64,000 nt of DNA, from the NCBI GenBank assembly GCA_964596165.1, contig CAZQTW010000003.1, forward strand, positions 43,216 through 107,215, in the 5' to 3' direction. The notes under the pieces were generated by a model that did not search any database, was not told where the DNA came from, and worked only from the letters and a program-made list of their open reading frames with translations. Made by a program: the position numbers and the translations under genes. This document shows, piece after piece, positions 1-64,000 of the stretch. Numbering within the stretch: the first letter of the stretch is position 1; the number at the start of each line of letters is the position of its first letter. The DNA comes from an uncultured Planctomycetales bacterium. GTDB taxonomy: Bacteria; Planctomycetota; Phycisphaerae; UBA1845; JAFGLZ01.

Positions 1-256
1 GGTTGAGCGTACTCGTCATGTTGTCCTGCGGGCATTCGCGAAAACGGGTCCCTCCTGTACGTGACGCCCAGACGATTCGTTAGAATGGCAAGACGGAAGA
101 CGGTTTTCTTTCAGAGAGACTCAAGCTCGTCTTGCTTCCGGCATTCTTATGGGATGGATCAAACTTTTTTTCGAGTTGCTGGGCCGGCGGCGAGTCCAAC
201 CGTCCGGTGTTTCCCCCGGTTCGAGTGATGCCGTATTCGCAAACGAAGGTGATACC

Positions 257-448
257 ATGTATGAGCGATTCACCGAGCGTGCCCGCGCGGTCCTGGACTT
301 GGCAAACCAGGAAGCTCGAAGGCATGGTCACAAGCGCACCACGACTGAGCACGTTCTGTTGGGCCTGGTCATCGAAGGATCGGGAACCGGTGTACGGGTC
401 CTTAAGGAATTGAATGTAGATCCGGCGAGGGTCCGTGAGAAGGTGTAA
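257..448 (+). CDS. Clp N-terminal (Clp R) repeat protein, N-terminal fragment ending at an in-frame TAA
   Basis: ATG at 257 is preceded by GGTGA with a 5-nt spacer. MYERFTERARAVLDLANQEARRHGH...TEHVLLGLV resembles repeat 1 of the Clp N-terminal domain at the start of ClpC/ClpB. The ORF stops at TAA 446-448 in the inter-repeat linker. The track ORF 149..448 extends upstream, but that part does not look coding. Confidence 0.6.
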   Translation: MYERFTERARAVLDLANQEARRHGHKRTTTEHVLLGLVIEGSGTGVRVLKELNVDPARVREKV

Positions 449-463
449 GGGCTTGTCACAACA

Positions 464-1516
464 ATGGGGATCGAGAAACAGGTCACAGGTCCGTCGGGAT
501 GGTCGCCCGATGCCGCGAGAGCCATCGAATCCGCCATGAAAGAGGCCCGCAGTCTCAACCACTACTACGTTGGGACTGAACACCTCCTCCTGGGCCTGCT
601 GCGCGAGGGGGAAGGCGGGGCAGCCCGGGTATTCCTGAACTTCGGGATCACGTTCGTTGAGGCTCGGGAGCGGGTGATTGGCTTGCTTGGCGTGGGGGCG
701 GAGTGCCGGCAACGGGAAGGCCCAACAATCGCGGCAACGCTTGCCGCGGGGCCCCAAGGTGAAGATCCGAAGGGCTACACGCATCCACGATTCACATACG
801 GCGCTCGTAGGGTGCTCGCTGCGGCCAATCAGGAGGCGATTCGCTTTGATCACCAGTACATTGGAACCGAACACATCCTGTTGGCGTTGGCCAGAGAAGG
901 GGCAGGCCTTGCCGCAATCGTTCTGAACCTTCGGAACGTATATTTATCCGCCGCCCGCCGTGAGGTGGAACGGCTCATCAAGACCGGCTCGCAGCGGTTG
1001 ACCATGGGCAAGTTGCCCTTTACCCTCCTGGCCGAAAAGGCTGTCGAACATGCCCAGGAAGAGGCCGCCAAGCTGAAACACACCTACGTGGGGACGGGAC
1101 ATCTTCTGCTGGGTCTGATGAGGGATCAAGACAGTCTGGCCGTGCAGGTGCTCTTGAACCTGGGGATTAAGCCGAACGAGGTCCGTGAGCAACTGGTTGG
1201 CCTTATGGGGACCGAGCCGGACTCCTCGGAACGGCTTCAGGAAGCTGTGGCCGCACAGGGGGTCGCTCTGCAGTCTGGCCCGGCAAATCCAACCCCTCCC
1301 AAGGTGGGGGTCGGACTCTCAAAAGAGATGGTCGCGATGCTGGCTAAGGCCGTCGATTTCGCGACGGAAGACAACTCGGACCAGGTCCTGCCTTGGCACA
1401 TCCTACTGGTATTTGCCGAAGACCCGGAGATCGTGGCGGTCCTGAAGGAATCGTCCGAGGGATTCTCCGTTGAGGCGCTCCGCCGAAAGATCGAGCGCCG
1501 ACTGAATACCGGCTAG
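464..1516 (+). CDS. Clp_N (Clp R) repeat-only protein with no AAA+ module; same frame as 257..448
   Basis: It starts 5 sense codons after the TAA, in the same frame. It opens with a Clp R repeat-2-like segment (SPDAARAIESAMKEARSLNHYYVGTEHLLLGLLREGEG). Two further clear repeats follow (HQYIGTEHILLALAREG, HTYVGTGHLLLGLMRD), plus a degenerate one. There are no Walker motifs and no SD before ATG 464. Confidence 0.7.
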   Translation: MGIEKQVTGPSGWSPDAARAIESAMKEARSLNHYYVGTEHLLLGLLREGEGGAARVFLNFGITFVEARERVIGLLGVGAECRQREGPTIAATLAAGPQGEDPKGYTHPRFTYGARRVLAAANQEAIRFDHQYIGTEHILLALAREGAGLAAIVLNLRNVYLSAARREVERLIKTGSQRLTMGKLPFTLLAEKAVEHAQEEAAKLKHTYVGTGHLLLGLMRDQDSLAVQVLLNLGIKPNEVREQLVGLMGTEPDSSERLQEAVAAQGVALQSGPANPTPPKVGVGLSKEMVAMLAKAVDFATEDNSDQVLPWHILLVFAEDPEIVAVLKESSEGFSVEALRRKIERRLNTG

Positions 1517-1725
1517 TGTTTCGTCACAGATAAGATTGCGGGTTTGTTGGGCGTGCGTTCGCCCTCCCATTCAGACGCACAACATGACGTATGACAGAGC
1601 GCTGGGCTGCGCGAGTACCGGTTCCGGGCTGCTCCACGTCTGTACGATCCGAAGGGTATACCAGCAAACTCGCCTGAGCGTTCCGAGACCGCGGTGTGCC
1701 TGCAGATGCCGGGCGATTGCCTGGC

Positions 1726-4263
1726 TTAGCCTCTGAACGTCCTTGCGGAAGCTGGTCGCGAAAGCATCAACAACACCGGCAGCAGGAAGATCACACTGGC
1801 CAGGGCGACCAACATGGTCAAGCCGATCAGCAAACCGAAGTAGATGGTCGGGACGAACTCACTGAGACACAGGACCCAGAACCCGCCTACGATCACGATG
1901 GTGTTGAACGTGCACGCGATTCCGACGCTCCGGTGCGAACGGACGATTGCCGCGGCACAATCGCCGTCCACGGCCAGTTCGCGACGGAATCGCCACAGAT
2001 AGTGGATCGTGTTGTCCACGGCGATTCCCAAGGCGATCGAAAGCATCATGGCGGTGGCCATGTTGATGGGGATGCCCGTCCACCCCATGACGCCCAGGCA
2101 GAGAATGATCGGAACCACGTTGGGAATCATACCGATGAGCCCCAGCCGCACCGATCGAAGGGCAACGCACATGGAACCTCCGATCAGCAGAAGGGCGATC
2201 ATGAAGGATCTCAGTTGGCACTGCAGAAGATCGACGGTGATCTTGGCGTAGAGCGGATAGAGCCCCGTTACCTCAACCGCATAATCGCCGCCAAACACAC
2301 GATGGGCCGTTTGGCGGACGCGTTGGGTGACGTCGAGTTTCCTGTAGACGTCGTCCGATTCCGTGGCCCTGAGGTTGATTCGGATGGCTTTGCCGTCGAT
2401 GGCCTTGCCGTCCGTGGTTATGAAATGGCGGAGGAGTTCGTGGCTCATCTTCTGGTCGATCAAGGCCATCGTCAGCACGAACTGGGACTCGAACAGGGGG
2501 AGTTGAAGCGTGCTGAGTCCCAGCATCCTTCCCACCGAAGCCAGCTTGACCAGATCGGCGAGTGAAAGGGTCTTCCTGATCGGCGGGTTGAGCTCTTGCT
2601 CGACGCGATCCTGGAACTCGCCGGCCCTTTGCATCAGTTCCACGCCGGCCAGCACCTCTCTCGGCGAGATTGTCAGCAGTTTGGCGATGCGGGCCTGCAA
2701 CTCATCGGGGTCCACACTGGCGTGTCCGATCGGGCTTCGTCGGAGCGCGTCGATGGCCAGCATTGCACTCTCACCGATAACCGGTCCTCCGTCCTTGCGG
2801 CGGACGACCACCTCGATACTTCCCACGGGACCGAGGTTTTGCTCGACGAAACGGTACACCCGACGAACATTGCTGTTCTCGCGGAAGCTCTTGACGAAGT
2901 CGTTCTCGAAGTTTCTCAAGGCGGCAGGAACCTTGACGGCACACAGGCCGACGAGCACCGCGAAAACGAACCCCAGACTGATCGGCCCGATGCCGCCTCG
3001 GGAAGCGAGCCTAGCGATGCAGGCCAAGCCTTCGTTGAGTCGTCCGAGGTCGTGACGAACCGGGGCCTTGCGGGCCGAGAACCGACAAAGGGCGGGAACC
3101 GCCGCCAAGCCCAGGAATATCGCCAGTGCCACGCCCGCGCTGCCCAGCACGGACAAGTATCGGATCGGCAGGAGATCGGAGACCAACAAGGAGCCAAATC
3201 CGAAGAAGGTGGTCAGCGCCGCCATGAAGCAGGGAACGAACGTGCGGTGCAGTGTCCGGCGCGCATCTTCGAGAGGACCGACGACCGGACCGTCCAAGTG
3301 CAAGCGCGTCTCCTCGTGGGCCACAAAGAGGTGGATGCACATGGAGACGGCCTGCACCACCACGAGGATGACGATTGTCTGGGAGACAAGCGACATCGAC
3401 ATGTCGCAGAGGATGCTGAATCCCAGGATGCACAGTGTGCTGACACCCGCGGCGGCCAGCGTAGCCAGCAGTGTGGCCGCCCGACGCGTGATCAGCCACA
3501 ATGCGACGCCAATCAGAATGAAGACGACGATGGAGAAGACCACCAGATCCCGGTGGATGGCCTCGAAGATTTCCATCAGGCCGATCAGGGGGCCGCCGAG
3601 CAGGATGATGGCGTCCGGACGCATTCGGCGGGCATTTTCGACGACGCGGCGCAACTTTTCGACGACCAGTTTTCGCAGTCGGGGCGAACTCTCGCCCGCC
3701 ACCTGAACCAGGATTCCCGTGGTATTCGTCGGCTTGCCGGTTCGCGCGTCCTGTCCCATCAGGTTGGCCACCACGATCGGGTTGTTTCTCAACTCGGCTT
3801 CAATGCGGCCGCGAGCGGATGGATCCTGTCGCAGGCGTTCGTAGACCGTCTGCACGTGCCGTCCCCCGGAGGTGAACATGGCCCAGAGGCCGAGCTGGGG
3901 CAACTCCGTGATGGTCAGGGGGGACTCGACGCCCTCAATCCCGCGGCATTCCTGGCTGATCCAATGGGTCAGTTCGAGATTGTTGGGTTCCAACGGATCG
4001 CCCGCATCGATCACGATCATCGCCATCTCGCCGCTGACAAACGAGTCGCCGAAGCGGCGATAGCGGTGATACTCCTCATCGTTGGCCGCGACCATCGATT
4101 CGATTCGGTAGTCTTCGCGAAGCCCGGGCTTGATGAGCAGCCCGAGAGAGATGAGCGCAATCGCCACAAAGACCAGAATGATCGGGCGATACATGCGAAC
4201 GATCGCATTGACGATGCGGTCAATCACGCCCGGAATGATAAGGACTTGCACGGCGGATGCCAA
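1726..4263 (-). CDS. RND-superfamily / MMPL-type membrane exporter
   Basis: 845 aa with two blocks of about 6 hydrophobic helices separated by large soluble loops, an architecture typical of COG1033/MMPL exporters. The first codon is TTG; ATG at 4194 is an alternative start. Confidence 0.75.
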   Translation of the reverse strand: MASAVQVLIIPGVIDRIVNAIVRMYRPIILVFVAIALISLGLLIKPGLREDYRIESMVAANDEEYHRYRRFGDSFVSGEMAMIVIDAGDPLEPNNLELTHWISQECRGIEGVESPLTITELPQLGLWAMFTSGGRHVQTVYERLRQDPSARGRIEAELRNNPIVVANLMGQDARTGKPTNTTGILVQVAGESSPRLRKLVVEKLRRVVENARRMRPDAIILLGGPLIGLMEIFEAIHRDLVVFSIVVFILIGVALWLITRRAATLLATLAAAGVSTLCILGFSILCDMSMSLVSQTIVILVVVQAVSMCIHLFVAHEETRLHLDGPVVGPLEDARRTLHRTFVPCFMAALTTFFGFGSLLVSDLLPIRYLSVLGSAGVALAIFLGLAAVPALCRFSARKAPVRHDLGRLNEGLACIARLASRGGIGPISLGFVFAVLVGLCAVKVPAALRNFENDFVKSFRENSNVRRVYRFVEQNLGPVGSIEVVVRRKDGGPVIGESAMLAIDALRRSPIGHASVDPDELQARIAKLLTISPREVLAGVELMQRAGEFQDRVEQELNPPIRKTLSLADLVKLASVGRMLGLSTLQLPLFESQFVLTMALIDQKMSHELLRHFITTDGKAIDGKAIRINLRATESDDVYRKLDVTQRVRQTAHRVFGGDYAVEVTGLYPLYAKITVDLLQCQLRSFMIALLLIGGSMCVALRSVRLGLIGMIPNVVPIILCLGVMGWTGIPINMATAMMLSIALGIAVDNTIHYLWRFRRELAVDGDCAAAIVRSHRSVGIACTFNTIVIVGGFWVLCLSEFVPTIYFGLLIGLTMLVALASVIFLLPVLLMLSRPASARTFRG

Positions 4264-4399
4264 GGCCCTGCGTCGTCATCCGGTGTCGAACGTACCACGA
4301 GATTCCGGGCGGGAACGGCTGGGATGGGCTTGGTTTCCCTGCTTCGCCGGGCGTTGGGGCATGCGGAGGACCGACTCAGCGATTGCCGGGTGGGGCCGG

Positions 4400-5707
4400 C
4401 TATTCGGTGGCTACTTGGTTCCTTCCGCGAGCCTTGGCCTTGTACAGTGCGGTGTCGGCCTCTTTGAGGAGGTCGCGGCCGGTGCCGGCTTTCCAAGGGT
4501 GCAGGACGGCCACGCCGACACTGAGCGAGGGGGGGTGCTTCAACGGCGGCCACGTCTTGACGTACTGATTGAACAAGGCGGCCAATCGTTGTGATATTTC
4601 CACGGCCTGATCCTCCGTCGTGTTGCGGAGGATAATCAGGAACTCATCTCCGCCGAGGCGGAACGCCAGATCGTCTTCACGAACGGACTTGGCCAGCAGT
4701 TCGCCAAGGAACGCGATGAGTTCGTCGCCGGCAGGATGCCCGAGTTCGTCGTTGAATTGCTTGAAGTGATCGATATCGATTACCACCATGGACAGGTCGG
4801 GAGACTGGCGAGCGTGTTCGGCGGTGATCTGATCCAAGTGTCGATCGGCGGCACGCCGGTTATACAGGCCGGTCAGCGGATCGATTTCCGCTTCTCGGAC
4901 CGCTCGACGAAGCCGGGCCACATAGTCCTTCGTCCGACTGGATACCCGTCGTTCGATGCTCAGCTCCAACTCTTTGGCCTTGCCTCGCCAGTGGTCCGCC
5001 TCCTCCGCGAGGTGTCGGAAGGCGGTGGTGATTTGCGCGAAAGGATCGTCGCTCGCGAAAGACGATGTTCGGTTCGCCTGGGTGCATTGGCGTGCAAGGT
5101 CCGTGAGCGGCGGGACTATGCCGCGAAGCGTCAGCCGAGAACCCAACCACCCGATCAGCAGGGTTGCCGCCACCAGCGGCAGATAGAAGCCGACGACTGT
5201 CGCGCCGTCGAAGACCGGCGTAGGGGGCATCTCCACGGCAAGCGTCAGTTGCCCCAGCGGCTCCGTATGTGGGGGTGAACAGACCGGCACGATGGCCGCG
5301 ACTATCACGACGCCTTTACCGCCGGTGTCCCGCCATGTTTCCACGTTCCGTGGATTGGCCCCAACCTTCCGGGAATAGGTCGCCCGCCTAGCCAGTGCGG
5401 CCGTCTTGGCCTCGACCGCTCGAACTCCGCCATTCTGATCATGTACGGCGAGCAGACAGATCCCGGGATTTCTCCCCAGCGTGCGGCAGCGTTCAGCCAA
5501 GGCGTCTCGATCGTTGCTTCTCAGCAAGGGGGCGACTTGCATTGCCGCCGCACCGGCCGAAGCAACGACCTGCTCTTCTTGGACGTGACGTATCGCTCCA
5601 TGTCGTTGAAGTGCATGGAGTGTGCAGACAACAATCAGGAGAATGCCCAGCGTTGTGCCCAGCGTTCGTCGTATTGCCGAGCCGAGTTGTTCGTGTGTGT
5701 CCGTCAT
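4400..5707 (-). CDS. Membrane-anchored diguanylate cyclase (GGDEF domain with I-site)
   Basis: The C-terminus carries DPLTGLYNRR...RLGGDEFLIIL...ALYKAKARGRNQV. REDD lies 5 residues before GGDEF, which is the RxxD I-site spacing. The N-terminal half has two hydrophobic segments. The track ORF runs to 5911, but its first 68 codons look non-coding, so the start was set at ATG 5707 (MTDTHEQ). Confidence 0.85.
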   Translation of the reverse strand: MTDTHEQLGSAIRRTLGTTLGILLIVVCTLHALQRHGAIRHVQEEQVVASAGAAAMQVAPLLRSNDRDALAERCRTLGRNPGICLLAVHDQNGGVRAVEAKTAALARRATYSRKVGANPRNVETWRDTGGKGVVIVAAIVPVCSPPHTEPLGQLTLAVEMPPTPVFDGATVVGFYLPLVAATLLIGWLGSRLTLRGIVPPLTDLARQCTQANRTSSFASDDPFAQITTAFRHLAEEADHWRGKAKELELSIERRVSSRTKDYVARLRRAVREAEIDPLTGLYNRRAADRHLDQITAEHARQSPDLSMVVIDIDHFKQFNDELGHPAGDELIAFLGELLAKSVREDDLAFRLGGDEFLIILRNTTEDQAVEISQRLAALFNQYVKTWPPLKHPPSLSVGVAVLHPWKAGTGRDLLKEADTALYKAKARGRNQVATE

Positions 5708-5866
5708 ATATCCGCAAGGCGATGAAGTCCGATAACGTCGTCTTCCACAAACGGGGGATACGCCGGCGAACCGGCACCTATTTCGGCTCAATCGCGGTGG
5801 AATCTGAGTTGTGTTCGGTGGGTGTGCGGTCGAATGGGCCACTCGCACCCGGCAAGGATAAGAGGC

Positions 5867-5897
5867 CCTGGACGCGGGTGTCATAACCGCGCCCAGG
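5867..5897 (-). terminator. Candidate terminator hairpin downstream of metK
   Basis: Inverted repeat CCTGG-A-CGCGG / CCGCG-C-CCAGG with a 9-nt loop, about 30 nt after the metK stop. On the minus strand it is followed by CCTCTTATCCTT. The U-tract is weak. Confidence 0.25.
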
Positions 5898-5925
5898 GCA
5901 GGCCCAACCATTCAGAAAAAGCGTT

Positions 5926-7161
5926 TTACAGCCTCGCGGCGGCCTTTCGCAACGCAGCGGCCTTGTCCGTGAGTTCCCATGTGAAACCAGGACCCGTTCG
6001 ACCGAAGTGGCCGTTCCGGGCCGTCTCCTTGTAGATCGGCCGTTTGAGCTTCAGGTGGCGGATGATCCCCGCCGGGGTCAGAGGGAAGTGATCCCTGACC
6101 AACTTGGCGATCTTGTCTTCGCTGATCTTGGCCGTGCCTTCGGTGTCCACCAGCACGCTGAGGGGCTTGGCCACACCGATGGCGTACGCGAGTTGGATCT
6201 CGCAGATGTCGGCCAGACCGGCGGCCACCACGTTTTTCGCGATGTACCGTGCCATGTACGCGGCCGATCGGTCTACCTTAGACGGGTCTTTCCCACTGAA
6301 GGCGCCACCCCCATGACAGCCGCGCCCGCCGTAGCTGTCCACGATGATCTTGCGGCCGGTGAGGCCCGTATCGCCATAGGGACCGCCGACAACGAATCGT
6401 CCTGTCGGATTGATGTGGAAGATGATGTCGGGGTTCCACATCTTCGGGCATTCGGCCATGACCACGGGCTTGATGACCTTGCTGATAATCTCAGCGCGGG
6501 CCTTCTCGTTCATGTTGCCCTTTCGGTCCAAGAGCGAGGGCAATTCGAGGTGCTGCGTCGAGATCACCACCGTGTGCAGTCGCGTCGGCTTGTTGTTGTG
6601 GTACTCGACGGTCACCTGGCTCTTGCCGTCCGGCCGCAACCACTTGATGATGCCCTTCTGGCGAACCAAGGACAACCGCTCCACGAGTCGGTGAGCGAGG
6701 TGGATCGGCATGGGCATCATCGCCTTTGTCTCTCGACAGGCAAACCCGAACATCATTCCCTGGTCACCAGCCCCTTGTTCTTTTCCGGCGCCCGCGGTGA
6801 CACCCTGGCTGATATCCGCCGACTGGGCGTGAATGGCTCGGATGACGCCGCAACTCTGGTAGTCGAACCGTGCTTCCGGATCGGTGTATCCGATCTCCTT
6901 GATGACCTGGCGGGCGGTGTCTTCGGCCCTGTCGAGTACGAGAACGGCCTTCTTGTTGTGCACGGTGATTTCGCCGGCCATTACCACCAGCCCCGTGGTG
7001 ACAAGTGTTTCCAGGGCTACGCGGGCATCCGGGTCGACCGCGATAAGGCTGTCAAGAACGGCGTCCGAGATTTGATCGGCCACCTTGTCGGGGTGACCCA
7101 TCGTGACGGATTCCGAGGTAAACAGGTGCATCTTCCGGTGCTTGATGTCGTTACATGTCAA
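5926..7161 (-). CDS. metK: S-adenosylmethionine synthetase
   Basis: Motifs [32 protein letters not shown] and [19 protein letters not shown] are present. The start is either TTG 7161, preceded by GGGAGGA with a 7-nt spacer, or ATG 7131 (MHLFTSES), which matches the usual N-terminus. Confidence 0.95.
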
Positions 7162-7266
7162 GGTACCATCCTCCCACGTATTTCGGCCGCCTATAGGTGC
7201 CGGGCGAATCGAGGCTCATGAATTGGGAATCGCGTGCCGGCCAGGGCGAGCCCCGCCAAGTCTCGT

Positions 7267-7692
7267 CTAAAGCCCGTTCAGGCACTCCAAGAAACGACTA
7301 AGATAACCCTTTTCCAGAAAAGTATCAACAGCCTCCACGGTCATTTCGTGGTTCATTCCCCACACGGCGCAACGCTTATCATTCAGGGCGGGGTCCATCT
7401 GGATAACCAAGACATTGTCCACGGCCAATGCGTTGGGCAGCCGTTCATACAAGTAGGCTGACAAGGCATTCACACCGGGACCGCCAATGCTGATCGTGGG
7501 CTGATGACTCAGGGGTTCGTTGTTTAGATACCAGATATCCGAGATTACTACCGCCTGCCATGACTCGAGGTCCTTGATTTGCTCATCGACGGCCAGTTTA
7601 ACCCGATACGCCAGGGGCCGATCCATGATCTCGGCGCGGAGTGATGCCCCTGTTACGACGAGTATGGTGTTCTCAGCCGATTCCTCTGACAT
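7267..7692 (-). CDS. Hypothetical protein, 141 aa
   Basis: The region from MSEESAENTILVV to the stop looks coding. The upstream part of track ORF 7267..8106 overlaps the 3' end of the next gene and is Arg/Pro/Ser-rich junk. No motif recognised. Confidence 0.5.
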   Translation of the reverse strand: MSEESAENTILVVTGASLRAEIMDRPLAYRVKLAVDEQIKDLESWQAVVISDIWYLNNEPLSHQPTISIGGPGVNALSAYLYERLPNALAVDNVLVIQMDPALNDKRCAVWGMNHEMTVEAVDTFLEKGYLSRFLECLNGL

Positions 7693-7780
7693 ACGCGTAC
7701 GGCATTGTACTCTCGCTATCCGCGACCGGGTAGCTTGCCTCACATAGGCTGGTGCGGTGTTTCGCAGACGCCGGGATCGG

Positions 7781-10369
7781 CTACGGCGCCGGCACAGGCC
7801 GGTTGCCGATCCCGTCCTGAGATGCCTGACGATACGGTTTGTTGTTCTCGTAGAGTGAGGCCCGTCCGGCAACCTTCTCGGCGGCCTCGTAAAGGCCGGC
7901 TTGTCCTGCCATGTCGGCCGCTCGCCGGGCATAGAGCAGTGCCTCCGCGAATCGGCCGCACTCGGCGAATGCCGCCGCCAGCGTGTCCAGCAGCTCCCAA
8001 CGGTCTTGGCCGGCGATCCGGCAGGCACGCTCGGACAGTTCGACGGCTTGAGGACCGTTGCGTATCGTGTCGTGAGGGCAGGTCGCCCTGAGCCACGCCA
8101 GATCATTCAGCAACACAATATCGTTAGAGTTCTGGGCAATCGCTCGCCGAAGGACGTCGTCGGCGGACGCATAGTCGCCGCTGCTGCTCAGGATTTGTCC
8201 CAATTCCGCGGCTGCTTCGGCGTCCTTGGGGTAGAACTCCAGGGCGCGCCGATACTGTCCGGCGGCCTGGTTCGTAAGACCGCGCCGCGCGTACATCCGA
8301 GCGAGCCGCCTGAACCAGGCGATGTGTTCGAGACCGCCGTCTTGCGGTCGGTCGGCACACCGTTCCATCGGCGGCCCGTCGAGTATCTGGTGCAGTTCCT
8401 GGTCTGTCAGTCGATACACCAGGATCGTGTAGTTGACCTGGTCGTCCGGCGTGCGTTGGCGAAGGGCGGCGCAAAGGCGAGCGAACCGCAGCAGTCTGAA
8501 CTGAGCGGACTCCGGGTCGGTCATTTGTGCCGGTTGAGTCGTGGACTCGTATTGGGGCTTCAGGATCTGATAGGCTGCCTCAAACGTTTCCGTCCAGCGA
8601 TTGGTCGGCATCAGGTACATGACCTGGAGCATTGTCGCGCTGATGCAGTAGAGGCCTTCCGTCAGGGGCTCAAGCTGTGGGCGGCGCCATTCCATGTGGC
8701 TGGGCAGCATCACGGCGTCGATGCCAAATCGTTCCGGGTTGTCGGTTCCGAAGTACGACAAGTACGTTCTCGGCCTGACACCGTTGCGATCGATGGTTGC
8801 GTTACGACCGAGCCATGCGTTCAGGCCCGGCAGGTCTTGTCCCCAGTCCAGCGAGCTGTCAACCAGGTGTCTGTATGCGTTGGCCGGTCCGCCGATCAGC
8901 AGGTTGAAATAAGCCAAGTGCTTGGGATGGGTCCAGAATGACGTTAGGGCAAACAACCCGGCGCTTCCGAGGGTGAGCCCGCGAACGAGCGGGCCTCGCT
9001 CTTTCAGTCCCCACACCGCCGCGCCCGCCAGGATGTAGAGCAGAGGGTATATCGGCAGGATGTGTCGGTGCCCGATGTTGATACTGGTGTGAAGCGCCGC
9101 CACCCAGTAGACGATCAAGAAGCCTCCTATGCCGAGTATGCCCAGGCGAACTCCGAAGCGAACGGTGTCGGGCGAATCGGCTTCCGCGTGCTGCTTTTGC
9201 CGGCCGGCGTATGCTGCCAGGGCAAGAATCATGAATACGGCCGGCGATGTCTTGACCGCGAAGGCGTAAGGGAAGAAATACCACCAGCCGGTCGTCCGGC
9301 GCTGTCCGTTGAGGAACCCGTAGCCGGCCCCGATGACCTTGGCCTGGAGAGCCACGCCATACAGGTAGGCCTCGGGCAGCAGGTGGCGGTCTCGACAGAA
9401 TGCCGCCATGCGTCCCGCCACGCCGCAGTCCCGCAGGACATAGTCCCACGAGGTCATTCCCGGCGGCAGCGGACCGGGCACCATATGGCGATCCCGCCCC
9501 GGGACGGCATGCGTCATGGCCTCGAATCGGAACCGGTGAACCGCCCAGATGCCCGTGACGGTGAGGGCCGCCTGAATGGCCATGACGCCGACCCACACAC
9601 CGGCTCTCGCCGCTCGACCGGTCACCGTGAACGATCGAAAGAGGCGTACTTCGACGGCTCTTCCGGAGAGGAGCCGTGCGATCAGCATCAGGATCCCGAC
9701 AGGGACAATCAGCGGCGATGACATCTTGGACAGAAACAGGGCGGCAAGCGAGAGCCCGCCGGCGAGAACGCTGACGACGGTGACCCGTTGCAGGACCCAC
9801 CACAGACAGGCGAGGGCGGCGACGAAAAACAGGCATGCGGACAACTCTGTTGTGACAAGCGGTGCATGTCCCAGCATGTTGGAGCAGAAGGCGTAGAGCA
9901 CAAGGGAGAGGAGGGCCCCCTTGTGTCCGAACAGTCGCCGCGACCACAGATACACCACGACGCCCAGCGCCACGCTCATTGTTACCGTCATCAATCGACC
10001 GTGAAACAGCAGGGTGGCCACGTCGTTTTCCAGGCCGAAGAAGAACTGCCGCCCGATCGATTCGGCATCGGAGATCCACCATGCGGGTTGGTCGAGATGG
10101 GGGAAACGATACCGACCCGACAGGAGCGGCAGGGCGGCCCACATTTTGGACAAGGGGGGTTCAACAGGATCGAGACGATAGTCCCCCGTGACCCAGTAGG
10201 CGTAGCCGCTGGTCAGCCGGACCATTTCGTCGAACGTGGCGGATGTTTTCCGTGCCGTGTCGATCGCCAGGGCGGCGTGGATGGCCAGGAGGATTACGGC
10301 CGGCGGCCAGCCCCAGAGTCGTTGGGCCGGGGTTCGGATTGTGTGGTTGCCCGACGAGTCCATGATCAC
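7781..10369 (-). CDS. GT-C fold glycosyltransferase (PMT/ArnT, GT39/83-like) fused to C-terminal TPR repeats
   Basis: The N-terminal ~560 aa are polytopic, with an FDE acidic motif in the first loop (ATFDEMVRL) as in PMT/ArnT enzymes. The C-terminal ~250 aa carry TPR-like repeats (ARMYARRGLTNQAAGQYRRALEFYPKDAEAAAELGQIL...). GTG start. Confidence 0.8.
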   Translation of the reverse strand: MIMDSSGNHTIRTPAQRLWGWPPAVILLAIHAALAIDTARKTSATFDEMVRLTSGYAYWVTGDYRLDPVEPPLSKMWAALPLLSGRYRFPHLDQPAWWISDAESIGRQFFFGLENDVATLLFHGRLMTVTMSVALGVVVYLWSRRLFGHKGALLSLVLYAFCSNMLGHAPLVTTELSACLFFVAALACLWWVLQRVTVVSVLAGGLSLAALFLSKMSSPLIVPVGILMLIARLLSGRAVEVRLFRSFTVTGRAARAGVWVGVMAIQAALTVTGIWAVHRFRFEAMTHAVPGRDRHMVPGPLPPGMTSWDYVLRDCGVAGRMAAFCRDRHLLPEAYLYGVALQAKVIGAGYGFLNGQRRTTGWWYFFPYAFAVKTSPAVFMILALAAYAGRQKQHAEADSPDTVRFGVRLGILGIGGFLIVYWVAALHTSINIGHRHILPIYPLLYILAGAAVWGLKERGPLVRGLTLGSAGLFALTSFWTHPKHLAYFNLLIGGPANAYRHLVDSSLDWGQDLPGLNAWLGRNATIDRNGVRPRTYLSYFGTDNPERFGIDAVMLPSHMEWRRPQLEPLTEGLYCISATMLQVMYLMPTNRWTETFEAAYQILKPQYESTTQPAQMTDPESAQFRLLRFARLCAALRQRTPDDQVNYTILVYRLTDQELHQILDGPPMERCADRPQDGGLEHIAWFRRLARMYARRGLTNQAAGQYRRALEFYPKDAEAAAELGQILSSSGDYASADDVLRRAIAQNSNDIVLLNDLAWLRATCPHDTIRNGPQAVELSERACRIAGQDRWELLDTLAAAFAECGRFAEALLYARRAADMAGQAGLYEAAEKVAGRASLYENNKPYRQASQDGIGNRPVPAP

Positions 10370-10434
10370 CGGATCCCGTCATGCCCCGTTTCGTACAGGA
10401 CCCGCCACGGGGGCGACGAATTCCCTCGCGGCAC

Positions 10435-13401
<2,967 letters not shown>

Positions 13402-13516
13402 TAACGCAAACTACTCATCATAGTCTCTCTGTTGCCCAAGGCAAGGGCTCAATCTTGACATGTTCGACCGGTTGGGTGGTTGACAAACGCGTTCCGTCCG
13501 GGAGAATGCGGTCCTT

Positions 13517-14953
13517 ATGATCAGGACAAAGATCGTGGCGACCGTGGGTCCTGGCTGTAACACCGTGGAGAAGCTGACGGCCATGGTGAATGCCGGGCTG
13601 GATGTGGTGAGGTTGAATTTCTCGCACGGTACCCTGGCCGATCACACGGTGGCCCTGGAGATGGTGCGGCGGGTTTCCAGGCAGACGGGGAACCTGTTGG
13701 CCGTGGTGGGCGATCTCTGTGGTCCGCGAATCCGTGTGGGGCGCATCAGTGGGGGATCGTGCGAGCTTTCCCAGGGGCAGCACGTCGTCGTCTGTCGGCA
13801 GCCCGTTGAGGGGACGTCTCAGAAGATCAGTACCAATCACCCCAGCATTGTCGACGACGTGTCCGTGGGGGATCGGGTCTTGATCGACGACGGCAAGGTT
13901 CGGCTCAGGATCGTCGACAAGCGAAAGGATGAGTTGGTTTGTCAGGTCGAGGTGGGGGGTATTGTTGCGAACAACAAAGGGATCAATCTCCCGGATACGC
14001 ACATCTCGACGCCCTCTCTGACGCCCAAAGACATGGCCGATCTCGACTGGGCGGTCGCACACGGTTTGGACTATGTGGCCCTATCGTTCGTGCGGAGTCC
14101 CGAAGACCTCTACGAACTGCGCCGTCATCTGAAAGAGCGTGAGAGCTCGATGGGCGTCATCGCGAAGATTGAGGCGGCCGAAGCCATCCGGCAGATCGAC
14201 GAGATCATCGAACACAGCGATGCGATCATGGTGGCCCGGGGCGATTTGGGGGTGGAGATGGATGCCGCTCAGGTGCCGCTGATTCAGAAGGACATTGTCC
14301 TTCGCTGCCAACGGCGGAGCGTGCCGGTCATTATCGCCACGCAAATGCTGCAGAGCATGGTGGATTCACCGGTGCCGACGCGAGCGGAAGTCAGCGACGT
14401 GGCCAACGCCATCCTAGACGGCACGGACGCGCTGATGCTTTCCGCCGAGACGTCGGTCGGTGAATACCCGGTCGAGGCGGTGGCGATGATGAATCGAATT
14501 GCCGCGGAGACGGAGGAGTTTCTGTCTCGAACCGGACCCAAGCTGGAGCACCATCCGCCCGCGGCGTCGCTTCGCGTGACCTCGGCCGTGGTGCAGGGTG
14601 CGCAGATTCTGGCGAGGGAGCTCGCCGCTCGACTGGTCGGTGTCTGGACGGAAAGCGGGTTCACCGCTCGTCTGATCAGCAAGCGACGGCTGACGCAGAG
14701 TGTGGTCGGCCTGAGTCCGGACGAACGCGTCTGCCGGCGGATGGCCCTCTTCTACGGCGTCATTCCGGTGCAAGCGACTCGTCCCGATGACGACAACGCA
14801 ATGCTGGCTCAACTCGATCGGGCGTTTGTGGAGCGAGGCCTTGCGGAACGGAGCGATTTGGTAGTCGTCTTGGCGGGGACCCGGCTTCATAAGCCCGGCG
14901 CGACGAACGCGCTTCTGATCCATTTGGTGGGAATGACGCCTCTGGCCAAGTGA
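13517..14953 (+). CDS. pyk: Pyruvate kinase
   Basis: Motifs RTKIVATVGP, LNFSHG, MVARGDLGVE and ATQMLQSM are present. 478 aa. Confidence 0.95.
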   Translation: MIRTKIVATVGPGCNTVEKLTAMVNAGLDVVRLNFSHGTLADHTVALEMVRRVSRQTGNLLAVVGDLCGPRIRVGRISGGSCELSQGQHVVVCRQPVEGTSQKISTNHPSIVDDVSVGDRVLIDDGKVRLRIVDKRKDELVCQVEVGGIVANNKGINLPDTHISTPSLTPKDMADLDWAVAHGLDYVALSFVRSPEDLYELRRHLKERESSMGVIAKIEAAEAIRQIDEIIEHSDAIMVARGDLGVEMDAAQVPLIQKDIVLRCQRRSVPVIIATQMLQSMVDSPVPTRAEVSDVANAILDGTDALMLSAETSVGEYPVEAVAMMNRIAAETEEFLSRTGPKLEHHPPAASLRVTSAVVQGAQILARELAARLVGVWTESGFTARLISKRRLTQSVVGLSPDERVCRRMALFYGVIPVQATRPDDDNAMLAQLDRAFVERGLAERSDLVVVLAGTRLHKPGATNALLIHLVGMTPLAK

Positions 14954-14982
14954 CTTCGGCCCTGGAGGGGATCGCTCAAGAA

Positions 14983-15002
14983 GACGTCGGGCGCGCGACG
15001 TC
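14983..15002 (-). terminator. Candidate terminator hairpin between convergent pyk and the ATPase gene
   Basis: Perfect 7-bp inverted repeat GACGTCG-ggcgcg-CGACGTC. On the minus strand it is followed by TTCTT. The U-tract is weak. Confidence 0.25.
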
Positions 15003-15021
15003 ATTCCGCGAGAGGCGGAGA

Positions 15022-16950
15022 TCAACGAGCCATCTCGGCCGCGATTCGTCGAGCCAGTGCGGCCCTTCGCGAATCATACTCGATCAGGGGGGGCGGGTCC
15101 TCATCGTCGCCTTCCGCATCGGTCGGCGGGACGGTCATTGCCGGGATCGGCTCCCGACGGAATCTGACAGGCGGTATTCTGTGGGCGGACGATTCTCGGG
15201 CTTCCGCGGGCGGTTGGGGTATGGGTGCCGCCGCGTCGGAGGGCGAAGCAGGTTCCGTCGGTACGGCGCGCGGCGTTTCATGTGCCGAGACCATCGTGCA
15301 ACCCACCGCGCCGAGGCCCATCAGAATCTGACCCAGCGTTCGTATCTGGTCTTGACCGGTTTGAAGCAGCCGGTTCATGGCGGTCATCTGGGCGTCCAAC
15401 TTGTTGGACAGCATCTGCGACTCCACCACGGCGGCGTGGAGCTGCTCCTTCATGCTCGTCGTCCGAGCACTCATCTTGTCCGACAAGTCGCGGGATTCCG
15501 CCTGCACGGATTTCAGGTGTTCCTTCATTCCGGAAACATAGCCGTCCATCTTGTTCAGGAGGGTTCGTGAATCGAGGCAAGCCGTCTGAAGTTGCCCGAT
15601 CAGTTCCGGTACGTTTCGGCTCAATTCCTCGGCTCGATCCATCTGCTCCCGCAGGGTTCGACTGTGCGTATCGGCGTTCTTGTGGGCCATGTTCAGCAAG
15701 GAGATGGTCTGGGCGGCTTGCTGCACCGCCGTCGCCAGATCCCGCGCCCGTTCGTTCTCCTGGGCCAACCGATCGGAGCATTCGTTCGCCTGGCAGGCCT
15801 TTTCGTTGAGGTTGGCCACGATCTTCCGCAACAGTTCGCAGAGGTCGCGCAGTTCGGAGGCCTTCTCATTGGCCAGATGGATGGCGCCCTCGGCATCGTG
15901 AGTGACCTTATTCAGAGCCTGCTCGGTTCGCGCGATTCGCTGATCGATCTCACGAAGCGAGTAATGCGCCCGGATCAGGCCGCCGCGTCCGCCGACCAGG
16001 TCCTCGAGTTGTTCGATCCGTCGGTTCAGATCGGACCGGTCCGAGTCTCGGTGAGTCCTTCGGCGACGGCGGGGCCTTTGGAAGGCGGAGCAGGGTTCCT
16101 TGACGGCATCGTCATCCGTCGGATCGGTTGTGGACCGAAGCGCGTCGGGGCCCATCGTCCGGACGACTTCCTCGACGACGGACTCGTCGATTGTTGGTGC
16201 GGACTTCGCGTAGGCGGTGAGTAGTGCCTGGTCGCAGAGTTGGTTGATCAGTCGAGGCAGTCCGCCCGAACACTCGTGAACGCGTCGGATTGCCTCCGGT
16301 GTGAATATCGTCTTGTTGGCGGCTCCCGCCACGGCCAATCGATGAATGATGTACCCCTCCGTCTCTTCCGCCGAGAGGTTTCCAAGATGGAGCGATCGCA
16401 CGAGTCGTTGCTGAAGCTGCCTCATTTCGGATCGATGGAATCGGTCCAAGAGCTCGGGCTGTCCGAGGATCAGAACCTGGAGGAGTTTGGCGTCGTCGGC
16501 TTCGAGATTGCCGAGCATGCGGACTTCTTCGAAGCTTTCGGCCGGCAGGTTTTGCGCTTCGTCCAGAATGACCACCACGAGGCGGTCCTTCGCATACTGG
16601 TCGAGGAGGTACTCCTCCAGGGCGTGTCTCAATTGCGTCTTGCCGTCGTCGGGGCCGACGGGAATCTCCAGATCGTCACAGATCGTTGCGAGGAGCTCCT
16701 GCGGAGTCAGGCATGAATTGGATATCGTTGCGGTTCGTGCACGGCTGCCGAGTTGCTGCTGCAAGAGTCGACCGAGGAGCGTCTTGCCGCTACCGACCTC
16801 GCCGGTCACGAGGACGAATCCCTTCCGTTGTTCCACGGTGTATCGAAGCGAGGCCAGGGACTCCTCGTGCTGCGGGGTGTTGTAGAAGAACTTGGGATCC
16901 GGGGTGTTGTTGAACGGGGTCAACGAGAGTCCGAAAAACTTGCGGTACAT
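15022..16950 (-). CDS. ExeA/GspA-like AAA ATPase (PEP-CTERM-locus ATPase type) with a long coiled-coil and Pro-rich C-terminal extension
   Basis: MYRKFFGLSLTPFNNTPDPKFFYNTPQHEESLASLRYTVEQRKGFVLVTGEVGSGKT is the characteristic ExeA-type N-terminus and Walker A. A Walker B follows (VVILDEAQNL). Residues ~300-560 are heptad-like and Q/E/L/R-rich; the tail is Pro-rich. Start set at ATG 16950; the track ORF begins 24 codons upstream. Confidence 0.75.
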   Translation of the reverse strand: MYRKFFGLSLTPFNNTPDPKFFYNTPQHEESLASLRYTVEQRKGFVLVTGEVGSGKTLLGRLLQQQLGSRARTATISNSCLTPQELLATICDDLEIPVGPDDGKTQLRHALEEYLLDQYAKDRLVVVILDEAQNLPAESFEEVRMLGNLEADDAKLLQVLILGQPELLDRFHRSEMRQLQQRLVRSLHLGNLSAEETEGYIIHRLAVAGAANKTIFTPEAIRRVHECSGGLPRLINQLCDQALLTAYAKSAPTIDESVVEEVVRTMGPDALRSTTDPTDDDAVKEPCSAFQRPRRRRRTHRDSDRSDLNRRIEQLEDLVGGRGGLIRAHYSLREIDQRIARTEQALNKVTHDAEGAIHLANEKASELRDLCELLRKIVANLNEKACQANECSDRLAQENERARDLATAVQQAAQTISLLNMAHKNADTHSRTLREQMDRAEELSRNVPELIGQLQTACLDSRTLLNKMDGYVSGMKEHLKSVQAESRDLSDKMSARTTSMKEQLHAAVVESQMLSNKLDAQMTAMNRLLQTGQDQIRTLGQILMGLGAVGCTMVSAHETPRAVPTEPASPSDAAAPIPQPPAEARESSAHRIPPVRFRREPIPAMTVPPTDAEGDDEDPPPLIEYDSRRAALARRIAAEMAR

Positions 16951-17335
16951 GATGGCACCCCTTGCAGACCAACGGTTCATTCCCGCTGAGAATATCGGTC
17001 GTTGAGACAGCGCGCTTGACACTCAAGGGGAGCGGGGGGGCGATAATTCCGCTTCGCGTCGCAGGTCACAAGCGAACGACATGGTTATCGGACGTTGCCC
17101 GAGGAGGGTCCTCCGACTGTCGCCGTTCCCGCGTCGATCGTCCGCCGGCGGCGAGAGGTTTTCGGACCCTGGACGGCGTCTCGGCGACGGCCGGGAAATA
17201 ACTAAATCGCTTTGCGGACCATCCGATAATTTGCCACGGACGAGAGCATCCGACCGTACGACTGTCTCCGCGCAGGGGGTGAAAGGCGGTTTGATCTGCA
17301 TCGGCCGGCGTTTTGCCGACGGAGGTGTATGCACG

Positions 17336-18202
17336 ATGGACAGGAGACTGCGACAAGGCAAACCGGTCCTCCGGTCTTGGGCGACTGTCGTCCGGCGAAC
17401 GCGCGGCGCGGCGCGCCTGGCGACGTTCGCGGTGCTGGGCATGGTTGCGACCGGTTGTGACACACGTTCCGAAGACATCAAGGTCTTCTTGCGCTCGGAT
17501 GAGCACAAGGTCTCGGCGACCGAGTATCGTGTGACCCCGCCCGACGTGGTGATGATCAGCGCGCCGGGCCTTCCTGAAGTGGATGGCGATGCGCAGACGG
17601 TTCGTGTCGACGGGATGATTTCTCTTCGCCTGTTGGGTGAAGTGCGCGTGGTGGGCCTGACGCCGGCCGAGATCAGCGCGAAACTCGAGGAGATGTTGAA
17701 GCGGTACTATCACGATCCGAAGGTTCACGTGAGGGTCGGAGGATACAACAGCAAGAGGTACTACGTGCTCGGCGAGGTCAACGGCGCGGGTCCGCATCCC
17801 TACACAGGCCGAGACACGCTGATGGATGCGTTGGCCCGATCGCAACCGAACAACATGGCCTGGCGAAATCAAATCAAGGTTATTCGACCCAGTCCCGACA
17901 AGACCCAACAGCACACGATCACCGTCGACCTCGACAAGATGGTTCAGAGCGGAGACATGCGGATGAACGTCCTCCTGCAAGAGGGGGACATCGTCTATGT
18001 GCCGCCGACACCGCTCGCCTGGTTGGGGATGCGCATTCGCGAGGTCGTGTGGCCGATGGAGGAGGCGGCGCAGGCCTACAGCATTCCCATGAGTTTCATG
18101 ACGACGACCGACTACTACCGGAACCACCACAGCATCGATCACGACGAGCGGGCCAATGACGGCGAATCCTATCGGATATGGCGGCCGTTGACGGGTCGTT
18201 AG
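17336..18202 (+). CDS. Polysaccharide export lipoprotein (Wza/Poly_export + SLBB type)
   Basis: A lipobox-like signal is present (FAVLGMVATGC). The Poly_export-like core reads YRVTPPDVVMISAPG...VRVDGMISLRLLGEVRVVGLTPAEISAKLEE...YYVLGEVNGAGPHPY...LLQEGDIVYVPP. Start at ATG 17336; upstream track codons look non-coding. Confidence 0.8.
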   Translation: MDRRLRQGKPVLRSWATVVRRTRGAARLATFAVLGMVATGCDTRSEDIKVFLRSDEHKVSATEYRVTPPDVVMISAPGLPEVDGDAQTVRVDGMISLRLLGEVRVVGLTPAEISAKLEEMLKRYYHDPKVHVRVGGYNSKRYYVLGEVNGAGPHPYTGRDTLMDALARSQPNNMAWRNQIKVIRPSPDKTQQHTITVDLDKMVQSGDMRMNVLLQEGDIVYVPPTPLAWLGMRIREVVWPMEEAAQAYSIPMSFMTTTDYYRNHHSIDHDERANDGESYRIWRPLTGR

Positions 18203-18265
18203 AAGAAGGGATGGGAGCCTTGCCGCCCGGAGGGGCGGCCCCGTGAAAAACGGAGTATTACGGCG

Positions 18266-20017
18266 ATGGCTCAAAACCTGGAAGATTCGAAGGACATTCG
18301 GCACACGTTGAGCACGGTCATCGAGGTGGTTCGCCGCCGTCGGTGGGCCTTGATCATACCCGGCTGCCTCGCAGCGTTTTGTGCCCTGCTCGTCACGTTC
18401 ACGTATCCGCGGATCTTCGTCGCCAAGACCATGTTCGAACGTCGCGACAGCATCGTGATCGCCAACTTGATTTCCGTCTACCAGCGAAACCCGATTTCCT
18501 TCGCGAACGTCCGGAAGTCCATCTATGTGGACATCAAGGGCTACAAGGCGGTCGAACGTGCCGTGGAACAGCTCGGTTTAGACAAGGGTCTGCCTCGCGA
18601 CGCCAACGGCGACCTGACGTCGGAAGGGCGGCAGGCCAAGCAGGCGATGATCAACCAGATTGCGTCCGACTGCGAAATCTACCTCAGTGACTCGACCGAC
18701 ACGATGGACCTCATTCGAATGTCGCTTTCCAGCAAGGACCCCGCAGCGGCTCGTGCCATACTGACGGCTCTTCGCGACAACTACATTCAGAGCATCCAGG
18801 AACGAATCACGCAGATGTTGGAGAACGCCCAGGCGTACTTCAAGAAGGAAGCCGATCAATTGCGGGAGATTGTGTCCCAGCACGAAGCGGACATGGTCAA
18901 GTTTCGCTCGCAGTTCTCGGGCGCCGATCCGGCCGACCCGGAGTCAATCGTTCACCGCCTGACGGCCCTGACCGTTCAACGGGAGGATCTCAAGCGACGG
19001 GCCCAGGAACTCGAGATGGAAATCCGTCTGAATGAGGACTATCTCGGCAAGAACACGCCGACGACGTCGAAGCCCGCGTCGAGCCAGCCTCGCGTGGCGA
19101 CGGTTCGAGTTGAGCCTCCTCCGACTCGGCCGAACCCGGCCAGGGCCGAGGTGCAGCGCAGGATCGACGCGCTGGTGGCGCTGATTGCGGAGAGGAAGAT
19201 GGCGATGACGGAGGAACATCCCGAGGTTCGGCGACTGCGGATGAAGCTTGCCCAGGCGGAGCATGAACTGTCGCGGACGCCCCCGCTCATTCCGGTGGAT
19301 GTCGCGCCGACCGTGGCGGCGGCCGCGCCTTCCTCTCCCGATACGGAAGGCCAGGCACGACGGTTCGAGCAGTTGCGCTTGGAGGTGGCTCAGCGGAACC
19401 TCCAGCAACAGTTGGCCAAGACGCGGCACGATCTGGAGCTGGTTGAGCGGCAGATCGCTCGATACGAGGCGGAAAAGGGGGCGATCTTCGAGCGGCGCCA
19501 GGAATACCTGCGGCGCCAGGAGCAACTCAGCAGCGCGATGGCCAGTTTCAAGCAGGAAATGAAGCGTTACGACGGCGTCACCGAAATCCTCAAGGCCGAG
19601 CAGAACAAGCGCGGCGTGAGTTTCAAGGTCCTGGAGGAGACACAGGTTTCGCCCAAACCGGTATCGCCGACGATGAGTCGACTCACAACGATGAGCCTGG
19701 GATTCGGGTCGGCCGTCGGATTGGCCTGCGCGGTCTTGCTGGAGCTGCTCGACCGCACGTTCCGGGCGCCGAGTCAAATCAACTCGATCCTTCAGTTGCC
19801 GGTGCTGCAATGCATCGGGGAATTCGTCAGTCCCGGGATGAAACGACGTCGGTTGGCCAAACGGGTCGCCCTTCACCTGGTGGCGACGGTGCTGATTCTG
19901 CTTGTGTGCGCGACCTCCGGGCTCGTCTACCTCAGTCTGGAGAAACCGCATCTGTACGAGAGGCTGAAGATGAATCCGGAGGCCATGACGCTGCGAGTCA
20001 TGGGCATCGCTCCTTAG
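18266..20017 (+). CDS. Polysaccharide chain-length determinant / co-polymerase (GumC/Wzz-like), without a kinase domain
   Basis: It has an N-terminal TM (WALIIPGCLAAFCALLV), a long coiled-coil periplasmic region and a C-terminal TM (VALHLVATVLILLVCATSGLVYL). The gene sits between the exporter and the BY-kinase. Confidence 0.75.
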   Translation: MAQNLEDSKDIRHTLSTVIEVVRRRRWALIIPGCLAAFCALLVTFTYPRIFVAKTMFERRDSIVIANLISVYQRNPISFANVRKSIYVDIKGYKAVERAVEQLGLDKGLPRDANGDLTSEGRQAKQAMINQIASDCEIYLSDSTDTMDLIRMSLSSKDPAAARAILTALRDNYIQSIQERITQMLENAQAYFKKEADQLREIVSQHEADMVKFRSQFSGADPADPESIVHRLTALTVQREDLKRRAQELEMEIRLNEDYLGKNTPTTSKPASSQPRVATVRVEPPPTRPNPARAEVQRRIDALVALIAERKMAMTEEHPEVRRLRMKLAQAEHELSRTPPLIPVDVAPTVAAAAPSSPDTEGQARRFEQLRLEVAQRNLQQQLAKTRHDLELVERQIARYEAEKGAIFERRQEYLRRQEQLSSAMASFKQEMKRYDGVTEILKAEQNKRGVSFKVLEETQVSPKPVSPTMSRLTTMSLGFGSAVGLACAVLLELLDRTFRAPSQINSILQLPVLQCIGEFVSPGMKRRRLAKRVALHLVATVLILLVCATSGLVYLSLEKPHLYERLKMNPEAMTLRVMGIAP

Positions 20018-20047
20018 ACACGCGACCGAAACGTCGGAGAGGCTTTC

Positions 20048-20962
20048 ATGGGCAGGATTGCAGACGCATTGAGAAGGGCGGAAGAGGAACGAACGCTATC
20101 CGCCTCGATATCGCGTCCGGGCGCCCGGGCGGTCGGCGGCGTCGCCGTGGCGGAGGGAGAGGCGTCCGAGATCGCCCGGCCGCCTCGTTTGGGGCTCCGC
20201 CCCGACACTCCACCGACCTCGGAGAGCCGCACCCGCACCGGTTTTTCTCCGGAGACCGCCGGGCGTGGGACCGACCCGGCGCTGGTGGCACTGCGGGGCT
20301 ATGACTCGATGCTTGTGGAGCAGTACCGTGCCCTGCGGACGCGATTGCTGAGCCAGAGCGGACGGGCGCGGTCCCAGGTCATCGCCATCACGAGCACGCT
20401 TTCCGGTGAAGGAAAGACCGTCACCACCGCGAATCTGGGTTGCGTCATGGCGGAAGTCAAGCACCTGCGGATATTGCTGGCCGATGCCGATTTCAGAAAG
20501 ACGCGATTGGGGGGCCTGTTCGGGCTGAAGTCAAGCCCCGGTTTGGTGGAGGTGCTTCAGGATCGCACCACGCTCGACGAATCGGTTCAGAAAACCCAAG
20601 TGCCCAACCTCGACCTCATGGCGGCGGGAAACACCCAGGGAGTGAATCCCGCGGAGTTGCTGAGTTCCAAGCGAGCGGCGGCCGTCTTCGACGAACTCAA
20701 GGATCGATACAACTACGTTTTGGTCGACACGCCGCCGTGTGGTGACGTGGCCGATGCGGGAATCGTGGGGCAAGTCGCCGACGGCGCACTCATGATTGTC
20801 CGGTTGGGAAAGACCCCACAACCCGCGGCCAAACGGATCGTCCAGATGCTGCGGGCGAGCAATGTGAGGCTGATCGGGTGCGTCTTGGTCGGTTCGGACG
20901 AGGAGCGTTCTCCCTACGGCTATGACGACTACGGATACGGGATACGCGAGAAGGGAACGTAG
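20048..20962 (+). CDS. Bacterial tyrosine (BY) autokinase, CpsD/CapB-like, free-standing
   Basis: Walker A is ITSTLSGEGKTVTTANLG, Walker A' is LLADADFRK and Walker B is YVLVDTPP. The C-terminus has a Tyr cluster (SPYGYDDYGYGI). GGAGAGG lies upstream of the ATG. Confidence 0.85.
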   Translation: MGRIADALRRAEEERTLSASISRPGARAVGGVAVAEGEASEIARPPRLGLRPDTPPTSESRTRTGFSPETAGRGTDPALVALRGYDSMLVEQYRALRTRLLSQSGRARSQVIAITSTLSGEGKTVTTANLGCVMAEVKHLRILLADADFRKTRLGGLFGLKSSPGLVEVLQDRTTLDESVQKTQVPNLDLMAAGNTQGVNPAELLSSKRAAAVFDELKDRYNYVLVDTPPCGDVADAGIVGQVADGALMIVRLGKTPQPAAKRIVQMLRASNVRLIGCVLVGSDEERSPYGYDDYGYGIREKGT

Positions 20963-21064
20963 CCTCTCGGCAAACCCGCCCGTTCTGGCGGTCGGTGGGC
21001 CGAGCCGGCCCTTTCCTGTGCTGTCGTCTCGAGGGGACTTGCCCATTCGCTCAACGGATGATCG

Positions 21065-22798
21065 ATGCGTCTCACGTTGACCATGCTTGATGCCCGTCCT
21101 TCCGGGGAGGCGACCGAGAGAACGCCGTCGAACGCCGTCTCGGCGTCGCGTCGCGCCGGTGCGATTGCGTGGAGTCGTCGGGACGCGTTGCTCCTGGGCG
21201 TTGCGGTGGCGGCGTCGCTCGCCGTACTGATCCCTCACTTGGCCGCTCCCGGGTTCTTCCACAACGACGAAGCCCAGCACGCCGTCAGTGGAGCCTTTTG
21301 CAGGGACGCCTTGGCGGACTTTGCGACGTTCGTCTGCGACCCGGTGGGGTATGCGGCCACGTGGTATGCGCACTTCCCCGGCATGGTCATCCCATTCTAT
21401 TACCCCCCTTTGGTTCACGGCATTCTGGGTGTTGCGTTTCTGGTGGGGGGTGTCTCGCTTCTTGCGGCGAGGCTCGTCATCGTCGCCTTCGCAATCTGGG
21501 GTGTGGTCTTTCTTTTCCTCACCCTGCGTCTGCTGGTGGGGAGGACGGCGGCTCTGGCCGGACCGCTGCTCTTGGTGTCGATTCCCGAGGTGACGCTGTG
21601 GGGCCATAGCGTCATGCTCGAGGTCCCCATGACCGCCATGGTGATCACTGCCGCCTATTTCCTCGTCGCTTACGTCGAATGCGACCGACGACGTGCGGTA
21701 TACGGTTGGGCCGTCTTCACTCTCATGGCGCTGATGACCAAGCAGCCTGCCTTGTTCTTCCTGCCGGTGTCGATGCTCTACGTCCTCTTGCGGGGTCGGT
21801 GGTCGCTTCTCCGTCGAAGGGAGTGCATGATTGCCGTGGGCGTGGTTGTGCTTGTCACCATTGCCTACGTTTTCTTCCAAGCCGGCTTCGCAAGGGTCTT
21901 CGTGGCCGTGTCGGTCAACAGTGCGTCCGTGGCTTCGCGACTGAGCTGGTCGCACTTCGCGTCGTATCCGTCGGTCTTCTGGCAGATGGCCCCGGCAACG
22001 ACCCTTCTGGCAATTGTCGGCGCAGGGGTGGGATGGCGCCGAGGATACCGGGCGGCCGTGGTCCTTGGCATGGCGTGGTTGCTGGGGTTCTTGCTCTTCC
22101 AGACGGCCATCACCGGGCGCAGCGCCCGCTACGCGGTGCCGGCCATGCCGGCCCTGGCGATGCTCGGCGGCATGATCTGTGTGCTGCCGCATGCGACTCG
22201 GGGGCTGGGCGCGGCGGCCGTGTTGACGGCGATTGTATTGCAGGCGTCGGTGGGATGGTCCGACCGAAACGGCCCGGCCGCCGTTCAGGGGCAATTCGCC
22301 GAGGCGGCGGATGCGGTGTTTCGGCAACGGGCAGGCCGGGTGGTTCTGTACGAGGGTTACCACGACGGAGAGTTCATCTTCAACGCACGGCGCATCGCCG
22401 GCGACCGCAGGCCGTTCGTCCTTCGCAGCAGCAAAGTCATCTACAGTTGCGCGACCGACCCGGGCCTGCTGTTCTCGAACATTCGATCCACGGATCAGGA
22501 GATATACGACCTGCTCGACCGGACCGGCGTGACCCACGTCGTGGTCGAGGAGCCTCAGCGAATCCGGGCGCCGGGGACGTGCGCGATTCGTAGGATGGTC
22601 GCCTCCGATCGTTTCACGAAGGAGGCGGAGTATGAGATTGCCTGGCCCGGACGATGCCTGCGGCGAGGCCGTCTGGAGATCTACGCCTATCATCGGACCA
22701 CACCGGCGGGTGACGGGCGGATCGTGTTGCCGCTGCCGGGCGTCGGTCGTGAGTTGCGTGTGTCGATCGGTGGACCGGAAAAAGCCGAACCGAGCTAG
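21065..22798 (+). CDS. GT-C fold glycosyltransferase (GT39/ArnT-like membrane protein)
   Basis: 577 aa and polytopic. The acidic first-loop motif FFHNDEAQHA resembles the DE motif of PMT/ArnT-type enzymes. The C-terminal ~170 aa form a soluble domain. Confidence 0.75.
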   Translation: MRLTLTMLDARPSGEATERTPSNAVSASRRAGAIAWSRRDALLLGVAVAASLAVLIPHLAAPGFFHNDEAQHAVSGAFCRDALADFATFVCDPVGYAATWYAHFPGMVIPFYYPPLVHGILGVAFLVGGVSLLAARLVIVAFAIWGVVFLFLTLRLLVGRTAALAGPLLLVSIPEVTLWGHSVMLEVPMTAMVITAAYFLVAYVECDRRRAVYGWAVFTLMALMTKQPALFFLPVSMLYVLLRGRWSLLRRRECMIAVGVVVLVTIAYVFFQAGFARVFVAVSVNSASVASRLSWSHFASYPSVFWQMAPATTLLAIVGAGVGWRRGYRAAVVLGMAWLLGFLLFQTAITGRSARYAVPAMPALAMLGGMICVLPHATRGLGAAAVLTAIVLQASVGWSDRNGPAAVQGQFAEAADAVFRQRAGRVVLYEGYHDGEFIFNARRIAGDRRPFVLRSSKVIYSCATDPGLLFSNIRSTDQEIYDLLDRTGVTHVVVEEPQRIRAPGTCAIRRMVASDRFTKEAEYEIAWPGRCLRRGRLEIYAYHRTTPAGDGRIVLPLPGVGRELRVSIGGPEKAEPS

Positions 22799-22854
22799 GG
22801 GTGAGGAAGAACGGCCGCCGATACCTCGCCGACCGGCGGAAGGAAACATCAAAC

Positions 22855-23928
22855 ATGTATCTCGGCAAGAAGATCGGGGTGGTCGTACCGGCTCACAATG
22901 AAGCGCGTCTCATTCGAAGGACCCTGACGACGATGCCGGAATTCGTCGATCGAATCATCGTCGTGGACGACGCCAGCACGGACCAGACGCCTCACATCGT
23001 GTGCGACCTGGCGGCCGATTTCGACGGTCGACTCGTCCTGATTCGGCACGAGGGCAACCGCGGCGTCGGCGCGGCGATCATCACCGGTTACAAGCGCGCC
23101 ATGACCGAGGGCCTCGACGTTGTGGCGGTGATGGCCGGCGACGCACAGATGGATCCCGATGACCTGCCTCGGGTGATCTCACCCGTCTGCCAAGGGGTGG
23201 CTCACTACGTCAAAGGCAACCGGTTGTTCACGGGCGAGTCCTGGCGCATGATCCCCCGGGTTCGGTATCTCGGGAACGCGGTGCTGAGCCTGCTCACCAA
23301 AGTGGCCAGCGGTTACTGGCATGTTGCCGATTCGCAGACGGGCTACACGGCCATCGACCGCGAGAGTCTGATGCTTCTCGATCTCGATGCGATCTATCCG
23401 CGATACGGCTATCCGAACGACATGCTGGTTCAGTTGAACGTATTCGATCGTGTGGTCGCCGACGTTCCCGTGAGACCGGTGTATCGCATTGGGGAGACGT
23501 CCGGCATCCGGCTGCGCAAGGTGATTCCCAGGATTTCGTGGTTGCTGTTCAAACGATTCCTCTGGCGTCTGGGGGCAAAGTATGTGGTGCGCGACTTCCA
23601 CCCGCTCGTCTTCTTCTATCTCTTCGGCGCGATGCTTTTCGCGGGCGGGTTGGGATTCGGCGCATGGCTTGTCTGGATGCGGCTGTTTGTCACCAAGGTG
23701 GCGCCGACCAGCGCGATTTTGTCGATGTTCCTGATGGTGACCGGCCTGCAACTGTTGCTCTTTGCCATGTGGTTCGACATGGAACGGAACCGGTCGTTGA
23801 AGGCCGAACTGTCGCCGGGGTCGATGCCGCCCAGACGATTCGCCGGCAAGTCGCGGAACGCCGCGGCGGCAACGCGCATTCCGGACGACCGGACGGAATC
23901 GATAACCTCCTTGTCAATGATGCACTGA
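22855..23928 (+). CDS. Membrane-anchored family 2 glycosyltransferase (GtrB/ArnC/CsbB-like polyprenyl-phosphate sugar synthase type)
   Basis: GVVVPAHNEA...VVDDASTDQT...MAGDAQMDP is a GT-A/GT2 core, followed by C-terminal TM helices (LVFFYLFGAMLFAGGLGFGAWLV; ILSMFLMVTGLQLLLFAMWF). Start set at ATG 22855. Confidence 0.85.
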   Translation: MYLGKKIGVVVPAHNEARLIRRTLTTMPEFVDRIIVVDDASTDQTPHIVCDLAADFDGRLVLIRHEGNRGVGAAIITGYKRAMTEGLDVVAVMAGDAQMDPDDLPRVISPVCQGVAHYVKGNRLFTGESWRMIPRVRYLGNAVLSLLTKVASGYWHVADSQTGYTAIDRESLMLLDLDAIYPRYGYPNDMLVQLNVFDRVVADVPVRPVYRIGETSGIRLRKVIPRISWLLFKRFLWRLGAKYVVRDFHPLVFFYLFGAMLFAGGLGFGAWLVWMRLFVTKVAPTSAILSMFLMVTGLQLLLFAMWFDMERNRSLKAELSPGSMPPRRFAGKSRNAAAATRIPDDRTESITSLSMMH

Positions 23929-23935
23929 GATTGCC

Positions 23936-24925
23936 ATGCTCCGACGTCCGCTGGCGCTGACGATTGACCTTGATGAATGGTATCACTGTCGATGGGCGAC
24001 CGGCTCCGGCGACGCGTTGTGGCCCAGCACGACGGCATTGTTCCGAGACGTGTACCGGAGCGACCGGCCGGTCGGCGAACTGATCGAGCCGACGGAGTGG
24101 CTGCTCGCCCGGCTGGCCGAACGTGGCGCGAAGGCGACGTTCTTCGTCCTCGGCGAAGTGGCGAGGTGGTATCCGGATCTCATTCGCCGGATCGCCGACG
24201 GGGGACATGAGATTGCCTGTCATGGAATGCACCATGTCAACATGACCTGGGAGACCGAATCCTACTTCGCCTCGCAGTTGGCCCAGGCGAAGTCGCTGCT
24301 GGAAGAGTTGACGGGGCGACCGGTGCGTGGCTTCCGCGCGCCGAACTTCGTCGTGGCGCCCTATCTGGGGCGTGTGCTCCGCAAGCTGGCTTTCAGCTAC
24401 GATTCCAGCATCTGTCCCGCATGGTCGGTTCTGAGAACCGGCCGACGTTGTGCCCATGCTCCCCGAGAACCGTATGAGCCCGACATCGCGAATCTGTCGA
24501 CGAGCGGGCGGTCCGGTTTGATCGAACTCCCGATTGCCATGCAGGCCGGCGTAGCCCTACCCGGCGGTACGGGCATCATGGCGCGGGTTGCCGGAACGTG
24601 GTGGGCGCGCACGGCGCTGAACTACCGTCTGAGCAGGGGTTCGGCGATGTTCTACTGTCATCCGTACGAGTTGACGCCTGCCGGCGAGTCGCGGTGGCCC
24701 GCGAAGCTGCCGCTGCGTGCACGGGTGTTCCTGCGCCGGACGGGCGACTATCTCCGTCGGTTTCTTCTCGAGTTGATGGACCGCCGAGACGTGACGCACG
24801 TGACGGCCGGTGAGCTGGCCGAGCTGGCTCGCAACGCGAATGCCGTGAGCCGGGCCCGCCGGGGGGAGCGGGGAGAAAGCGTGGATGTGAACGCTGGCCC
24901 CGCCGCACAATCCCTGTCCACGTGA
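23936..24925 (+). CDS. Polysaccharide deacetylase (CE4) family protein
   Basis: LTIDLDEWYH...ATFFVLGEVARWYPDLIRRIADGGHEIACHGMHH is a NodB-type fold with His motifs. It resembles the PEP-CTERM-locus deacetylase and ArnD types. Confidence 0.8.
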   Translation: MLRRPLALTIDLDEWYHCRWATGSGDALWPSTTALFRDVYRSDRPVGELIEPTEWLLARLAERGAKATFFVLGEVARWYPDLIRRIADGGHEIACHGMHHVNMTWETESYFASQLAQAKSLLEELTGRPVRGFRAPNFVVAPYLGRVLRKLAFSYDSSICPAWSVLRTGRRCAHAPREPYEPDIANLSTSGRSGLIELPIAMQAGVALPGGTGIMARVAGTWWARTALNYRLSRGSAMFYCHPYELTPAGESRWPAKLPLRARVFLRRTGDYLRRFLLELMDRRDVTHVTAGELAELARNANAVSRARRGERGESVDVNAGPAAQSLST

Positions 24926-25169
24926 CAAATGTGAACCCAAAAGGCCCGGGTGAGGGCGTCGTCCGGGAATGCGCAGGTGGAAGATGAATCCCCCGCGGGA
25001 CCGGGGGATCGGATCGATCTTGCCCTGCCTGCCCTTCCTTATGCAGACACGGACGTGGGTTAGGGGCGTCTCCTCACGATTGACCCCTGCCGGTCACGGG
25101 CGTAGGGTGTTAGGGATTGTACGGACGGTTGGATCGGCCGAGTCTTTCCGAGGGCGATCAAGGGACCGA

Positions 25170-27464
25170 ATGGGAGCGGATGCCATCACATCGCCGCCGA
25201 CCCGAGCAAAGGCCCTGTTCAATCATTGGGCCGGTCCACCCGTGCTCATCATTCTGATCGGGCTGGTCTGCCTGTCCCCTCTGTGGACAAGCCGTGGCGT
25301 CGTTTACTCCAAACACTCGGACATCATTGCCGAGCACCTCGGCGTCAAGGCCCTTGGTCAACGATCCGTGGATCTTCACGGTAGACTGCCGCTGTGGAAT
25401 CCCCATATGAACTGCGGCGCGCCCGCTTTTGCCGCCCCCGAATCCATGTACGTCTTCCCGTTCGATCTGCTCTATCTGTTCCTTCCGCTCGATCGTGCGA
25501 CGAATGGGGTCATCCTGCTGAACGTCGTGCTGGCGGGCCTGACCATGTATCTCTTCTGCCGCGGTTTTCTGAATCACCGTGCATCGGCCCTCTTCTGCGG
25601 AGTGGCCTACATGGTGAGTTATCGTTATCTGTCGATGATCCATGCGGGCTGGCTGCCAAAGATGAGCATGTACGCGCTGACACCGCTGCTGTTTTGGTCG
25701 TGCGACCGGGTGCTCCGACTTCCCGGTGTTCGCCGGTCGGCCGTATGGGCCGGCATCGTTGGGCTCTGCTTCATGCAGAGCGACATGCAGGGGTTGTACT
25801 ACAGTGGCCTGGGGTGTCTGCTCTTCGCGGGCGTTCGACTGATTCGGCAGGAACGGGCGCTGCGGCTGCGTGGACTCGGTTGTCTGGCGGCGGGAGGCAT
25901 CCTGGGTGTGATGTGTTCGGCGCCCGTCTTGTTTCCCCGGATCGAATTCGCGGCGCTCAGTTCGCGCGCGGAACCGACATACGAGTTTTTCGTGATGCAG
26001 CCGCCGGTATTGAAGGATACCAAGACGTTCCTCGACCCCCTCGATGAGGGCGGCGCCCGAGACGAGTTCTGGGAGAAGAACTTCTACTTTGGGCTGTGGT
26101 TGTATCCCCTTTGCATCGTGGGGGTCGTCGGTCGGCGGCGTTCGAGTGGATTCCTACTGGCCGCCATGCTGGGGGTGCTCCTCCTATGCTTCAATACGCC
26201 GGCGCTGAAGCTGCTGTACACCTGTCTGCCCGGCTTCGGGCTGTTTCGACAGTCGTCCAAGCTGCTCCTGCTCGGTCAGTTCATTCTTCTCCTGTTGGGC
26301 GGATTGGGAGCGGACGTGTTGCTTGCGGACCGAGAACGGCATCGAATCGTCTCGAGGCTCTTTCCCGTCCTCATGATCTGCGCGGCGGGCATCGCACTGT
26401 ATCCAACGTCGAGTCTCGGTACGTACGCTCGTTGCGCCATGGTCCTGACGATTGGACTGGCCGGCGCGAGCGTCCTCTTGCCTCGGCTGGGTGCGGGAGT
26501 CCTGTCCGTGCTTCTGCTGGCTCTTCCCGGGGTCGATGCCGGCGTTCGCTTTGGGCGGAGGATTGAGACTCGGCCGCTGCAGGAGGCAATTCCACGACAC
26601 GCCTTTCTTGAGGCTTTGAGGCGCGACGTTGTGCGAGGCAGGACTGCCGCCATCGGTCGGACGACGATTCCCTACGGCATGGCAGGTTGCTACGACGTGG
26701 AACTGGCCAATGGGTTCACCGCCTTGAATCTGAAACACTACCTGGAGTACTTCGCCGTCCTTCAATACGGCGATCCCAACCGGGGCCCGAAAGGCCCGTG
26801 GATATGGACGGACCTGAACGCGATGACCAAGCCGCAGATGCTTCAGGCAATGGATGTGGAATACCTGGTGGCCAACCAGCCATATGACTTTGATCCGATC
26901 GGATACGAGAAGACGGCGGCGTTTGAGAATGTCCCCGTGTTCTCGCTCTATCGCGGGATCGTCCACGTTCCTGTTCATGTCTACCGCCGGCGCGATCGGC
27001 TGGGAGCGGCCTTCTTCGCCACATCAGTGAGAGCCGTGTCCGATGAGGCGGCCTCGCTCCACGCGGTTGCCTCGGCTGAGTCACCACGCGATGCCTATGT
27101 CCTCGGTCTGGATGTCGATCCCAATGGGATTGGCGGCACGGGCGGGGCGGCCAGAATGGTTCGACAGGGCATAGACGAATACGAGTATCAGGTCGACAGT
27201 CGCGGCCGAAACCTGCTCATCCTCAGCCAGGTCTGGTATCCGGGATGGCGGGCCGTCCTGGAAGGCCGGCCGGTCAGGCTCTATCGCACGAACCACGCTT
27301 GGATGGCGTGCATCGTGCCGCCGGGTTCGCACCGCTTGCGACTCGAGATGACCTGTCCCCGTTTCTGGCAGGGTTTGGCTGCAACCGGAGCAGCCGGAGT
27401 GGCGATGGCCGCCTGGTTCATGGTGGAAAGAAGGCGGTGGACACCCCGCGCCAAGCCCACGTAA
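25170..27464 (+). CDS. YfhO-like polytopic membrane protein (putative GT-C glycosyltransferase)
   Basis: The N-terminal motif is LWNPHMNCGAPAFAAPESMYVFPFDLLY. More than 10 TM helices are present. The C-terminal beta-rich tail SQVWYPGWRAVLEGRPVRLYRTNHAWMACIVPPGSHRLRLEM is typical of the YfhO family. The start is uncertain, ATG 25170 or upstream to 24969. Confidence 0.65.
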   Translation: MGADAITSPPTRAKALFNHWAGPPVLIILIGLVCLSPLWTSRGVVYSKHSDIIAEHLGVKALGQRSVDLHGRLPLWNPHMNCGAPAFAAPESMYVFPFDLLYLFLPLDRATNGVILLNVVLAGLTMYLFCRGFLNHRASALFCGVAYMVSYRYLSMIHAGWLPKMSMYALTPLLFWSCDRVLRLPGVRRSAVWAGIVGLCFMQSDMQGLYYSGLGCLLFAGVRLIRQERALRLRGLGCLAAGGILGVMCSAPVLFPRIEFAALSSRAEPTYEFFVMQPPVLKDTKTFLDPLDEGGARDEFWEKNFYFGLWLYPLCIVGVVGRRRSSGFLLAAMLGVLLLCFNTPALKLLYTCLPGFGLFRQSSKLLLLGQFILLLLGGLGADVLLADRERHRIVSRLFPVLMICAAGIALYPTSSLGTYARCAMVLTIGLAGASVLLPRLGAGVLSVLLLALPGVDAGVRFGRRIETRPLQEAIPRHAFLEALRRDVVRGRTAAIGRTTIPYGMAGCYDVELANGFTALNLKHYLEYFAVLQYGDPNRGPKGPWIWTDLNAMTKPQMLQAMDVEYLVANQPYDFDPIGYEKTAAFENVPVFSLYRGIVHVPVHVYRRRDRLGAAFFATSVRAVSDEAASLHAVASAESPRDAYVLGLDVDPNGIGGTGGAARMVRQGIDEYEYQVDSRGRNLLILSQVWYPGWRAVLEGRPVRLYRTNHAWMACIVPPGSHRLRLEMTCPRFWQGLAATGAAGVAMAAWFMVERRRWTPRAKPT

Positions 27465-27525
27465 CGGCACGTCGATGCGTCCGCGGTGTGTGGTTCGTCC
27501 CCTGAACGCCTACGATCGCAACCGC

Positions 27526-28272
27526 CTACGCAAAATCCTTGCGGCGGGCGAGTTCGTCCGGCCGCTGATCGATTCGACTCACCTGTGTGGGTGAAAGGAA
27601 TCGCGGGCCTCCGGCAGCCAAGCTCGCCACGAGAATGCGGCACGTCTTTACCAACATGCAGGTGCCGTTCAAGACCTCCTGGACGGTGTTGCCGAGGACG
27701 ATCACGCCGTGGTTCTCCATCAGCACGACCTTGGGGACTCGCCGATGCTCCGCCTGGAAATCCTGGATGGTTCGGCGAACGGCATGCGCCAGCGGTAGGC
27801 CCGGGTCGGTGTAGGGGACGTACGCGAGCGCCGGTCCAAGGACGACGATCTGATCCGGAAAGAGGCTACCGGCAAAGACCTCGCGGCTCTGGCGACCGCT
27901 CAACAGACCGACGGCCACGGTCGGATGGGTGTGCCCCACGAAACGGACGCCATCGAGTTGGAGACACATCGCGTGTAGGAAGGTTTCGATGGAGGGAGCT
28001 CGATTGCCGGAATCCGTGGATGACTTCAGGACCTGCTTGACGGCCTCATCATTCATCTGCTGCCGATCGAGTGCGGCCAGGATCGGCGCGAACCGTACCT
28101 TCACGAAGCTCGCTCGACCGGCGGTCGCCAGTTGCGTCCCGGAGGCCTTGACCCAGAACGCCTCGTCGTCGGCGCGCGCCGAGGTATTGCCCTCTCCCAA
28201 GACGGCGTAGTCGTTGGCGGGCCGGCCCAGTTCGACGGACAGGGCGATCAGTTCATCCAGGACATCAGCCAT
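27526..28272 (-). CDS. Class II aldolase / adducin-family protein (aldolase or sugar-phosphate epimerase)
   Basis: MADVLDELIALSVELGR...LGEGNTSAR...VGHTHPTVAVGL...MENHGVIVLG shows the His-cluster metal site. ATG 28272 overlaps the upstream gene's stop by 8 nt. The track ORF's extra 75 codons overlap the phosphomutase gene. Confidence 0.8.
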   Translation of the reverse strand: MADVLDELIALSVELGRPANDYAVLGEGNTSARADDEAFWVKASGTQLATAGRASFVKVRFAPILAALDRQQMNDEAVKQVLKSSTDSGNRAPSIETFLHAMCLQLDGVRFVGHTHPTVAVGLLSGRQSREVFAGSLFPDQIVVLGPALAYVPYTDPGLPLAHAVRRTIQDFQAEHRRVPKVVLMENHGVIVLGNTVQEVLNGTCMLVKTCRILVASLAAGGPRFLSPTQVSRIDQRPDELARRKDFA

Positions 28273-29638
28273 TGAGTTGCTCCTTGATCCGGTCGTACAG
28301 CTCGGGCGCTCCGGCCAGGAATCGTGCGGCCACCTGCCGCAGGCTTTGCCGATCTCGCCCTTCGAAACGTAGCGTGATGAGGGGTTCGGTAATCGACATC
28401 CGCGCCAGTGCCCAGCCGTCGGGGTACTGCGCCCGCACGCCGTCGAGTCGCGTAACGTCGCCTGTGCAACTGTTGGCGATGTGGGAGAGGATATCACCTG
28501 CTCCAGCGGGGACGGGAATCCTCAGGTCCGGCGTAATGGCCGGCCACCTGATAGGGCGGATCAGGTCGGCCAGTGTCGAGTCCGACGTGGCTATCATGTG
28601 TGCCGCGACCAGTGAAACGAAGAGTGCGTCGTCACCCCCGCCGAGGGCCTTGAAGAAGTAGTGGCCGCTCACCTCGACGCCGAGGTCGGCCTGGGTTTCG
28701 ATCATGGCCGTCTTGATGAATCCGTGTCCACTCGGCTGCATGGCGCACGTTCCGCCGGCATTCACCACGTCAGATGCGAGGATCGACGCGCATTTCAGAT
28801 CGTACACGACCTTGGGCTGCGGGAGGCATCGCCGAACAAACAATGCGCCCATTTGTTCAGGCCGAACGATAGCGCCCTCGTTGTCGACGAAGGCGGCGCG
28901 GTCGCCGTCGCCGTCCAGGGCGATGCCCAAGTCGGCATGGTCGGCCAACACGCGTTCCGACAACACGGCCAGGTTCGAGTCCACGGCCGGATTGGGGTCG
29001 CGTTTCGCGAAATCGGGATCGAACTTGCAGGACAGGGGAATCACGTTGCATCCGGCGGCGGTGAGCACTGCAGGGGCAATCTCGGAAAAGGCGCCGCCCA
29101 TGGCATCGACGACGAGGGTCAGTTTCCCCTGCAAGAGGGTCTCAGGCTTGCTCCCGGCGGTAGCAGCGGCCTTGTGAAGGACATGACTCTTGTACTCCGT
29201 CGTCACATCCACCGAGTGAACATGTGCGCAACGGACTGTTGATTGAGACGAGGCCATGCGCGATTCGAGTTCCTGTACGAGTGAGGGAATCGCCGGGCGG
29301 CCGGCGACCATGAACTTCAGGCCGTTGTAACGCCCGGAGTTGTGCGATGCGGTGACGATGGCCACATTCGGACAGCCGAGGTGCGTCGCGGCGAAATACA
29401 CGAGCGGTGTCGGTGTCTGGCCGACGTCGTAGACGTCCACGCCGGCCTTGAGCAGGCCGGCGAGCACCGCGTGTTTCAATGCAGAGGTGCTGCGGCGGTA
29501 GTCGCCGCCCAGGCAGACCCGCTGTTGCCCGCGATCCCGGACCATTTGCCCCAGCGCCTGGCCGAGTCGGCAGGCAACGTCCTCGTTAAGACCCTCGCCG
29601 ACAACGCCGCGAATATCACACGCCTTGAATATGCTCAC
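28265..29638 (-). CDS. Phosphomannomutase / phosphoglucomutase (alpha-D-phosphohexomutase)
   Basis: The active-site loop is VTASHNSGRYNGLKF and the metal loop is ALDGDGDRAAF. The sugar-binding and phosphate loops are present. The GTG start overlaps the kinase stop (GTGA). Confidence 0.9.
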   Translation of the reverse strand: MSIFKACDIRGVVGEGLNEDVACRLGQALGQMVRDRGQQRVCLGGDYRRSTSALKHAVLAGLLKAGVDVYDVGQTPTPLVYFAATHLGCPNVAIVTASHNSGRYNGLKFMVAGRPAIPSLVQELESRMASSQSTVRCAHVHSVDVTTEYKSHVLHKAAATAGSKPETLLQGKLTLVVDAMGGAFSEIAPAVLTAAGCNVIPLSCKFDPDFAKRDPNPAVDSNLAVLSERVLADHADLGIALDGDGDRAAFVDNEGAIVRPEQMGALFVRRCLPQPKVVYDLKCASILASDVVNAGGTCAMQPSGHGFIKTAMIETQADLGVEVSGHYFFKALGGGDDALFVSLVAAHMIATSDSTLADLIRPIRWPAITPDLRIPVPAGAGDILSHIANSCTGDVTRLDGVRAQYPDGWALARMSITEPLITLRFEGRDRQSLRQVAARFLAGAPELYDRIKEQLNG

Positions 29639-31101
29639 AGATAACCCCGCCGCTTGAGTTCGCCGCGGAATCGTTCCATGCCGTCGTCGTAGGCGTGGAC
29701 CAGGCGCTCATCCGGTTCCACCCGACGGCTCACGCGGACCAGCCTTCGGATGGCCTCCCGGCAGTCGCCGATATGTGCGGTGGCCGCGAGGATTGCCGCG
29801 CCGATCGCGCAATCGGGATGTTCCGGAACGACGTATTCGCGTCGATTAACGGACGCGCGGATACGCAACCAGGTTTGGCCGGCGACGGCGCCGCCGGTGG
29901 CGTAAATCGTATTGGCGATCGGAAACCCCAATGCGGCGAACCGCTCGATTCCGAGTCGTTCCAGATAGGCGACTGCCTCCATGCCCGCTGCGAATCGCTC
30001 CGGGTCGCACTCAATCCGGTCAAGTCCGAACCCCCTGGCCTGTGGGCAGGCGAAGGGAAATCTCTCGCCCTCCTTGGTCAATGGATACACGGCGTGCTTC
30101 GTAGGCAAGAGGGCGGCCGCCTCGCGTCCGAGGGCATCGAGGTCCGTCTGCTGGGCGAATTGGGCAGTGATCCATTCGGCGCCGGTACTGGAGGCGGAAC
30201 CGGGCAGATAGCCGCCCGCCGGGTGGCGGTGGTTGTAGATCGCCCCAGCCGGATCGATCACGGGCTTGTCGGCCACCGCCTTGAACACCAAGGTTGTCCC
30301 AAGGGTCACATTTAGCTCGCCCGTGCGGCTTGCCCCCGAGGCCAGGCAACCGGCCGTCCCGTCCGTGCAGCCGGCGACGACCGGAACGCCAGCGGGCAGG
30401 CCCGTGGTGGACGACGCCTCGGGTATGACTTTGCCGATGGCGACTCCCGGCAGAACGATTCGAGGCAGTCGTGCCAGTGGAATGCCCAGGCTATGTTCGA
30501 TTTCCGGCGGCCAGCTCAACTGTCCGATGTCGGCGCCGGTTTTGAGCGCCGTGGAGACATCGGTGATGTTGTAGTGGCCGGAGAGCATGCCGACGATCCA
30601 GTCGGTCTGATGGACGATCCGGCGGCACTTGGCGAAGATTTCCGGCTGCTTCTGGGCCAGGTGCAGGATCTTGGGTAGCGCGAACGAGGCGGCCATCTCG
30701 ATTCCGTAGGTGCCGAGCGTCGGTCGAAGGGCATCCGCGCATCGGCGCGTCTGCTCGGACGCACGGAGGTCGTTGTACATGATGCCGGGCGTGAGCGGGC
30801 GGTTGGCGTCGTCCACCAATAGGAATGTCCCAGACGTCGCATCCACGGCGATGCCGACGAGCTCGTGATCACCTGTCAGGGCCGCCGTCGTTTGCCGCAG
30901 GGCGGCCTGTGCGGCGACGGTCCAGGCATTGGGGTCCTGTTCGACGCAAGGTCCGGAGGTGCGCAAGGCGGTGACCGGCAGATCGGTCCGGCCGGTAGCG
31001 ACCACGTGGCCAGTAAGGTCGACGGCCATCGCGCGTGCGCCGCCTGTGCCCATATCAAGGCCGATCACAATGGGTTGCCTATTACTCATCATTCCTCGCA
31101 T
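29635..31101 (-). CDS. FGGY-family carbohydrate kinase
   Basis: The N-terminus is IVIGLDMGTGGARAMAVD. The C-terminal segment IYATGGAVAGQTWLRIRASV fits the two-domain FGGY pattern. 488 aa. Confidence 0.85.
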   Translation of the reverse strand: MRGMMSNRQPIVIGLDMGTGGARAMAVDLTGHVVATGRTDLPVTALRTSGPCVEQDPNAWTVAAQAALRQTTAALTGDHELVGIAVDATSGTFLLVDDANRPLTPGIMYNDLRASEQTRRCADALRPTLGTYGIEMAASFALPKILHLAQKQPEIFAKCRRIVHQTDWIVGMLSGHYNITDVSTALKTGADIGQLSWPPEIEHSLGIPLARLPRIVLPGVAIGKVIPEASSTTGLPAGVPVVAGCTDGTAGCLASGASRTGELNVTLGTTLVFKAVADKPVIDPAGAIYNHRHPAGGYLPGSASSTGAEWITAQFAQQTDLDALGREAAALLPTKHAVYPLTKEGERFPFACPQARGFGLDRIECDPERFAAGMEAVAYLERLGIERFAALGFPIANTIYATGGAVAGQTWLRIRASVNRREYVVPEHPDCAIGAAILAATAHIGDCREAIRRLVRVSRRVEPDERLVHAYDDGMERFRGELKRRGYL

Positions 31102-31395
31102 TTAGGGAGCCTACTCTACTCTGCTCTGTAGCCATTGGCCACTACAGAAGGCTATCTGCATGCCCACGCAAGCGTGGGACGTGCCACCCGTCGGCACTGG
31201 CAGGCAAGCCGCCAGTGGCACACGGTGTGGGTCACCTCTATAAGGTTAGATTTGACAATTGGATACATCGGGGCATGTGCAAGCTTTCACCACGACTTAT
31301 AGCTTAACCCGACCCTTCGTCAGACCGATAAAACTTGGGCGATTGCGAGGATTCCGCGCGGAGTGCGCTGACCTGGCTGGAGCCGTCTGGGCAAC

Positions 31396-31608
31396 GTGGG
31401 ACCGGGAGCTTGCGCTCCTCGGCTCTGTTCGGATAGCGGATGGGGGCGAGGACAGTCCGGTTGGGAGTGGGACCGGGAGCTTGCGCTCCTCGGCTCTGTT
31501 CGGATAGCGGATGGGGGCGAGGACAGTCCGGTTGGGAGTGGGACCGGGAGCTTGCGCTCCTCGGCTCTGTTTGGACGGCGGAAGGGGCTGCAGACGGTCC
31601 GGCTTCGC
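31396..31608. repeat. 71-bp tandem direct repeat: two identical copies plus one diverged copy
   Basis: The unit GTGGGACCGGGAGCTTGCGCTCCTCGGCTCTGTTCGGATAGCGGATGGGGGCGAGGACAGTCCGGTTGGGA occurs at 31396-31466 and 31467-31537, apparently identical. A third copy at 31538-31608 has an identical first 34 nt, then about 65% identity. Each unit contains the hairpin CCGGGAGC-TTGC-GCTCCtCGG. The array lies in a divergent intergenic region. Confidence 0.85.
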
Positions 31609-31698
31609 GGCGCTACGCCGTGACAGGCCCGGCTCGGAACGACAACCGGACCGACACGGTCCGGCTCTGAATAGGTGTTGGTGCAAAGGAGCTGCTGC

Positions 31699-32484
31699 AT
31701 GTGGCAAGGTCATCGAGTGTCGGTCATCCTGCCCACGTACAACGAACGCGATTCCATCCGTGACGTGATCGAACGATTCGAGCGGACCGGCTACGCCGAC
31801 GAGATCATTGTCGTGAACAACAACGCCGCGGCGGGCACGGCCGAAGAGGTCGACAAGACGTCGGCGATCCAAGTCTTCGAAGAGCGGCAGGGCTACGGGG
31901 CGGCGATTCAGCGGGGCTTTCGCGAGGCGACCGGCGACTATATCTTCGTTTGCGAGCCGGACGGCACGTTTGAACCGGCGGACATCATCAAGTTTCTTGC
32001 CTACCTGAATGACTTCGACATGGTCATCGGCACCCGGACGAGCCGCGAGTTCATCTGGGAAGGGGCCAACATGGGCTTCATGCTCAAGTGGGGCAACTGG
32101 GCCGTGGCCAAGATGCTCGAATTCCTGTTCAACACGACGCTCCTGACGGACGTCGGGTGCACGTACCGGGCGATCCGGCGGTCGGCACTGATGCGGATTT
32201 GGAACCGGTTCGAGGTGCTCGGATCGCACTTCGGCCCGGAGATGATGCTGCACGTGATTCTCAACGGCATCCGGTTTACCGAGATTCCGGTGAACTACAA
32301 GAAGCGGGTCGGGGTCTCATCGGTTACGGGGAGCAAGGTCAAGGCCTTCGTGCTGGGCATGACCATGATCGGAATGATCCTGAAGTATCGGTGGATCAGC
32401 ATGACCGGCAGATACTGGCGCCGGCCGGAGAGCCGGCCCGAGCCGCAGGCGATTCCGCAGCCCGCCCTGTCTCGGGCTTCGTAG
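31699..32484 (+). CDS. Family 2 glycosyltransferase, dolichol/polyprenol-phosphate mannose (Dpm1/Ppm1)-like
   Basis: VSVILPTYNERDSIRDVIERF...EIIVVNNN...FVCEPDGTFEP...MMLHVILNGIRFTEIPVNYKKR is the Dpm1-type pattern. AAAGGAG lies 7 nt before ATG 31699. Confidence 0.85.
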   Translation: MWQGHRVSVILPTYNERDSIRDVIERFERTGYADEIIVVNNNAAAGTAEEVDKTSAIQVFEERQGYGAAIQRGFREATGDYIFVCEPDGTFEPADIIKFLAYLNDFDMVIGTRTSREFIWEGANMGFMLKWGNWAVAKMLEFLFNTTLLTDVGCTYRAIRRSALMRIWNRFEVLGSHFGPEMMLHVILNGIRFTEIPVNYKKRVGVSSVTGSKVKAFVLGMTMIGMILKYRWISMTGRYWRRPESRPEPQAIPQPALSRAS

Positions 32485-32553
32485 CCACGGCCGGCAGGCC
32501 CCCAAGGACGTGGGAACGCGTCGCACGGATCGCGATGCCAACGGCAGACGGAC

Positions 32554-34761
32554 ATGAAAGACCTCTTCGAGCAACGATTCGGCAGCCGCGGGAGCTTTCG
32601 TACCACACTTCGGCGCGAGGTGGCGGCACTTCATCGACCGACGTTGCCGCGGTTGGTCGAAGCGAAGGTCGAGGCGGAACAGTCAATCCCGGCGATGCGA
32701 ATCCTCTCGATCGTTGCCGTCCTCGGCCTCTGGCTGCTGCTGAACGTGCGGCTCGGCTATCGACTGGAGGACTCGGTCCTCTATCTGACGATGGCCAAGC
32801 AGCAACTCGACCCCTCGTTGTATCCGAACAACCCCCTCGTGGATCATCTGCGGCGGATGCCGTACCCGCTCTACCGAGCGATGACGCTGATTCTGGACGG
32901 TCCGCTGGGACTGTGGGGGCACGTTGTGGCGGCGGTTGCGATGCGGCTGGCATTTGTGGCGGCATTGTGGCTGTTGATGAAAGAGCTGACCGAGTTGCGG
33001 TGGGCGGCGTTTCTGGGCTGCCTCGCGGTGATCTTGCAACCGCTTTACTACGGGACCCTTGCGTGGACCGAATTGATCAGCCCGGAATTCGTCCAGGGGG
33101 ATCTTGGGAAGATCGTCCTCATGGGTGCCGTGGTGGCGTGGCTACGCGGCCGACCAATCCTGACGGCAACGATCCTTGGGCTTGGGTTTACCATTCATCC
33201 TATCTACAGCGTGGCGACGGCGGTCATGCTCTGGCCGGACGCGATATGGCGGGCGCGGCGTTTGGGAATGCGGCAGATCCTCGCGGCTTTGGCTACGGGA
33301 GCCGTCCTGGCTGCCCCGACGGTTGTGAGCATTATCCGGTCGCTTCCGTCATCCGGCGGGGCGACAGAAGCCGATCAGATTCAGCTCATCCGGTTCTTCA
33401 ATTACTTCCACGTGTACCCCAGCCTGTTCCATCGGTGGGAGTATGTGGGCTTCATCGGGGCGGCGACGGCCGGCGTGGTGGCCTATGCGATCATCGCACC
33501 CCAGTTGGCCGATCGGGCGGGGATGCTCTTGCGATTCGCCATGGGCATCGGGCTGTGGTGCGCGGTGGGGACCCTCTTCGTCGAGTGGATGCCGCGCGTG
33601 GCCGTCATGCAGATGATGCCGTTTCGCGTGACGCTGGCCGTCCGGTTGCTTGCGACCGGCATGGTGGTCTTTGCCTCGATTGAGATGATCCGGCGACGCG
33701 CCTGGGTGCCTGTCGGGCTGGCGGTCGCATGGCTTACGATGCTCATGCTGGCGGTGAAGTTCGTTCCATGGATCACGCTAGTCGTGGCCCTGTGGCTGCT
33801 GGGCACGCGCCGAGGCGTCCGCTCCATGGGTGCCGCGATCCTTGCCGCCGTGAGTTGCGGTCTGATGGTGTGGATTGATCCGGATCAACTTCCGTGGCGA
33901 GGGGGGTTCCCCTGGACGGCCATCGGCGTGGTGGCGGCAGGCTTCGGCCTGTTGCTTCTGGAACCCCGCATCACGCGGTGGCTGGCCGCGAGCGAGCTCT
34001 CGAGGCAAGACGGGGCTCGTGCGGGACGTCTGCCCACGCGAGAGGCAAGCCTCGTGGGGCTTCCTTTGAAGATCGATGGGCGATTGATTTCGGGGGGCCT
34101 TATCAGCCGGTTATGTTGGGTCACTCTCATAATCCTTGCCGGGATGGTGCGTTTCGGTCGGCAGTCCAACGGCGTGTGGGGTGCGCAGTTAACGTCCAGG
34201 CCATGGTTGTCACCGGGAGGGTATGACACCGGTCAGGACGCGTGGCAGGGGGTGATGCGTTGGGCCCGAACGTACACGGCCGGCGGGGCAACTTTCATCA
34301 CGCCGCCCGACCTGCTGGGATGGACGTGGTACAGCGAGCGGAACACGTTGGCGACGTATCAGCTCGGGATGCAGAGTGTGTGGGACCGACGCTACGGTCC
34401 CACGATGAAGGCGCGACTGGCGGATATCGGCTGCGTTCGGCCGTGGGCGCCGGGTTCGAACTACCACGCCTTCGACGAACGTCGACTATTGGACGTGGTT
34501 CGGCGATATCACGTCGACTACATCGTGTGGAAGAAGTCCGAGCGAAATCGCATGGACTGGCCGACGGTCTACGAGAATCGCGACTACCTTGTCTACGACG
34601 TGCGACGTGCGAGGGACACGGCACGGTGGGGCGATGTTCGCAAGACGAGGGATCATGAGCTGCCGGCCTGCCCGGAGACGGTAGCCGGCGCGAAGGCCAT
34701 TGCGGTCGCACGAGCCGGCCGAGACGCTCGCGGTCCGAGTCTTTTCGGTTCGAGAGGATAG
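32554..34761 (+). CDS. Uncharacterised 735-aa polytopic membrane protein with a C-terminal soluble domain (possible GT-C-like transferase or polymerase)
   Basis: More than 12 hydrophobic helices cover the first ~470 aa. An acidic first-loop segment (GYRLEDSVLY) is present. The ~200-aa C-terminal domain reads TFITPPDLLGWTWYSERN...YHVDYIVW. No family recognised with confidence; the start is uncertain. Confidence 0.6.
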   Translation: MKDLFEQRFGSRGSFRTTLRREVAALHRPTLPRLVEAKVEAEQSIPAMRILSIVAVLGLWLLLNVRLGYRLEDSVLYLTMAKQQLDPSLYPNNPLVDHLRRMPYPLYRAMTLILDGPLGLWGHVVAAVAMRLAFVAALWLLMKELTELRWAAFLGCLAVILQPLYYGTLAWTELISPEFVQGDLGKIVLMGAVVAWLRGRPILTATILGLGFTIHPIYSVATAVMLWPDAIWRARRLGMRQILAALATGAVLAAPTVVSIIRSLPSSGGATEADQIQLIRFFNYFHVYPSLFHRWEYVGFIGAATAGVVAYAIIAPQLADRAGMLLRFAMGIGLWCAVGTLFVEWMPRVAVMQMMPFRVTLAVRLLATGMVVFASIEMIRRRAWVPVGLAVAWLTMLMLAVKFVPWITLVVALWLLGTRRGVRSMGAAILAAVSCGLMVWIDPDQLPWRGGFPWTAIGVVAAGFGLLLLEPRITRWLAASELSRQDGARAGRLPTREASLVGLPLKIDGRLISGGLISRLCWVTLIILAGMVRFGRQSNGVWGAQLTSRPWLSPGGYDTGQDAWQGVMRWARTYTAGGATFITPPDLLGWTWYSERNTLATYQLGMQSVWDRRYGPTMKARLADIGCVRPWAPGSNYHAFDERRLLDVVRRYHVDYIVWKKSERNRMDWPTVYENRDYLVYDVRRARDTARWGDVRKTRDHELPACPETVAGAKAIAVARAGRDARGPSLFGSRG

Positions 34762-34767
34762 AGGACT

Positions 34768-35997
34768 ATGTCGGGATCCCTGGTGGTTGTGGACGGCGTG
34801 TGGAAGCGCTTTCGACTGGGCGAGAGCGGTGGGAGCCTTCGCGAGGTCCTTCCGCGGTTCTTCGATTTGTTGCGGGGCCGCCGTCGGTCCGAGCGTGAGG
34901 CGTTCTGGGCGTTGCGGGACGTGAGCGTTCGGGCCCAGCCGGGCGAGGTGTTGGGCATCATCGGTCCGAACGGCGCCGGCAAGAGCACGCTTCTGAAACT
35001 TCTGTGCGGGATTCTGAAGCCCGACCGCGGGTCCATTCGCACGAAGGGGCGAATGTCGGCCCTGATCGAGGTGGGGGCGGGGTTTCACCCGGATCTTACG
35101 GGGCGCGAAAACATCTATCTGAACGGAAGCATCCTGGGCATGTCGCGGGCGGAGATCTCGAGCAAGCTCGATTCGATCATCGACTTTGCCGGCCTGGGGG
35201 ATTTCATCGATACACCGATCAAGCGGTACAGTTCGGGCATGGTCGCGCGGCTCGGGTTTTCCGTGGCCGCGCAACTCGAGCCGGACGTCCTTCTGGTGGA
35301 CGAAGTCCTCAGCGTGGGCGACTTCAGTTTCCAGATCAAGTGTTTCCGGCGCATGAACGAGATTCGGCGGCGCGGGACGACGGTGGTCTTCGTCAGCCAC
35401 AACATGCAGGCCGTCTCGACCCTTTGCGATCGATGCGCGGTGCTCAAGCGCGGCGAGGTTTTCTTCGAGGGCACAGCCGAGGAGGCCACCCGGCGATACC
35501 TTGACGCCATGGGCGAGCACCTCTGCCACGATGCCGAAGAGGGTCGTGGCGAGTTGCTGACCATCGAATCCGCCGAGTTGCTCGACGCGGACGGGCGACC
35601 CACTCATATCGTGCAGGCCGGCGAGCGATGCACCGTTCGCTTGCGGTTCCACTGCAACCACGACATGCCGGACGCCGGCTTGTCGCTCCGCGTGATTCAT
35701 GACCATCGCACGGCGATCTTCGACCAGACGACCGCCGTGGAGGGTCATTTCTACGATTTGCGTCAGGGACGGATCTACGAAGCCGCCTTTGGCTTGACCG
35801 CGAATCTTGCCCCCGGGCCGTACGGCGTCGGTCTTAACTTCTTCAATCGCCACAGCATGGACTTCTACTTCTGGGCCGACAACGTGCTTCAGTTCTCGGT
35901 GCCCGGCAAGCGGTTGACCGACAACCTGGTTCACATGGACTGGAGTTACCGGATCGACCCGGCGGACGAGCCGGTCCTAACGGGAGGGACGGCATGA
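34768..35997 (+). CDS. Polysaccharide/O-antigen ABC exporter ATP-binding protein (Wzt/TagH-like) with a C-terminal beta-rich domain
   Basis: Walker A is GPNGAGKSTLLK, the signature is YSSGMVARLGF and Walker B is LLVDEVLSVGD. About 160 extra C-terminal residues resemble Wzt glycan-binding domains. Confidence 0.88.
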   Translation: MSGSLVVVDGVWKRFRLGESGGSLREVLPRFFDLLRGRRRSEREAFWALRDVSVRAQPGEVLGIIGPNGAGKSTLLKLLCGILKPDRGSIRTKGRMSALIEVGAGFHPDLTGRENIYLNGSILGMSRAEISSKLDSIIDFAGLGDFIDTPIKRYSSGMVARLGFSVAAQLEPDVLLVDEVLSVGDFSFQIKCFRRMNEIRRRGTTVVFVSHNMQAVSTLCDRCAVLKRGEVFFEGTAEEATRRYLDAMGEHLCHDAEEGRGELLTIESAELLDADGRPTHIVQAGERCTVRLRFHCNHDMPDAGLSLRVIHDHRTAIFDQTTAVEGHFYDLRQGRIYEAAFGLTANLAPGPYGVGLNFFNRHSMDFYFWADNVLQFSVPGKRLTDNLVHMDWSYRIDPADEPVLTGGTA

Positions 35998-37007
35998 GTG
36001 CAGAGTGCCGGACATGCGGAGATCTGATTTCCGTCGTCATGCCGTGCTACAACGCAGCGCCGTACGTGCGTGAGGCGATCAACGACGTCCTGGGGCAGAC
36101 GTATCGTCGCGTCCGGTTGATTGTGGTGGATGACGGGTCGACGGACAATTCGGCTGATATCGTATCGGAGTTCGGCTCGCGGGTGACCTTAATCCGCCAG
36201 GCAAACGCGGGTTCGTCGGCCGCGAGAAACGCGGGATTGCGTTTGGCCGAGGGGGAGTATGTGGCGTTCTTGGACGCCGACGATCGTTGGGATCGGTGTT
36301 TTCTGGAGACGATGGCCGACGCGCTGGCCGATGGACAGGCGGATCTGGCCTATTGCGGGTGGGCGCGGTTCTGGGGCGATCTCAGCTCCGCCAAGCCCTT
36401 CATTCCGCGCGACCTTGAAGCAGGCGAACGGGGTAAGTTGGAGCGGATGCTGGAGGCATGTCCGTTTCCGATTCACGCCGTGCTGGTCCGTCGCGAACGG
36501 CTTGTTGAAGCAGGGGGGTTCGATCGGCGATTTCCTCCGGCGGAGGACTACGAGCTGTGGTTGCGCGTGGCGACCCGGTGCCGATTCAAGCTTGTTCCGC
36601 GGGTCATGGCCTACTATCGTCGCCATCCGGCGCAGCAGACGGCGAATCACTTCCATCTGACACTGATGCGGTGGCGGGCCTTGCGACATTTCATCACCGC
36701 GCACTGGGCCCACGTGCAGGATGTTGTCGGCGATCATGTCGGCGAGCAGATCGACGGCGTGTTCCGTCGGGAGGGATATGCGGCCTATTGGCGAGGCGAC
36801 CTCGTCACCGCGAGACGGTGTTTCCGTCAGATGATGCGAATGGGACAGACGGGATGGCATGATCTCAAGGTCGTGTTGCCCAGTCTGTTGCCGTTGTCGC
36901 TGCATCGGGGGCTTCTGCGACTGAGGGACGGTGTTCGAGAGAGAGGGCCTGCGTCGACGGTGGGCCCAACGTCCGGAGGGTTACCGGTTGATCCGCGGCC
37001 GGTCTGA
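35994..37007 (+). CDS. Family 2 glycosyltransferase
   Basis: ISVVMPCYNAAPYVREAINDVLGQTY...VVDDGSTDNS...FLDADDRW. The ATGA start overlaps the upstream stop. Confidence 0.85.
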   Translation: MSAECRTCGDLISVVMPCYNAAPYVREAINDVLGQTYRRVRLIVVDDGSTDNSADIVSEFGSRVTLIRQANAGSSAARNAGLRLAEGEYVAFLDADDRWDRCFLETMADALADGQADLAYCGWARFWGDLSSAKPFIPRDLEAGERGKLERMLEACPFPIHAVLVRRERLVEAGGFDRRFPPAEDYELWLRVATRCRFKLVPRVMAYYRRHPAQQTANHFHLTLMRWRALRHFITAHWAHVQDVVGDHVGEQIDGVFRREGYAAYWRGDLVTARRCFRQMMRMGQTGWHDLKVVLPSLLPLSLHRGLLRLRDGVRERGPASTVGPTSGGLPVDPRPV

Positions 37008-37093
37008 TCGAGGCAAGGCTCTCTCGGCGGGCAGCGGCGGATGAGACCCGCCCAGCGAATCGCCGGCTAACGTTCCGGCCAGGACATCGAGAA

Positions 37094-38101
37094 ATGGGCA
37101 GAATCACGATGGCTTCAGAGCTGATCGGCGCGGGCGGTGAGCCCGATCTGTCGGTTATTATCTGTACGCACAATCGGGCCGACAGCCTCGATCGGACGCT
37201 GCGAAGCATCGACAGGGCGGTCCGGCCACGAGGCTGTCGTTGGGAATTGCTCATCGTCGACAATCGCTCCGCTGATCGCACGCCGGCCGTTGCGTCGGCG
37301 TGGACGGAACGGCTGCCGTTGCAATACGTTTACGAGCCGGAACCCGGTTTGTCCGCGGCGAGAAACCGGGGGGTCGCTGAGGCACGCGGACGTTTGCTCG
37401 CCTTTACGGATGATGATGTCGAGGTGGATCCGGGATGGCTGACGAGCCTGGTGGCCGCCCGCGATCAATGGCCGAAAGCGGGCTATCTTGCCGGGAGGAT
37501 TTTACCCGCCTATGAACCGCCACTCCCACGATGGTGGGACCATGCGTGTGAATCGCTGCTATCCGGCGTGGTCGTCCGGTTTTCGCCGGAGCGAAATGGC
37601 GGTCTGCTGTTGCCGAGCGATCCACGGCCGATGGGTGCGAACCTGGCCTTCGACGCGGCGGCGCTTCGGGCGGTCGGCGGATTTCGGAAAGATCTGGGTC
37701 GCCGCGGCGCATCGCTGGTTGGCGGCGAGGAAGTGGCGGTCATGGCGGCGCTCGAGCGTGCGGGGTTTGTTGGGGTCTATGTGCCGGAAGCGGTTGTGCA
37801 CCATCACACGCCCACCGATCGACTGCGTCAGATGACGCTTCTGAGGTACTTCACGGCCGTCGGGATCGCGGCCGTTCGAATGGGCACCTTCTCCCCGGCC
37901 AACCGGCTGGGGCCACCCCGTTGGTGGCCGGCCAAGGTTATTGCGAGCGGTTTTGGCTTTGTGCGCGATCGTTCTACCCAGCCGGCCGCGCGGTGGCTTA
38001 CCTCCATGCGCACATTTTGCTTCTACGTTGGGGCGGGGATCGAGTTGCTCAGGAAGGCTCCACACGACAGACCGGACACGTCGGCAGCATGGGCTGTCTG
38101 A
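37094..38101 (+). CDS. Family 2 glycosyltransferase
   Basis: LSVIICTHNRADSLDRTLRSI...IVDNRSADRT...FTDDDVEVDPGW. Confidence 0.85.
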   Translation: MGRITMASELIGAGGEPDLSVIICTHNRADSLDRTLRSIDRAVRPRGCRWELLIVDNRSADRTPAVASAWTERLPLQYVYEPEPGLSAARNRGVAEARGRLLAFTDDDVEVDPGWLTSLVAARDQWPKAGYLAGRILPAYEPPLPRWWDHACESLLSGVVVRFSPERNGGLLLPSDPRPMGANLAFDAAALRAVGGFRKDLGRRGASLVGGEEVAVMAALERAGFVGVYVPEAVVHHHTPTDRLRQMTLLRYFTAVGIAAVRMGTFSPANRLGPPRWWPAKVIASGFGFVRDRSTQPAARWLTSMRTFCFYVGAGIELLRKAPHDRPDTSAAWAV

Positions 38102-38143
38102 CAAAAGGACTCTTCGTTCCGACCGGCCCCCTTTGTCGGCGCG

Positions 38144-39883
38144 TTACTGTTCATAGAGGGCGGCGATCTGTTGTTCATACGCGGCAAACGCCTCCCGGCG
38201 GCGGATTTTCAGGGTCGGCGTCAACAGGCCACCCTCGACCGTGAAGGGCTCCGGCAACAGGATGAACTTGCGGAGCTGTTCCCAGGACGCCAGGTCTTTC
38301 AAAGCTTCGTCGATATAGTCCTGCATGATGCCGATCAGGATGGGATCTTTGACGGCCTCGGCGGGGGGTTTCTTCTCGAGCCCCATCTGACTGAACAATT
38401 TGTCCACCGCCAGCCATTCCGGAACGATGAGCGCGGATAGGAACTGCCTGCGATCGCCAAATACGGCCACCTGGTTGATCAGAGGAACCTGAGCCAAGGC
38501 CGACTCGACCAATTGGGGCGCGATCTTCTTCCCGGCGCTGTTGACGATGAGGTCTTTCTTTCGGTCGGTAATGACCAGAAACCCATCCTCATCCACATGT
38601 CCGATGTCACCCGTATGGAACCATCCGTCGATGATGACTTCGTCGGTCGCCTCCGGCATTCCCCAGTAACCCTTCATGATGTGGCGGCCTCGGATCAGGA
38701 TCTCGCCGTCGTCGGCGATTTTCGTTTCGGTTTCGGGGATGCCCATGCCCACCGTGCCGGTTCGGTAGCGATCCGAAAGGTTGAAGTGAGAAATGGCCGT
38801 CGTCTCGGTGAGGCCGTATCCTTCAAGTATCAGAACGCCGGCCTGAAGGAACACGTCCGCAATCGTCGTCGGGAGCGGCGCGCCGCCGCTGATCAGGTAC
38901 TGCAGCCGTTCTCCAAACAGGCTCTTCAACTTCCTTCGCTGTTCGTCCTGCGGCAGCATGCTGGTCAGCGCGAACATCTTCTCGAAGATTCTCGGTACGG
39001 CGGTCATCACGGTGGGTTGGATGTCCGCGATCCTCTGAATGAGGACCTCGTGCCCTTCGGCCATGCCGACCTTGCAGGCACCGACCATCATCGCCGTGAA
39101 ATGATCGGCCATACGTCCGAAGCCGTGACTGAGCGGCAGCCAACTGAGCATGACCTCGTTCTCGCGCATTCCGATGAACGCGCGGATGCGGTCGCAGAGG
39201 AAGAGGATGTTGTCATGGGTCAGCATGACCCCTTTGGGGACCCCGGTGGTCCCGCTGGTGTAGATGATGGTGGCGAGATCTTGCCGGGCGACGTCCTGTT
39301 CGCGCCGGCGTTGCTCGGCGGCCACCGTGGGCGAAGACCGAAGTCCTTTTTGGACCACATCGGCGTACAGGAAGACCTCCTGCTTGCCCGGCCACCGGAT
39401 CGGTTCAAAGGAGATGATTCGTTCAACACGATCCAGGTGATTGACCTGTGAGGCCAACTTCTGTGCTTGCTGTGCGTTTGAAACAAACACCGTCTTGGAC
39501 TTTGAGTCGTTGATTTCGTGGCAGGCCTGTGCTCCGGTCAGAGGCGCATGGAGCGGCACCACGACGCCTCCGGCCGCCAAAACGGCAATGTCGGTCACGC
39601 GCCACTCGTAGCGGTTCTCGCTGAAGATGGCGGTGTGCTCTGCTCTCGCAACGCCGATCTCGACCAGGCCGCGAGCCAAGGCGGTCACATCGTTCAGAAA
39701 ACGACCCCACGACACGTCCTGGTAGTTCGTTCCGTCGTGCACAACCCAGAGGCAGTCGGATTCTCGCCCGACGGCCTGCCGACGGACCATCGTCGGCAGA
39801 TTGGGATCTTCATCGTTGAAGGGAAGAACCTGAATGACTCCCAGACGTTCTCGCGGCAGCGGTTGTGTTTCGCCCATGGCCAC
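38144..39883 (-). CDS. fadD: Long-chain fatty acid-CoA ligase (AMP-dependent synthetase), copy 1
   Basis: The AMP-binding motif is IIYTSGTTGVPKGVMLTHDN. GYGLTET and the C-terminal TPTLKIRR are present. GGAGG lies 9 nt upstream of the ATG. Confidence 0.88.
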   Translation of the reverse strand: MAMGETQPLPRERLGVIQVLPFNDEDPNLPTMVRRQAVGRESDCLWVVHDGTNYQDVSWGRFLNDVTALARGLVEIGVARAEHTAIFSENRYEWRVTDIAVLAAGGVVVPLHAPLTGAQACHEINDSKSKTVFVSNAQQAQKLASQVNHLDRVERIISFEPIRWPGKQEVFLYADVVQKGLRSSPTVAAEQRRREQDVARQDLATIIYTSGTTGVPKGVMLTHDNILFLCDRIRAFIGMRENEVMLSWLPLSHGFGRMADHFTAMMVGACKVGMAEGHEVLIQRIADIQPTVMTAVPRIFEKMFALTSMLPQDEQRRKLKSLFGERLQYLISGGAPLPTTIADVFLQAGVLILEGYGLTETTAISHFNLSDRYRTGTVGMGIPETETKIADDGEILIRGRHIMKGYWGMPEATDEVIIDGWFHTGDIGHVDEDGFLVITDRKKDLIVNSAGKKIAPQLVESALAQVPLINQVAVFGDRRQFLSALIVPEWLAVDKLFSQMGLEKKPPAEAVKDPILIGIMQDYIDEALKDLASWEQLRKFILLPEPFTVEGGLLTPTLKIRRREAFAAYEQQIAALYEQ

Positions 39884-39997
39884 GGCCCTCCGTTCCTAAG
39901 CAGGAAAAGCGTTGACTCACCATGTCCGGACGCGTACTTCTGGGTCCGGCGGGAGAGGGATGGTTGCGGAATCCGTCCAAACAGGATGGCCTTGCAG

Positions 39998-41728
39998 CTA
40001 TTCCACGTATAGTGCGTCGATCTCCGACTTGTAACGCTCCAATGCCTGTCGACGACGAATCTTCAGCGTCGGGGTCAGTAGACCATCCTCGATGGTGAAG
40101 GGTTCGGGCAACAGGATGAACTTGCGAACCTGTTCCCACGGGGCCAGGTCTTTCAACGCCTCGCCGATATACGCCTGGAAGACCTCGATCAACGTGGGGT
40201 CATGAACGGCCTCGGCTGGCGGCTTCTTCTCCAGCCCCATCTGACTGAACAGTTTGTCCACGGCCAACCACTCCGGGACGATCAAGGCAGAGAGGAACTG
40301 CCGATGATCGCCGATGACGATGACCTGGCTGATCAGGGGGACTTGCGCCAGTGTGGATTCGATCAATTGCGGCGCGATGTTTTTTCCGGCGCTGTTCACG
40401 ATCAGGTCCTTCTTGCGGTCGGTGAGGACGACAAAGCCGTCGGGATCGATCTTTCCGATGTCGCCGGTGTGAAACCAGTCACCCTCCATAACCTCGGCTG
40501 TTGCCTCCGGCATTTTCCAGTAGCCCGTCATGAGATGCCGGCCGCGGATGAGGATCTCGCCGTCGTCGGCAATCTTGACGTCGACCTCGGGTGCGGGGGT
40601 TCCCACCGTGCCTGTCCGATAACGGTGTGGATGATTGAAGGTCGATATGGCCGCCGTTTCGGTCAGGCCAAACCCTTCCAAGATCAGGATTCCCGCGTTC
40701 AAGAATGCCTCGGCAATCACGCCGGGGAGCGGCGCGCCGCCGCTCATGAGATACCGTAGTCGTTCCCCGAACAGGCTTTTCAGCTTCTTTCCCTGTTCAT
40801 CGGGAGGCAGCATGCTGGTGAGTGCAAAGAGCTTCTCGAAGATCCGCGGAACCGCCGTCATGATCGTCGGCTGAACCTGAGCGATCCGCTTGATCAAGAC
40901 CTCGTGGCTCTCGGCCAGGGCGACCCGACATCCGGCCATCAGACACGTGAAGTGGTCGGCCATGCGCCCGAAACTGTGGCTGAGGGGCAGCCAACTCAGG
41001 AGGACCTCATCCTCGTGCATGCCGATCGTGGCCCTGACACGGTCGCATATGAACAGGATGCTGTCGTGCGTCAACATGGCGCCCTTGGGCACCCCTGTGG
41101 TTCCGCTCGTGTAGATGATGGTAGCCAAGTCGTGTCGCGTACGGGCCTTCTCCCGTCGAGTTTGCTCGTCGACAACCTTAGACGGCGCCTTTGCGCCGCG
41201 CCGGATAAGATCGGGGTACGGAATGACGGGCTGTCTTCCGGCCCACCTGACGGAATCGAAGGCGATAATGTGTTCGACCCCCTCGAGGCGATCGGCGACC
41301 GGGGCGAACTTGTCCGCCTGTTGATCGCCCGAAATGATCAGCACCTTCGATTCCGAGTCGACGACCTCGTGACGGGCCTGGGGACCGGTCAAGGCGGCGT
41401 GGAGCGGCACGGACACGCACCCGGCGAAGAGGATTGCCAGATCGGCCACGCGCCATTCATAACGATTTTCACTGCTCAGCGCAATTGTCTCGCCGGGGCG
41501 GATGCCCAGCTCGACCAATCCGCGGGCCATGTGGACGACATCCGCCAGATAACGTTCCCAACTGACTTCCTGGATTCCGCTGTCCGTCGGGAGGAGGAAC
41601 AGGGTTCTCGGTCCGTATTGGGCCGTCTGGCGACGAAGCATGGTCGGCAGATTCGGGTCGTCGTCTCGAAACGGAAGGTACGATATGGTTCCGATACGCT
41701 CGCGCGGTATTGGCATAGTCTTGCCCAT
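39998..41728 (-). CDS. fadD: Long-chain fatty acid-CoA ligase (AMP-dependent synthetase), copy 2, tandem paralog
   Basis: IIYTSGTTGVPKGAMLTHDS, GFGLTET and TPTLKIRR are present. It is collinear with copy 1. Start set at ATG 41728 (MGKTMPIPRERIG, parallel to MAMGETQPLPRERLG of copy 1). Confidence 0.88.
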   Translation of the reverse strand: MGKTMPIPRERIGTISYLPFRDDDPNLPTMLRRQTAQYGPRTLFLLPTDSGIQEVSWERYLADVVHMARGLVELGIRPGETIALSSENRYEWRVADLAILFAGCVSVPLHAALTGPQARHEVVDSESKVLIISGDQQADKFAPVADRLEGVEHIIAFDSVRWAGRQPVIPYPDLIRRGAKAPSKVVDEQTRREKARTRHDLATIIYTSGTTGVPKGAMLTHDSILFICDRVRATIGMHEDEVLLSWLPLSHSFGRMADHFTCLMAGCRVALAESHEVLIKRIAQVQPTIMTAVPRIFEKLFALTSMLPPDEQGKKLKSLFGERLRYLMSGGAPLPGVIAEAFLNAGILILEGFGLTETAAISTFNHPHRYRTGTVGTPAPEVDVKIADDGEILIRGRHLMTGYWKMPEATAEVMEGDWFHTGDIGKIDPDGFVVLTDRKKDLIVNSAGKNIAPQLIESTLAQVPLISQVIVIGDHRQFLSALIVPEWLAVDKLFSQMGLEKKPPAEAVHDPTLIEVFQAYIGEALKDLAPWEQVRKFILLPEPFTIEDGLLTPTLKIRRRQALERYKSEIDALYVE

Positions 41729-41850
41729 GTGGCTCGCACGCCGGTTGTGGAGATGAACCGTCCCCCGAGTCCTCACACAGGAATCGAGCAGTCGGTCTTG
41801 TCCCGACTCTGTTGACCCGTGCCGGCGAGACACTCAAGCAAAGCGTCGGC

Positions 41851-43008
41851 TCAGCAGGCTTCCACGATGGTCGTTTCGCCCATGCCGCCGCCGACGCACA
41901 GCGTCGCCAGCCCCAATTTCTTCTTTTCCTGTTCCATGCGGTGGATCAGCGTCACCATGATCCGGGCGCCGCTGCATCCGAGCGCATGTCCCAGGGCGAT
42001 GGCCCCGCCGCGTGTATTCACCTTGTCGGGATCGAAACCGGTCAGACGAAGCACCGCTATGCTTTGGGCCGCGAAGGCCTCATTCAGCTCGATCGCGTCG
42101 ATGTCGTCGAGGCTCAGGCCGGCACGCTCGAGCGCCTTGGGAGTCGAGCGGCTGGGTCCGATGCCCATCTCACACGGTTCGCAGCCGGCGACCGCCATCG
42201 ACCGGATCTTCACCTTCGGCTTGAGGCCGAGTTGTTTGGCCCTTTCCTCGGACATCATCAGCAGGGCGGCCGCCCCGACGGTCAGCGGAGAGCTGTTGCC
42301 GGGGGTTACCACGCCGCCTTTGGGGTTGAATGCGGGCGGCAGCTTGGCCAAGGCCTCGAGGGTCGTATCGGGCCGAATCGTCTGGTCTACCGTGAACAGT
42401 TGTCGGCGGCCTTTGTCATCAAGTCCCCAGGTGGGCAGGACTTCGTCCTTGAACAAGCCCTTCTGTGTGGCCTCATGGGCCTTCATGTGCGACCGGTAAG
42501 CGAATTCGTCCTGCTCTTCGCGGGTGATGAAGTACTTCATGGCCACGTACTCGGCCGTGATGCCCATGGCCATCGCCGCACGGAAGTTCTTATAACCCAT
42601 GCGAGGACTGGGGTTCACGTCCTTGTCCATCGGATAGTGGTGCATGTGCTCAACGCCGCCGACGATGTGCACATCCTCGCAGCCGGTCATGATCGCCCGG
42701 GCCGCGGAGTTGATGGCCAGCAGGCCCGACGCGCACAGTCGGTTCACCGTGGCGGCGGACGACTCCACCGGAATGCCCGCGATCAAAGCGGCCGTTCGGG
42801 CCACGTTGAAGCCCTGCTCGCTCTGCTGTTGCACGCAACCGAAGTAGATGTCTTCCACAATGGCCGGGTCGATCCCCGTCTTATCGATGATTCCCTTCAT
42901 GACATGGGCGGCCAGGTCATCCGCCCGAACGTTTCGGTAGTACCCGGTATCCGCCTTCGCCGTTGCGACAGGCGTCCGAACTCCATCGATGATTACCGCA
43001 GTTTTCAC
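41851..43008 (-). CDS. fadA: Acetyl-CoA C-acyltransferase (3-ketoacyl-CoA thiolase)
   Basis: The active-site Cys is in NRLCASGLLAINSAA. The C-terminal motifs are GGAIALGHALGCSGARI and CVGGGMG. Start set at GTG 43008 (VKTAVIIDGVRTP), preceded by GGAGG with a 7-nt spacer. The track ORF adds 35 unlikely codons. Confidence 0.9.
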   Translation of the reverse strand: MKTAVIIDGVRTPVATAKADTGYYRNVRADDLAAHVMKGIIDKTGIDPAIVEDIYFGCVQQQSEQGFNVARTAALIAGIPVESSAATVNRLCASGLLAINSAARAIMTGCEDVHIVGGVEHMHHYPMDKDVNPSPRMGYKNFRAAMAMGITAEYVAMKYFITREEQDEFAYRSHMKAHEATQKGLFKDEVLPTWGLDDKGRRQLFTVDQTIRPDTTLEALAKLPPAFNPKGGVVTPGNSSPLTVGAAALLMMSEERAKQLGLKPKVKIRSMAVAGCEPCEMGIGPSRSTPKALERAGLSLDDIDAIELNEAFAAQSIAVLRLTGFDPDKVNTRGGAIALGHALGCSGARIMVTLIHRMEQEKKKLGLATLCVGGGMGETTIVEAC

Positions 43009-43113
43009 GTTATGGCCTCCTACGGCTGCCTCGGATCCGCCAGAAAGCGCCCCGGTCCCGTCGGCCCGCGTCTGCCCGACCCGGGCCGCCCGTGGGGCGG
43101 GGCGATCGATCAC

Positions 43114-45273
43114 CTAGTACTTGTAGAACGTCTTGTTCGACTTCGCCATGTCCTTGAGCATCGCCGGGCACGCGAACCGTTTGCCGAGCGGCTCCAACTT
43201 CGCGAGTTTGTCGACCAGCTTGGCGGCTCCCACCGAGTCGGCCCAGCGGAGTAGCCCACCTCGGAAGGGCGGGAACCCGATGCCGAAGATCAAGCCGAAG
43301 TCGACGTCCTCATACTTGCGGACGATGCCCTCTTCCAGGATTCGAACCGCCTCGGCCAGCATCGAGAGGAACAACCGGTCCAGGATCGTCTCATCGTCGG
43401 AGGGCTTGCCCTTGCGACCGATCTGTTCGACGAGCTCGTTGACCAGCGGATTGGGCTTGCCGCCGCCCTTCTTCTTCTTGGGGTCGTAGATGAAGAAGCC
43501 CGTACCCGACTTCTGGCCCAGCATGCCCTTCTCCACCAGTTTCGGGATCAGTTGAGCCGGACAGGACCGGTCCTTGAAGGCCTCGGCCAGAATGGTTCCG
43601 GCCGAGTTGCCCACATCCAGGCCGACCATGTCGGCCAGCGTGATCGGACCCATCGGCATGCCGAACTTGGTGACCACTTTGTCCACCTGCTGCATGTCGG
43701 TGCCTTCTTCCACCAGGAGCACCGCCTCGTTCATGTACGGCAGCAAGGCTCGGTTCACGAGAAAGCCGGGGCAGTCATTGACGACGATGGGCTTCTTGCC
43801 GATCGCTTTCGCCTGAGCCACCACGGTCGCCACCGTCTCGTCCGATGTCTTCTTGCCGCGAATGATCTCGACGAGCTGCATCCGGTCGACCGGGCTGAAG
43901 AAGTGCATTCCGATGAACTTGTCGGGACGTTTGAGGCCTTCGGCCATCGACGTGATCGAAATCGTCGAGGTATTCGAAGCGATGATGGTGTCCGGGCCGA
44001 CGATGCCCTCCATTTCCTTGAAGGTGGCGACCTTGAGGTCCTTCTTCTCCGGGATGGCCTCGATGATAAAGTCGCAATCCTTCATCGAGGTCTTGTCGGT
44101 CGTCGTGCGGACCCTGGCCAGACACTCGGCCATCTCGGACACGCTCATCCGGCCGATCTTGATCCGTCCCTCCATCGGCTCGCGGATGCTCTTCATGTCT
44201 TTCGCGAGCAGATCGTCGTTCAAGTCGTACATCGTGGTGTTGAAGTTCTTGCGGACATGGGCAAAGGTGATGCCGCTGCCCATCAGTCCGCCGCCGAGCA
44301 CGCCGACGCGCTTGGGCGTCTTCGGCTTAATCGAGGGGTCGGCCACGCCCGTGTCCTTGCGGACGGCCGTGTCCATGAAGAAGATGGCCACCAAGGCCCG
44401 GTTGATCGGGCTGCCGATCAGCTTAACGACCTTGTCGATTTCCTGCTTCAGGCCTTCCTGCAGGGGCAGATTGCAACCGTCGCGCATCGAATCGAGCGCG
44501 GCGATCGGCGCCGGATAGTGCCCCTTCGTTTGGCCAAGCAGGAAGCCGCGGAAGACCTCGAAATCGAACATCATGTTGTCGTCGCTCAGCCCCATGGGCT
44601 GTTCGCGGCGTTCGCGTTCCTTCTTCCAGTCGCCCAACTCGTGCGCGAGATTGATGCAGCGGACTGCTTCTTCGAGCAGCATCTCGGCCGGGACCACTTC
44701 CCATGCCAGGCCGATGTCCACCGCCCGCTCGGCCTTGATGCTCTCGCCGCCGCAGTTCATCTCGAGCGCCATGTCGATCCCGACCAGCCGAGGCAATCGC
44801 TGCGTGCCGCCCCATCCGGGGATGATGCCGATCTTGATCTCGGGCGCGCCGAGCTCGGTCCGAGGGCTGTTCGACACAATGCGATAGTCCATCGCCATGG
44901 CGCACTCGAGACCGCCGCCGATGCACATTCCGTCGATGGCCGCAACGGTTGGGAACGGCAGCCGCGTGATCCGCGTAAACAAGTTGTGACCACGCTCGAT
45001 GATCTTTCGGGCCATGTCCTTGCTTGCGGCAAGCGCGTCGATCATCTCCTTCAGATCGGCGCCGGCGATGAAGTTGCCTTCCTTGCCGCTGCGGAGGATC
45101 GCCCCGCGGACGTCCGACTGTTTTTCAAGCCACTCGACTTGGGCCTCGAGTTCTCCCAGGTTCGACTGGTTGAAGGTATTGACGGGCATCCCCGGTGTGT
45201 CGAAAGTGAGGACGACAATCTTGTCGCTTCTGACTTCCCGAGTTATTGCTTGACCGCTCGTAGAGGTAGACAT
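43114..45273 (-). CDS. fadB: Fatty-acid oxidation complex alpha subunit (enoyl-CoA hydratase / 3-hydroxyacyl-CoA dehydrogenase, FadB/FadJ-like)
   Basis: The N-terminus is a crotonase fold (ILRSGKEGNFIAGADLKEM). The central NAD-binding motif is VGVLGGGLMGSGIT. About 720 aa. ATG 45273 is preceded by AGGAGG. Confidence 0.9.
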   Translation of the reverse strand: MSTSTSGQAITREVRSDKIVVLTFDTPGMPVNTFNQSNLGELEAQVEWLEKQSDVRGAILRSGKEGNFIAGADLKEMIDALAASKDMARKIIERGHNLFTRITRLPFPTVAAIDGMCIGGGLECAMAMDYRIVSNSPRTELGAPEIKIGIIPGWGGTQRLPRLVGIDMALEMNCGGESIKAERAVDIGLAWEVVPAEMLLEEAVRCINLAHELGDWKKERERREQPMGLSDDNMMFDFEVFRGFLLGQTKGHYPAPIAALDSMRDGCNLPLQEGLKQEIDKVVKLIGSPINRALVAIFFMDTAVRKDTGVADPSIKPKTPKRVGVLGGGLMGSGITFAHVRKNFNTTMYDLNDDLLAKDMKSIREPMEGRIKIGRMSVSEMAECLARVRTTTDKTSMKDCDFIIEAIPEKKDLKVATFKEMEGIVGPDTIIASNTSTISITSMAEGLKRPDKFIGMHFFSPVDRMQLVEIIRGKKTSDETVATVVAQAKAIGKKPIVVNDCPGFLVNRALLPYMNEAVLLVEEGTDMQQVDKVVTKFGMPMGPITLADMVGLDVGNSAGTILAEAFKDRSCPAQLIPKLVEKGMLGQKSGTGFFIYDPKKKKGGGKPNPLVNELVEQIGRKGKPSDDETILDRLFLSMLAEAVRILEEGIVRKYEDVDFGLIFGIGFPPFRGGLLRWADSVGAAKLVDKLAKLEPLGKRFACPAMLKDMAKSNKTFYKY

Positions 45274-45360
45274 CGTACCTCCTTTCAAATTGAACGACAG
45301 GACTTGCGAAATGAATACCCGTTGAACCGGGCCCTTCAGCCCGGTCACCAGAGGCCGCAG

Positions 45361-45389
45361 ATTATAAGTGCCCGCGTGGCCGTCCGCAA
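45361..45389 (-). promoter_or_regulatory. Sigma70-type promoter candidate for the fad operon
   Basis: The minus strand reads TTGCGG-N17-TATAAT, a perfect -10, with a T-rich tract upstream of the -35. It lies about 80 nt upstream of the fadB-like ATG. A 7-bp hairpin ACCGGGC/GCCCGGT sits in the predicted 5' UTR. Confidence 0.4.
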
Positions 45390-45853
45390 GAAAAAAGGTT
45401 GGCAAGCACTAACGAAGCGACAATCAAGGCGCCTTGCGCTTTCCGACATGGCAAATCGCATTTTAGATGGCAGTTTGCCCGGATGAATCGAGGGCCTGTC
45501 GTGAGATTGGGCTATTGGGCGGCAGCGGGGGAGAGCTCGAACAACCGGGTATGGGGACTTGGGACTGGTTTCTGGGAAACGGTCTCGGCCGGAATCCGTG
45601 ACAGTCGCGGCCATGTTGCACGGCGGCCGATGAAGCCAGAAGCAATCCCGTCAGGCCTGAGGCCGGCAAGATCCGAGATGATGGCTTCAGCGGATGCTTT
45701 CCCACGGGTATGATGTGTCTTGCCGGAGAACCGAGCCAGGGGTGCATGTCGCCGTAGCGGGGCAGGGAATGAGCCGGGACGTGTGGCGACGCAAGGCGCT
45801 CCGAATTTCGTGCCGAGCCGGCAAACGTTGGCATTAGGTCGGTAGTTTGTACG

Positions 45854-46258
45854 GTGAGTGCGGGACCGGACCAGAGCGATGAATCGTCGGTTACGCCGAC
45901 GAGCCCGACTCCGATGACTCCCGTCGGATCGGGAATGCGGTTCGTCGGCGTGCGCTATCCCAACGCGTACGTATGGTACGTCTTCCTCGCCGCGCTTGAT
46001 ATCATGCTGACGTGGACTGTCCTGCATTATGGCGGATGGGAAGTCAACACCCTGGCCGACTGGGTCATTGAACACTGGGATCTGCCGGGGCTTGCGCTCT
46101 ACAAGTTCACGCTCGTGATGATCGTCATCGGCGTGTGCGAGATCGTCGGCCGTCGCAATGATCCTCTGGGTCGCAGGCTTTCTGAATGGGCGGTGGCGAT
46201 CACGGCGATTCCCGTCGTCCTCGCGCTATTACAACTGCTTATGGGCGTCCACTGTTAA
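45854..46258 (+). CDS. Small integral membrane protein, 3-4 TM, unknown function
   Basis: Hydrophobic segments YVWYVFLAALDIMLTWTVL, LALYKFTLVMIVIGVCEIV and WAVAITAIPVVLALLQLL are present, with GC-rich third positions. The start is uncertain: GTG 45854, or internal ATGs 20 or 27 codons downstream. Confidence 0.5.
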   Translation: MSAGPDQSDESSVTPTSPTPMTPVGSGMRFVGVRYPNAYVWYVFLAALDIMLTWTVLHYGGWEVNTLADWVIEHWDLPGLALYKFTLVMIVIGVCEIVGRRNDPLGRRLSEWAVAITAIPVVLALLQLLMGVHC

Positions 46259-46687
46259 AGGCCGAGCGTGGGCATCGGACATCTTCTCGACCGAAGGGCC
46301 GTTCGCCGGCCACGCGGGTGTCAAGTTGCCTAAGGTATAGACCCGAGGCCAGCCAGGGTTTCGCAAACCCTTGAGGTACCTGCCTCCACGATTGCTGCAC
46401 CTATCGAGCGTATCAGTCGTCGCGAAAAGTGGTTACGCGTCTCTCCTCTGGGCGACCAAGGGCTGTCGGCTTGCCGAACCCACGGTGATTGAAGGCCACA
46501 GGACCCATGTTCTCGCCGGGTAGGTCACATTCCAACAATTGGGTAAGTTAGGCTTTCTTAGTTTCGGAACACCAGATCAAGTGTGTTTCGGGGGGCGGAA
46601 ACCCAACGGATTGTTGTGCTGCTTGGCTGATCCGATAATACCGATTGCCTGATTGAAAAAACCTATCCACTCGGTCCAGATTCGTGG

Positions 46688-46715
46688 TTGCTGTCCGATA
46701 ATCGTGTGGTATATA
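46688..46715 (+). promoter_or_regulatory. Extended -10 promoter candidate
   Basis: TTGCTG (46688-93), a 16-nt spacer, then TGg-TATATA (TG at 46707-08, hexamer 46710-15). It is embedded in the most AT-rich stretch of the window. CCGATAAT occurs at 46632 and again inside the spacer at 46695. Confidence 0.35.
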
Positions 46716-46721
46716 TCAGTG

Positions 46722-47328
46722 TGAGGAAGAGTCGTGCAGAGGTGAATCAGGAGATAGGAAAGCATTTCCCAAGTGCGGCTGCGTCAACCAGGGAAGGTTG
46801 AATGACCGAGCTGGTTACGGGCGCAGAAGAGCCCTCTCTAACATAACTCGACGGGTGAAATGAAGTGCGGTAGGCGGTGGGGCCCGTCCGAGTAGCAAAC
46901 GCAAAACGAGGACACGTCGGATGACCATTGGGATGAAGGGTGTATCCGACGAGTAGCGGTGGCAGCGGAAACCGTGTGTCAAGGCATCGGAGGCCAGGGA
47001 ATGGCTTCCGTGGGCAGAGGCGTACCTCATGATCTCAAGTTTGTACCAAAACATAGGGTCGACATACGCGATGGCCACGGATGGCCGCCGAGGTATGCTC
47101 CCGACCGGATTGGGCATCGGCGCAATCGTCTGGCAAGGAGGCCAGGTGAACGCCGGCGTCGGGCGCAGCGGGCAAATGCACCCGAGCGTGCAGATCCCGA
47201 GGGATTGTGCTCTGAGCGTGCATCCGGTCCGGTCAACTGAGGTGGCTCGGTTAGAGACTAGGCCCAAGTCGCCTCGGACAGACCAGCAACGATGAAGAAC
47301 GGATGCTTCATCGTTGCGGTATCTTTTT
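46722..47328 (+). ncRNA. Candidate ~0.6 kb non-coding transcript of unknown class
   Basis: It is bounded by the promoter candidate and the terminator below. No ORF here has host-like codon bias or a plausible protein sequence. Several perfect local helices are present, for example 46915-22/46944-51 (CGTCGGAT/ATCCGACG), 46989-96/47002-09 with a GGGAA loop, and 47130-34/47141-45. The ends are predicted, not measured. Confidence 0.35.
47286..47328 (+). terminator. Rho-independent terminator candidate
   Basis: A perfect 12-bp stem GCAACGATGAAG / CTTCATCGTTGC with an 8-nt loop (47286-47317) is followed by GGTATCTTTTTA. The T5 run starts 6 nt after the stem. A T-run follows on the plus strand only. 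Confidence 0.5.
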
Positions 47329-47521
47329 ATGTGGAGGTTTCGCAGTAGCCAGACTTAACCCGGGTGGGTCCTGAGGAGGCAGTCAACACCACCAAGCGTA
47401 AGGCGTTTTGGACCGCAGACCGTGCTTGATGGTTCCCTCGCTCGAATCCTTTCCTCATGACTCTTCTGAAGGACCCACCCATCCTTTTTCGTCCTGGGAA
47501 TCGCACAGGGGACGGAGCCCG

Positions 47522-47848
47522 ATGCACGTAGATCCTTCGGACAAGCCTATCGTCAAGTGGGCGATCGATCGTGGCCTGGTGTTCAGCTACGAGCGGAATC
47601 ACGGTCTGCCGGGAACGCACCTGAGGCTGCACATGGGCCTTCTCACCGCCTTCTTCAAGCACGGAAAGCTGGCTCACCTGGTGGGTGCCGCGGACGGCCG
47701 GCATCTCGATCAATTCATGTGGGAACTGACCGAACTCTTCGGCATCTGCGCTCAGAATGGCGGTTATCTCAATCAAGATACGGTGCCGTCACACGATCGT
47801 CCGGACAGCGCCCTTGGGGGGAAAAACCCGCCAGCGCGGCTGGTCTGA
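47522..47848 (+). CDS. Hypothetical protein, 108 aa, orphan
   Basis: ATG 47522 is preceded by GGGGACGGAG. Third-codon positions are mostly G/C, like host genes. The sequence MHVDPSDKPIVKWAIDRGLVFSYERNHGLPG...FMWELTELFGICAQNGGYL looks globular. No motif recognised. The antisense ORF 47327..47776 is less protein-like. Confidence 0.45.
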   Translation: MHVDPSDKPIVKWAIDRGLVFSYERNHGLPGTHLRLHMGLLTAFFKHGKLAHLVGAADGRHLDQFMWELTELFGICAQNGGYLNQDTVPSHDRPDSALGGKNPPARLV

Positions 47849-48112
47849 CCTGAGGGTCCGTCGCCCCTCAACTTCCCCTTCAATTACTCACACGATTCGA
47901 GAAACCGCACATGGAGTCCGGCGAGACCGTTGATCAACCCCGATCCCGCGGTTGGTTTCGACCGACTAATCGGTGCCGGCCGCAGCCCTCCAAAGATTTT
48001 CTCCGATGACCAACATACCTCAGGTTGGCCGTCTGGCGGGTGATCAACGCAATGGCTAGTAGCCCGCGCGGTTATCGGAACTTGTCACTTTGAGAAAATC
48101 TGAAGATTTTTC

Positions 48113-48141
48113 TTGCCAGTGGTGGGTGAGAGTGATAGATT
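48113..48141 (+). promoter_or_regulatory. Possible mraZ/dcw promoter
   Basis: TTGCCA-N17-TAGATT lies about 45 nt upstream of the mraZ start. The spacer is GTG-rich (GTGGTGGGTGAGAGTGA), which could relate to MraZ autoregulation. Weak. Confidence 0.25.
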
Positions 48142-48185
48142 ATCCCTAGAAGCCCACGAGAAACCCATGAAGTGGGAGCAGTTCT

Positions 48186-48689
48186 TTGGAATCGACGCTT
48201 CTCACCGGGTCTTACGAGTACACAATCGATGCCAAGAATCGCATGTCTATTCCGTCCCAGATTCGCAACCAGCTTGATATTGAACGGGATGGGGCCCGGT
48301 TTTATCTGGTTCCTGGGTCCAGACCCGGGACGTTGTCCATCTACCCGGAAAAGACGTTTCGTCGTCGACACGAAAGGCGTCCCAGTCCCGAGATCCCACA
48401 CGAAGACTTGCTTACGTACACCCAAGTCTTCTATTCGATGGCGACACTTCTCGAGGTGGACAAACAAGGTCGAGTACTGCTTCCGGAGCGTCACTTGCGA
48501 CTTGCGGGGATCGGTCGCGAGGTATACATCACGGGCGCCGGCGACCACCTGGATCTCTGGAGCAAGGCGGACTACGAGAAATTCGCCGAAGAGAACTGGT
48601 CGCGCTATGCGGAACTTCTCCATCGTGCTCGCAAATATTTCCCCGAGGGCGCAGCGGGCGAGAGGCGTGACGGCGCGAGCGAGTCGTGA
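48186..48689 (+). CDS. mraZ: Transcriptional regulator MraZ
   Basis: The two SpoVT/AbrB-like halves read YEYTIDAKNRMSIPSQIR and LEVDKQGRVLLPERHLRLAGI. It is the first gene of the dcw cluster. The TTG start is preceded by GGGAG with an 8-nt spacer. Confidence 0.85.
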   Translation: MESTLLTGSYEYTIDAKNRMSIPSQIRNQLDIERDGARFYLVPGSRPGTLSIYPEKTFRRRHERRPSPEIPHEDLLTYTQVFYSMATLLEVDKQGRVLLPERHLRLAGIGREVYITGAGDHLDLWSKADYEKFAEENWSRYAELLHRARKYFPEGAAGERRDGASES

Positions 48690-48894
48690 GTTGTCGATGG
48701 GGCAGATTGAAACACGGTAGGTTGTCCGGACTCAATGGACACGCTCGGTCCAAAGCGGGAGTTGAGCGAGGGTACCTGGGAGGCGACACCGTCGGCTCCT
48801 TCCCGACGGTGTTCTTCCCAGGGCAACGCTGAGGTTCGAGGCGTGTGGGTAGCAGGTAGGCAGGGGGCCTGAAAGCAGGGCGAAAGGAATCGCA

Positions 48895-49155
48895 ATGCTG
48901 GCGGCCACACGGAAGGGCACGATGCGGACGCACAAGGCGACCAGCAGCGTGCGCGCGGTCAAGGATGTCCTCCATGCAGTGGAGATGGGGGCGGATGCGG
49001 GTCGAATGGCCCGGTCTTGTGCGTCCCATCTGGAGGTACTGGCTGAGCGAGTACGTCGCCTGAACCGGTTAGGCGGCGTCTTCGCGGGTGTGCGGCTCTC
49101 GCCGTGCGTCGAGGGCTTGCGGGCGGCATCGGAAGCCAGCCGTGTTGTGGACTAA
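48895..49155 (+). CDS. Possible small protein, 86 aa, between mraZ and rsmH
   Basis: AGGAA lies 5 nt before ATG 48895. Third positions are GC-rich and the sequence looks helical. No motif recognised. The stop is embedded in a 10-bp hairpin. It may be non-coding. Confidence 0.3.
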   Translation: MLAATRKGTMRTHKATSSVRAVKDVLHAVEMGADAGRMARSCASHLEVLAERVRRLNRLGGVFAGVRLSPCVEGLRAASEASRVVD

Positions 49156-49253
49156 CCTTGCCAGGGAGGGCATTGGTTAGTCCAGTCCCTGTTCTCCGAT
49201 CCTTCCATTTGCAGGGGTGGCAATCGCCAAGGTCCTGGGGCGGTACCCGCAGG

Positions 49254-50198
49254 GTGGCGGTGAACGAGCACGGTCAGGAACATGTCCCGGTCCTTGTCGA
49301 GCAGGTGCTCGAACTGCTTGATCCGCGCCCCGGCGAGTGTCTCGTGGACTGTACGGTGGGACTTGGGGGGCACAGCCGGGTCTTGGCGGCGCGTCTGGGG
49401 TCCGGGGGCCGTCTGATCGCGCTCGACCTGGACGAACACAATCTGGGGATTGCCCGCCAACGGTTGTCCCATGCCCCGTGCCCATGCGACTTCGTTCACG
49501 GGAACTTCGCCGACCTGGATGACATCCTGAAAGAACTCAATGTCCAAAGAGTTGACCGCCTTCTGGCCGATCTAGGTGTTAGTTCGAACCAGTTGGATGA
49601 CCCCGAGCGAGGGTTCAGCTTTCTCGGTGACGGACCGTTGGACATGCGGATTGACCGGCGGCAGGAGCTGTCGGCCTTGGAGGTGGTCAATCGGCTGACC
49701 GAGCGGGAACTGGCCGACTTGATTTACTTCAACAGTCAGGAACGCTTCAGCCGGCGAATCGCCAAACGGATCTGCATGGCCAGGCACAAGGCGAGGATCC
49801 GTTCGACGCGTCACTTGGCGGAGGTGATTGCCTCGGCCGTGGAGGTCGATCCGTCCTCGCGAAAGAGCAGGATTCATCCCGCGACGAGGACGTTCTTGGC
49901 GTTGCGAATCGCGGTGAACCAGGAGATTCGGAATTTGCGGGCCTTGCTGGGCAAGGCGCCGCGTGTGCTTGCAGCGGGTGGGAGGATCGCGGTCATCAGT
50001 TTCCACAGTCTCGAGGATCGAGAGGTGAAGGTGGATTTTCGCAGTCGAGCTCAGCAAGGGGTCTACACCCTCGTGAACAAGCGACCGCTGATTGCCGGCC
50101 CCCTCGAACGGGACGCGAATCCTCGCTCCCGCAGCGCCAAGCTGCGGGTGGCGGAGAGGACCGCTCAACCCCTGCCGGCCTCAGTGGAGGTGTTGTGA
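49254..50198 (+). CDS. rsmH: 16S rRNA (cytosine1402-N4)-methyltransferase
   Basis: Motifs HVPVLVEQVLELL, DCTVGLGGHS, DLGVSSNQLD and SFHSLEDR are present. No ATG lies near the conserved N-terminus, so the start is probably GTG 49254 or 49260. The track ORF starts at 49104. Confidence 0.9.
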   Translation: MAVNEHGQEHVPVLVEQVLELLDPRPGECLVDCTVGLGGHSRVLAARLGSGGRLIALDLDEHNLGIARQRLSHAPCPCDFVHGNFADLDDILKELNVQRVDRLLADLGVSSNQLDDPERGFSFLGDGPLDMRIDRRQELSALEVVNRLTERELADLIYFNSQERFSRRIAKRICMARHKARIRSTRHLAEVIASAVEVDPSSRKSRIHPATRTFLALRIAVNQEIRNLRALLGKAPRVLAAGGRIAVISFHSLEDREVKVDFRSRAQQGVYTLVNKRPLIAGPLERDANPRSRSAKLRVAERTAQPLPASVEVL

Positions 50199-50267
50199 GG
50201 CCACGGTAGTACCTGAAGCCGGACCGGTCGCGATGGATCGCGTCCGAGGGGCGGCACGGAGGCAGCC

Positions 50268-51434
50268 ATGAAGAATGAGACCGGCACCAGTATCGGGCTG
50301 GCGGTGGTGCTTGCCTTCGCCATCGTATTCGGTTTGATTCTGACGAAGCAGTCGACCTCGTACGATGTCGAGCCCTCATCCAAGCCGTCCGATTCGGAGA
50401 GGATAGCCGGGTCGTCGGAGTCTTCCGCAAAGCCGAACCGCTTCTCGGAACCTGCCGCACGGGAACGCGAAGAGGGCGGATCGTCCCCTGCCTCGGTGGC
50501 CCGGACCTCGGATCCGGCCCCGCGTGCGGTTGCCGAGGCGCCTGCTGCTCCGACGCAGATGCCGTCCGCCGGTTCGTCGCGGACCGCCCCCGCAGCCGGA
50601 CAGAAGCAGCACGAGGCCGAACGTCCGATCGCACCGTCCTCCAAGAACGCCGATACCGGCGCCGTCTCCCCGAGCGCGGCGCCGAAGCTTCAAATCCCCG
50701 CCCCGCTGCCGCCGGCGAAACCCGCGCCCGAGCCCAAACCGGCAAAGCCGGCTCCGGTCGTCCCGTCCGATCCGTCGGAGAACACCGATCGTATCGCCCT
50801 GGGTGAGCCGCTCCAGGAGCCCGCTGTCGCCGTTGCCCGGAGCGAAGACTCGAATCCGGGTGGGGGGTACTACGTCGTTCGTCCGAACGACAATCTCGTG
50901 AAGATCTGCAAAGCGGTTTACGGAACGACGGATCGCCAGACGGTGCGCGCCTTGTTTGAGGCAAACAAGGACACGCTCAAGAGCATGAATTTGGTCAAGG
51001 TCGGACAGCGATTGCGGATCCCGCAGGGGGGCACGGTCTCGCTGCGCGGAGGCAAGACGTCGGGCGTATCGAAACCGTTGGCGAGGGCCCAGTCTCCGCC
51101 GTCGGGTGCCGCAGCGGTCTCCCATGCGGTGTTGGATCGGCGCCGTTCGAGTCGATCCGCCGACGACCGAATGCCCGTGGCGAGGGCCTCGGCTTCGTCG
51201 TCAACCTATCGGTGGTGTCGGGTTCGTCGAAACGAGACCCTCTGCGACATCGCCCAACGGGAGCTGGGTAACAGCCGTCGCTGGCGCGAAATCTGGGAGC
51301 TCAATCGAAGTCGCATTCGAAGGCCGGATCGCCTGGCGATCGGCATGCGTATCAAGTTGCCGCCATCCATGGAGAGAACGGGCACCGTGGCGATGGCGGG
51401 AGGTCAAGATGCCCCGGACTCCAAGAACTCATGA
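50268..51434 (+). CDS. Membrane-anchored Pro/Ala-rich protein with two C-terminal LysM domains
   Basis: It has an N-terminal TM (IGLAVVLAFAIVFGLIL) and a ~170-aa low-complexity P/A/S/E linker. LysM-like domains are YYVVRPNDNLVKICKAVYG...VKVGQRLRIP and YRWCRVRRNETLCDIAQRELG...LAIGMRIKLP. Confidence 0.75.
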   Translation: MKNETGTSIGLAVVLAFAIVFGLILTKQSTSYDVEPSSKPSDSERIAGSSESSAKPNRFSEPAAREREEGGSSPASVARTSDPAPRAVAEAPAAPTQMPSAGSSRTAPAAGQKQHEAERPIAPSSKNADTGAVSPSAAPKLQIPAPLPPAKPAPEPKPAKPAPVVPSDPSENTDRIALGEPLQEPAVAVARSEDSNPGGGYYVVRPNDNLVKICKAVYGTTDRQTVRALFEANKDTLKSMNLVKVGQRLRIPQGGTVSLRGGKTSGVSKPLARAQSPPSGAAAVSHAVLDRRRSSRSADDRMPVARASASSSTYRWCRVRRNETLCDIAQRELGNSRRWREIWELNRSRIRRPDRLAIGMRIKLPPSMERTGTVAMAGGQDAPDSKNS

Positions 51435-51745
51435 CTCTTCCTCGCGCCGTGGGGCTCATTCTGATTCTTGCGTCGGTGGCGACGACCGCTGTCTGGTCGC
51501 GCATTCAGCGCGCCAAGACCGCTCACGAGATCCACCGAATGGCCCGGCAGGAGCTGGAATTGGTTCGGGAGATCGACGAAGTGAATGCCGGGATCGCCCA
51601 ACTGCGAGCCCCCCAGCAAATTCGAGAGCGGGCCATGCAAATGCAGCTCAGTGCGCTGCCGCCTGAGGTGCGGAACGTGCCGCAGCCAAGCGCGCGGGAG
51701 GGCTTGGCGAGCAAGAGCGATTGGGCCTCGAAGCGCAAGCGGTGA
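51431..51745 (+). CDS. ftsL: FtsL-like cell division protein
   Basis: 104 aa, with a single TM (VGLILILASVATTAVW) followed by a coiled coil. It occupies the canonical position just before ftsI. The ATGA start overlaps the upstream stop. The call rests on topology and synteny only. Confidence 0.55.
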   Translation: MTLPRAVGLILILASVATTAVWSRIQRAKTAHEIHRMARQELELVREIDEVNAGIAQLRAPQQIRERAMQMQLSALPPEVRNVPQPSAREGLASKSDWASKRKR

Positions 51746-51750
51746 CCTTC

Positions 51751-53523
51751 ATGCGTGTCTTACGCCGTCCCGTCCTTGTCAACGATCTTACCTGGCTGGT
51801 CCTCGTTGCGCTTGCGGCGCTGGGTGTTCGGCTGGTGCACATCCATCTTCAGCAGCGGGATCGGCTGTTGAGTTGGGCCGACCGTCAGCGTCGTTCGGTC
51901 ATTCCCATTCCGTGTCGCCGGGGGTCCATTACGGATGCCTCGGGGCGCGTCATGGCGACGAGCAGCATGATGCCCAGCATCTTCGCGGATCCCAAACTGA
52001 CCTTCGACCCGAACGTCGTGAAGGACCCCGAACGTTCCATCCGTCACATTGCGGAGAGTCTGGGGCTTGATGCCGGAGTCCTTGCGAAGGACCTTGCCTC
52101 TCGCGCCGACCGTCGGTTCTTCTGGGTCAAGCGGAGGGTCAGCGACGAGGAGGCCGGCAGGATCAAGGCGCTGAATCTGGCGAACGTGGGGGTTCTCTAC
52201 GAGGGTCAACGCCACTATCCGATGAACGAACGATTCGCGCACGGTCTGGGCTTCGTGAATCCGGAAGGGCGGGCGTTGGCCGGTCTGGAGATGAAATACG
52301 ATGCGATCCTCCGCGGCCGAGAAGGTTACCGGACGGTGGTCACCGATGCCCGTCGGCGTCCGATCTTCAGCGACAACGAGTCCTATCGGGCGCCGCTCGA
52401 CGGGTCGCACGTGGTCCTGACCATTGACGCGGCCATTCAGGCCTTTGCCGAGCAGGAGCTGGCGTCGGCCGTTGAGCAGTTTCAGGCGAAGGCGGGCACG
52501 GTGATCGTCATGGCGCCGACGACGGGTGAAATCTTGGCGCTCGCCAATGTTCCGACCTTCAACCTGAATCGCTACGGCGAGTGTCCGGATTCGGCGCGCT
52601 GCAACCTGGCGATTCAGGCGCCGGTGGAACCGGGAAGCACGTTCAAACCCTTTGTGGCGTCGGCAGCGGTGGAAGAGAACGTCACGCGGCCGGGCGATCA
52701 GATTTTCTGCCACAACGGGCTGTACGTTGTCGGAAAGCGACGGCTCCACGACCACCACCCGTACGGGACCCTGACGTTTGAAGAGGTCCTCATCAAGAGC
52801 AGCAACATCGGCATGGCGATTCTGGGTCAGCGGTTGGGCAACAGCCGCATGCACCGGTACCTAAGGGCATTCGGGTTCGGCTCGCCGACGGGGATCGAAC
52901 TACCCGGAGAAGACGCGGGCATTCTGTTGCCGTTGCAGCGGTGGACGAGTTACTCGACGACCTCCGTCCCGATGGGGCAGGAAGTGGCGGTGACTCCGCT
53001 GCAGTTGGCTTGCGGGTTCTCGACGTTGTTGAACGGCGGGGTTCGGCTTCGACCGCGTGTTGTTCGGGGCGTGGTCGGGCCCGACGGGTCCATCGAGCAG
53101 GACTTCTCGGCGCCCGTGGTCGTCGGCAGGGTCGTGAGCGAGTCGGTGGCGAAGAAGATGGGTGAGGACATCCTCGTTCGCGTGGTCACGGAAGGCACCG
53201 GCAAGAAGGCCGCCCTGGCCGGCTACCGGGTGGCGGGCAAGACGGGGACGGCTCAGATGCCCTATCGCGATCGCGGCGGGTACGAACCGGACGCCTACGT
53301 GTCGTCGTTTGTGGGCGCGGCGCCGGCGGACCATGCGCGAGCGCTTGTCTATCTGGCGATTATCCGCCCGAAGAAGAAACTCGGCTACTACGGGGGGACG
53401 GTGGCGGCTCCGGCGGTGCGTGAAATCCTGGCCAAGACATTGGCCTACCTGAACGTGCCGGCGACGGTGGAGCCGGAGGAATCCGTGAGGATGGTCAGCC
53501 AGGTGGCTGACGTTGCCGATTGA
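51751..53523 (+). CDS. ftsI: Peptidoglycan D,D-transpeptidase (class B PBP, FtsI/PBP3-like)
   Basis: An N-terminal TM is present. The motifs are SxxK (GSTFKP), SxN (KSSNIG) and KTG (AGKTGTA). Start set at ATG 51751. Confidence 0.9.
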   Translation: MRVLRRPVLVNDLTWLVLVALAALGVRLVHIHLQQRDRLLSWADRQRRSVIPIPCRRGSITDASGRVMATSSMMPSIFADPKLTFDPNVVKDPERSIRHIAESLGLDAGVLAKDLASRADRRFFWVKRRVSDEEAGRIKALNLANVGVLYEGQRHYPMNERFAHGLGFVNPEGRALAGLEMKYDAILRGREGYRTVVTDARRRPIFSDNESYRAPLDGSHVVLTIDAAIQAFAEQELASAVEQFQAKAGTVIVMAPTTGEILALANVPTFNLNRYGECPDSARCNLAIQAPVEPGSTFKPFVASAAVEENVTRPGDQIFCHNGLYVVGKRRLHDHHPYGTLTFEEVLIKSSNIGMAILGQRLGNSRMHRYLRAFGFGSPTGIELPGEDAGILLPLQRWTSYSTTSVPMGQEVAVTPLQLACGFSTLLNGGVRLRPRVVRGVVGPDGSIEQDFSAPVVVGRVVSESVAKKMGEDILVRVVTEGTGKKAALAGYRVAGKTGTAQMPYRDRGGYEPDAYVSSFVGAAPADHARALVYLAIIRPKKKLGYYGGTVAAPAVREILAKTLAYLNVPATVEPEESVRMVSQVADVAD

Positions 53524-53727
53524 GGAGTGACGACCCGCCGTGAGGCGGGATGTGCATGGGTGTTCCCAGCGTTGCCCGGGGCTGTCGTGCGTGCGGTGCG
53601 CCGATGGCTCCGGGCGGCGGCAAACAATCCGTCGGCCGACCCTGTGTGGGATGGTTCATCGGCGGTCAAATTGATAGACTGGATAGATCGGCGTGTGGGA
53701 GAGGCGTGGGGCGAAGGATCGCCAGGG

Positions 53728-55251
53728 ATGAGCCACGGAGTCGCCGAATCCAACCGACGTTCTCTTTCGTTCCGGGCGTTGATGCGACAATCGCTCGGTG
53801 TCAGCTCACCGTCCGTACCGGACGTCACCGTTTCCGGCGTCAGTGACGATTCTCGGAGCGTCAGGCCGGGGTTCGTCTTCGTGGCGGTGTCCGGGCACGA
53901 TGCCGACGGACACCGATACATTTCGGAAGCGATCTCGCGGGGCGCATCGGTGATTGTTGCTCAACGGTCGATCAACGACGCCGGCGACGTTCCGGTCGTT
54001 GTGGTGCCCGACACCCGAACTGCGGCTGCCCGTCTGGCATCCGGCTTCTTTGGTCTGGATGACCTCATCCACCACGGGCGACTTCGCGTGGTGGCTGTGA
54101 CCGGGACAAACGGGAAGAGCACGTTCTGCTATCTGACTCGGTCGGTTGCTCGGAAGGCGGGGCGTCCGTGCGCGCTCCTGGGGACCATCGAATACGATCT
54201 CATCTCGCGGACGATTCCCGCCACGGTGACGACGCCGGGGCCGGTCGCCCTGGCGAGTCACATTGCCGAGGCCGTCGCGGCGGGCGCTCAGATGGTCGTG
54301 ATGGAGGCCTCCAGTCATTCCCTGGACCAGCACCGGACGGACGGTCTGCATTTCGATGTGGCGGTGTTCACCAATCTGACGGGAGATCACCTGGACTACC
54401 ACGGCAACATGGATCGGTATCTGCTGGCCAAGAAACGGTTGTTCGACGGATTGACGGAAGACGCCACGGCCGTTCTGAACGTCGACGATCCGGCCAGCGA
54501 GCGGATCGCCGAGGATTGCCGTGCGAAGCGGCTGACCTACGGGTTGAATCCGCTGGCGGACGTACGGGCTCGGATTACCGAAATCACATCGGAAGGCAGC
54601 CGATTTGATTTGATTACGCCGATCGGATCCGCGGAGGTGCGTACGCAACTGGTCGGTCGGCACAACGTCGCAAATTGTCTGGCCTCGGCATCCGCGGGCG
54701 TCTCGCTCGGATTGAGCGTGGATGCGATTCGAGAGGGCCTGGAATCCGTGACGGTCATCGCGGGTCGTCTGGAGCGGGTCGTCCGCGACGGAGCGTCGGG
54801 TGATCCGACGGTTCTCGTGGATTATGCGCACACCGACGACGCATTGAAGAACGTGCTGAGCGCCCTGCGACCGCTGACTCGAGGGGAACTGACGGTGATT
54901 TTCGGGTGCGGCGGCGACCGCGATCGGACCAAGCGGCCACGAATGGCTTCGGTGGCGGCGTCATACGCCGACAGGGTGGTGGTGACGTCGGATAATCCTC
55001 GCACGGAGCCGCCGGAGGTCATCATTGAGCAGATCGTTTCGGGATTCGATTCGAGGAGCCTGGAGCGAGTGACCGTCGAAGTCGACCGCAAGACGGCGAT
55101 TGCGCGGACGATCGAGCGGGCCAAGGAGGGCGACGTCGTTCTGATTGCCGGCAAAGGGCACGAAACGTATCAGATTCTGGGTCGAACGCGCGTGCCGTTC
55201 GACGATCGGGCCGTCGCGCTGGCCTGCCTCGAGAGGCGTTCGAGACCCTAG
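53728..55251 (+). CDS. murE: UDP-N-acetylmuramoyl-L-alanyl-D-glutamate--2,6-diaminopimelate ligase
   Basis: VSDDSRSVRPGFVFVAVSG and VTGTNGKST are present. The DNPR motif (VVTSDNPRTE) is associated with meso-DAP specificity. The ORF is open from GTG 53527; ATG 53728 gives a typical length. Confidence 0.92.
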   Translation: MSHGVAESNRRSLSFRALMRQSLGVSSPSVPDVTVSGVSDDSRSVRPGFVFVAVSGHDADGHRYISEAISRGASVIVAQRSINDAGDVPVVVVPDTRTAAARLASGFFGLDDLIHHGRLRVVAVTGTNGKSTFCYLTRSVARKAGRPCALLGTIEYDLISRTIPATVTTPGPVALASHIAEAVAAGAQMVVMEASSHSLDQHRTDGLHFDVAVFTNLTGDHLDYHGNMDRYLLAKKRLFDGLTEDATAVLNVDDPASERIAEDCRAKRLTYGLNPLADVRARITEITSEGSRFDLITPIGSAEVRTQLVGRHNVANCLASASAGVSLGLSVDAIREGLESVTVIAGRLERVVRDGASGDPTVLVDYAHTDDALKNVLSALRPLTRGELTVIFGCGGDRDRTKRPRMASVAASYADRVVVTSDNPRTEPPEVIIEQIVSGFDSRSLERVTVEVDRKTAIARTIERAKEGDVVLIAGKGHETYQILGRTRVPFDDRAVALACLERRSRP

Positions 55252-55327
55252 CCGGTCGCGTCGCCGTTTCCGATCGTCGGTCGGGGTCGGTCACGAGGCG
55301 CTTGGACATGAGAGAGTCCTGGGGGAT

Positions 55328-56746
55328 ATGAAGCCCTACAGTCTGGAAGAGCTTGCGGCGGCCATGGGGGCGAGGGCAATCGGACAGGCGGGCGCCTGCA
55401 CCGTGACGGGCGTCAGTACCGATTCACGCGAGGTCCGACGGGGCGATCTCTTCTTCGCGATCCGCGGCGACCGGTACGACGGACACCGGTTCGTGACGAA
55501 TGCGATCGACAGCGGAGCGATGGCTGCGGTCGTCTCCGATCTCGATCGGGTGCCGCGCGACTTGCACGATGCGGGTCTGCTGCTGCTGGTGGACGACACG
55601 ACGGCCGCGCTCAACCGATTGGCGGCGTTCCACCGGCGACAGGTTCGAGCCGCCGTGATCGGCATCACCGGCTCCAACGGCAAGACCACGACGAAAGAAA
55701 TGGTCCACCAGGTACTGAAAGTGAGATTGCGTGGGCGGGCGGCGCCCAAGAGCTTCAACAACAACATCGGCGTTCCGCTGACTCTGTTGTCGGTCGAACC
55801 CGACGACGACTATGTGGTGGCGGAGATCGGGAGCAACGCACCCAGCGAGGTCTCCCAACTGGCGGCCATCGCCTCGCCGGACGTCGGCGTCATCACGAGC
55901 GTGGGGGAGACGCACCTGGAACGTCTGAAGACCCTGGCGGGCGTGGCGGTCGAGAAATCGAGTCTCGTCGAGCATGTTCGAGAGGGCGGCTGTGCCGTCA
56001 TCAACGGGGAGTCGGATTTGCTGGTGGACGCCGTTCGCCGCCGCCGGGCGCGGCCCGAGCGAATCGTCCGGTTCGGACGAAGCGGCGACGTGGAATTGCG
56101 TGCGACGGATCTGGAGTCCGGACCCGATCACGTCAGGTTCCGCGTGAACGGGTCGTTGCCGGTGAATCTGCCGATACCGGGTCCGCACAATGCGCTCAAT
56201 GCCTTGGCGGCCTTGGCTGTGGGGCGAGAGTTGGGGATCGAGATGGCCGGCGGAGCCGCCCAACTGGCGCGTTTTACCGCTCCGTCGATGAGACTCGAGA
56301 CTCATCGTTACGGTAGACTGACGTTGATCAACGACGCCTACAACGCGAATCCGGCAAGCATGGCCGCGGCGTTGGACGTGCTTCGGAGTTGGCCGATCGG
56401 CTATCGCCGTTTCTTCGTGGCGGGTCAAATGCGGGAGCTGGGAGAGGCGAGCCCGGCGAAGCATGAGGAACTGGGACGTCAGGTGACGGCGGCGGGGATC
56501 GAGGTCTTCCTTGCGGTCGGGGAGATGGCCGACGTGACGGCAGAGGCGGCTCGTCGGAGCGGCCGATTCACCCAAGTCGAGACGGCCGCGAATCCGGCCG
56601 ACGCCGTCGCCGTACTGAAACGGGTTGTACGACCGGGCGACGTGATCTTGATCAAGGGGTCCCGTGCGGAGGGTCTGGAAGCTCTGGTTCCGACGATTCG
56701 GGAACTCGGCGAGACGATGCCGGCGGACCCCGGCACGGGTACATGA
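55328..56746 (+). CDS. murF: UDP-N-acetylmuramoyl-tripeptide--D-alanyl-D-alanine ligase
   Basis: VSTDSREVRRGDLFFAIRGDRYDGHRFV and ITGSNGKTTTKEM are present. Start at ATG 55328 (MKPYSLEEL). Confidence 0.92.
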   Translation: MKPYSLEELAAAMGARAIGQAGACTVTGVSTDSREVRRGDLFFAIRGDRYDGHRFVTNAIDSGAMAAVVSDLDRVPRDLHDAGLLLLVDDTTAALNRLAAFHRRQVRAAVIGITGSNGKTTTKEMVHQVLKVRLRGRAAPKSFNNNIGVPLTLLSVEPDDDYVVAEIGSNAPSEVSQLAAIASPDVGVITSVGETHLERLKTLAGVAVEKSSLVEHVREGGCAVINGESDLLVDAVRRRRARPERIVRFGRSGDVELRATDLESGPDHVRFRVNGSLPVNLPIPGPHNALNALAALAVGRELGIEMAGGAAQLARFTAPSMRLETHRYGRLTLINDAYNANPASMAAALDVLRSWPIGYRRFFVAGQMRELGEASPAKHEELGRQVTAAGIEVFLAVGEMADVTAEAARRSGRFTQVETAANPADAVAVLKRVVRPGDVILIKGSRAEGLEALVPTIRELGETMPADPGTGT

Positions 56747-56761
56747 GGAAACCGGTGATCG

Positions 56762-57901
56762 ATGCTGTTTCACCTGTTTGACTACATGGTGTCGGACCCG
56801 CGATATGCGTACGGCAGCGTGCTGTTTCGTTCGACCGTCGCCATTCTCGTGGGGTTCGCCGTGGTCTGGTTGTCCGGTCCCAAAATCATTCGTTGGTTGA
56901 TCAAGATGAAGATCGGCGATCGACCGGAGTTTGACCATGCCGAACTGAACAGACTGACCATGGGCAAGAGCAACACGCCCACCATGGGCGGCATCATCAT
57001 CATGCTGGGGATCCTCGTTCCCGTGTTGCTTCTGGCGAATCTCAAGAACTTCTACATTCACATGGCGCTGGTCTGTGCGGTCTGGCTGACGGTCTTGGGC
57101 GGCGTGGATGATTGGCTGAAGTTGACCATTGCCCGTCGCTCGGGCACGCGCAGCGGGGTGCGAACGTGGGAGAAGCTGATCTTCCAGTTGGCCTTGGGCG
57201 GCTTGTTGGCCTTCTTCATCTACCGCTACGGAAGCCGGAACGTGACGGCGGGCGAGGTCGGATACTTCAACGTGTTGAGCATTCCCTTCGTTCGGGGCGA
57301 CCCGCACCTGAACTGGGGCTTTCGACTGGCGATGCCGCTGTTCATACTCATCACGGTGCTCGTTATCGCCTTCACGAGCAACGCAGTCAACTTGACGGAC
57401 GGCATGGACGGCTTGGCAGCGGGTTGCACGGGTATGGTCAGCTTCGTCTTCATGGTTTTGGCCTATTTGGCCGGACATGAGTGGCTGCCGGGTTATCTCC
57501 GCCTCCCGCATATTCCTCGCGCCGAGGAGCTGGCCATCGTCTGCGGCTCCATGATGGGGGCGTGTCTTGGCTTTCTGTGGTACAATTGCCATCCCGCGCA
57601 GGTATTCATGGGCGACACGGGCTCGCTTCCTCTCGGCGGGCTCATCGGCTATGTCGCGATTGTCACACGTCAGGAGTTGATGCTCTTCATCGTCGGAGGC
57701 ATCTTCGTGATCGAAGCGGTCTCGGTCATTCTTCAGGTATCGTATTTCAAGCTCTCCGGCGGCAAGCGCATCTTTCGGGTGGCCCCCATCCACCATCACT
57801 TCAACCTGGGTGGGTGGACCGAGACACAAGTGGTCACGCGATTCTGGCTGTTGGCGGCCATATTCGCCGCCTTCGCCTTGGCGACGGTGAAGTTGCGTTA
57901 G
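56762..57901 (+). CDS. mraY: Phospho-N-acetylmuramoyl-pentapeptide transferase
   Basis: Motifs GGVDDWLK, NAVNLTDGMDGLA, MGDTGSLPLGG and PIHHHF are present. Confidence 0.95.
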   Translation: MLFHLFDYMVSDPRYAYGSVLFRSTVAILVGFAVVWLSGPKIIRWLIKMKIGDRPEFDHAELNRLTMGKSNTPTMGGIIIMLGILVPVLLLANLKNFYIHMALVCAVWLTVLGGVDDWLKLTIARRSGTRSGVRTWEKLIFQLALGGLLAFFIYRYGSRNVTAGEVGYFNVLSIPFVRGDPHLNWGFRLAMPLFILITVLVIAFTSNAVNLTDGMDGLAAGCTGMVSFVFMVLAYLAGHEWLPGYLRLPHIPRAEELAIVCGSMMGACLGFLWYNCHPAQVFMGDTGSLPLGGLIGYVAIVTRQELMLFIVGGIFVIEAVSVILQVSYFKLSGGKRIFRVAPIHHHFNLGGWTETQVVTRFWLLAAIFAAFALATVKLR

Positions 57902-57985
57902 CGCCGGACACGGCCGTCCGCCGACGGTTCGCCGGTTCGGACGGCCGATCGATCAGGATGAGGACTTGGGCAAGGATGCCAAACC

Positions 57986-59227
57986 ATGCGGACAAAACGT
58001 AACCCCTTCGCGTTTACGCCGACCTTTCTGCTGGTCATCACGGCCACGCTCATGGGGCTGGGCGCGGTCATGATCTTCTCAGCGAGCGCGACGTTGGAGG
58101 ACTCCGCCGTCGGACGGTCTTTCTGGCGCCTCGGATCGGTTCGGCAACTGGTCTTCATTCTTCTGGGCTTCGCTGCGTCGGTCATTGCGTCGACCATGCC
58201 TTACGCGTGGTTCCGAATACGTGGCCTGGCGGACCGCCACCGCTGGTTTCAGCCGAACGTCATGTTCCTTATCGCGACCTTCGCCCTTCTGGTTCTGGTT
58301 CTGATCCCGGGCATCGGTGTGGAACGAAATGCCTCGCGGCGGTGGTTGTTCCTCGGTCCCGCTCATATGGGTATTCGCTTCCAGCCATCCGAAGTAGCGA
58401 AGCTGGCGATGATCCTCTTCGTGGCGGGATGGTATGGTCGTCCTCGCGTGAACCCCGGCCGGTTCTTCCGGGGTTTGTTGCTGCCGGCGTCGGTTGTGGC
58501 GTGCTGCGCGGGGCTGGTGGGACTCGAGGACTTCGGGACGGCCGTGCTGCTCTTGACCGTGGGAGGGCTGCTTCTGTTGGCGGGAGGGAGTCGGCTGTGG
58601 CACCTTCTACTTCTCGCCATGCCGGCCTTGTGCGCGATGGGGTACCTTCTGGTCAGCAAGCCCTATCGATTGGCGCGACTAACCGGGTTCGTGAATATCT
58701 GGGAAGATCCGGGCGGAAAGGGATACCACGCCGTCCAGTCGCTTTGTTCGATCGCCGCCGGAGGGTGGTGGGGCACGGGGCTTGGCGCCGGCATTCAGAA
58801 GTACGGCTACCTGCCGGAAGCGCGAACCGACTTCATCTTCGCGATCATCTGTGAGGAGCTGGGTATCGTCGGCGGATTGGTCGTCGTCGGGCTCTTCATG
58901 GTGTTTGTCTGGCAGGGGCGCAAGGCGGCCGTATCCGCACCGGACATGTTCGGTCGGTTGCTCGCCTTGGGCGTGACCTTGACCATCGGTCTGCAGGCGG
59001 CGATGAACATCGCCGTCGTCACGGTGAGCATTCCGACGAAGGGCATCGCGCTTCCGTTGATATCGGCGGGCGGCTCGGGCGTGTTGTTCTTGGGCATTGG
59101 AATAGGGTTACTGGCCTCGGTCGCCCGGGCCGGTACGGCCTGGCGCGACTGGCTACAGGTCCGCCATGACCTCATCACACAGACCGCCGACCCGCTGCCC
59201 CCTACACGGGTGTCGGCCTATGCGTGA
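57986..59227 (+). CDS. ftsW: SEDS-family peptidoglycan glycosyltransferase FtsW
   Basis: 10-TM SEDS pattern with RFQPSEVAKLAMILFVAGW, TDFIFAIICEELG and LPLISAGGSG. It lies between mraY and murG. Confidence 0.9.
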   Translation: MRTKRNPFAFTPTFLLVITATLMGLGAVMIFSASATLEDSAVGRSFWRLGSVRQLVFILLGFAASVIASTMPYAWFRIRGLADRHRWFQPNVMFLIATFALLVLVLIPGIGVERNASRRWLFLGPAHMGIRFQPSEVAKLAMILFVAGWYGRPRVNPGRFFRGLLLPASVVACCAGLVGLEDFGTAVLLLTVGGLLLLAGGSRLWHLLLLAMPALCAMGYLLVSKPYRLARLTGFVNIWEDPGGKGYHAVQSLCSIAAGGWWGTGLGAGIQKYGYLPEARTDFIFAIICEELGIVGGLVVVGLFMVFVWQGRKAAVSAPDMFGRLLALGVTLTIGLQAAMNIAVVTVSIPTKGIALPLISAGGSGVLFLGIGIGLLASVARAGTAWRDWLQVRHDLITQTADPLPPTRVSAYA

Positions 59228-60338
59228 TCGTCCACTGACAATCTTCGCCGGCGGCGGGACGGGCGGTCATCTCTTCCCGGCGGTTGCGGTCGCCGAGGAA
59301 CTGCACCGGCTCGAGCCGAACGTCGAGATCGAATTCCTGGTGACCGATCGTCCTATCGACCAACAGATCCTGCGCGGCGGCGGCTGGACGGGGGTGCCTC
59401 AGTGCGTTCGGCCATTCACGTTCCGTCCCTGGCGCTGGCCGGTGTTCTGGTTGAGCTGGCACCGTGCGGTCGCCCATGCTCGTGAGCGAATGCGTCGTCG
59501 TCGCCCCGCCGTCGTGGTCGGTACCGGGGGGTATGCGGCGGGGCCTCCCATCCACGCGGCACATGGCCTGGGCATCACTACCGCGCTGCTGAACCCCGAT
59601 CTGATTCCGGGTCGTGCAAACCGCCATCTGTCCGCCAAGGTGGATGCCGTGTTCTGTCAGTGGGAGCCGACGGCCAAGCGGTTCCCAGACGTACCCCTTG
59701 TCGTGGCCACAGGGTGTCCGGTACGCCGTGCGTTTCTCGGTGTCAACCGAGACGAGGCCTGCCGGGTCTTCAACCTAGACCCCGCCAAGCAGACGCTTCT
59801 TGTGACGGGGGCGTCGCAAGGCGCCCGAACCGTCAACGAGGCAGTCCTCGCTTTGCTGGGCGATTTGAGGGGGCAATCCGGTCGGTGGCAGATCCTTCAC
59901 TTGAGTGGCACGCCGGATTTCGAGCACGTGAGGAGGGCGTACGAAGGTCGCTTTGACGGAGCCGTGGTCCTGCCCTTCACCGATCGGATGGCCGAGGCGA
60001 TTGCGGCGGCGGATCTGGTCGTCTCGCGTGCGGGCGCCTCCACCCTGGCGGAACTGACGGCGGTGGGGCGTCCATCCATCCTCTTGCCATACCCTTTCCA
60101 TCGGGACATGCACCAGAAGGCCAATGCCGAGGTCTTGCGGGAGGCCGGCGCGGCAGTACTGCTCGACGATCGAATCGAGCCACGGCTAAATGCCGAGAAG
60201 CTTCGCCCGATACTGCTCGAACTGATGATGTATCCTGAGCGGCTGGCCCGCATGGCCGCAGCGGCGCGAAAGATCGGTCGGCCGGAGGCTGCGGCGACGG
60301 TTGCTCGACATCTGCTTGAAATATCGCCAATTACCTAA
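59220..60338 (+). CDS. murG: Undecaprenyldiphospho-muramoylpentapeptide beta-N-acetylglucosaminyltransferase
   Basis: The N-terminus is IFAGGGTGGHLFPAVAVAEEL and the C-terminal region is VSRAGASTLAELTAVGRPSILLPYP. ATG 59220 overlaps the ftsW stop by 8 nt. Confidence 0.92.
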   Translation: MRDRPLTIFAGGGTGGHLFPAVAVAEELHRLEPNVEIEFLVTDRPIDQQILRGGGWTGVPQCVRPFTFRPWRWPVFWLSWHRAVAHARERMRRRRPAVVVGTGGYAAGPPIHAAHGLGITTALLNPDLIPGRANRHLSAKVDAVFCQWEPTAKRFPDVPLVVATGCPVRRAFLGVNRDEACRVFNLDPAKQTLLVTGASQGARTVNEAVLALLGDLRGQSGRWQILHLSGTPDFEHVRRAYEGRFDGAVVLPFTDRMAEAIAAADLVVSRAGASTLAELTAVGRPSILLPYPFHRDMHQKANAEVLREAGAAVLLDDRIEPRLNAEKLRPILLELMMYPERLARMAAAARKIGRPEAAATVARHLLEISPIT

Positions 60339-60565
60339 TCCATTTATAACCAACGACTTAATAGATCCACTCGTCGACAAGACGGCGACGTTTTGGTGGA
60401 GCGCTTTAGGGTCGTGGCCCGATAAAATATACGGTCTGAAAGCGCCGAGGGGCTTTGTTCTGCGCTGACGGGTTGAGACAATAGAGGCCGCGGATCCCTT
60501 CGCGCCTGGAGCGGTCGGGTCCAAGGGCAGGGGTATCTCTTCGAACGGATGGAGCGGGATTCGAC

Positions 60566-62002
60566 GTGACAACAAACACGGTCGTTCGTGATCGGGTTGG
60601 CGGGTCGGTATTGCCGGAGGGATCCGTCATGACCTTGGCCGGTCTGAGGGCGTACATGGTCGGCATAGGCGGGACGGGCATGTCGGGCCTGGCCGCCATG
60701 CTCCTGCGGAACGGCGCCGTGGTCACCGGCAGCGATCGGACGGAGTCCGGCGCGACGCTTCGGCTGTCGGAGGCGGGCGCGGAAATCTTCATCGGGCAAT
60801 GCCCCGCGAATTTACCCGAGCAGGTGGATCTCGTGGTCGCTTCCGCGGCGATCAAGGACACGAATCCCGAACTGATTGAGGCCCGCCGCCGGGGCTTGGA
60901 GGTCATCAAGTATGCGGAACTACTGGGTCGCATCATGCGCCAGTACAAGGGCATTGCGATTTCCGGCACGCACGGGAAGAGCACGACGACCGCCCTGTTG
61001 GCCTACATTCTGATGCGAGCGGGTTTGGATCCGAGCTTCGTGGTCGGTGCGACGGCCGGACAACTCGGTGGGGGCTCGGGGGCCGGAGGCGGCGAGTACT
61101 TCATCGCCGAGGCCTGCGAGTACGATCGGTCGTTCCTTAACCTCTCGCCGAAGATCGCGGCCGTGCTCAATATCGAAGAGGACCACCTCGACTGTTACCC
61201 CAACCTGGGCGCGATCGTGGATGCGTTCACGGCCTTCTGCTCGCGGGTGCCCGCGGATGGGCTGATCGTGGCGAACAATGAGGATCGTTCCGTTGCGACG
61301 GCCACGGCGGCGGCGCGAGCTCACGTAGAGCGGTTCGGGTTCGACTCCAAGGCGGATTGGTGGGCCGACACGCTGGCGGTGGAGCGCGGGCGGTTCTCTT
61401 TTGACCTGTTCTACAAGGGCGAATGTCTGGGGCGAATGCGGCTTCGACTGGCGGGCCGGCACAACGTGGCGAACGCGTTGGCGGCCGGCGCGATTGCCTG
61501 GCATTGCGGCGTTCCGCCGCAGGTATTGGCCGATGCCCTGTCGAGTTTCGAGGGCGCTCATCGGCGGATGACCGTTCGCGGGCAGTTTAACGGCGCCACG
61601 GTCGTGGATGATTACGCGCACCATCCGACGGCCGTCCAGGTGACGCTGAAAGCGATTCGCCAGGCCTTCGCGCCGCGGCGGTTGTGGGTGGTGTTCCAGC
61701 CGCATCAGCACTCGCGGACGCGCCTGTTGCTCAACGACTTCGCCCGAAGCTTTGGTCAGGCCGACGTGGTGATCGTTCCGGACATCTACTTCGTTCGCGA
61801 CAGCGAACAAGAGCGGAGCCTGATCGGCTCTCGGGATCTGGTGGAACGGATCGGGGCGAACGGCGGCGAGGCGATCTACCTGCCCGAGCTGTCGCAGGCC
61901 ACCGACTACGTTCGGCAAGGTGCACAACCGGGTGACGTCATCGTCACCATGGGCGCGGGCGACGTATGGAAGGTTGCCGATGAGCTTGTTCAGCGGTCTT
62001 GA
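60566..62002 (+). CDS. murC: UDP-N-acetylmuramate--L-alanine ligase
   Basis: MVGIGGTGMSGLA and ISGTHGKSTTTALLAYIL are present. The start is GTG 60566 or ATG 60629. Confidence 0.92.
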   Translation: MTTNTVVRDRVGGSVLPEGSVMTLAGLRAYMVGIGGTGMSGLAAMLLRNGAVVTGSDRTESGATLRLSEAGAEIFIGQCPANLPEQVDLVVASAAIKDTNPELIEARRRGLEVIKYAELLGRIMRQYKGIAISGTHGKSTTTALLAYILMRAGLDPSFVVGATAGQLGGGSGAGGGEYFIAEACEYDRSFLNLSPKIAAVLNIEEDHLDCYPNLGAIVDAFTAFCSRVPADGLIVANNEDRSVATATAAARAHVERFGFDSKADWWADTLAVERGRFSFDLFYKGECLGRMRLRLAGRHNVANALAAGAIAWHCGVPPQVLADALSSFEGAHRRMTVRGQFNGATVVDDYAHHPTAVQVTLKAIRQAFAPRRLWVVFQPHQHSRTRLLLNDFARSFGQADVVIVPDIYFVRDSEQERSLIGSRDLVERIGANGGEAIYLPELSQATDYVRQGAQPGDVIVTMGAGDVWKVADELVQRS

Positions 62003-62858
62003 AAACATTTGCCGGGACCATGTGCCATTGAGCGGGCTGACGTGGTACGGTCTGGGTGGGCCGGCGCGGTACTTGCTGCGTCCGACGACGGAGGACCAGC
62101 TCACGGAGATCGTACACCGCTGCCGCGAGAACGGCGTGCCGATGTACGTTCTGGGGATGGGGGCGAATCTGCTGGTGGGTGAGGCCGGCGTCAACGGCGC
62201 CGTCATCAAACTGGACGGCGAACACTTCAGCCAAATCGCGATCGACGGCGATCGGGTGGTTGTGGGGGCGGCGGCCGACCTGCGGCGCGTCATCATTCGA
62301 ACCGTTCGGGAAGGCCTGGCGGGTCTCCATTGTCTGGCCGGCATTCCGGGCACCACGGGCGGCGCGATTCGCATGAATGCCGGCGGCGCCTGGGGCGACA
62401 TCGGAAGTCTGGTCCAACGCGTTCATGTGATGGACGCCAACGGCCGCGTCTTCTGCCGCGAGCGGGACGAGCTGGTTTTCGAGTATCGCCGAACCAGTCT
62501 CGCAGACCCCTTGATTCTGGGCGCCGAGTTTCAGCTCACGGTGAGCGATCCGAAACAGGTGCTTCAGCAAGTGCGAGAGATCTGGACCTACAAGAAGAAC
62601 ACCCAGCCGTTGCGGGTCCGCAGCGCCGGTTGCGTGTTCAAGAACCCGCGCCAGATGTCGGCCGGGGCCCTGATCGATCAGGCGGGTCTGAAGGGATTGA
62701 GCTGTGGGGGGGCGATGGTCTCGACGCGGCATGCGAATTTCATCGTGGCTCGTCAGGGAACGAAGCCCTCCGACGTGCTCAAGCTGATTGCAATCGTCAG
62801 GGAGAAGGTGTTCGAGAAGTTCGGCGTTCACTTGGAGCTGGAGATTCAAGTGTGGTGA
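61980..62858 (+). CDS. murB: UDP-N-acetylenolpyruvoylglucosamine reductase
   Basis: WYGLGGPARYLLRP, LGMGANLLV and SAGCVFKNP are present. ATG 61980 overlaps the murC end by 23 nt. Confidence 0.9.
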   Translation: MSLFSGLENICRDHVPLSGLTWYGLGGPARYLLRPTTEDQLTEIVHRCRENGVPMYVLGMGANLLVGEAGVNGAVIKLDGEHFSQIAIDGDRVVVGAAADLRRVIIRTVREGLAGLHCLAGIPGTTGGAIRMNAGGAWGDIGSLVQRVHVMDANGRVFCRERDELVFEYRRTSLADPLILGAEFQLTVSDPKQVLQQVREIWTYKKNTQPLRVRSAGCVFKNPRQMSAGALIDQAGLKGLSCGGAMVSTRHANFIVARQGTKPSDVLKLIAIVREKVFEKFGVHLELEIQVW

Positions 62859-62860
62859 GG

Positions 62861-63802
62861 GTGGGGATCAAGCCGTTGAACGAGGAGCAGCGTGCGGTGC
62901 GGCCGTTACGGATCACGGTCTTAATGGGCGGTCCGAGCGCGGAACGAGAGGTTAGCTTGAACTCCGGTCGGGCGATTGCCGCCGCGCTGGAATCACTGGG
63001 CCACGAGGTTCGGTGCGCCGACATCGGTCCGGAAGACCTGTCGGCGCTGGATGAGCCGATGGACATGGCGTTTCTGGCCCTGCACGGCACATGGGGGGAG
63101 GATGGTCAGTTGCAGGCGATCCTCGAAAAGCGGGGCATCCGGTACTCCGGCTGCGATGCGAAAGCCAGCGCACTGGCGATGAACAAGGTGGAAACAAAGA
63201 GGCGGTTTCTGGAAGTCGGAGTCCCCACGGCTCCCTTCGAGCATGTGGTTTCGGTCAACCTGTCTGAGGTCGGCGATCGGTTCGCAATTCCGGCGGTGGC
63301 CAAGCCGGTCGCCGAAGGCAGCAGTGTGGGCTGCGAGATCGTCAAGACGCGCCGCGATCTGGTTGAGGCGTTGGCTCGACTGGTCGGGGGATATGGGGAG
63401 GCGTTGGTTGAGCGGTACATTGCCGGGACGGAGTTGACGGTCGGTATCCTGGGCGACCGGGCGCTCCCGCCTTGTCAGATCGTTCCCAAGAGCGAGTTTT
63501 ACGACTATCGCGCGAAGTACCAGGCGAACGATACCGAGTACGTCTTCGATCCCAGACTACCGTCGGAAACACTCTCCGAGGTACGGCGACTGAGCGTATT
63601 GGCATTCGAGGCGTTGGGTTGCCGCGACATGGCTCGAATCGACTGGATTGTCGAGTCCGGAACGCTGCAACCCTTCTGTCTTGAGGTAAACACGATTCCC
63701 GGCTTCACGGACCACTCGCTCTTGCCCAAGGCGGCGGCCCGGTGGGGAATCGGTTTCGCCGAGCTGTGTCAGCGGATTGTCGAGCTGACCATGGCTCGGT
63801 GA
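62861..63802 (+). CDS. ddl: D-alanine--D-alanine ligase
   Basis: ITVLMGGPSAEREVSLNSG, ALHGTWGEDGQLQAILE and the ATP-grasp C-terminus EVNTIPGFT are present. The start is uncertain: GTG 62855, GTG 62861 or TTG 62876. The track ORF from 62330 overlaps murB in another frame. Confidence 0.9.
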   Translation: MGIKPLNEEQRAVRPLRITVLMGGPSAEREVSLNSGRAIAAALESLGHEVRCADIGPEDLSALDEPMDMAFLALHGTWGEDGQLQAILEKRGIRYSGCDAKASALAMNKVETKRRFLEVGVPTAPFEHVVSVNLSEVGDRFAIPAVAKPVAEGSSVGCEIVKTRRDLVEALARLVGGYGEALVERYIAGTELTVGILGDRALPPCQIVPKSEFYDYRAKYQANDTEYVFDPRLPSETLSEVRRLSVLAFEALGCRDMARIDWIVESGTLQPFCLEVNTIPGFTDHSLLPKAAARWGIGFAELCQRIVELTMAR

Positions 63803-63872
63803 AGACAAGGTCTTGCGGTATGAACGGCATCGGGCACGGAAGCCCGCGCGAGGGGCTCAGGGAGGGCACGCG

Positions 63873-64000
63873 ATGTCCAAGAAGAGACGATCTCGGTCGA
63901 ACAGGGGGCCCTCATGGGCCTCCAGGGCATGGTCCCGCGCCGGAGCCGTGTCGTGGCGGCGCGTCCTGCGGGGCGTCTTCAACCTGGCGATGGTGGGCGG
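63873..64000 (+). CDS. 5' end of a CDS running off the window, possibly ftsQ
   Basis: GGAGGG lies 6 nt before ATG 63873. MSKKRRSRSNRGPSW...RRVLRGVFNLAMVG is a basic cytoplasmic tail entering a hydrophobic segment, as in FtsQ. The position after ddl matches dcw synteny. Only 42 codons are visible. Confidence 0.35.
   Translation, partial: MSKKRRSRSNRGPSWASRAWSRAGAVSWRRVLRGVFNLAMVG

What the first reader, a model, noticed from the sequence alone, without database searches (positions are those of the whole stretch)
21065..27464. Four-gene lipid-carrier glycosylation module: GT-C (ArnT/PMT-like) - membrane GT2 - CE4 deacetylase - YfhO-like GT-C
The gene order combines two established logics. The first is ArnC (GT2 making undecaprenyl-P-sugar), ArnD (a CE4-family deformylase acting on the lipid-linked sugar) and ArnT (GT-C transfer outside the membrane). 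The second is the Bacillus/Listeria CsbB-type GT2 plus YfhO GT-C system for extracytoplasmic glycosylation. Both a PMT/ArnT-like and a YfhO-like transferase flank one GT2 and one CE4, with spacers between the first three genes of 7-56 bp. This suggests that a polyprenyl-P-(N-acyl)amino sugar is deacylated on the carrier and then delivered to two different periplasmic acceptors. That would install a cationic sugar on envelope glycans or proteins. No flippase gene (GtrA/ArnEF-like) is visible.
Basis: partly seen in the sequence, partly recalled or inferred. Interest (0 to 1): 0.55.

Follow-up and report, generated by a model that had tools for sequence, protein, structure and literature searches.

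The report
Lipid-carrier amino-sugar decoration genes in planctomycete
The four genes are real, and three of them (a membrane transferase, a lipid-carrier sugar loader and a cytoplasmic deacetylase) form a conserved unit at the end of a polysaccharide-export operon that probably adds a deacetylated amino sugar to an exported sugar polymer; the fourth, YfhO-like gene is a recent neighbour and not a conserved partner.

Summary
All four ORFs exist and match the stated families above Pfam thresholds: PMT_2, GT2, CE4+DUF3473 and YfhO. Two starts need correcting: GT2 begins at 22855 and YfhO probably at 25170. The genes are not a stand-alone module. They sit at the end of a + strand operon that begins with an OPX exporter (Wza-like), a chain-length determinant and a tyrosine kinase, in an uncultured Planctomycetales-like genome.

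In the two nearest species the order exporter, chain-length protein, kinase, GT-C, GT2, CE4 is kept, but YfhO is absent. YfhO and three opposite-strand sugar-metabolism genes occupy a 6.7-kb block that the closest relative lacks. YfhO orthologues elsewhere lie in unrelated contexts.

The carrier-level deacetylation idea gains indirect support. Across 78 genome loci of this CE4 family, 26 have a PpgS/AglJ-like polyprenyl-phosphate GT2 within 2.5 kb. Several of these also carry a GacJ/Rv3632-type DUF2304 protein and a PMT_2 or YfhO GT-C.

The CE4 is cytoplasmic and has an intact catalytic set, but it is not an ArnD orthologue. The sugar, the acceptor and the flippase remain unknown.

Verdict: partly supported; a new variant of the known GT2, deacylase, GT-C logic; moderate interest.

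The parts
15022..17022 (-). Divergently transcribed AAA ATPase with a coiled-coil tail, XrtA/PEP-CTERM-associated ATPase-like. Locus context.
   Evidence: TIGR03015 scores 267.5 bits, below the cut-off of 324.5. The gene is conserved at this position in L001, L003 and L010.
17081..18202 (+). Outer-membrane polysaccharide export protein (OPX, Wza-like). First gene of the operon.
   Evidence: Pfam Poly_export plus SLBB_2. TIGR03027 scores 94.5 bits, below the cut-off. Gene callers start it later, giving 288 aa.
18266..20017 (+). Polysaccharide co-polymerase / chain-length determinant (PCP) with N- and C-terminal TM helices.
   Evidence: TIGR03007 scores 108.6 bits, below the cut-off. TM segments lie at about residues 28-46 and 538-556.
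20048..20962 (+). Bacterial tyrosine autokinase (BY-kinase) with a Tyr-rich C-terminal tail.
   Evidence: TIGR01007 scores 142 bits, above the cut-off of 108. The C-terminus reads ...SPYGYDDYGYGIREKGT.
21065..22798 (+). GT-C1: an ArnT/PMT-like GT-C glycosyltransferase. It has about 8-9 TM helices and a conserved soluble C-terminal domain of about 170 aa.
   Evidence: Pfam PMT_2, E 3.4e-11. The family profile hits ArnT 5ezm at E 6e-17 and Pmt1 6p25 at E 1e-3. D68 (motif HNDE, just after TM1), E186 and R442 are invariant in 60 family members. The family has 373 representative clusters at E<1e-30.
22855..23928 (+). GT2pp: a membrane-anchored GT2 of the polyprenyl-phosphate glycosyltransferase type, with two C-terminal TM helices and the conserved motif FAMWFD.
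   Evidence: Pfam GT2, E 3e-24. The best NCBIfam matches are AglJ and PpgS, both below their cut-offs. The best PDB matches are DPMS 5mlz and ArnC 9hwj, 9bhc and 8vxh.
23936..24925 (+). Cytoplasmic CE4 (NodB-fold) de-N-acetylase with a DUF3473 extension.
   Evidence: Pfam Polysacc_deac_1 plus DUF3473. The best NCBIfam match is TIGR03006, 124 bits against a cut-off of 276. D11, D13 (nearly invariant), H91, H96, H100, R134 and H242 are conserved in 32 sequences. The AF2 model has pLDDT 88. Foldseek finds CE4 structures, with 3rxz at the top and ArnD at rank 19.
25170..27464 (+). YfhO-family GT-C (764 aa from M68; the ORF is open from 24969). A lineage-specific neighbour, not a conserved partner.
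   Evidence: Pfam YfhO, 42.3 bits. It matches, over its full length, a profile built from distant Pfam-YfhO proteins at E 1e-125. D51 in the first outer loop is conserved in 95% of 121 sequences. The gene is absent after the CE4 in L001, L003 and L010. Its orthologues lie in unrelated contexts.
27526..31101 (-). Three convergent genes: class II aldolase, phosphogluco/phosphomannomutase and FGGY sugar kinase. Together with YfhO they make up the block that is absent from the closest relative.
   Evidence: Pfam. In L001 the CE4 is followed after 289 bp by the small GT2.
31396..31587 (.). 71-bp tandem repeat (2.7 copies) in the intergenic region upstream of the small GT2. Its copy number varies between samples.
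   Evidence: TRF score 356. There are 1 to 4 unit starts in L172-L174, and the gene coordinates there are offset by +/-71 bp.
31699..32484 (+). Small soluble GT2 of the AglJ / dolichyl-phosphate-hexose-transferase type. A second candidate loader of a polyprenyl-phosphate sugar.
   Evidence: Pfam GT2. NCBIfam AglJ scores 95 bits and DPhHxTase 66 bits, both below their cut-offs. In L001 this gene directly follows the CE4.
32554..38101 (+). Downstream polysaccharide genes: a 10-TM DUF6798 protein, a Wzt-type ABC ATPase with a Wzt_C domain, and two GT2s.
   Evidence: Pfam. The DUF6798 and Wzt genes are contiguous with the CE4 operon in L001.

Best explanation
The window comes from an uncultured Planctomycetales-like bacterium. 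Genes 17081-24925 form a conserved six-gene polysaccharide operon: OPX exporter, PCP chain-length protein, tyrosine kinase, ArnT/PMT-like GT-C (GT-C1), polyprenyl-phosphate GT2 (GT2pp) and a cytoplasmic CE4/DUF3473 deacetylase. The last three genes most likely form a lipid-carrier side-branch.

Inferred steps:
1. GT2pp transfers an N-acetyl-hexosamine-type sugar from a nucleotide donor onto polyprenyl phosphate at the inner face of the membrane.
2. The CE4 removes the N-acetyl group while the sugar is on the carrier.
3. An unidentified flippase turns the lipid over.
4. GT-C1 transfers the amino sugar to a periplasmic acceptor. The probable acceptor is the polysaccharide that the co-operonic Wza/PCP machinery exports.
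5. No FemAB-like acyltransferase or methyltransferase is present here, although both are common partners of this CE4 family. The amine would therefore stay free.

Shown: the gene identities, the topology classes, the intact catalytic residues, the conservation of the triad in the clade, and the family-wide linkage of this CE4 to polyprenyl-phosphate GT2s.

Inferred: the sugar, the order of the steps, the acceptor and the free amine.

The YfhO-like GT-C is a genuine YfhO-family enzyme. It lies in a 6.7-kb block that the closest relative lacks and is not a conserved member. It may use this donor or another polyprenyl-phosphate sugar, for example the product of the small GT2 at 31699-32484.
For: - Family assignments are above the Pfam cut-offs.
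- The operon context has XrtA-like export genes.
- The order PK, ATPase(-), Wza, PCP, kinase, PMT_2, GT2, CE4 is conserved in the relatives whose CE4 is 74% and 68% identical.
- GT2pp is closest to DPMS and ArnC among solved structures and has two C-terminal TM helices.
- The CE4 has no signal peptide or TM helix, its metal and catalytic residues are invariant, and its model is confidently CE4-fold.
- GT-C1 resembles ArnT, with an invariant Asp in the first periplasmic loop.
- Orthologous GT2pp-CE4 pairs occur in a Proteobacteria MAG (L016) and a Spirochaetota MAG (L021), lie 3.4 kb apart in a Pirellulales MAG (L013), and occur in three metagenome contigs (L100, L104, L117).
- Of 78 CE4-family genome loci, 26 carry a polyprenyl-phosphate GT2-like gene within 2.5 kb. 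That is 0.73 per 10 kb, against 0.07 at 2.5-5 kb and none at 5-10 kb. All nine sampled GT2s are best matched by PpgS or AglJ.
- Fuller modules of GT2, DUF2304 (GacJ/Rv3632 family), FemAB-like protein, CE4 and PMT_2 GT-C occur in Cytophagia, KSB1 and Micrarchaeota. Variants carry EamA-like or LPG_synthase_TM membrane proteins, or a YfhO GT-C.
- A GT-C lies within 5 kb in 7 of 26 loci that have the GT2, against 3 of 52 that lack it (Fisher p = 0.013).
- GacI and PpgS, the GT2s that are activated by DUF2304 proteins, both make HexNAc-P-polyprenol (bioRxiv 10.1101/180810).
- In the M. tuberculosis GalN pathway the carrier-level deacetylase is still unidentified (PMC9671496).
Against: - No biochemistry exists for any member of this CE4 family at the lipid-carrier level.
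- The closest CE4 relatives outside the clade (39-49% identity) mostly sit next to a small SAM methyltransferase or a FemAB-like gene, with no GT2 nearby. L005 lies in a Wzx/Wzy-type cluster. The family's substrate may therefore be a nucleotide sugar or an Und-PP-oligosaccharide.
- Only 3 of 80 metagenome loci of the GT2pp subfamily have an adjacent CE4, so this GT2 subfamily does not generally depend on a deacetylase.
- The sugar specificity of GT2pp cannot be read from sequence. All NCBIfam matches are far below the equivalog cut-offs.
- No flippase gene is present.
- The CE4 is no closer to ArnD than to generic CE4s.
- The GT-C1 structure model failed.
Confidence: 0.5

Rival explanations
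1. The CE4 and the GT2/GT-C1 pair work separately. The CE4 is an XrtA/Vim-type cytoplasmic de-N-acetylase that acts on a nucleotide sugar or on the Und-PP-linked repeat unit of the main polysaccharide. GT2pp and GT-C1 independently add a simple, non-deacetylated sugar branch in the periplasm, as GacI/GacL or GtrB/GtrC do.
For: - The best named match of the CE4 is TIGR03006, the XrtA-system deacetylase.
- FemAB-like genes (20 of 78 loci) and methyltransferases (15 of 78) are common neighbours of this CE4 family, often with no GT2 nearby.
- In the Wbp/Vim pathway, VimE (a CE4) and VimA (FemAB-like) remodel an amino sugar without any requirement for a polyprenyl-monophosphate branch (PMC7468200).
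- Of 80 GT2pp-subfamily loci, 77 lack a CE4.
Against: - The 7-bp spacing and strict co-conservation of GT2pp and the CE4 in the clade.
- Repeated independent adjacency of orthologous GT2pp-CE4 pairs in other phyla.
- The sharp local enrichment of PpgS/AglJ-like GT2s next to the CE4.
- FemAB-like genes often lie inside GT2-DUF2304-FemAB-CE4-GT-C modules, so the Vim-type logic and the carrier logic are not exclusive.
Confidence: 0.3
2. One reading: all four genes form one unit, and one deacetylated polyprenyl-phosphate amino sugar is delivered by both GT-C1 and the YfhO-like enzyme to two different periplasmic acceptors.
For: - The genes are on the same strand and adjacent in this species, in every one of the five same-species contigs.
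- YfhO is a bona fide family member with the conserved loop-1 Asp.
- YfhO-type GT-Cs do sit next to GT2-CE4 pairs in at least one other lineage (L044) and near a CE4 in L026.
- CsbB/YfhO pairs are an established system (PMC5836110, PMC8035078).
Against: - YfhO is absent at this position in both nearest species.
- Orthologues at 46-62% identity lie beside proS/ilvD, inside the ribosomal-protein/rpoBC cluster, or beside another PMT_2 gene.
- The gap before YfhO is about 244 bp, against 7-56 bp within the triad.
- YfhO lies in a block with three unrelated opposite-strand genes that the closest relative lacks.
- A second polyprenyl-phosphate-type GT2 (31699-32484) is an equally good donor supplier.
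Confidence: 0.15
3. GT-C1 is a protein O-glycosyltransferase (PMT-like) that modifies secreted or envelope proteins rather than the polysaccharide. Its operon linkage to the export genes would then reflect co-regulation only.
For: - Pfam PMT_2 (and PMT weakly in P0243).
- Pmt1 6p25 is the second-best solved match.
- The conserved C-terminal soluble domain could bind an acceptor protein.
Against: - ArnT is a far better match than Pmt1 (E 6e-17 against 1e-3).
- The gene sits between a tyrosine kinase and polysaccharide genes in three species.
- No candidate acceptor protein is encoded in the operon.
Confidence: 0.1

Closest known systems
ArnC-ArnD-ArnT pathway (L-Ara4N modification of lipid A, Enterobacteria/Pseudomonas)
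   Same: A membrane GT2 loads an N-acylated amino sugar on undecaprenyl phosphate. A cytoplasmic-face CE4-fold enzyme removes the N-acyl group on the carrier. An ArnT-type GT-C transfers the cationic sugar outside the membrane. GT2pp hits ArnC structures, and the GT-C1 family hits ArnT 5ezm.
   Different: The CE4 is not an ArnD orthologue: there is no ArnD family hit, and 8t0j ranks 19th in the fold search. The ArnC equivalog score is 37 bits against a cut-off of 529. No ArnA/ArnB-like gene was seen among the ORFs scanned, and no ArnE/F-like small membrane ORF was found. The genes sit in a polysaccharide-export operon, not a lipid A modification operon. The sugar is unknown.
Mycobacterial/corynebacterial GalN decoration of arabinogalactan (PpgS-Rv3632-Rv3779)
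   Same: A polyprenyl-P-GalNAc synthase (a GT2), a step that flips and deacetylates the lipid-linked sugar, and transfer of GalN to a wall polysaccharide by Rv3779 (PMC9671496). Relatives of the window's CE4 sit in modules with a PpgS-like GT2, a DUF2304 (Rv3632/GacJ family) protein and a PMT_2 GT-C.
   Different: In mycobacteria the deacetylase is unidentified (PMC9671496). The window's GT2 carries its own two TM helices and there is no DUF2304 partner. The PpgS equivalog score is 48 bits against a cut-off of 370.
Francisella FlmF2-NaxD-FlmK and Bordetella LgmA-LgmC-LgmB (GalN/GlcN on lipid A)
   Same: The same three-step logic applied to HexNAc: load on undecaprenyl phosphate, deacetylate on the carrier, then transfer with an ArnT-like GT-C. 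lgmA, lgmB and lgmC are required for the GlcN modification (PMC4993483). The NaxD pathway is from my own knowledge (Llewellyn et al. 2012, cited in PMC8149597).
   Different: From my own knowledge, not tested here: those deacetylases belong to the YdjC-like family, not to CE4/DUF3473. The acceptor there is lipid A. Here the context points to an exported polysaccharide.
CsbB/YfhO, GtlA/GtlB and GacI/GacJ/GacL three-component glycosylation systems of Gram-positives
   Same: A GT2 that makes a C55-P-sugar plus a GT-C (YfhO type or GacL type) that decorates teichoic acids or rhamnan outside the membrane (PMC5836110, PMC8035078, bioRxiv 10.1101/180810). The window's 764-aa protein is a full-length YfhO family member.
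   Different: Those systems have no deacetylase. The window has no GtcA/GtrA flippase or GacJ. The YfhO adjacency is not conserved in relatives. The organism is a planctomycete without teichoic acids (taxonomy; the teichoic-acid point is my own knowledge).
XrtA/PEP-CTERM exopolysaccharide loci and the Wbp/Vim pathway (VimE CE4 deacetylase plus VimA FemAB-like aminoacyl transferase)
   Same: The best named matches of the CE4, exporter, chain-length protein, kinase and ATPase are all XrtA-system models. The proposed chemistry in that system is de-N-acetylation of an amino sugar to expose an amine (PMC7468200). FemAB-like genes flank 20 of 78 relatives of the CE4.
   Different: Every XrtA-specific model scores below its cut-off. 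No exosortase, FemAB-like or EpsI-type Asn synthase gene was seen in the window. Here the CE4 is coupled to a polyprenyl-phosphate GT2 and a GT-C instead.

Membership tests
GT-C glycosyltransferases of the ArnT/PMT type (Pfam PMT_2) | Match to the family model above the curated threshold | tested here: met
   PMT_2 scores 44 bits against a cut-off of 26.1. A profile of 60 family members hits ArnT 5ezm at E 6e-17.
GT-C glycosyltransferases of the ArnT/PMT type (Pfam PMT_2) | Polytopic membrane domain with a conserved acidic residue in the first extracytoplasmic loop | tested here: met
   There are 8-9 hydrophobic segments. D68, in the HNDE motif just after TM1, is invariant in 60 sequences. E186 is invariant and aligns with the ArnT TLDM aspartate.
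GT-C glycosyltransferases of the ArnT/PMT type (Pfam PMT_2) | GT-C three-dimensional fold | tested here: inconclusive
   The AF2 model from a 3-sequence alignment had pLDDT 41.6 and was unusable.
GT-C glycosyltransferases of the ArnT/PMT type (Pfam PMT_2) | Uses a polyprenyl-phosphate-linked sugar donor | not testable with these tools
   Needs a biochemical assay.
Polyprenyl-phosphate glycosyltransferases of GT2 (DPM1/GtrB/ArnC/GacI/PpgS type) | GT-A GT2 domain, closest to known polyprenyl-phosphate GTs, anchored by C-terminal TM helices | tested here: met
   GT2 scores 86 bits. The top PDB matches are DPMS 5mlz and ArnC. The top NCBIfam matches are AglJ and PpgS. Two C-terminal TM helices are present.
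Polyprenyl-phosphate glycosyltransferases of GT2 (DPM1/GtrB/ArnC/GacI/PpgS type) | Equivalog-level identity with a characterised enzyme, which would give the sugar specificity | tested here: not met
   AglJ scores 85.5 bits against 325, PpgS 48 against 370 and ArnC 37 against 529. The specificity is therefore unknown.
Carbohydrate esterase family 4 (NodB homology) de-N-acetylases | Family model match, metal/catalytic Asp and His motifs, and the CE4 fold | tested here: met
   Polysacc_deac_1 scores 74 bits. D11, H91, H96, H100, R134 and H242 are invariant and D13 nearly so. The model has pLDDT 88, and the top Foldseek matches are CE4 structures.
Arn pathway (ArnC/ArnD/ArnT with ArnA, ArnB, ArnE/F) | ArnD-type deformylase orthologue | tested here: not met
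   No ArnD model appears among the NCBIfam hits. ArnD is absent from the profile-against-PDB hits. 8t0j ranks 19th, with TM-score 0.52 and 16% identity.
Arn pathway (ArnC/ArnD/ArnT with ArnA, ArnB, ArnE/F) | ArnE/ArnF flippase and ArnA/ArnB donor-synthesis genes in the locus | tested here: not met
   No small multi-TM ORF lies near the operon. No ArnA/B-like gene was found among the ORFs scanned across the window.
YfhO family GT-C (CsbB/YfhO-type three-component system) | Match to the YfhO model over the whole protein, with a conserved Asp in the first outer loop | tested here: met
   Pfam YfhO scores 42.3 bits against 28.5, but covers only part of the model. The protein matches, over its full length, a profile of distant Pfam-YfhO proteins at E 1e-125. 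D51 is conserved in 95% of 121 sequences.
YfhO family GT-C (CsbB/YfhO-type three-component system) | Conserved genetic linkage with its GT2 partner (and a GtrA/GtcA flippase) | tested here: not met
   YfhO is absent after the CE4 in L001, L003 and L010. Its orthologues lie in unrelated contexts. No GtrA-like ORF was found.
XrtA/PEP-CTERM exopolysaccharide system | Equivalog-level matches to the system-specific models (TIGR03006, 03007, 03015, 03018, 03027) | tested here: not met
   All are the best or near-best named matches, but all score below their cut-offs: 124/276, 109/279, 267/324, 134/231 and 94/180.
XrtA/PEP-CTERM exopolysaccharide system | Exosortase XrtA and PEP-CTERM substrate proteins | tested here: inconclusive
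   No exosortase hit appeared among the roughly 45 ORFs scanned in the 64-kb window. The rest of the genome is not available, and PEP-CTERM tails were not searched.
Wbp/Vim-type amino-sugar remodelling (CE4 plus FemAB-like aminoacyl transferase) | A FemAB-like (TIGR03019/VimA-like) gene next to the deacetylase | tested here: not met
   No FemAB-like or Acetyltransf_6 hit appears in the window. Such a gene is present in 20 of 78 related loci.

The most novel reading that the evidence does not exclude
CE4/DUF3473 enzymes, so far labelled only 'XrtA-system polysaccharide deacetylase', are the de-N-acetylases of polyprenyl-phosphate-HexNAc in a widespread, undescribed module. That module consists of a GacI/PpgS-like GT2, a GacJ/Rv3632-like DUF2304 protein or the GT2's own TM anchor, the CE4, and a PMT_2 or YfhO GT-C. 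It is found from Planctomycetota, KSB1, Bacteroidota and Myxococcota to DPANN and Bathyarchaeota. It installs amino sugars with a free, aminoacylated or methylated amine on envelope glycans. The window would hold a minimal form that puts a cationic hexosamine on an exported exopolysaccharide. This would also point to the kind of enzyme that performs the still-unassigned deacetylation step in PpgS-type pathways.
Probability: 0.35. Interest if true: 0.65.

Novelty: new variant of a known kind. Interest (0 to 1): 0.45.

Why it matters
The scheme of loading a sugar on a lipid carrier, deacylating it there and transferring it outside with a GT-C underlies polymyxin resistance (Arn), Francisella and Bordetella lipid A modification, and mycobacterial arabinogalactan GalN. 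In several of these systems the deacetylase is of another family or is unknown. Here a different and very widespread deacetylase family (CE4/DUF3473) appears coupled to the same logic, inside a polysaccharide-export operon of a poorly studied phylum. The same coupling recurs across bacteria and archaea. If confirmed, this would give the family a substrate. It would also explain how some environmental exopolysaccharides acquire cationic or N-remodelled amino sugars, which matters for adhesion and flocculation, and it would offer candidates for missing steps in other pathways. As it stands this is a comparative-genomic inference, not a demonstrated activity.

Tried and rejected
No structural location of its catalytic residues is claimed. 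I used a profile alignment to ArnT instead.
- A 3-sequence GT-C1 profile found nothing in the PDB. A 60-sequence profile was needed.
- The word-indexed homologue search found only two GT-C1 relatives, which wrongly suggested an orphan. The exhaustive search showed a family of at least 373 clusters.
- The promoter and terminator scan gave no more sites than shuffled sequence, so it says nothing on co-transcription of YfhO. The hairpin at 20990-21011 is not above chance.
- Rfam found nothing in 14500-33000.
- The search for a GtrA-, ArnE/F- or DUF2304-like small membrane ORF near the operon was negative. The only small 3-TM ORF, DUF5658 at 45854-46258, is 18 kb away among fatty-acid genes.
- ArnD orthology of the CE4 is rejected.
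- Full XrtA/PEP-CTERM membership is rejected, because all system models score below their cut-offs and no exosortase was seen.
- DUF6798 as a recognisable ArnT- or YfhO-like GT-C: it matched neither of my profiles.
- No paper in the held library mentions DUF3473. The NaxD paper PMC3841722 is not held.
- I did not build a CE4 phylogeny to ask whether GT2-linked CE4s are monophyletic. Similarity scores alone show GT2-linked and methyltransferase-linked relatives interleaved.

Full report
**Observation**

They have the high third-position GC of real genes in this 62% GC window. Each matches its stated Pfam family above the curated cut-off: PMT_2, Glycos_transf_2, Polysacc_deac_1 plus DUF3473, and YfhO.

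Two starts need adjusting.
- An alignment with orthologues puts the GT2 start at M19, position 22855.
- The YfhO-like gene is called, and is covered by homologues, from M68, position 25170. This leaves about 244 bp after the CE4.

The GT2 has two C-terminal hydrophobic helices. The CE4 has none, and its catalytic motif begins at residue 8, so it cannot carry a signal peptide. No small multi-TM flippase-like ORF lies near these genes.

**Context**

The four genes are not a free-standing module. They follow, on the same strand, an OPX exporter (Poly_export/SLBB), a chain-length determinant and a tyrosine autokinase. A divergent AAA ATPase lies upstream.

Apart from the kinase, whose top match is the generic tyrosine-autokinase model TIGR01007 (above its cut-off), the best named match of each of these and of the CE4 is an XrtA/PEP-CTERM-system model, and every XrtA-specific model scores below its cut-off. 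No exosortase, FemAB-like or EpsI-type gene was seen in the window.

Downstream of YfhO lie three convergent genes: aldolase II, PGM/PMM and an FGGY kinase. After them come a small AglJ/DPM-like GT2, a 10-TM DUF6798 protein, a Wzt ABC ATPase and two more GT2s. The window also carries uvrA, metK, pyk and a complete dcw cluster. The nearest species-level genome is an uncultured Planctomycetales MAG.

**Conservation**

The relatives whose CE4 is 74% and 68% identical keep the order PK, ATPase(-), exporter, chain-length protein, kinase, PMT_2, GT2, CE4. After the CE4 they diverge.
- One relative continues after 289 bp with the small GT2, DUF6798 and Wzt.
- The other continues with an unrelated minus-strand gene.
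- Neither has YfhO there.

So YfhO and the three convergent genes (24926-31674) form a block specific to this species. All five same-species metagenome contigs that reach the end of the CE4 continue into it.

YfhO orthologues at 46-62% identity lie next to proS/ilvD, inside the rplKAJL-rpoBC cluster, or next to another PMT_2 gene.

**The proteins**

*GT-C1.* It looked like an orphan in the word-indexed search, with only two relatives. The exhaustive search found 373 representative clusters at E<1e-30, all about 550 aa with the same soluble C-terminal domain. A 60-sequence profile hits ArnT 5ezm at E 6e-17 and Pmt1 at 1e-3. D68 lies in the HNDE motif in the first periplasmic loop, and E186 aligns with the ArnT TLDM aspartate. 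D68, E186 and R442 are all invariant. Its AF2 model failed.

*GT2pp.* Among solved structures it is closest to P. furiosus DPMS and to ArnC. Its orthologues at 48-61% identity are common in metagenomes.

*CE4.* It has the full CE4 catalytic set and a confident model. Its best structural matches are 3rxz, HP0310 and PuuE-like CE4s, with ArnD only at rank 19. It is therefore not an ArnD orthologue.

*YfhO-like protein.* It matches, over its whole length, a profile of distant Pfam-YfhO proteins. It keeps the loop-1 Asp that is conserved in 95% of family members.

**Does the CE4 work on the GT2's product?**

There is no direct evidence. The comparative signal, however, is clear.
- Orthologous GT2pp-CE4 pairs occur in a Proteobacteria MAG, a Spirochaetota MAG, a Pirellulales MAG (3.4 kb apart) and three metagenome contigs. 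One contig has an LPG_synthase_TM flippase-like gene directly after the CE4. Another has a UDP-sugar dehydrogenase and a hexapeptide acyltransferase around the pair.
- In 78 genome loci of the CE4 family, 26 have a polyprenyl-phosphate-type GT2 within 2.5 kb. That is 0.73 per 10 kb, against 0.07 at 2.5-5 kb and none beyond. All nine sampled GT2s are best matched by PpgS or AglJ.
- Cytophagia, two KSB1 genomes and an unclassified bacterium share the order GT2, DUF2304, FemAB-like, CE4, PMT_2 GT-C.
- A Micrarchaeota genome has the same parts. Other genomes swap in an EamA-like 4-TM protein, an LPG_synthase_TM protein or a YfhO GT-C.
- A GT-C lies near the CE4 in 7 of 26 loci that have the GT2, against 3 of 52 that lack it (p = 0.013).

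DUF2304 is the GacJ/Rv3632 family. Its members activate GacI and PpgS, and both of those enzymes make HexNAc-P-polyprenol (bioRxiv 10.1101/180810). In the mycobacterial PpgS/Rv3779 pathway the step that deacetylates the lipid-linked GalNAc is still unassigned (PMC9671496). Together these observations make a carrier-level de-N-acetylation the most economical reading.

**Evidence against that reading**

- The same CE4 family is just as often next to FemAB-like genes (20 of 78 loci) or small methyltransferases (15 of 78), frequently with no GT2 nearby.
- In the Wbp/Vim pathway, a CE4 (VimE) and a FemAB-like enzyme (VimA) remodel an amino sugar. The level at which they act is unknown (PMC7468200).
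- Only 3 of 80 GT2pp-subfamily loci carry a CE4.
- The sugar specificity of GT2pp cannot be read from sequence.

I therefore give the carrier model about 0.5. The model in which the CE4 and the GT2/GT-C1 pair are separate branches of the same polysaccharide pathway gets about 0.3.

**Comparison with known systems**

The triad works like ArnC/ArnD/ArnT, FlmF2/NaxD/FlmK, LgmA/C/B and PpgS/?/Rv3779. It is a member of none of them. Equivalog scores are far below the cut-offs. The deacetylase belongs to a different lineage (CE4/DUF3473, XrtA-like). The flippase and the donor-synthesis genes are missing. The operon context points to an exported polysaccharide, not lipid A or arabinogalactan, as the acceptor.

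Because the window has neither a FemAB-like gene nor a methyltransferase, a free amine on the product is plausible. It remains untested.

**Verdict**

The GT2, CE4, GT-C logic is plausible and gains comparative support. The inclusion of YfhO and the two-acceptor idea do not.
- This is a new variant of a known kind.
- Interest is moderate for the window itself. It is higher for the family-wide association of DUF3473 deacetylases with GacI/PpgS-like synthases and GT-C transferases, which I did not find described in the held literature.

Noticed in passing
window 31396-31587: A 71-bp tandem repeat (2.7 copies, 96% matches) lies in the intergenic region upstream of the small GT2, DUF6798 and Wzt genes. 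Same-species metagenome contigs carry between 1 and 4 unit starts, which shifts the downstream gene by +/-71 bp (L172, L173, L174). This could be a variable promoter or phase-variation element.
   Followed up: partly
L176 7131-8204 (equivalent to window 22855-23928): In one same-species metagenome contig the GT2pp gene carries a premature stop (Y138 to stop, TAT>TAG). Two other substitutions lie within 30 nt of it. This is either a natural loss-of-function variant or a local assembly error.
   Followed up: partly
window 7781-10369 (-): A second PMT_2-type GT-C is fused to C-terminal TPR repeats (862 aa). Its TPR part weakly matches the XrtA-system PrsT lipoprotein model. This window therefore encodes three recognised GT-C transferases (two PMT_2-type, one YfhO-type) plus an uncharacterised 10-TM DUF6798 protein.
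   Followed up: no
window 32554-34761 (+): A 735-aa, 10-TM DUF6798 protein sits immediately upstream of a Wzt ABC ATPase, and no separate Wzm permease gene is visible. It matched neither the ArnT-like nor the YfhO profile. It might be the permease or another glycan-handling membrane protein.
   Followed up: partly
window 4400-5911 (-): A membrane-associated GGDEF diguanylate cyclase lies about 9 kb upstream of the polysaccharide locus. It is a possible c-di-GMP regulator of exopolysaccharide production.
   Followed up: no
window 20990-21011: A GC-rich hairpin (GGGCCGagcCGGCCC followed by TTTCC) lies in the 102-bp gap between the tyrosine kinase and GT-C1. In the nearest relative these two genes overlap by 14 bp. 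The terminator scan as a whole found no more sites than chance.
   Followed up: partly
L015, L017-L020, L023, L024, L026, L038 (CE4 at about 10 kb in most): The closest CE4 relatives outside the Planctomycetales clade (39-48% identity; Patescibacteria, Vicinamibacteria, Acidobacteriota) are almost always directly adjacent to a small SAM-dependent methyltransferase. This suggests a deacetylate-then-N-methylate pair.
   Followed up: partly
L075 559-5496 and L077 8916-13852 (Bathyarchaeota): An archaeal version of the neighbourhood reads LPG_synthase_TM (flippase-like), CE4, PpgS-like GT2, then a 729-aa 15-TM DUF1616 protein. The association with a lipid-carrier GT2 therefore crosses the bacteria-archaea boundary.
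   Followed up: partly
window 49104-63802 (+): A complete dcw cluster (mraW, a LysM protein, PBP, murE, murF, mraY, ftsW, murG, murC, murB, ddl) is present in this Planctomycetales-like genome.
   Followed up: no
window 38144-45405 (-): A fatty-acid degradation block (two acyl-CoA ligases, a thiolase and a FadB-like multifunctional enzyme) lies directly after the polysaccharide GT2 genes. It is followed by a small 3-TM DUF5658 ORF at 45854-46258.
   Followed up: no
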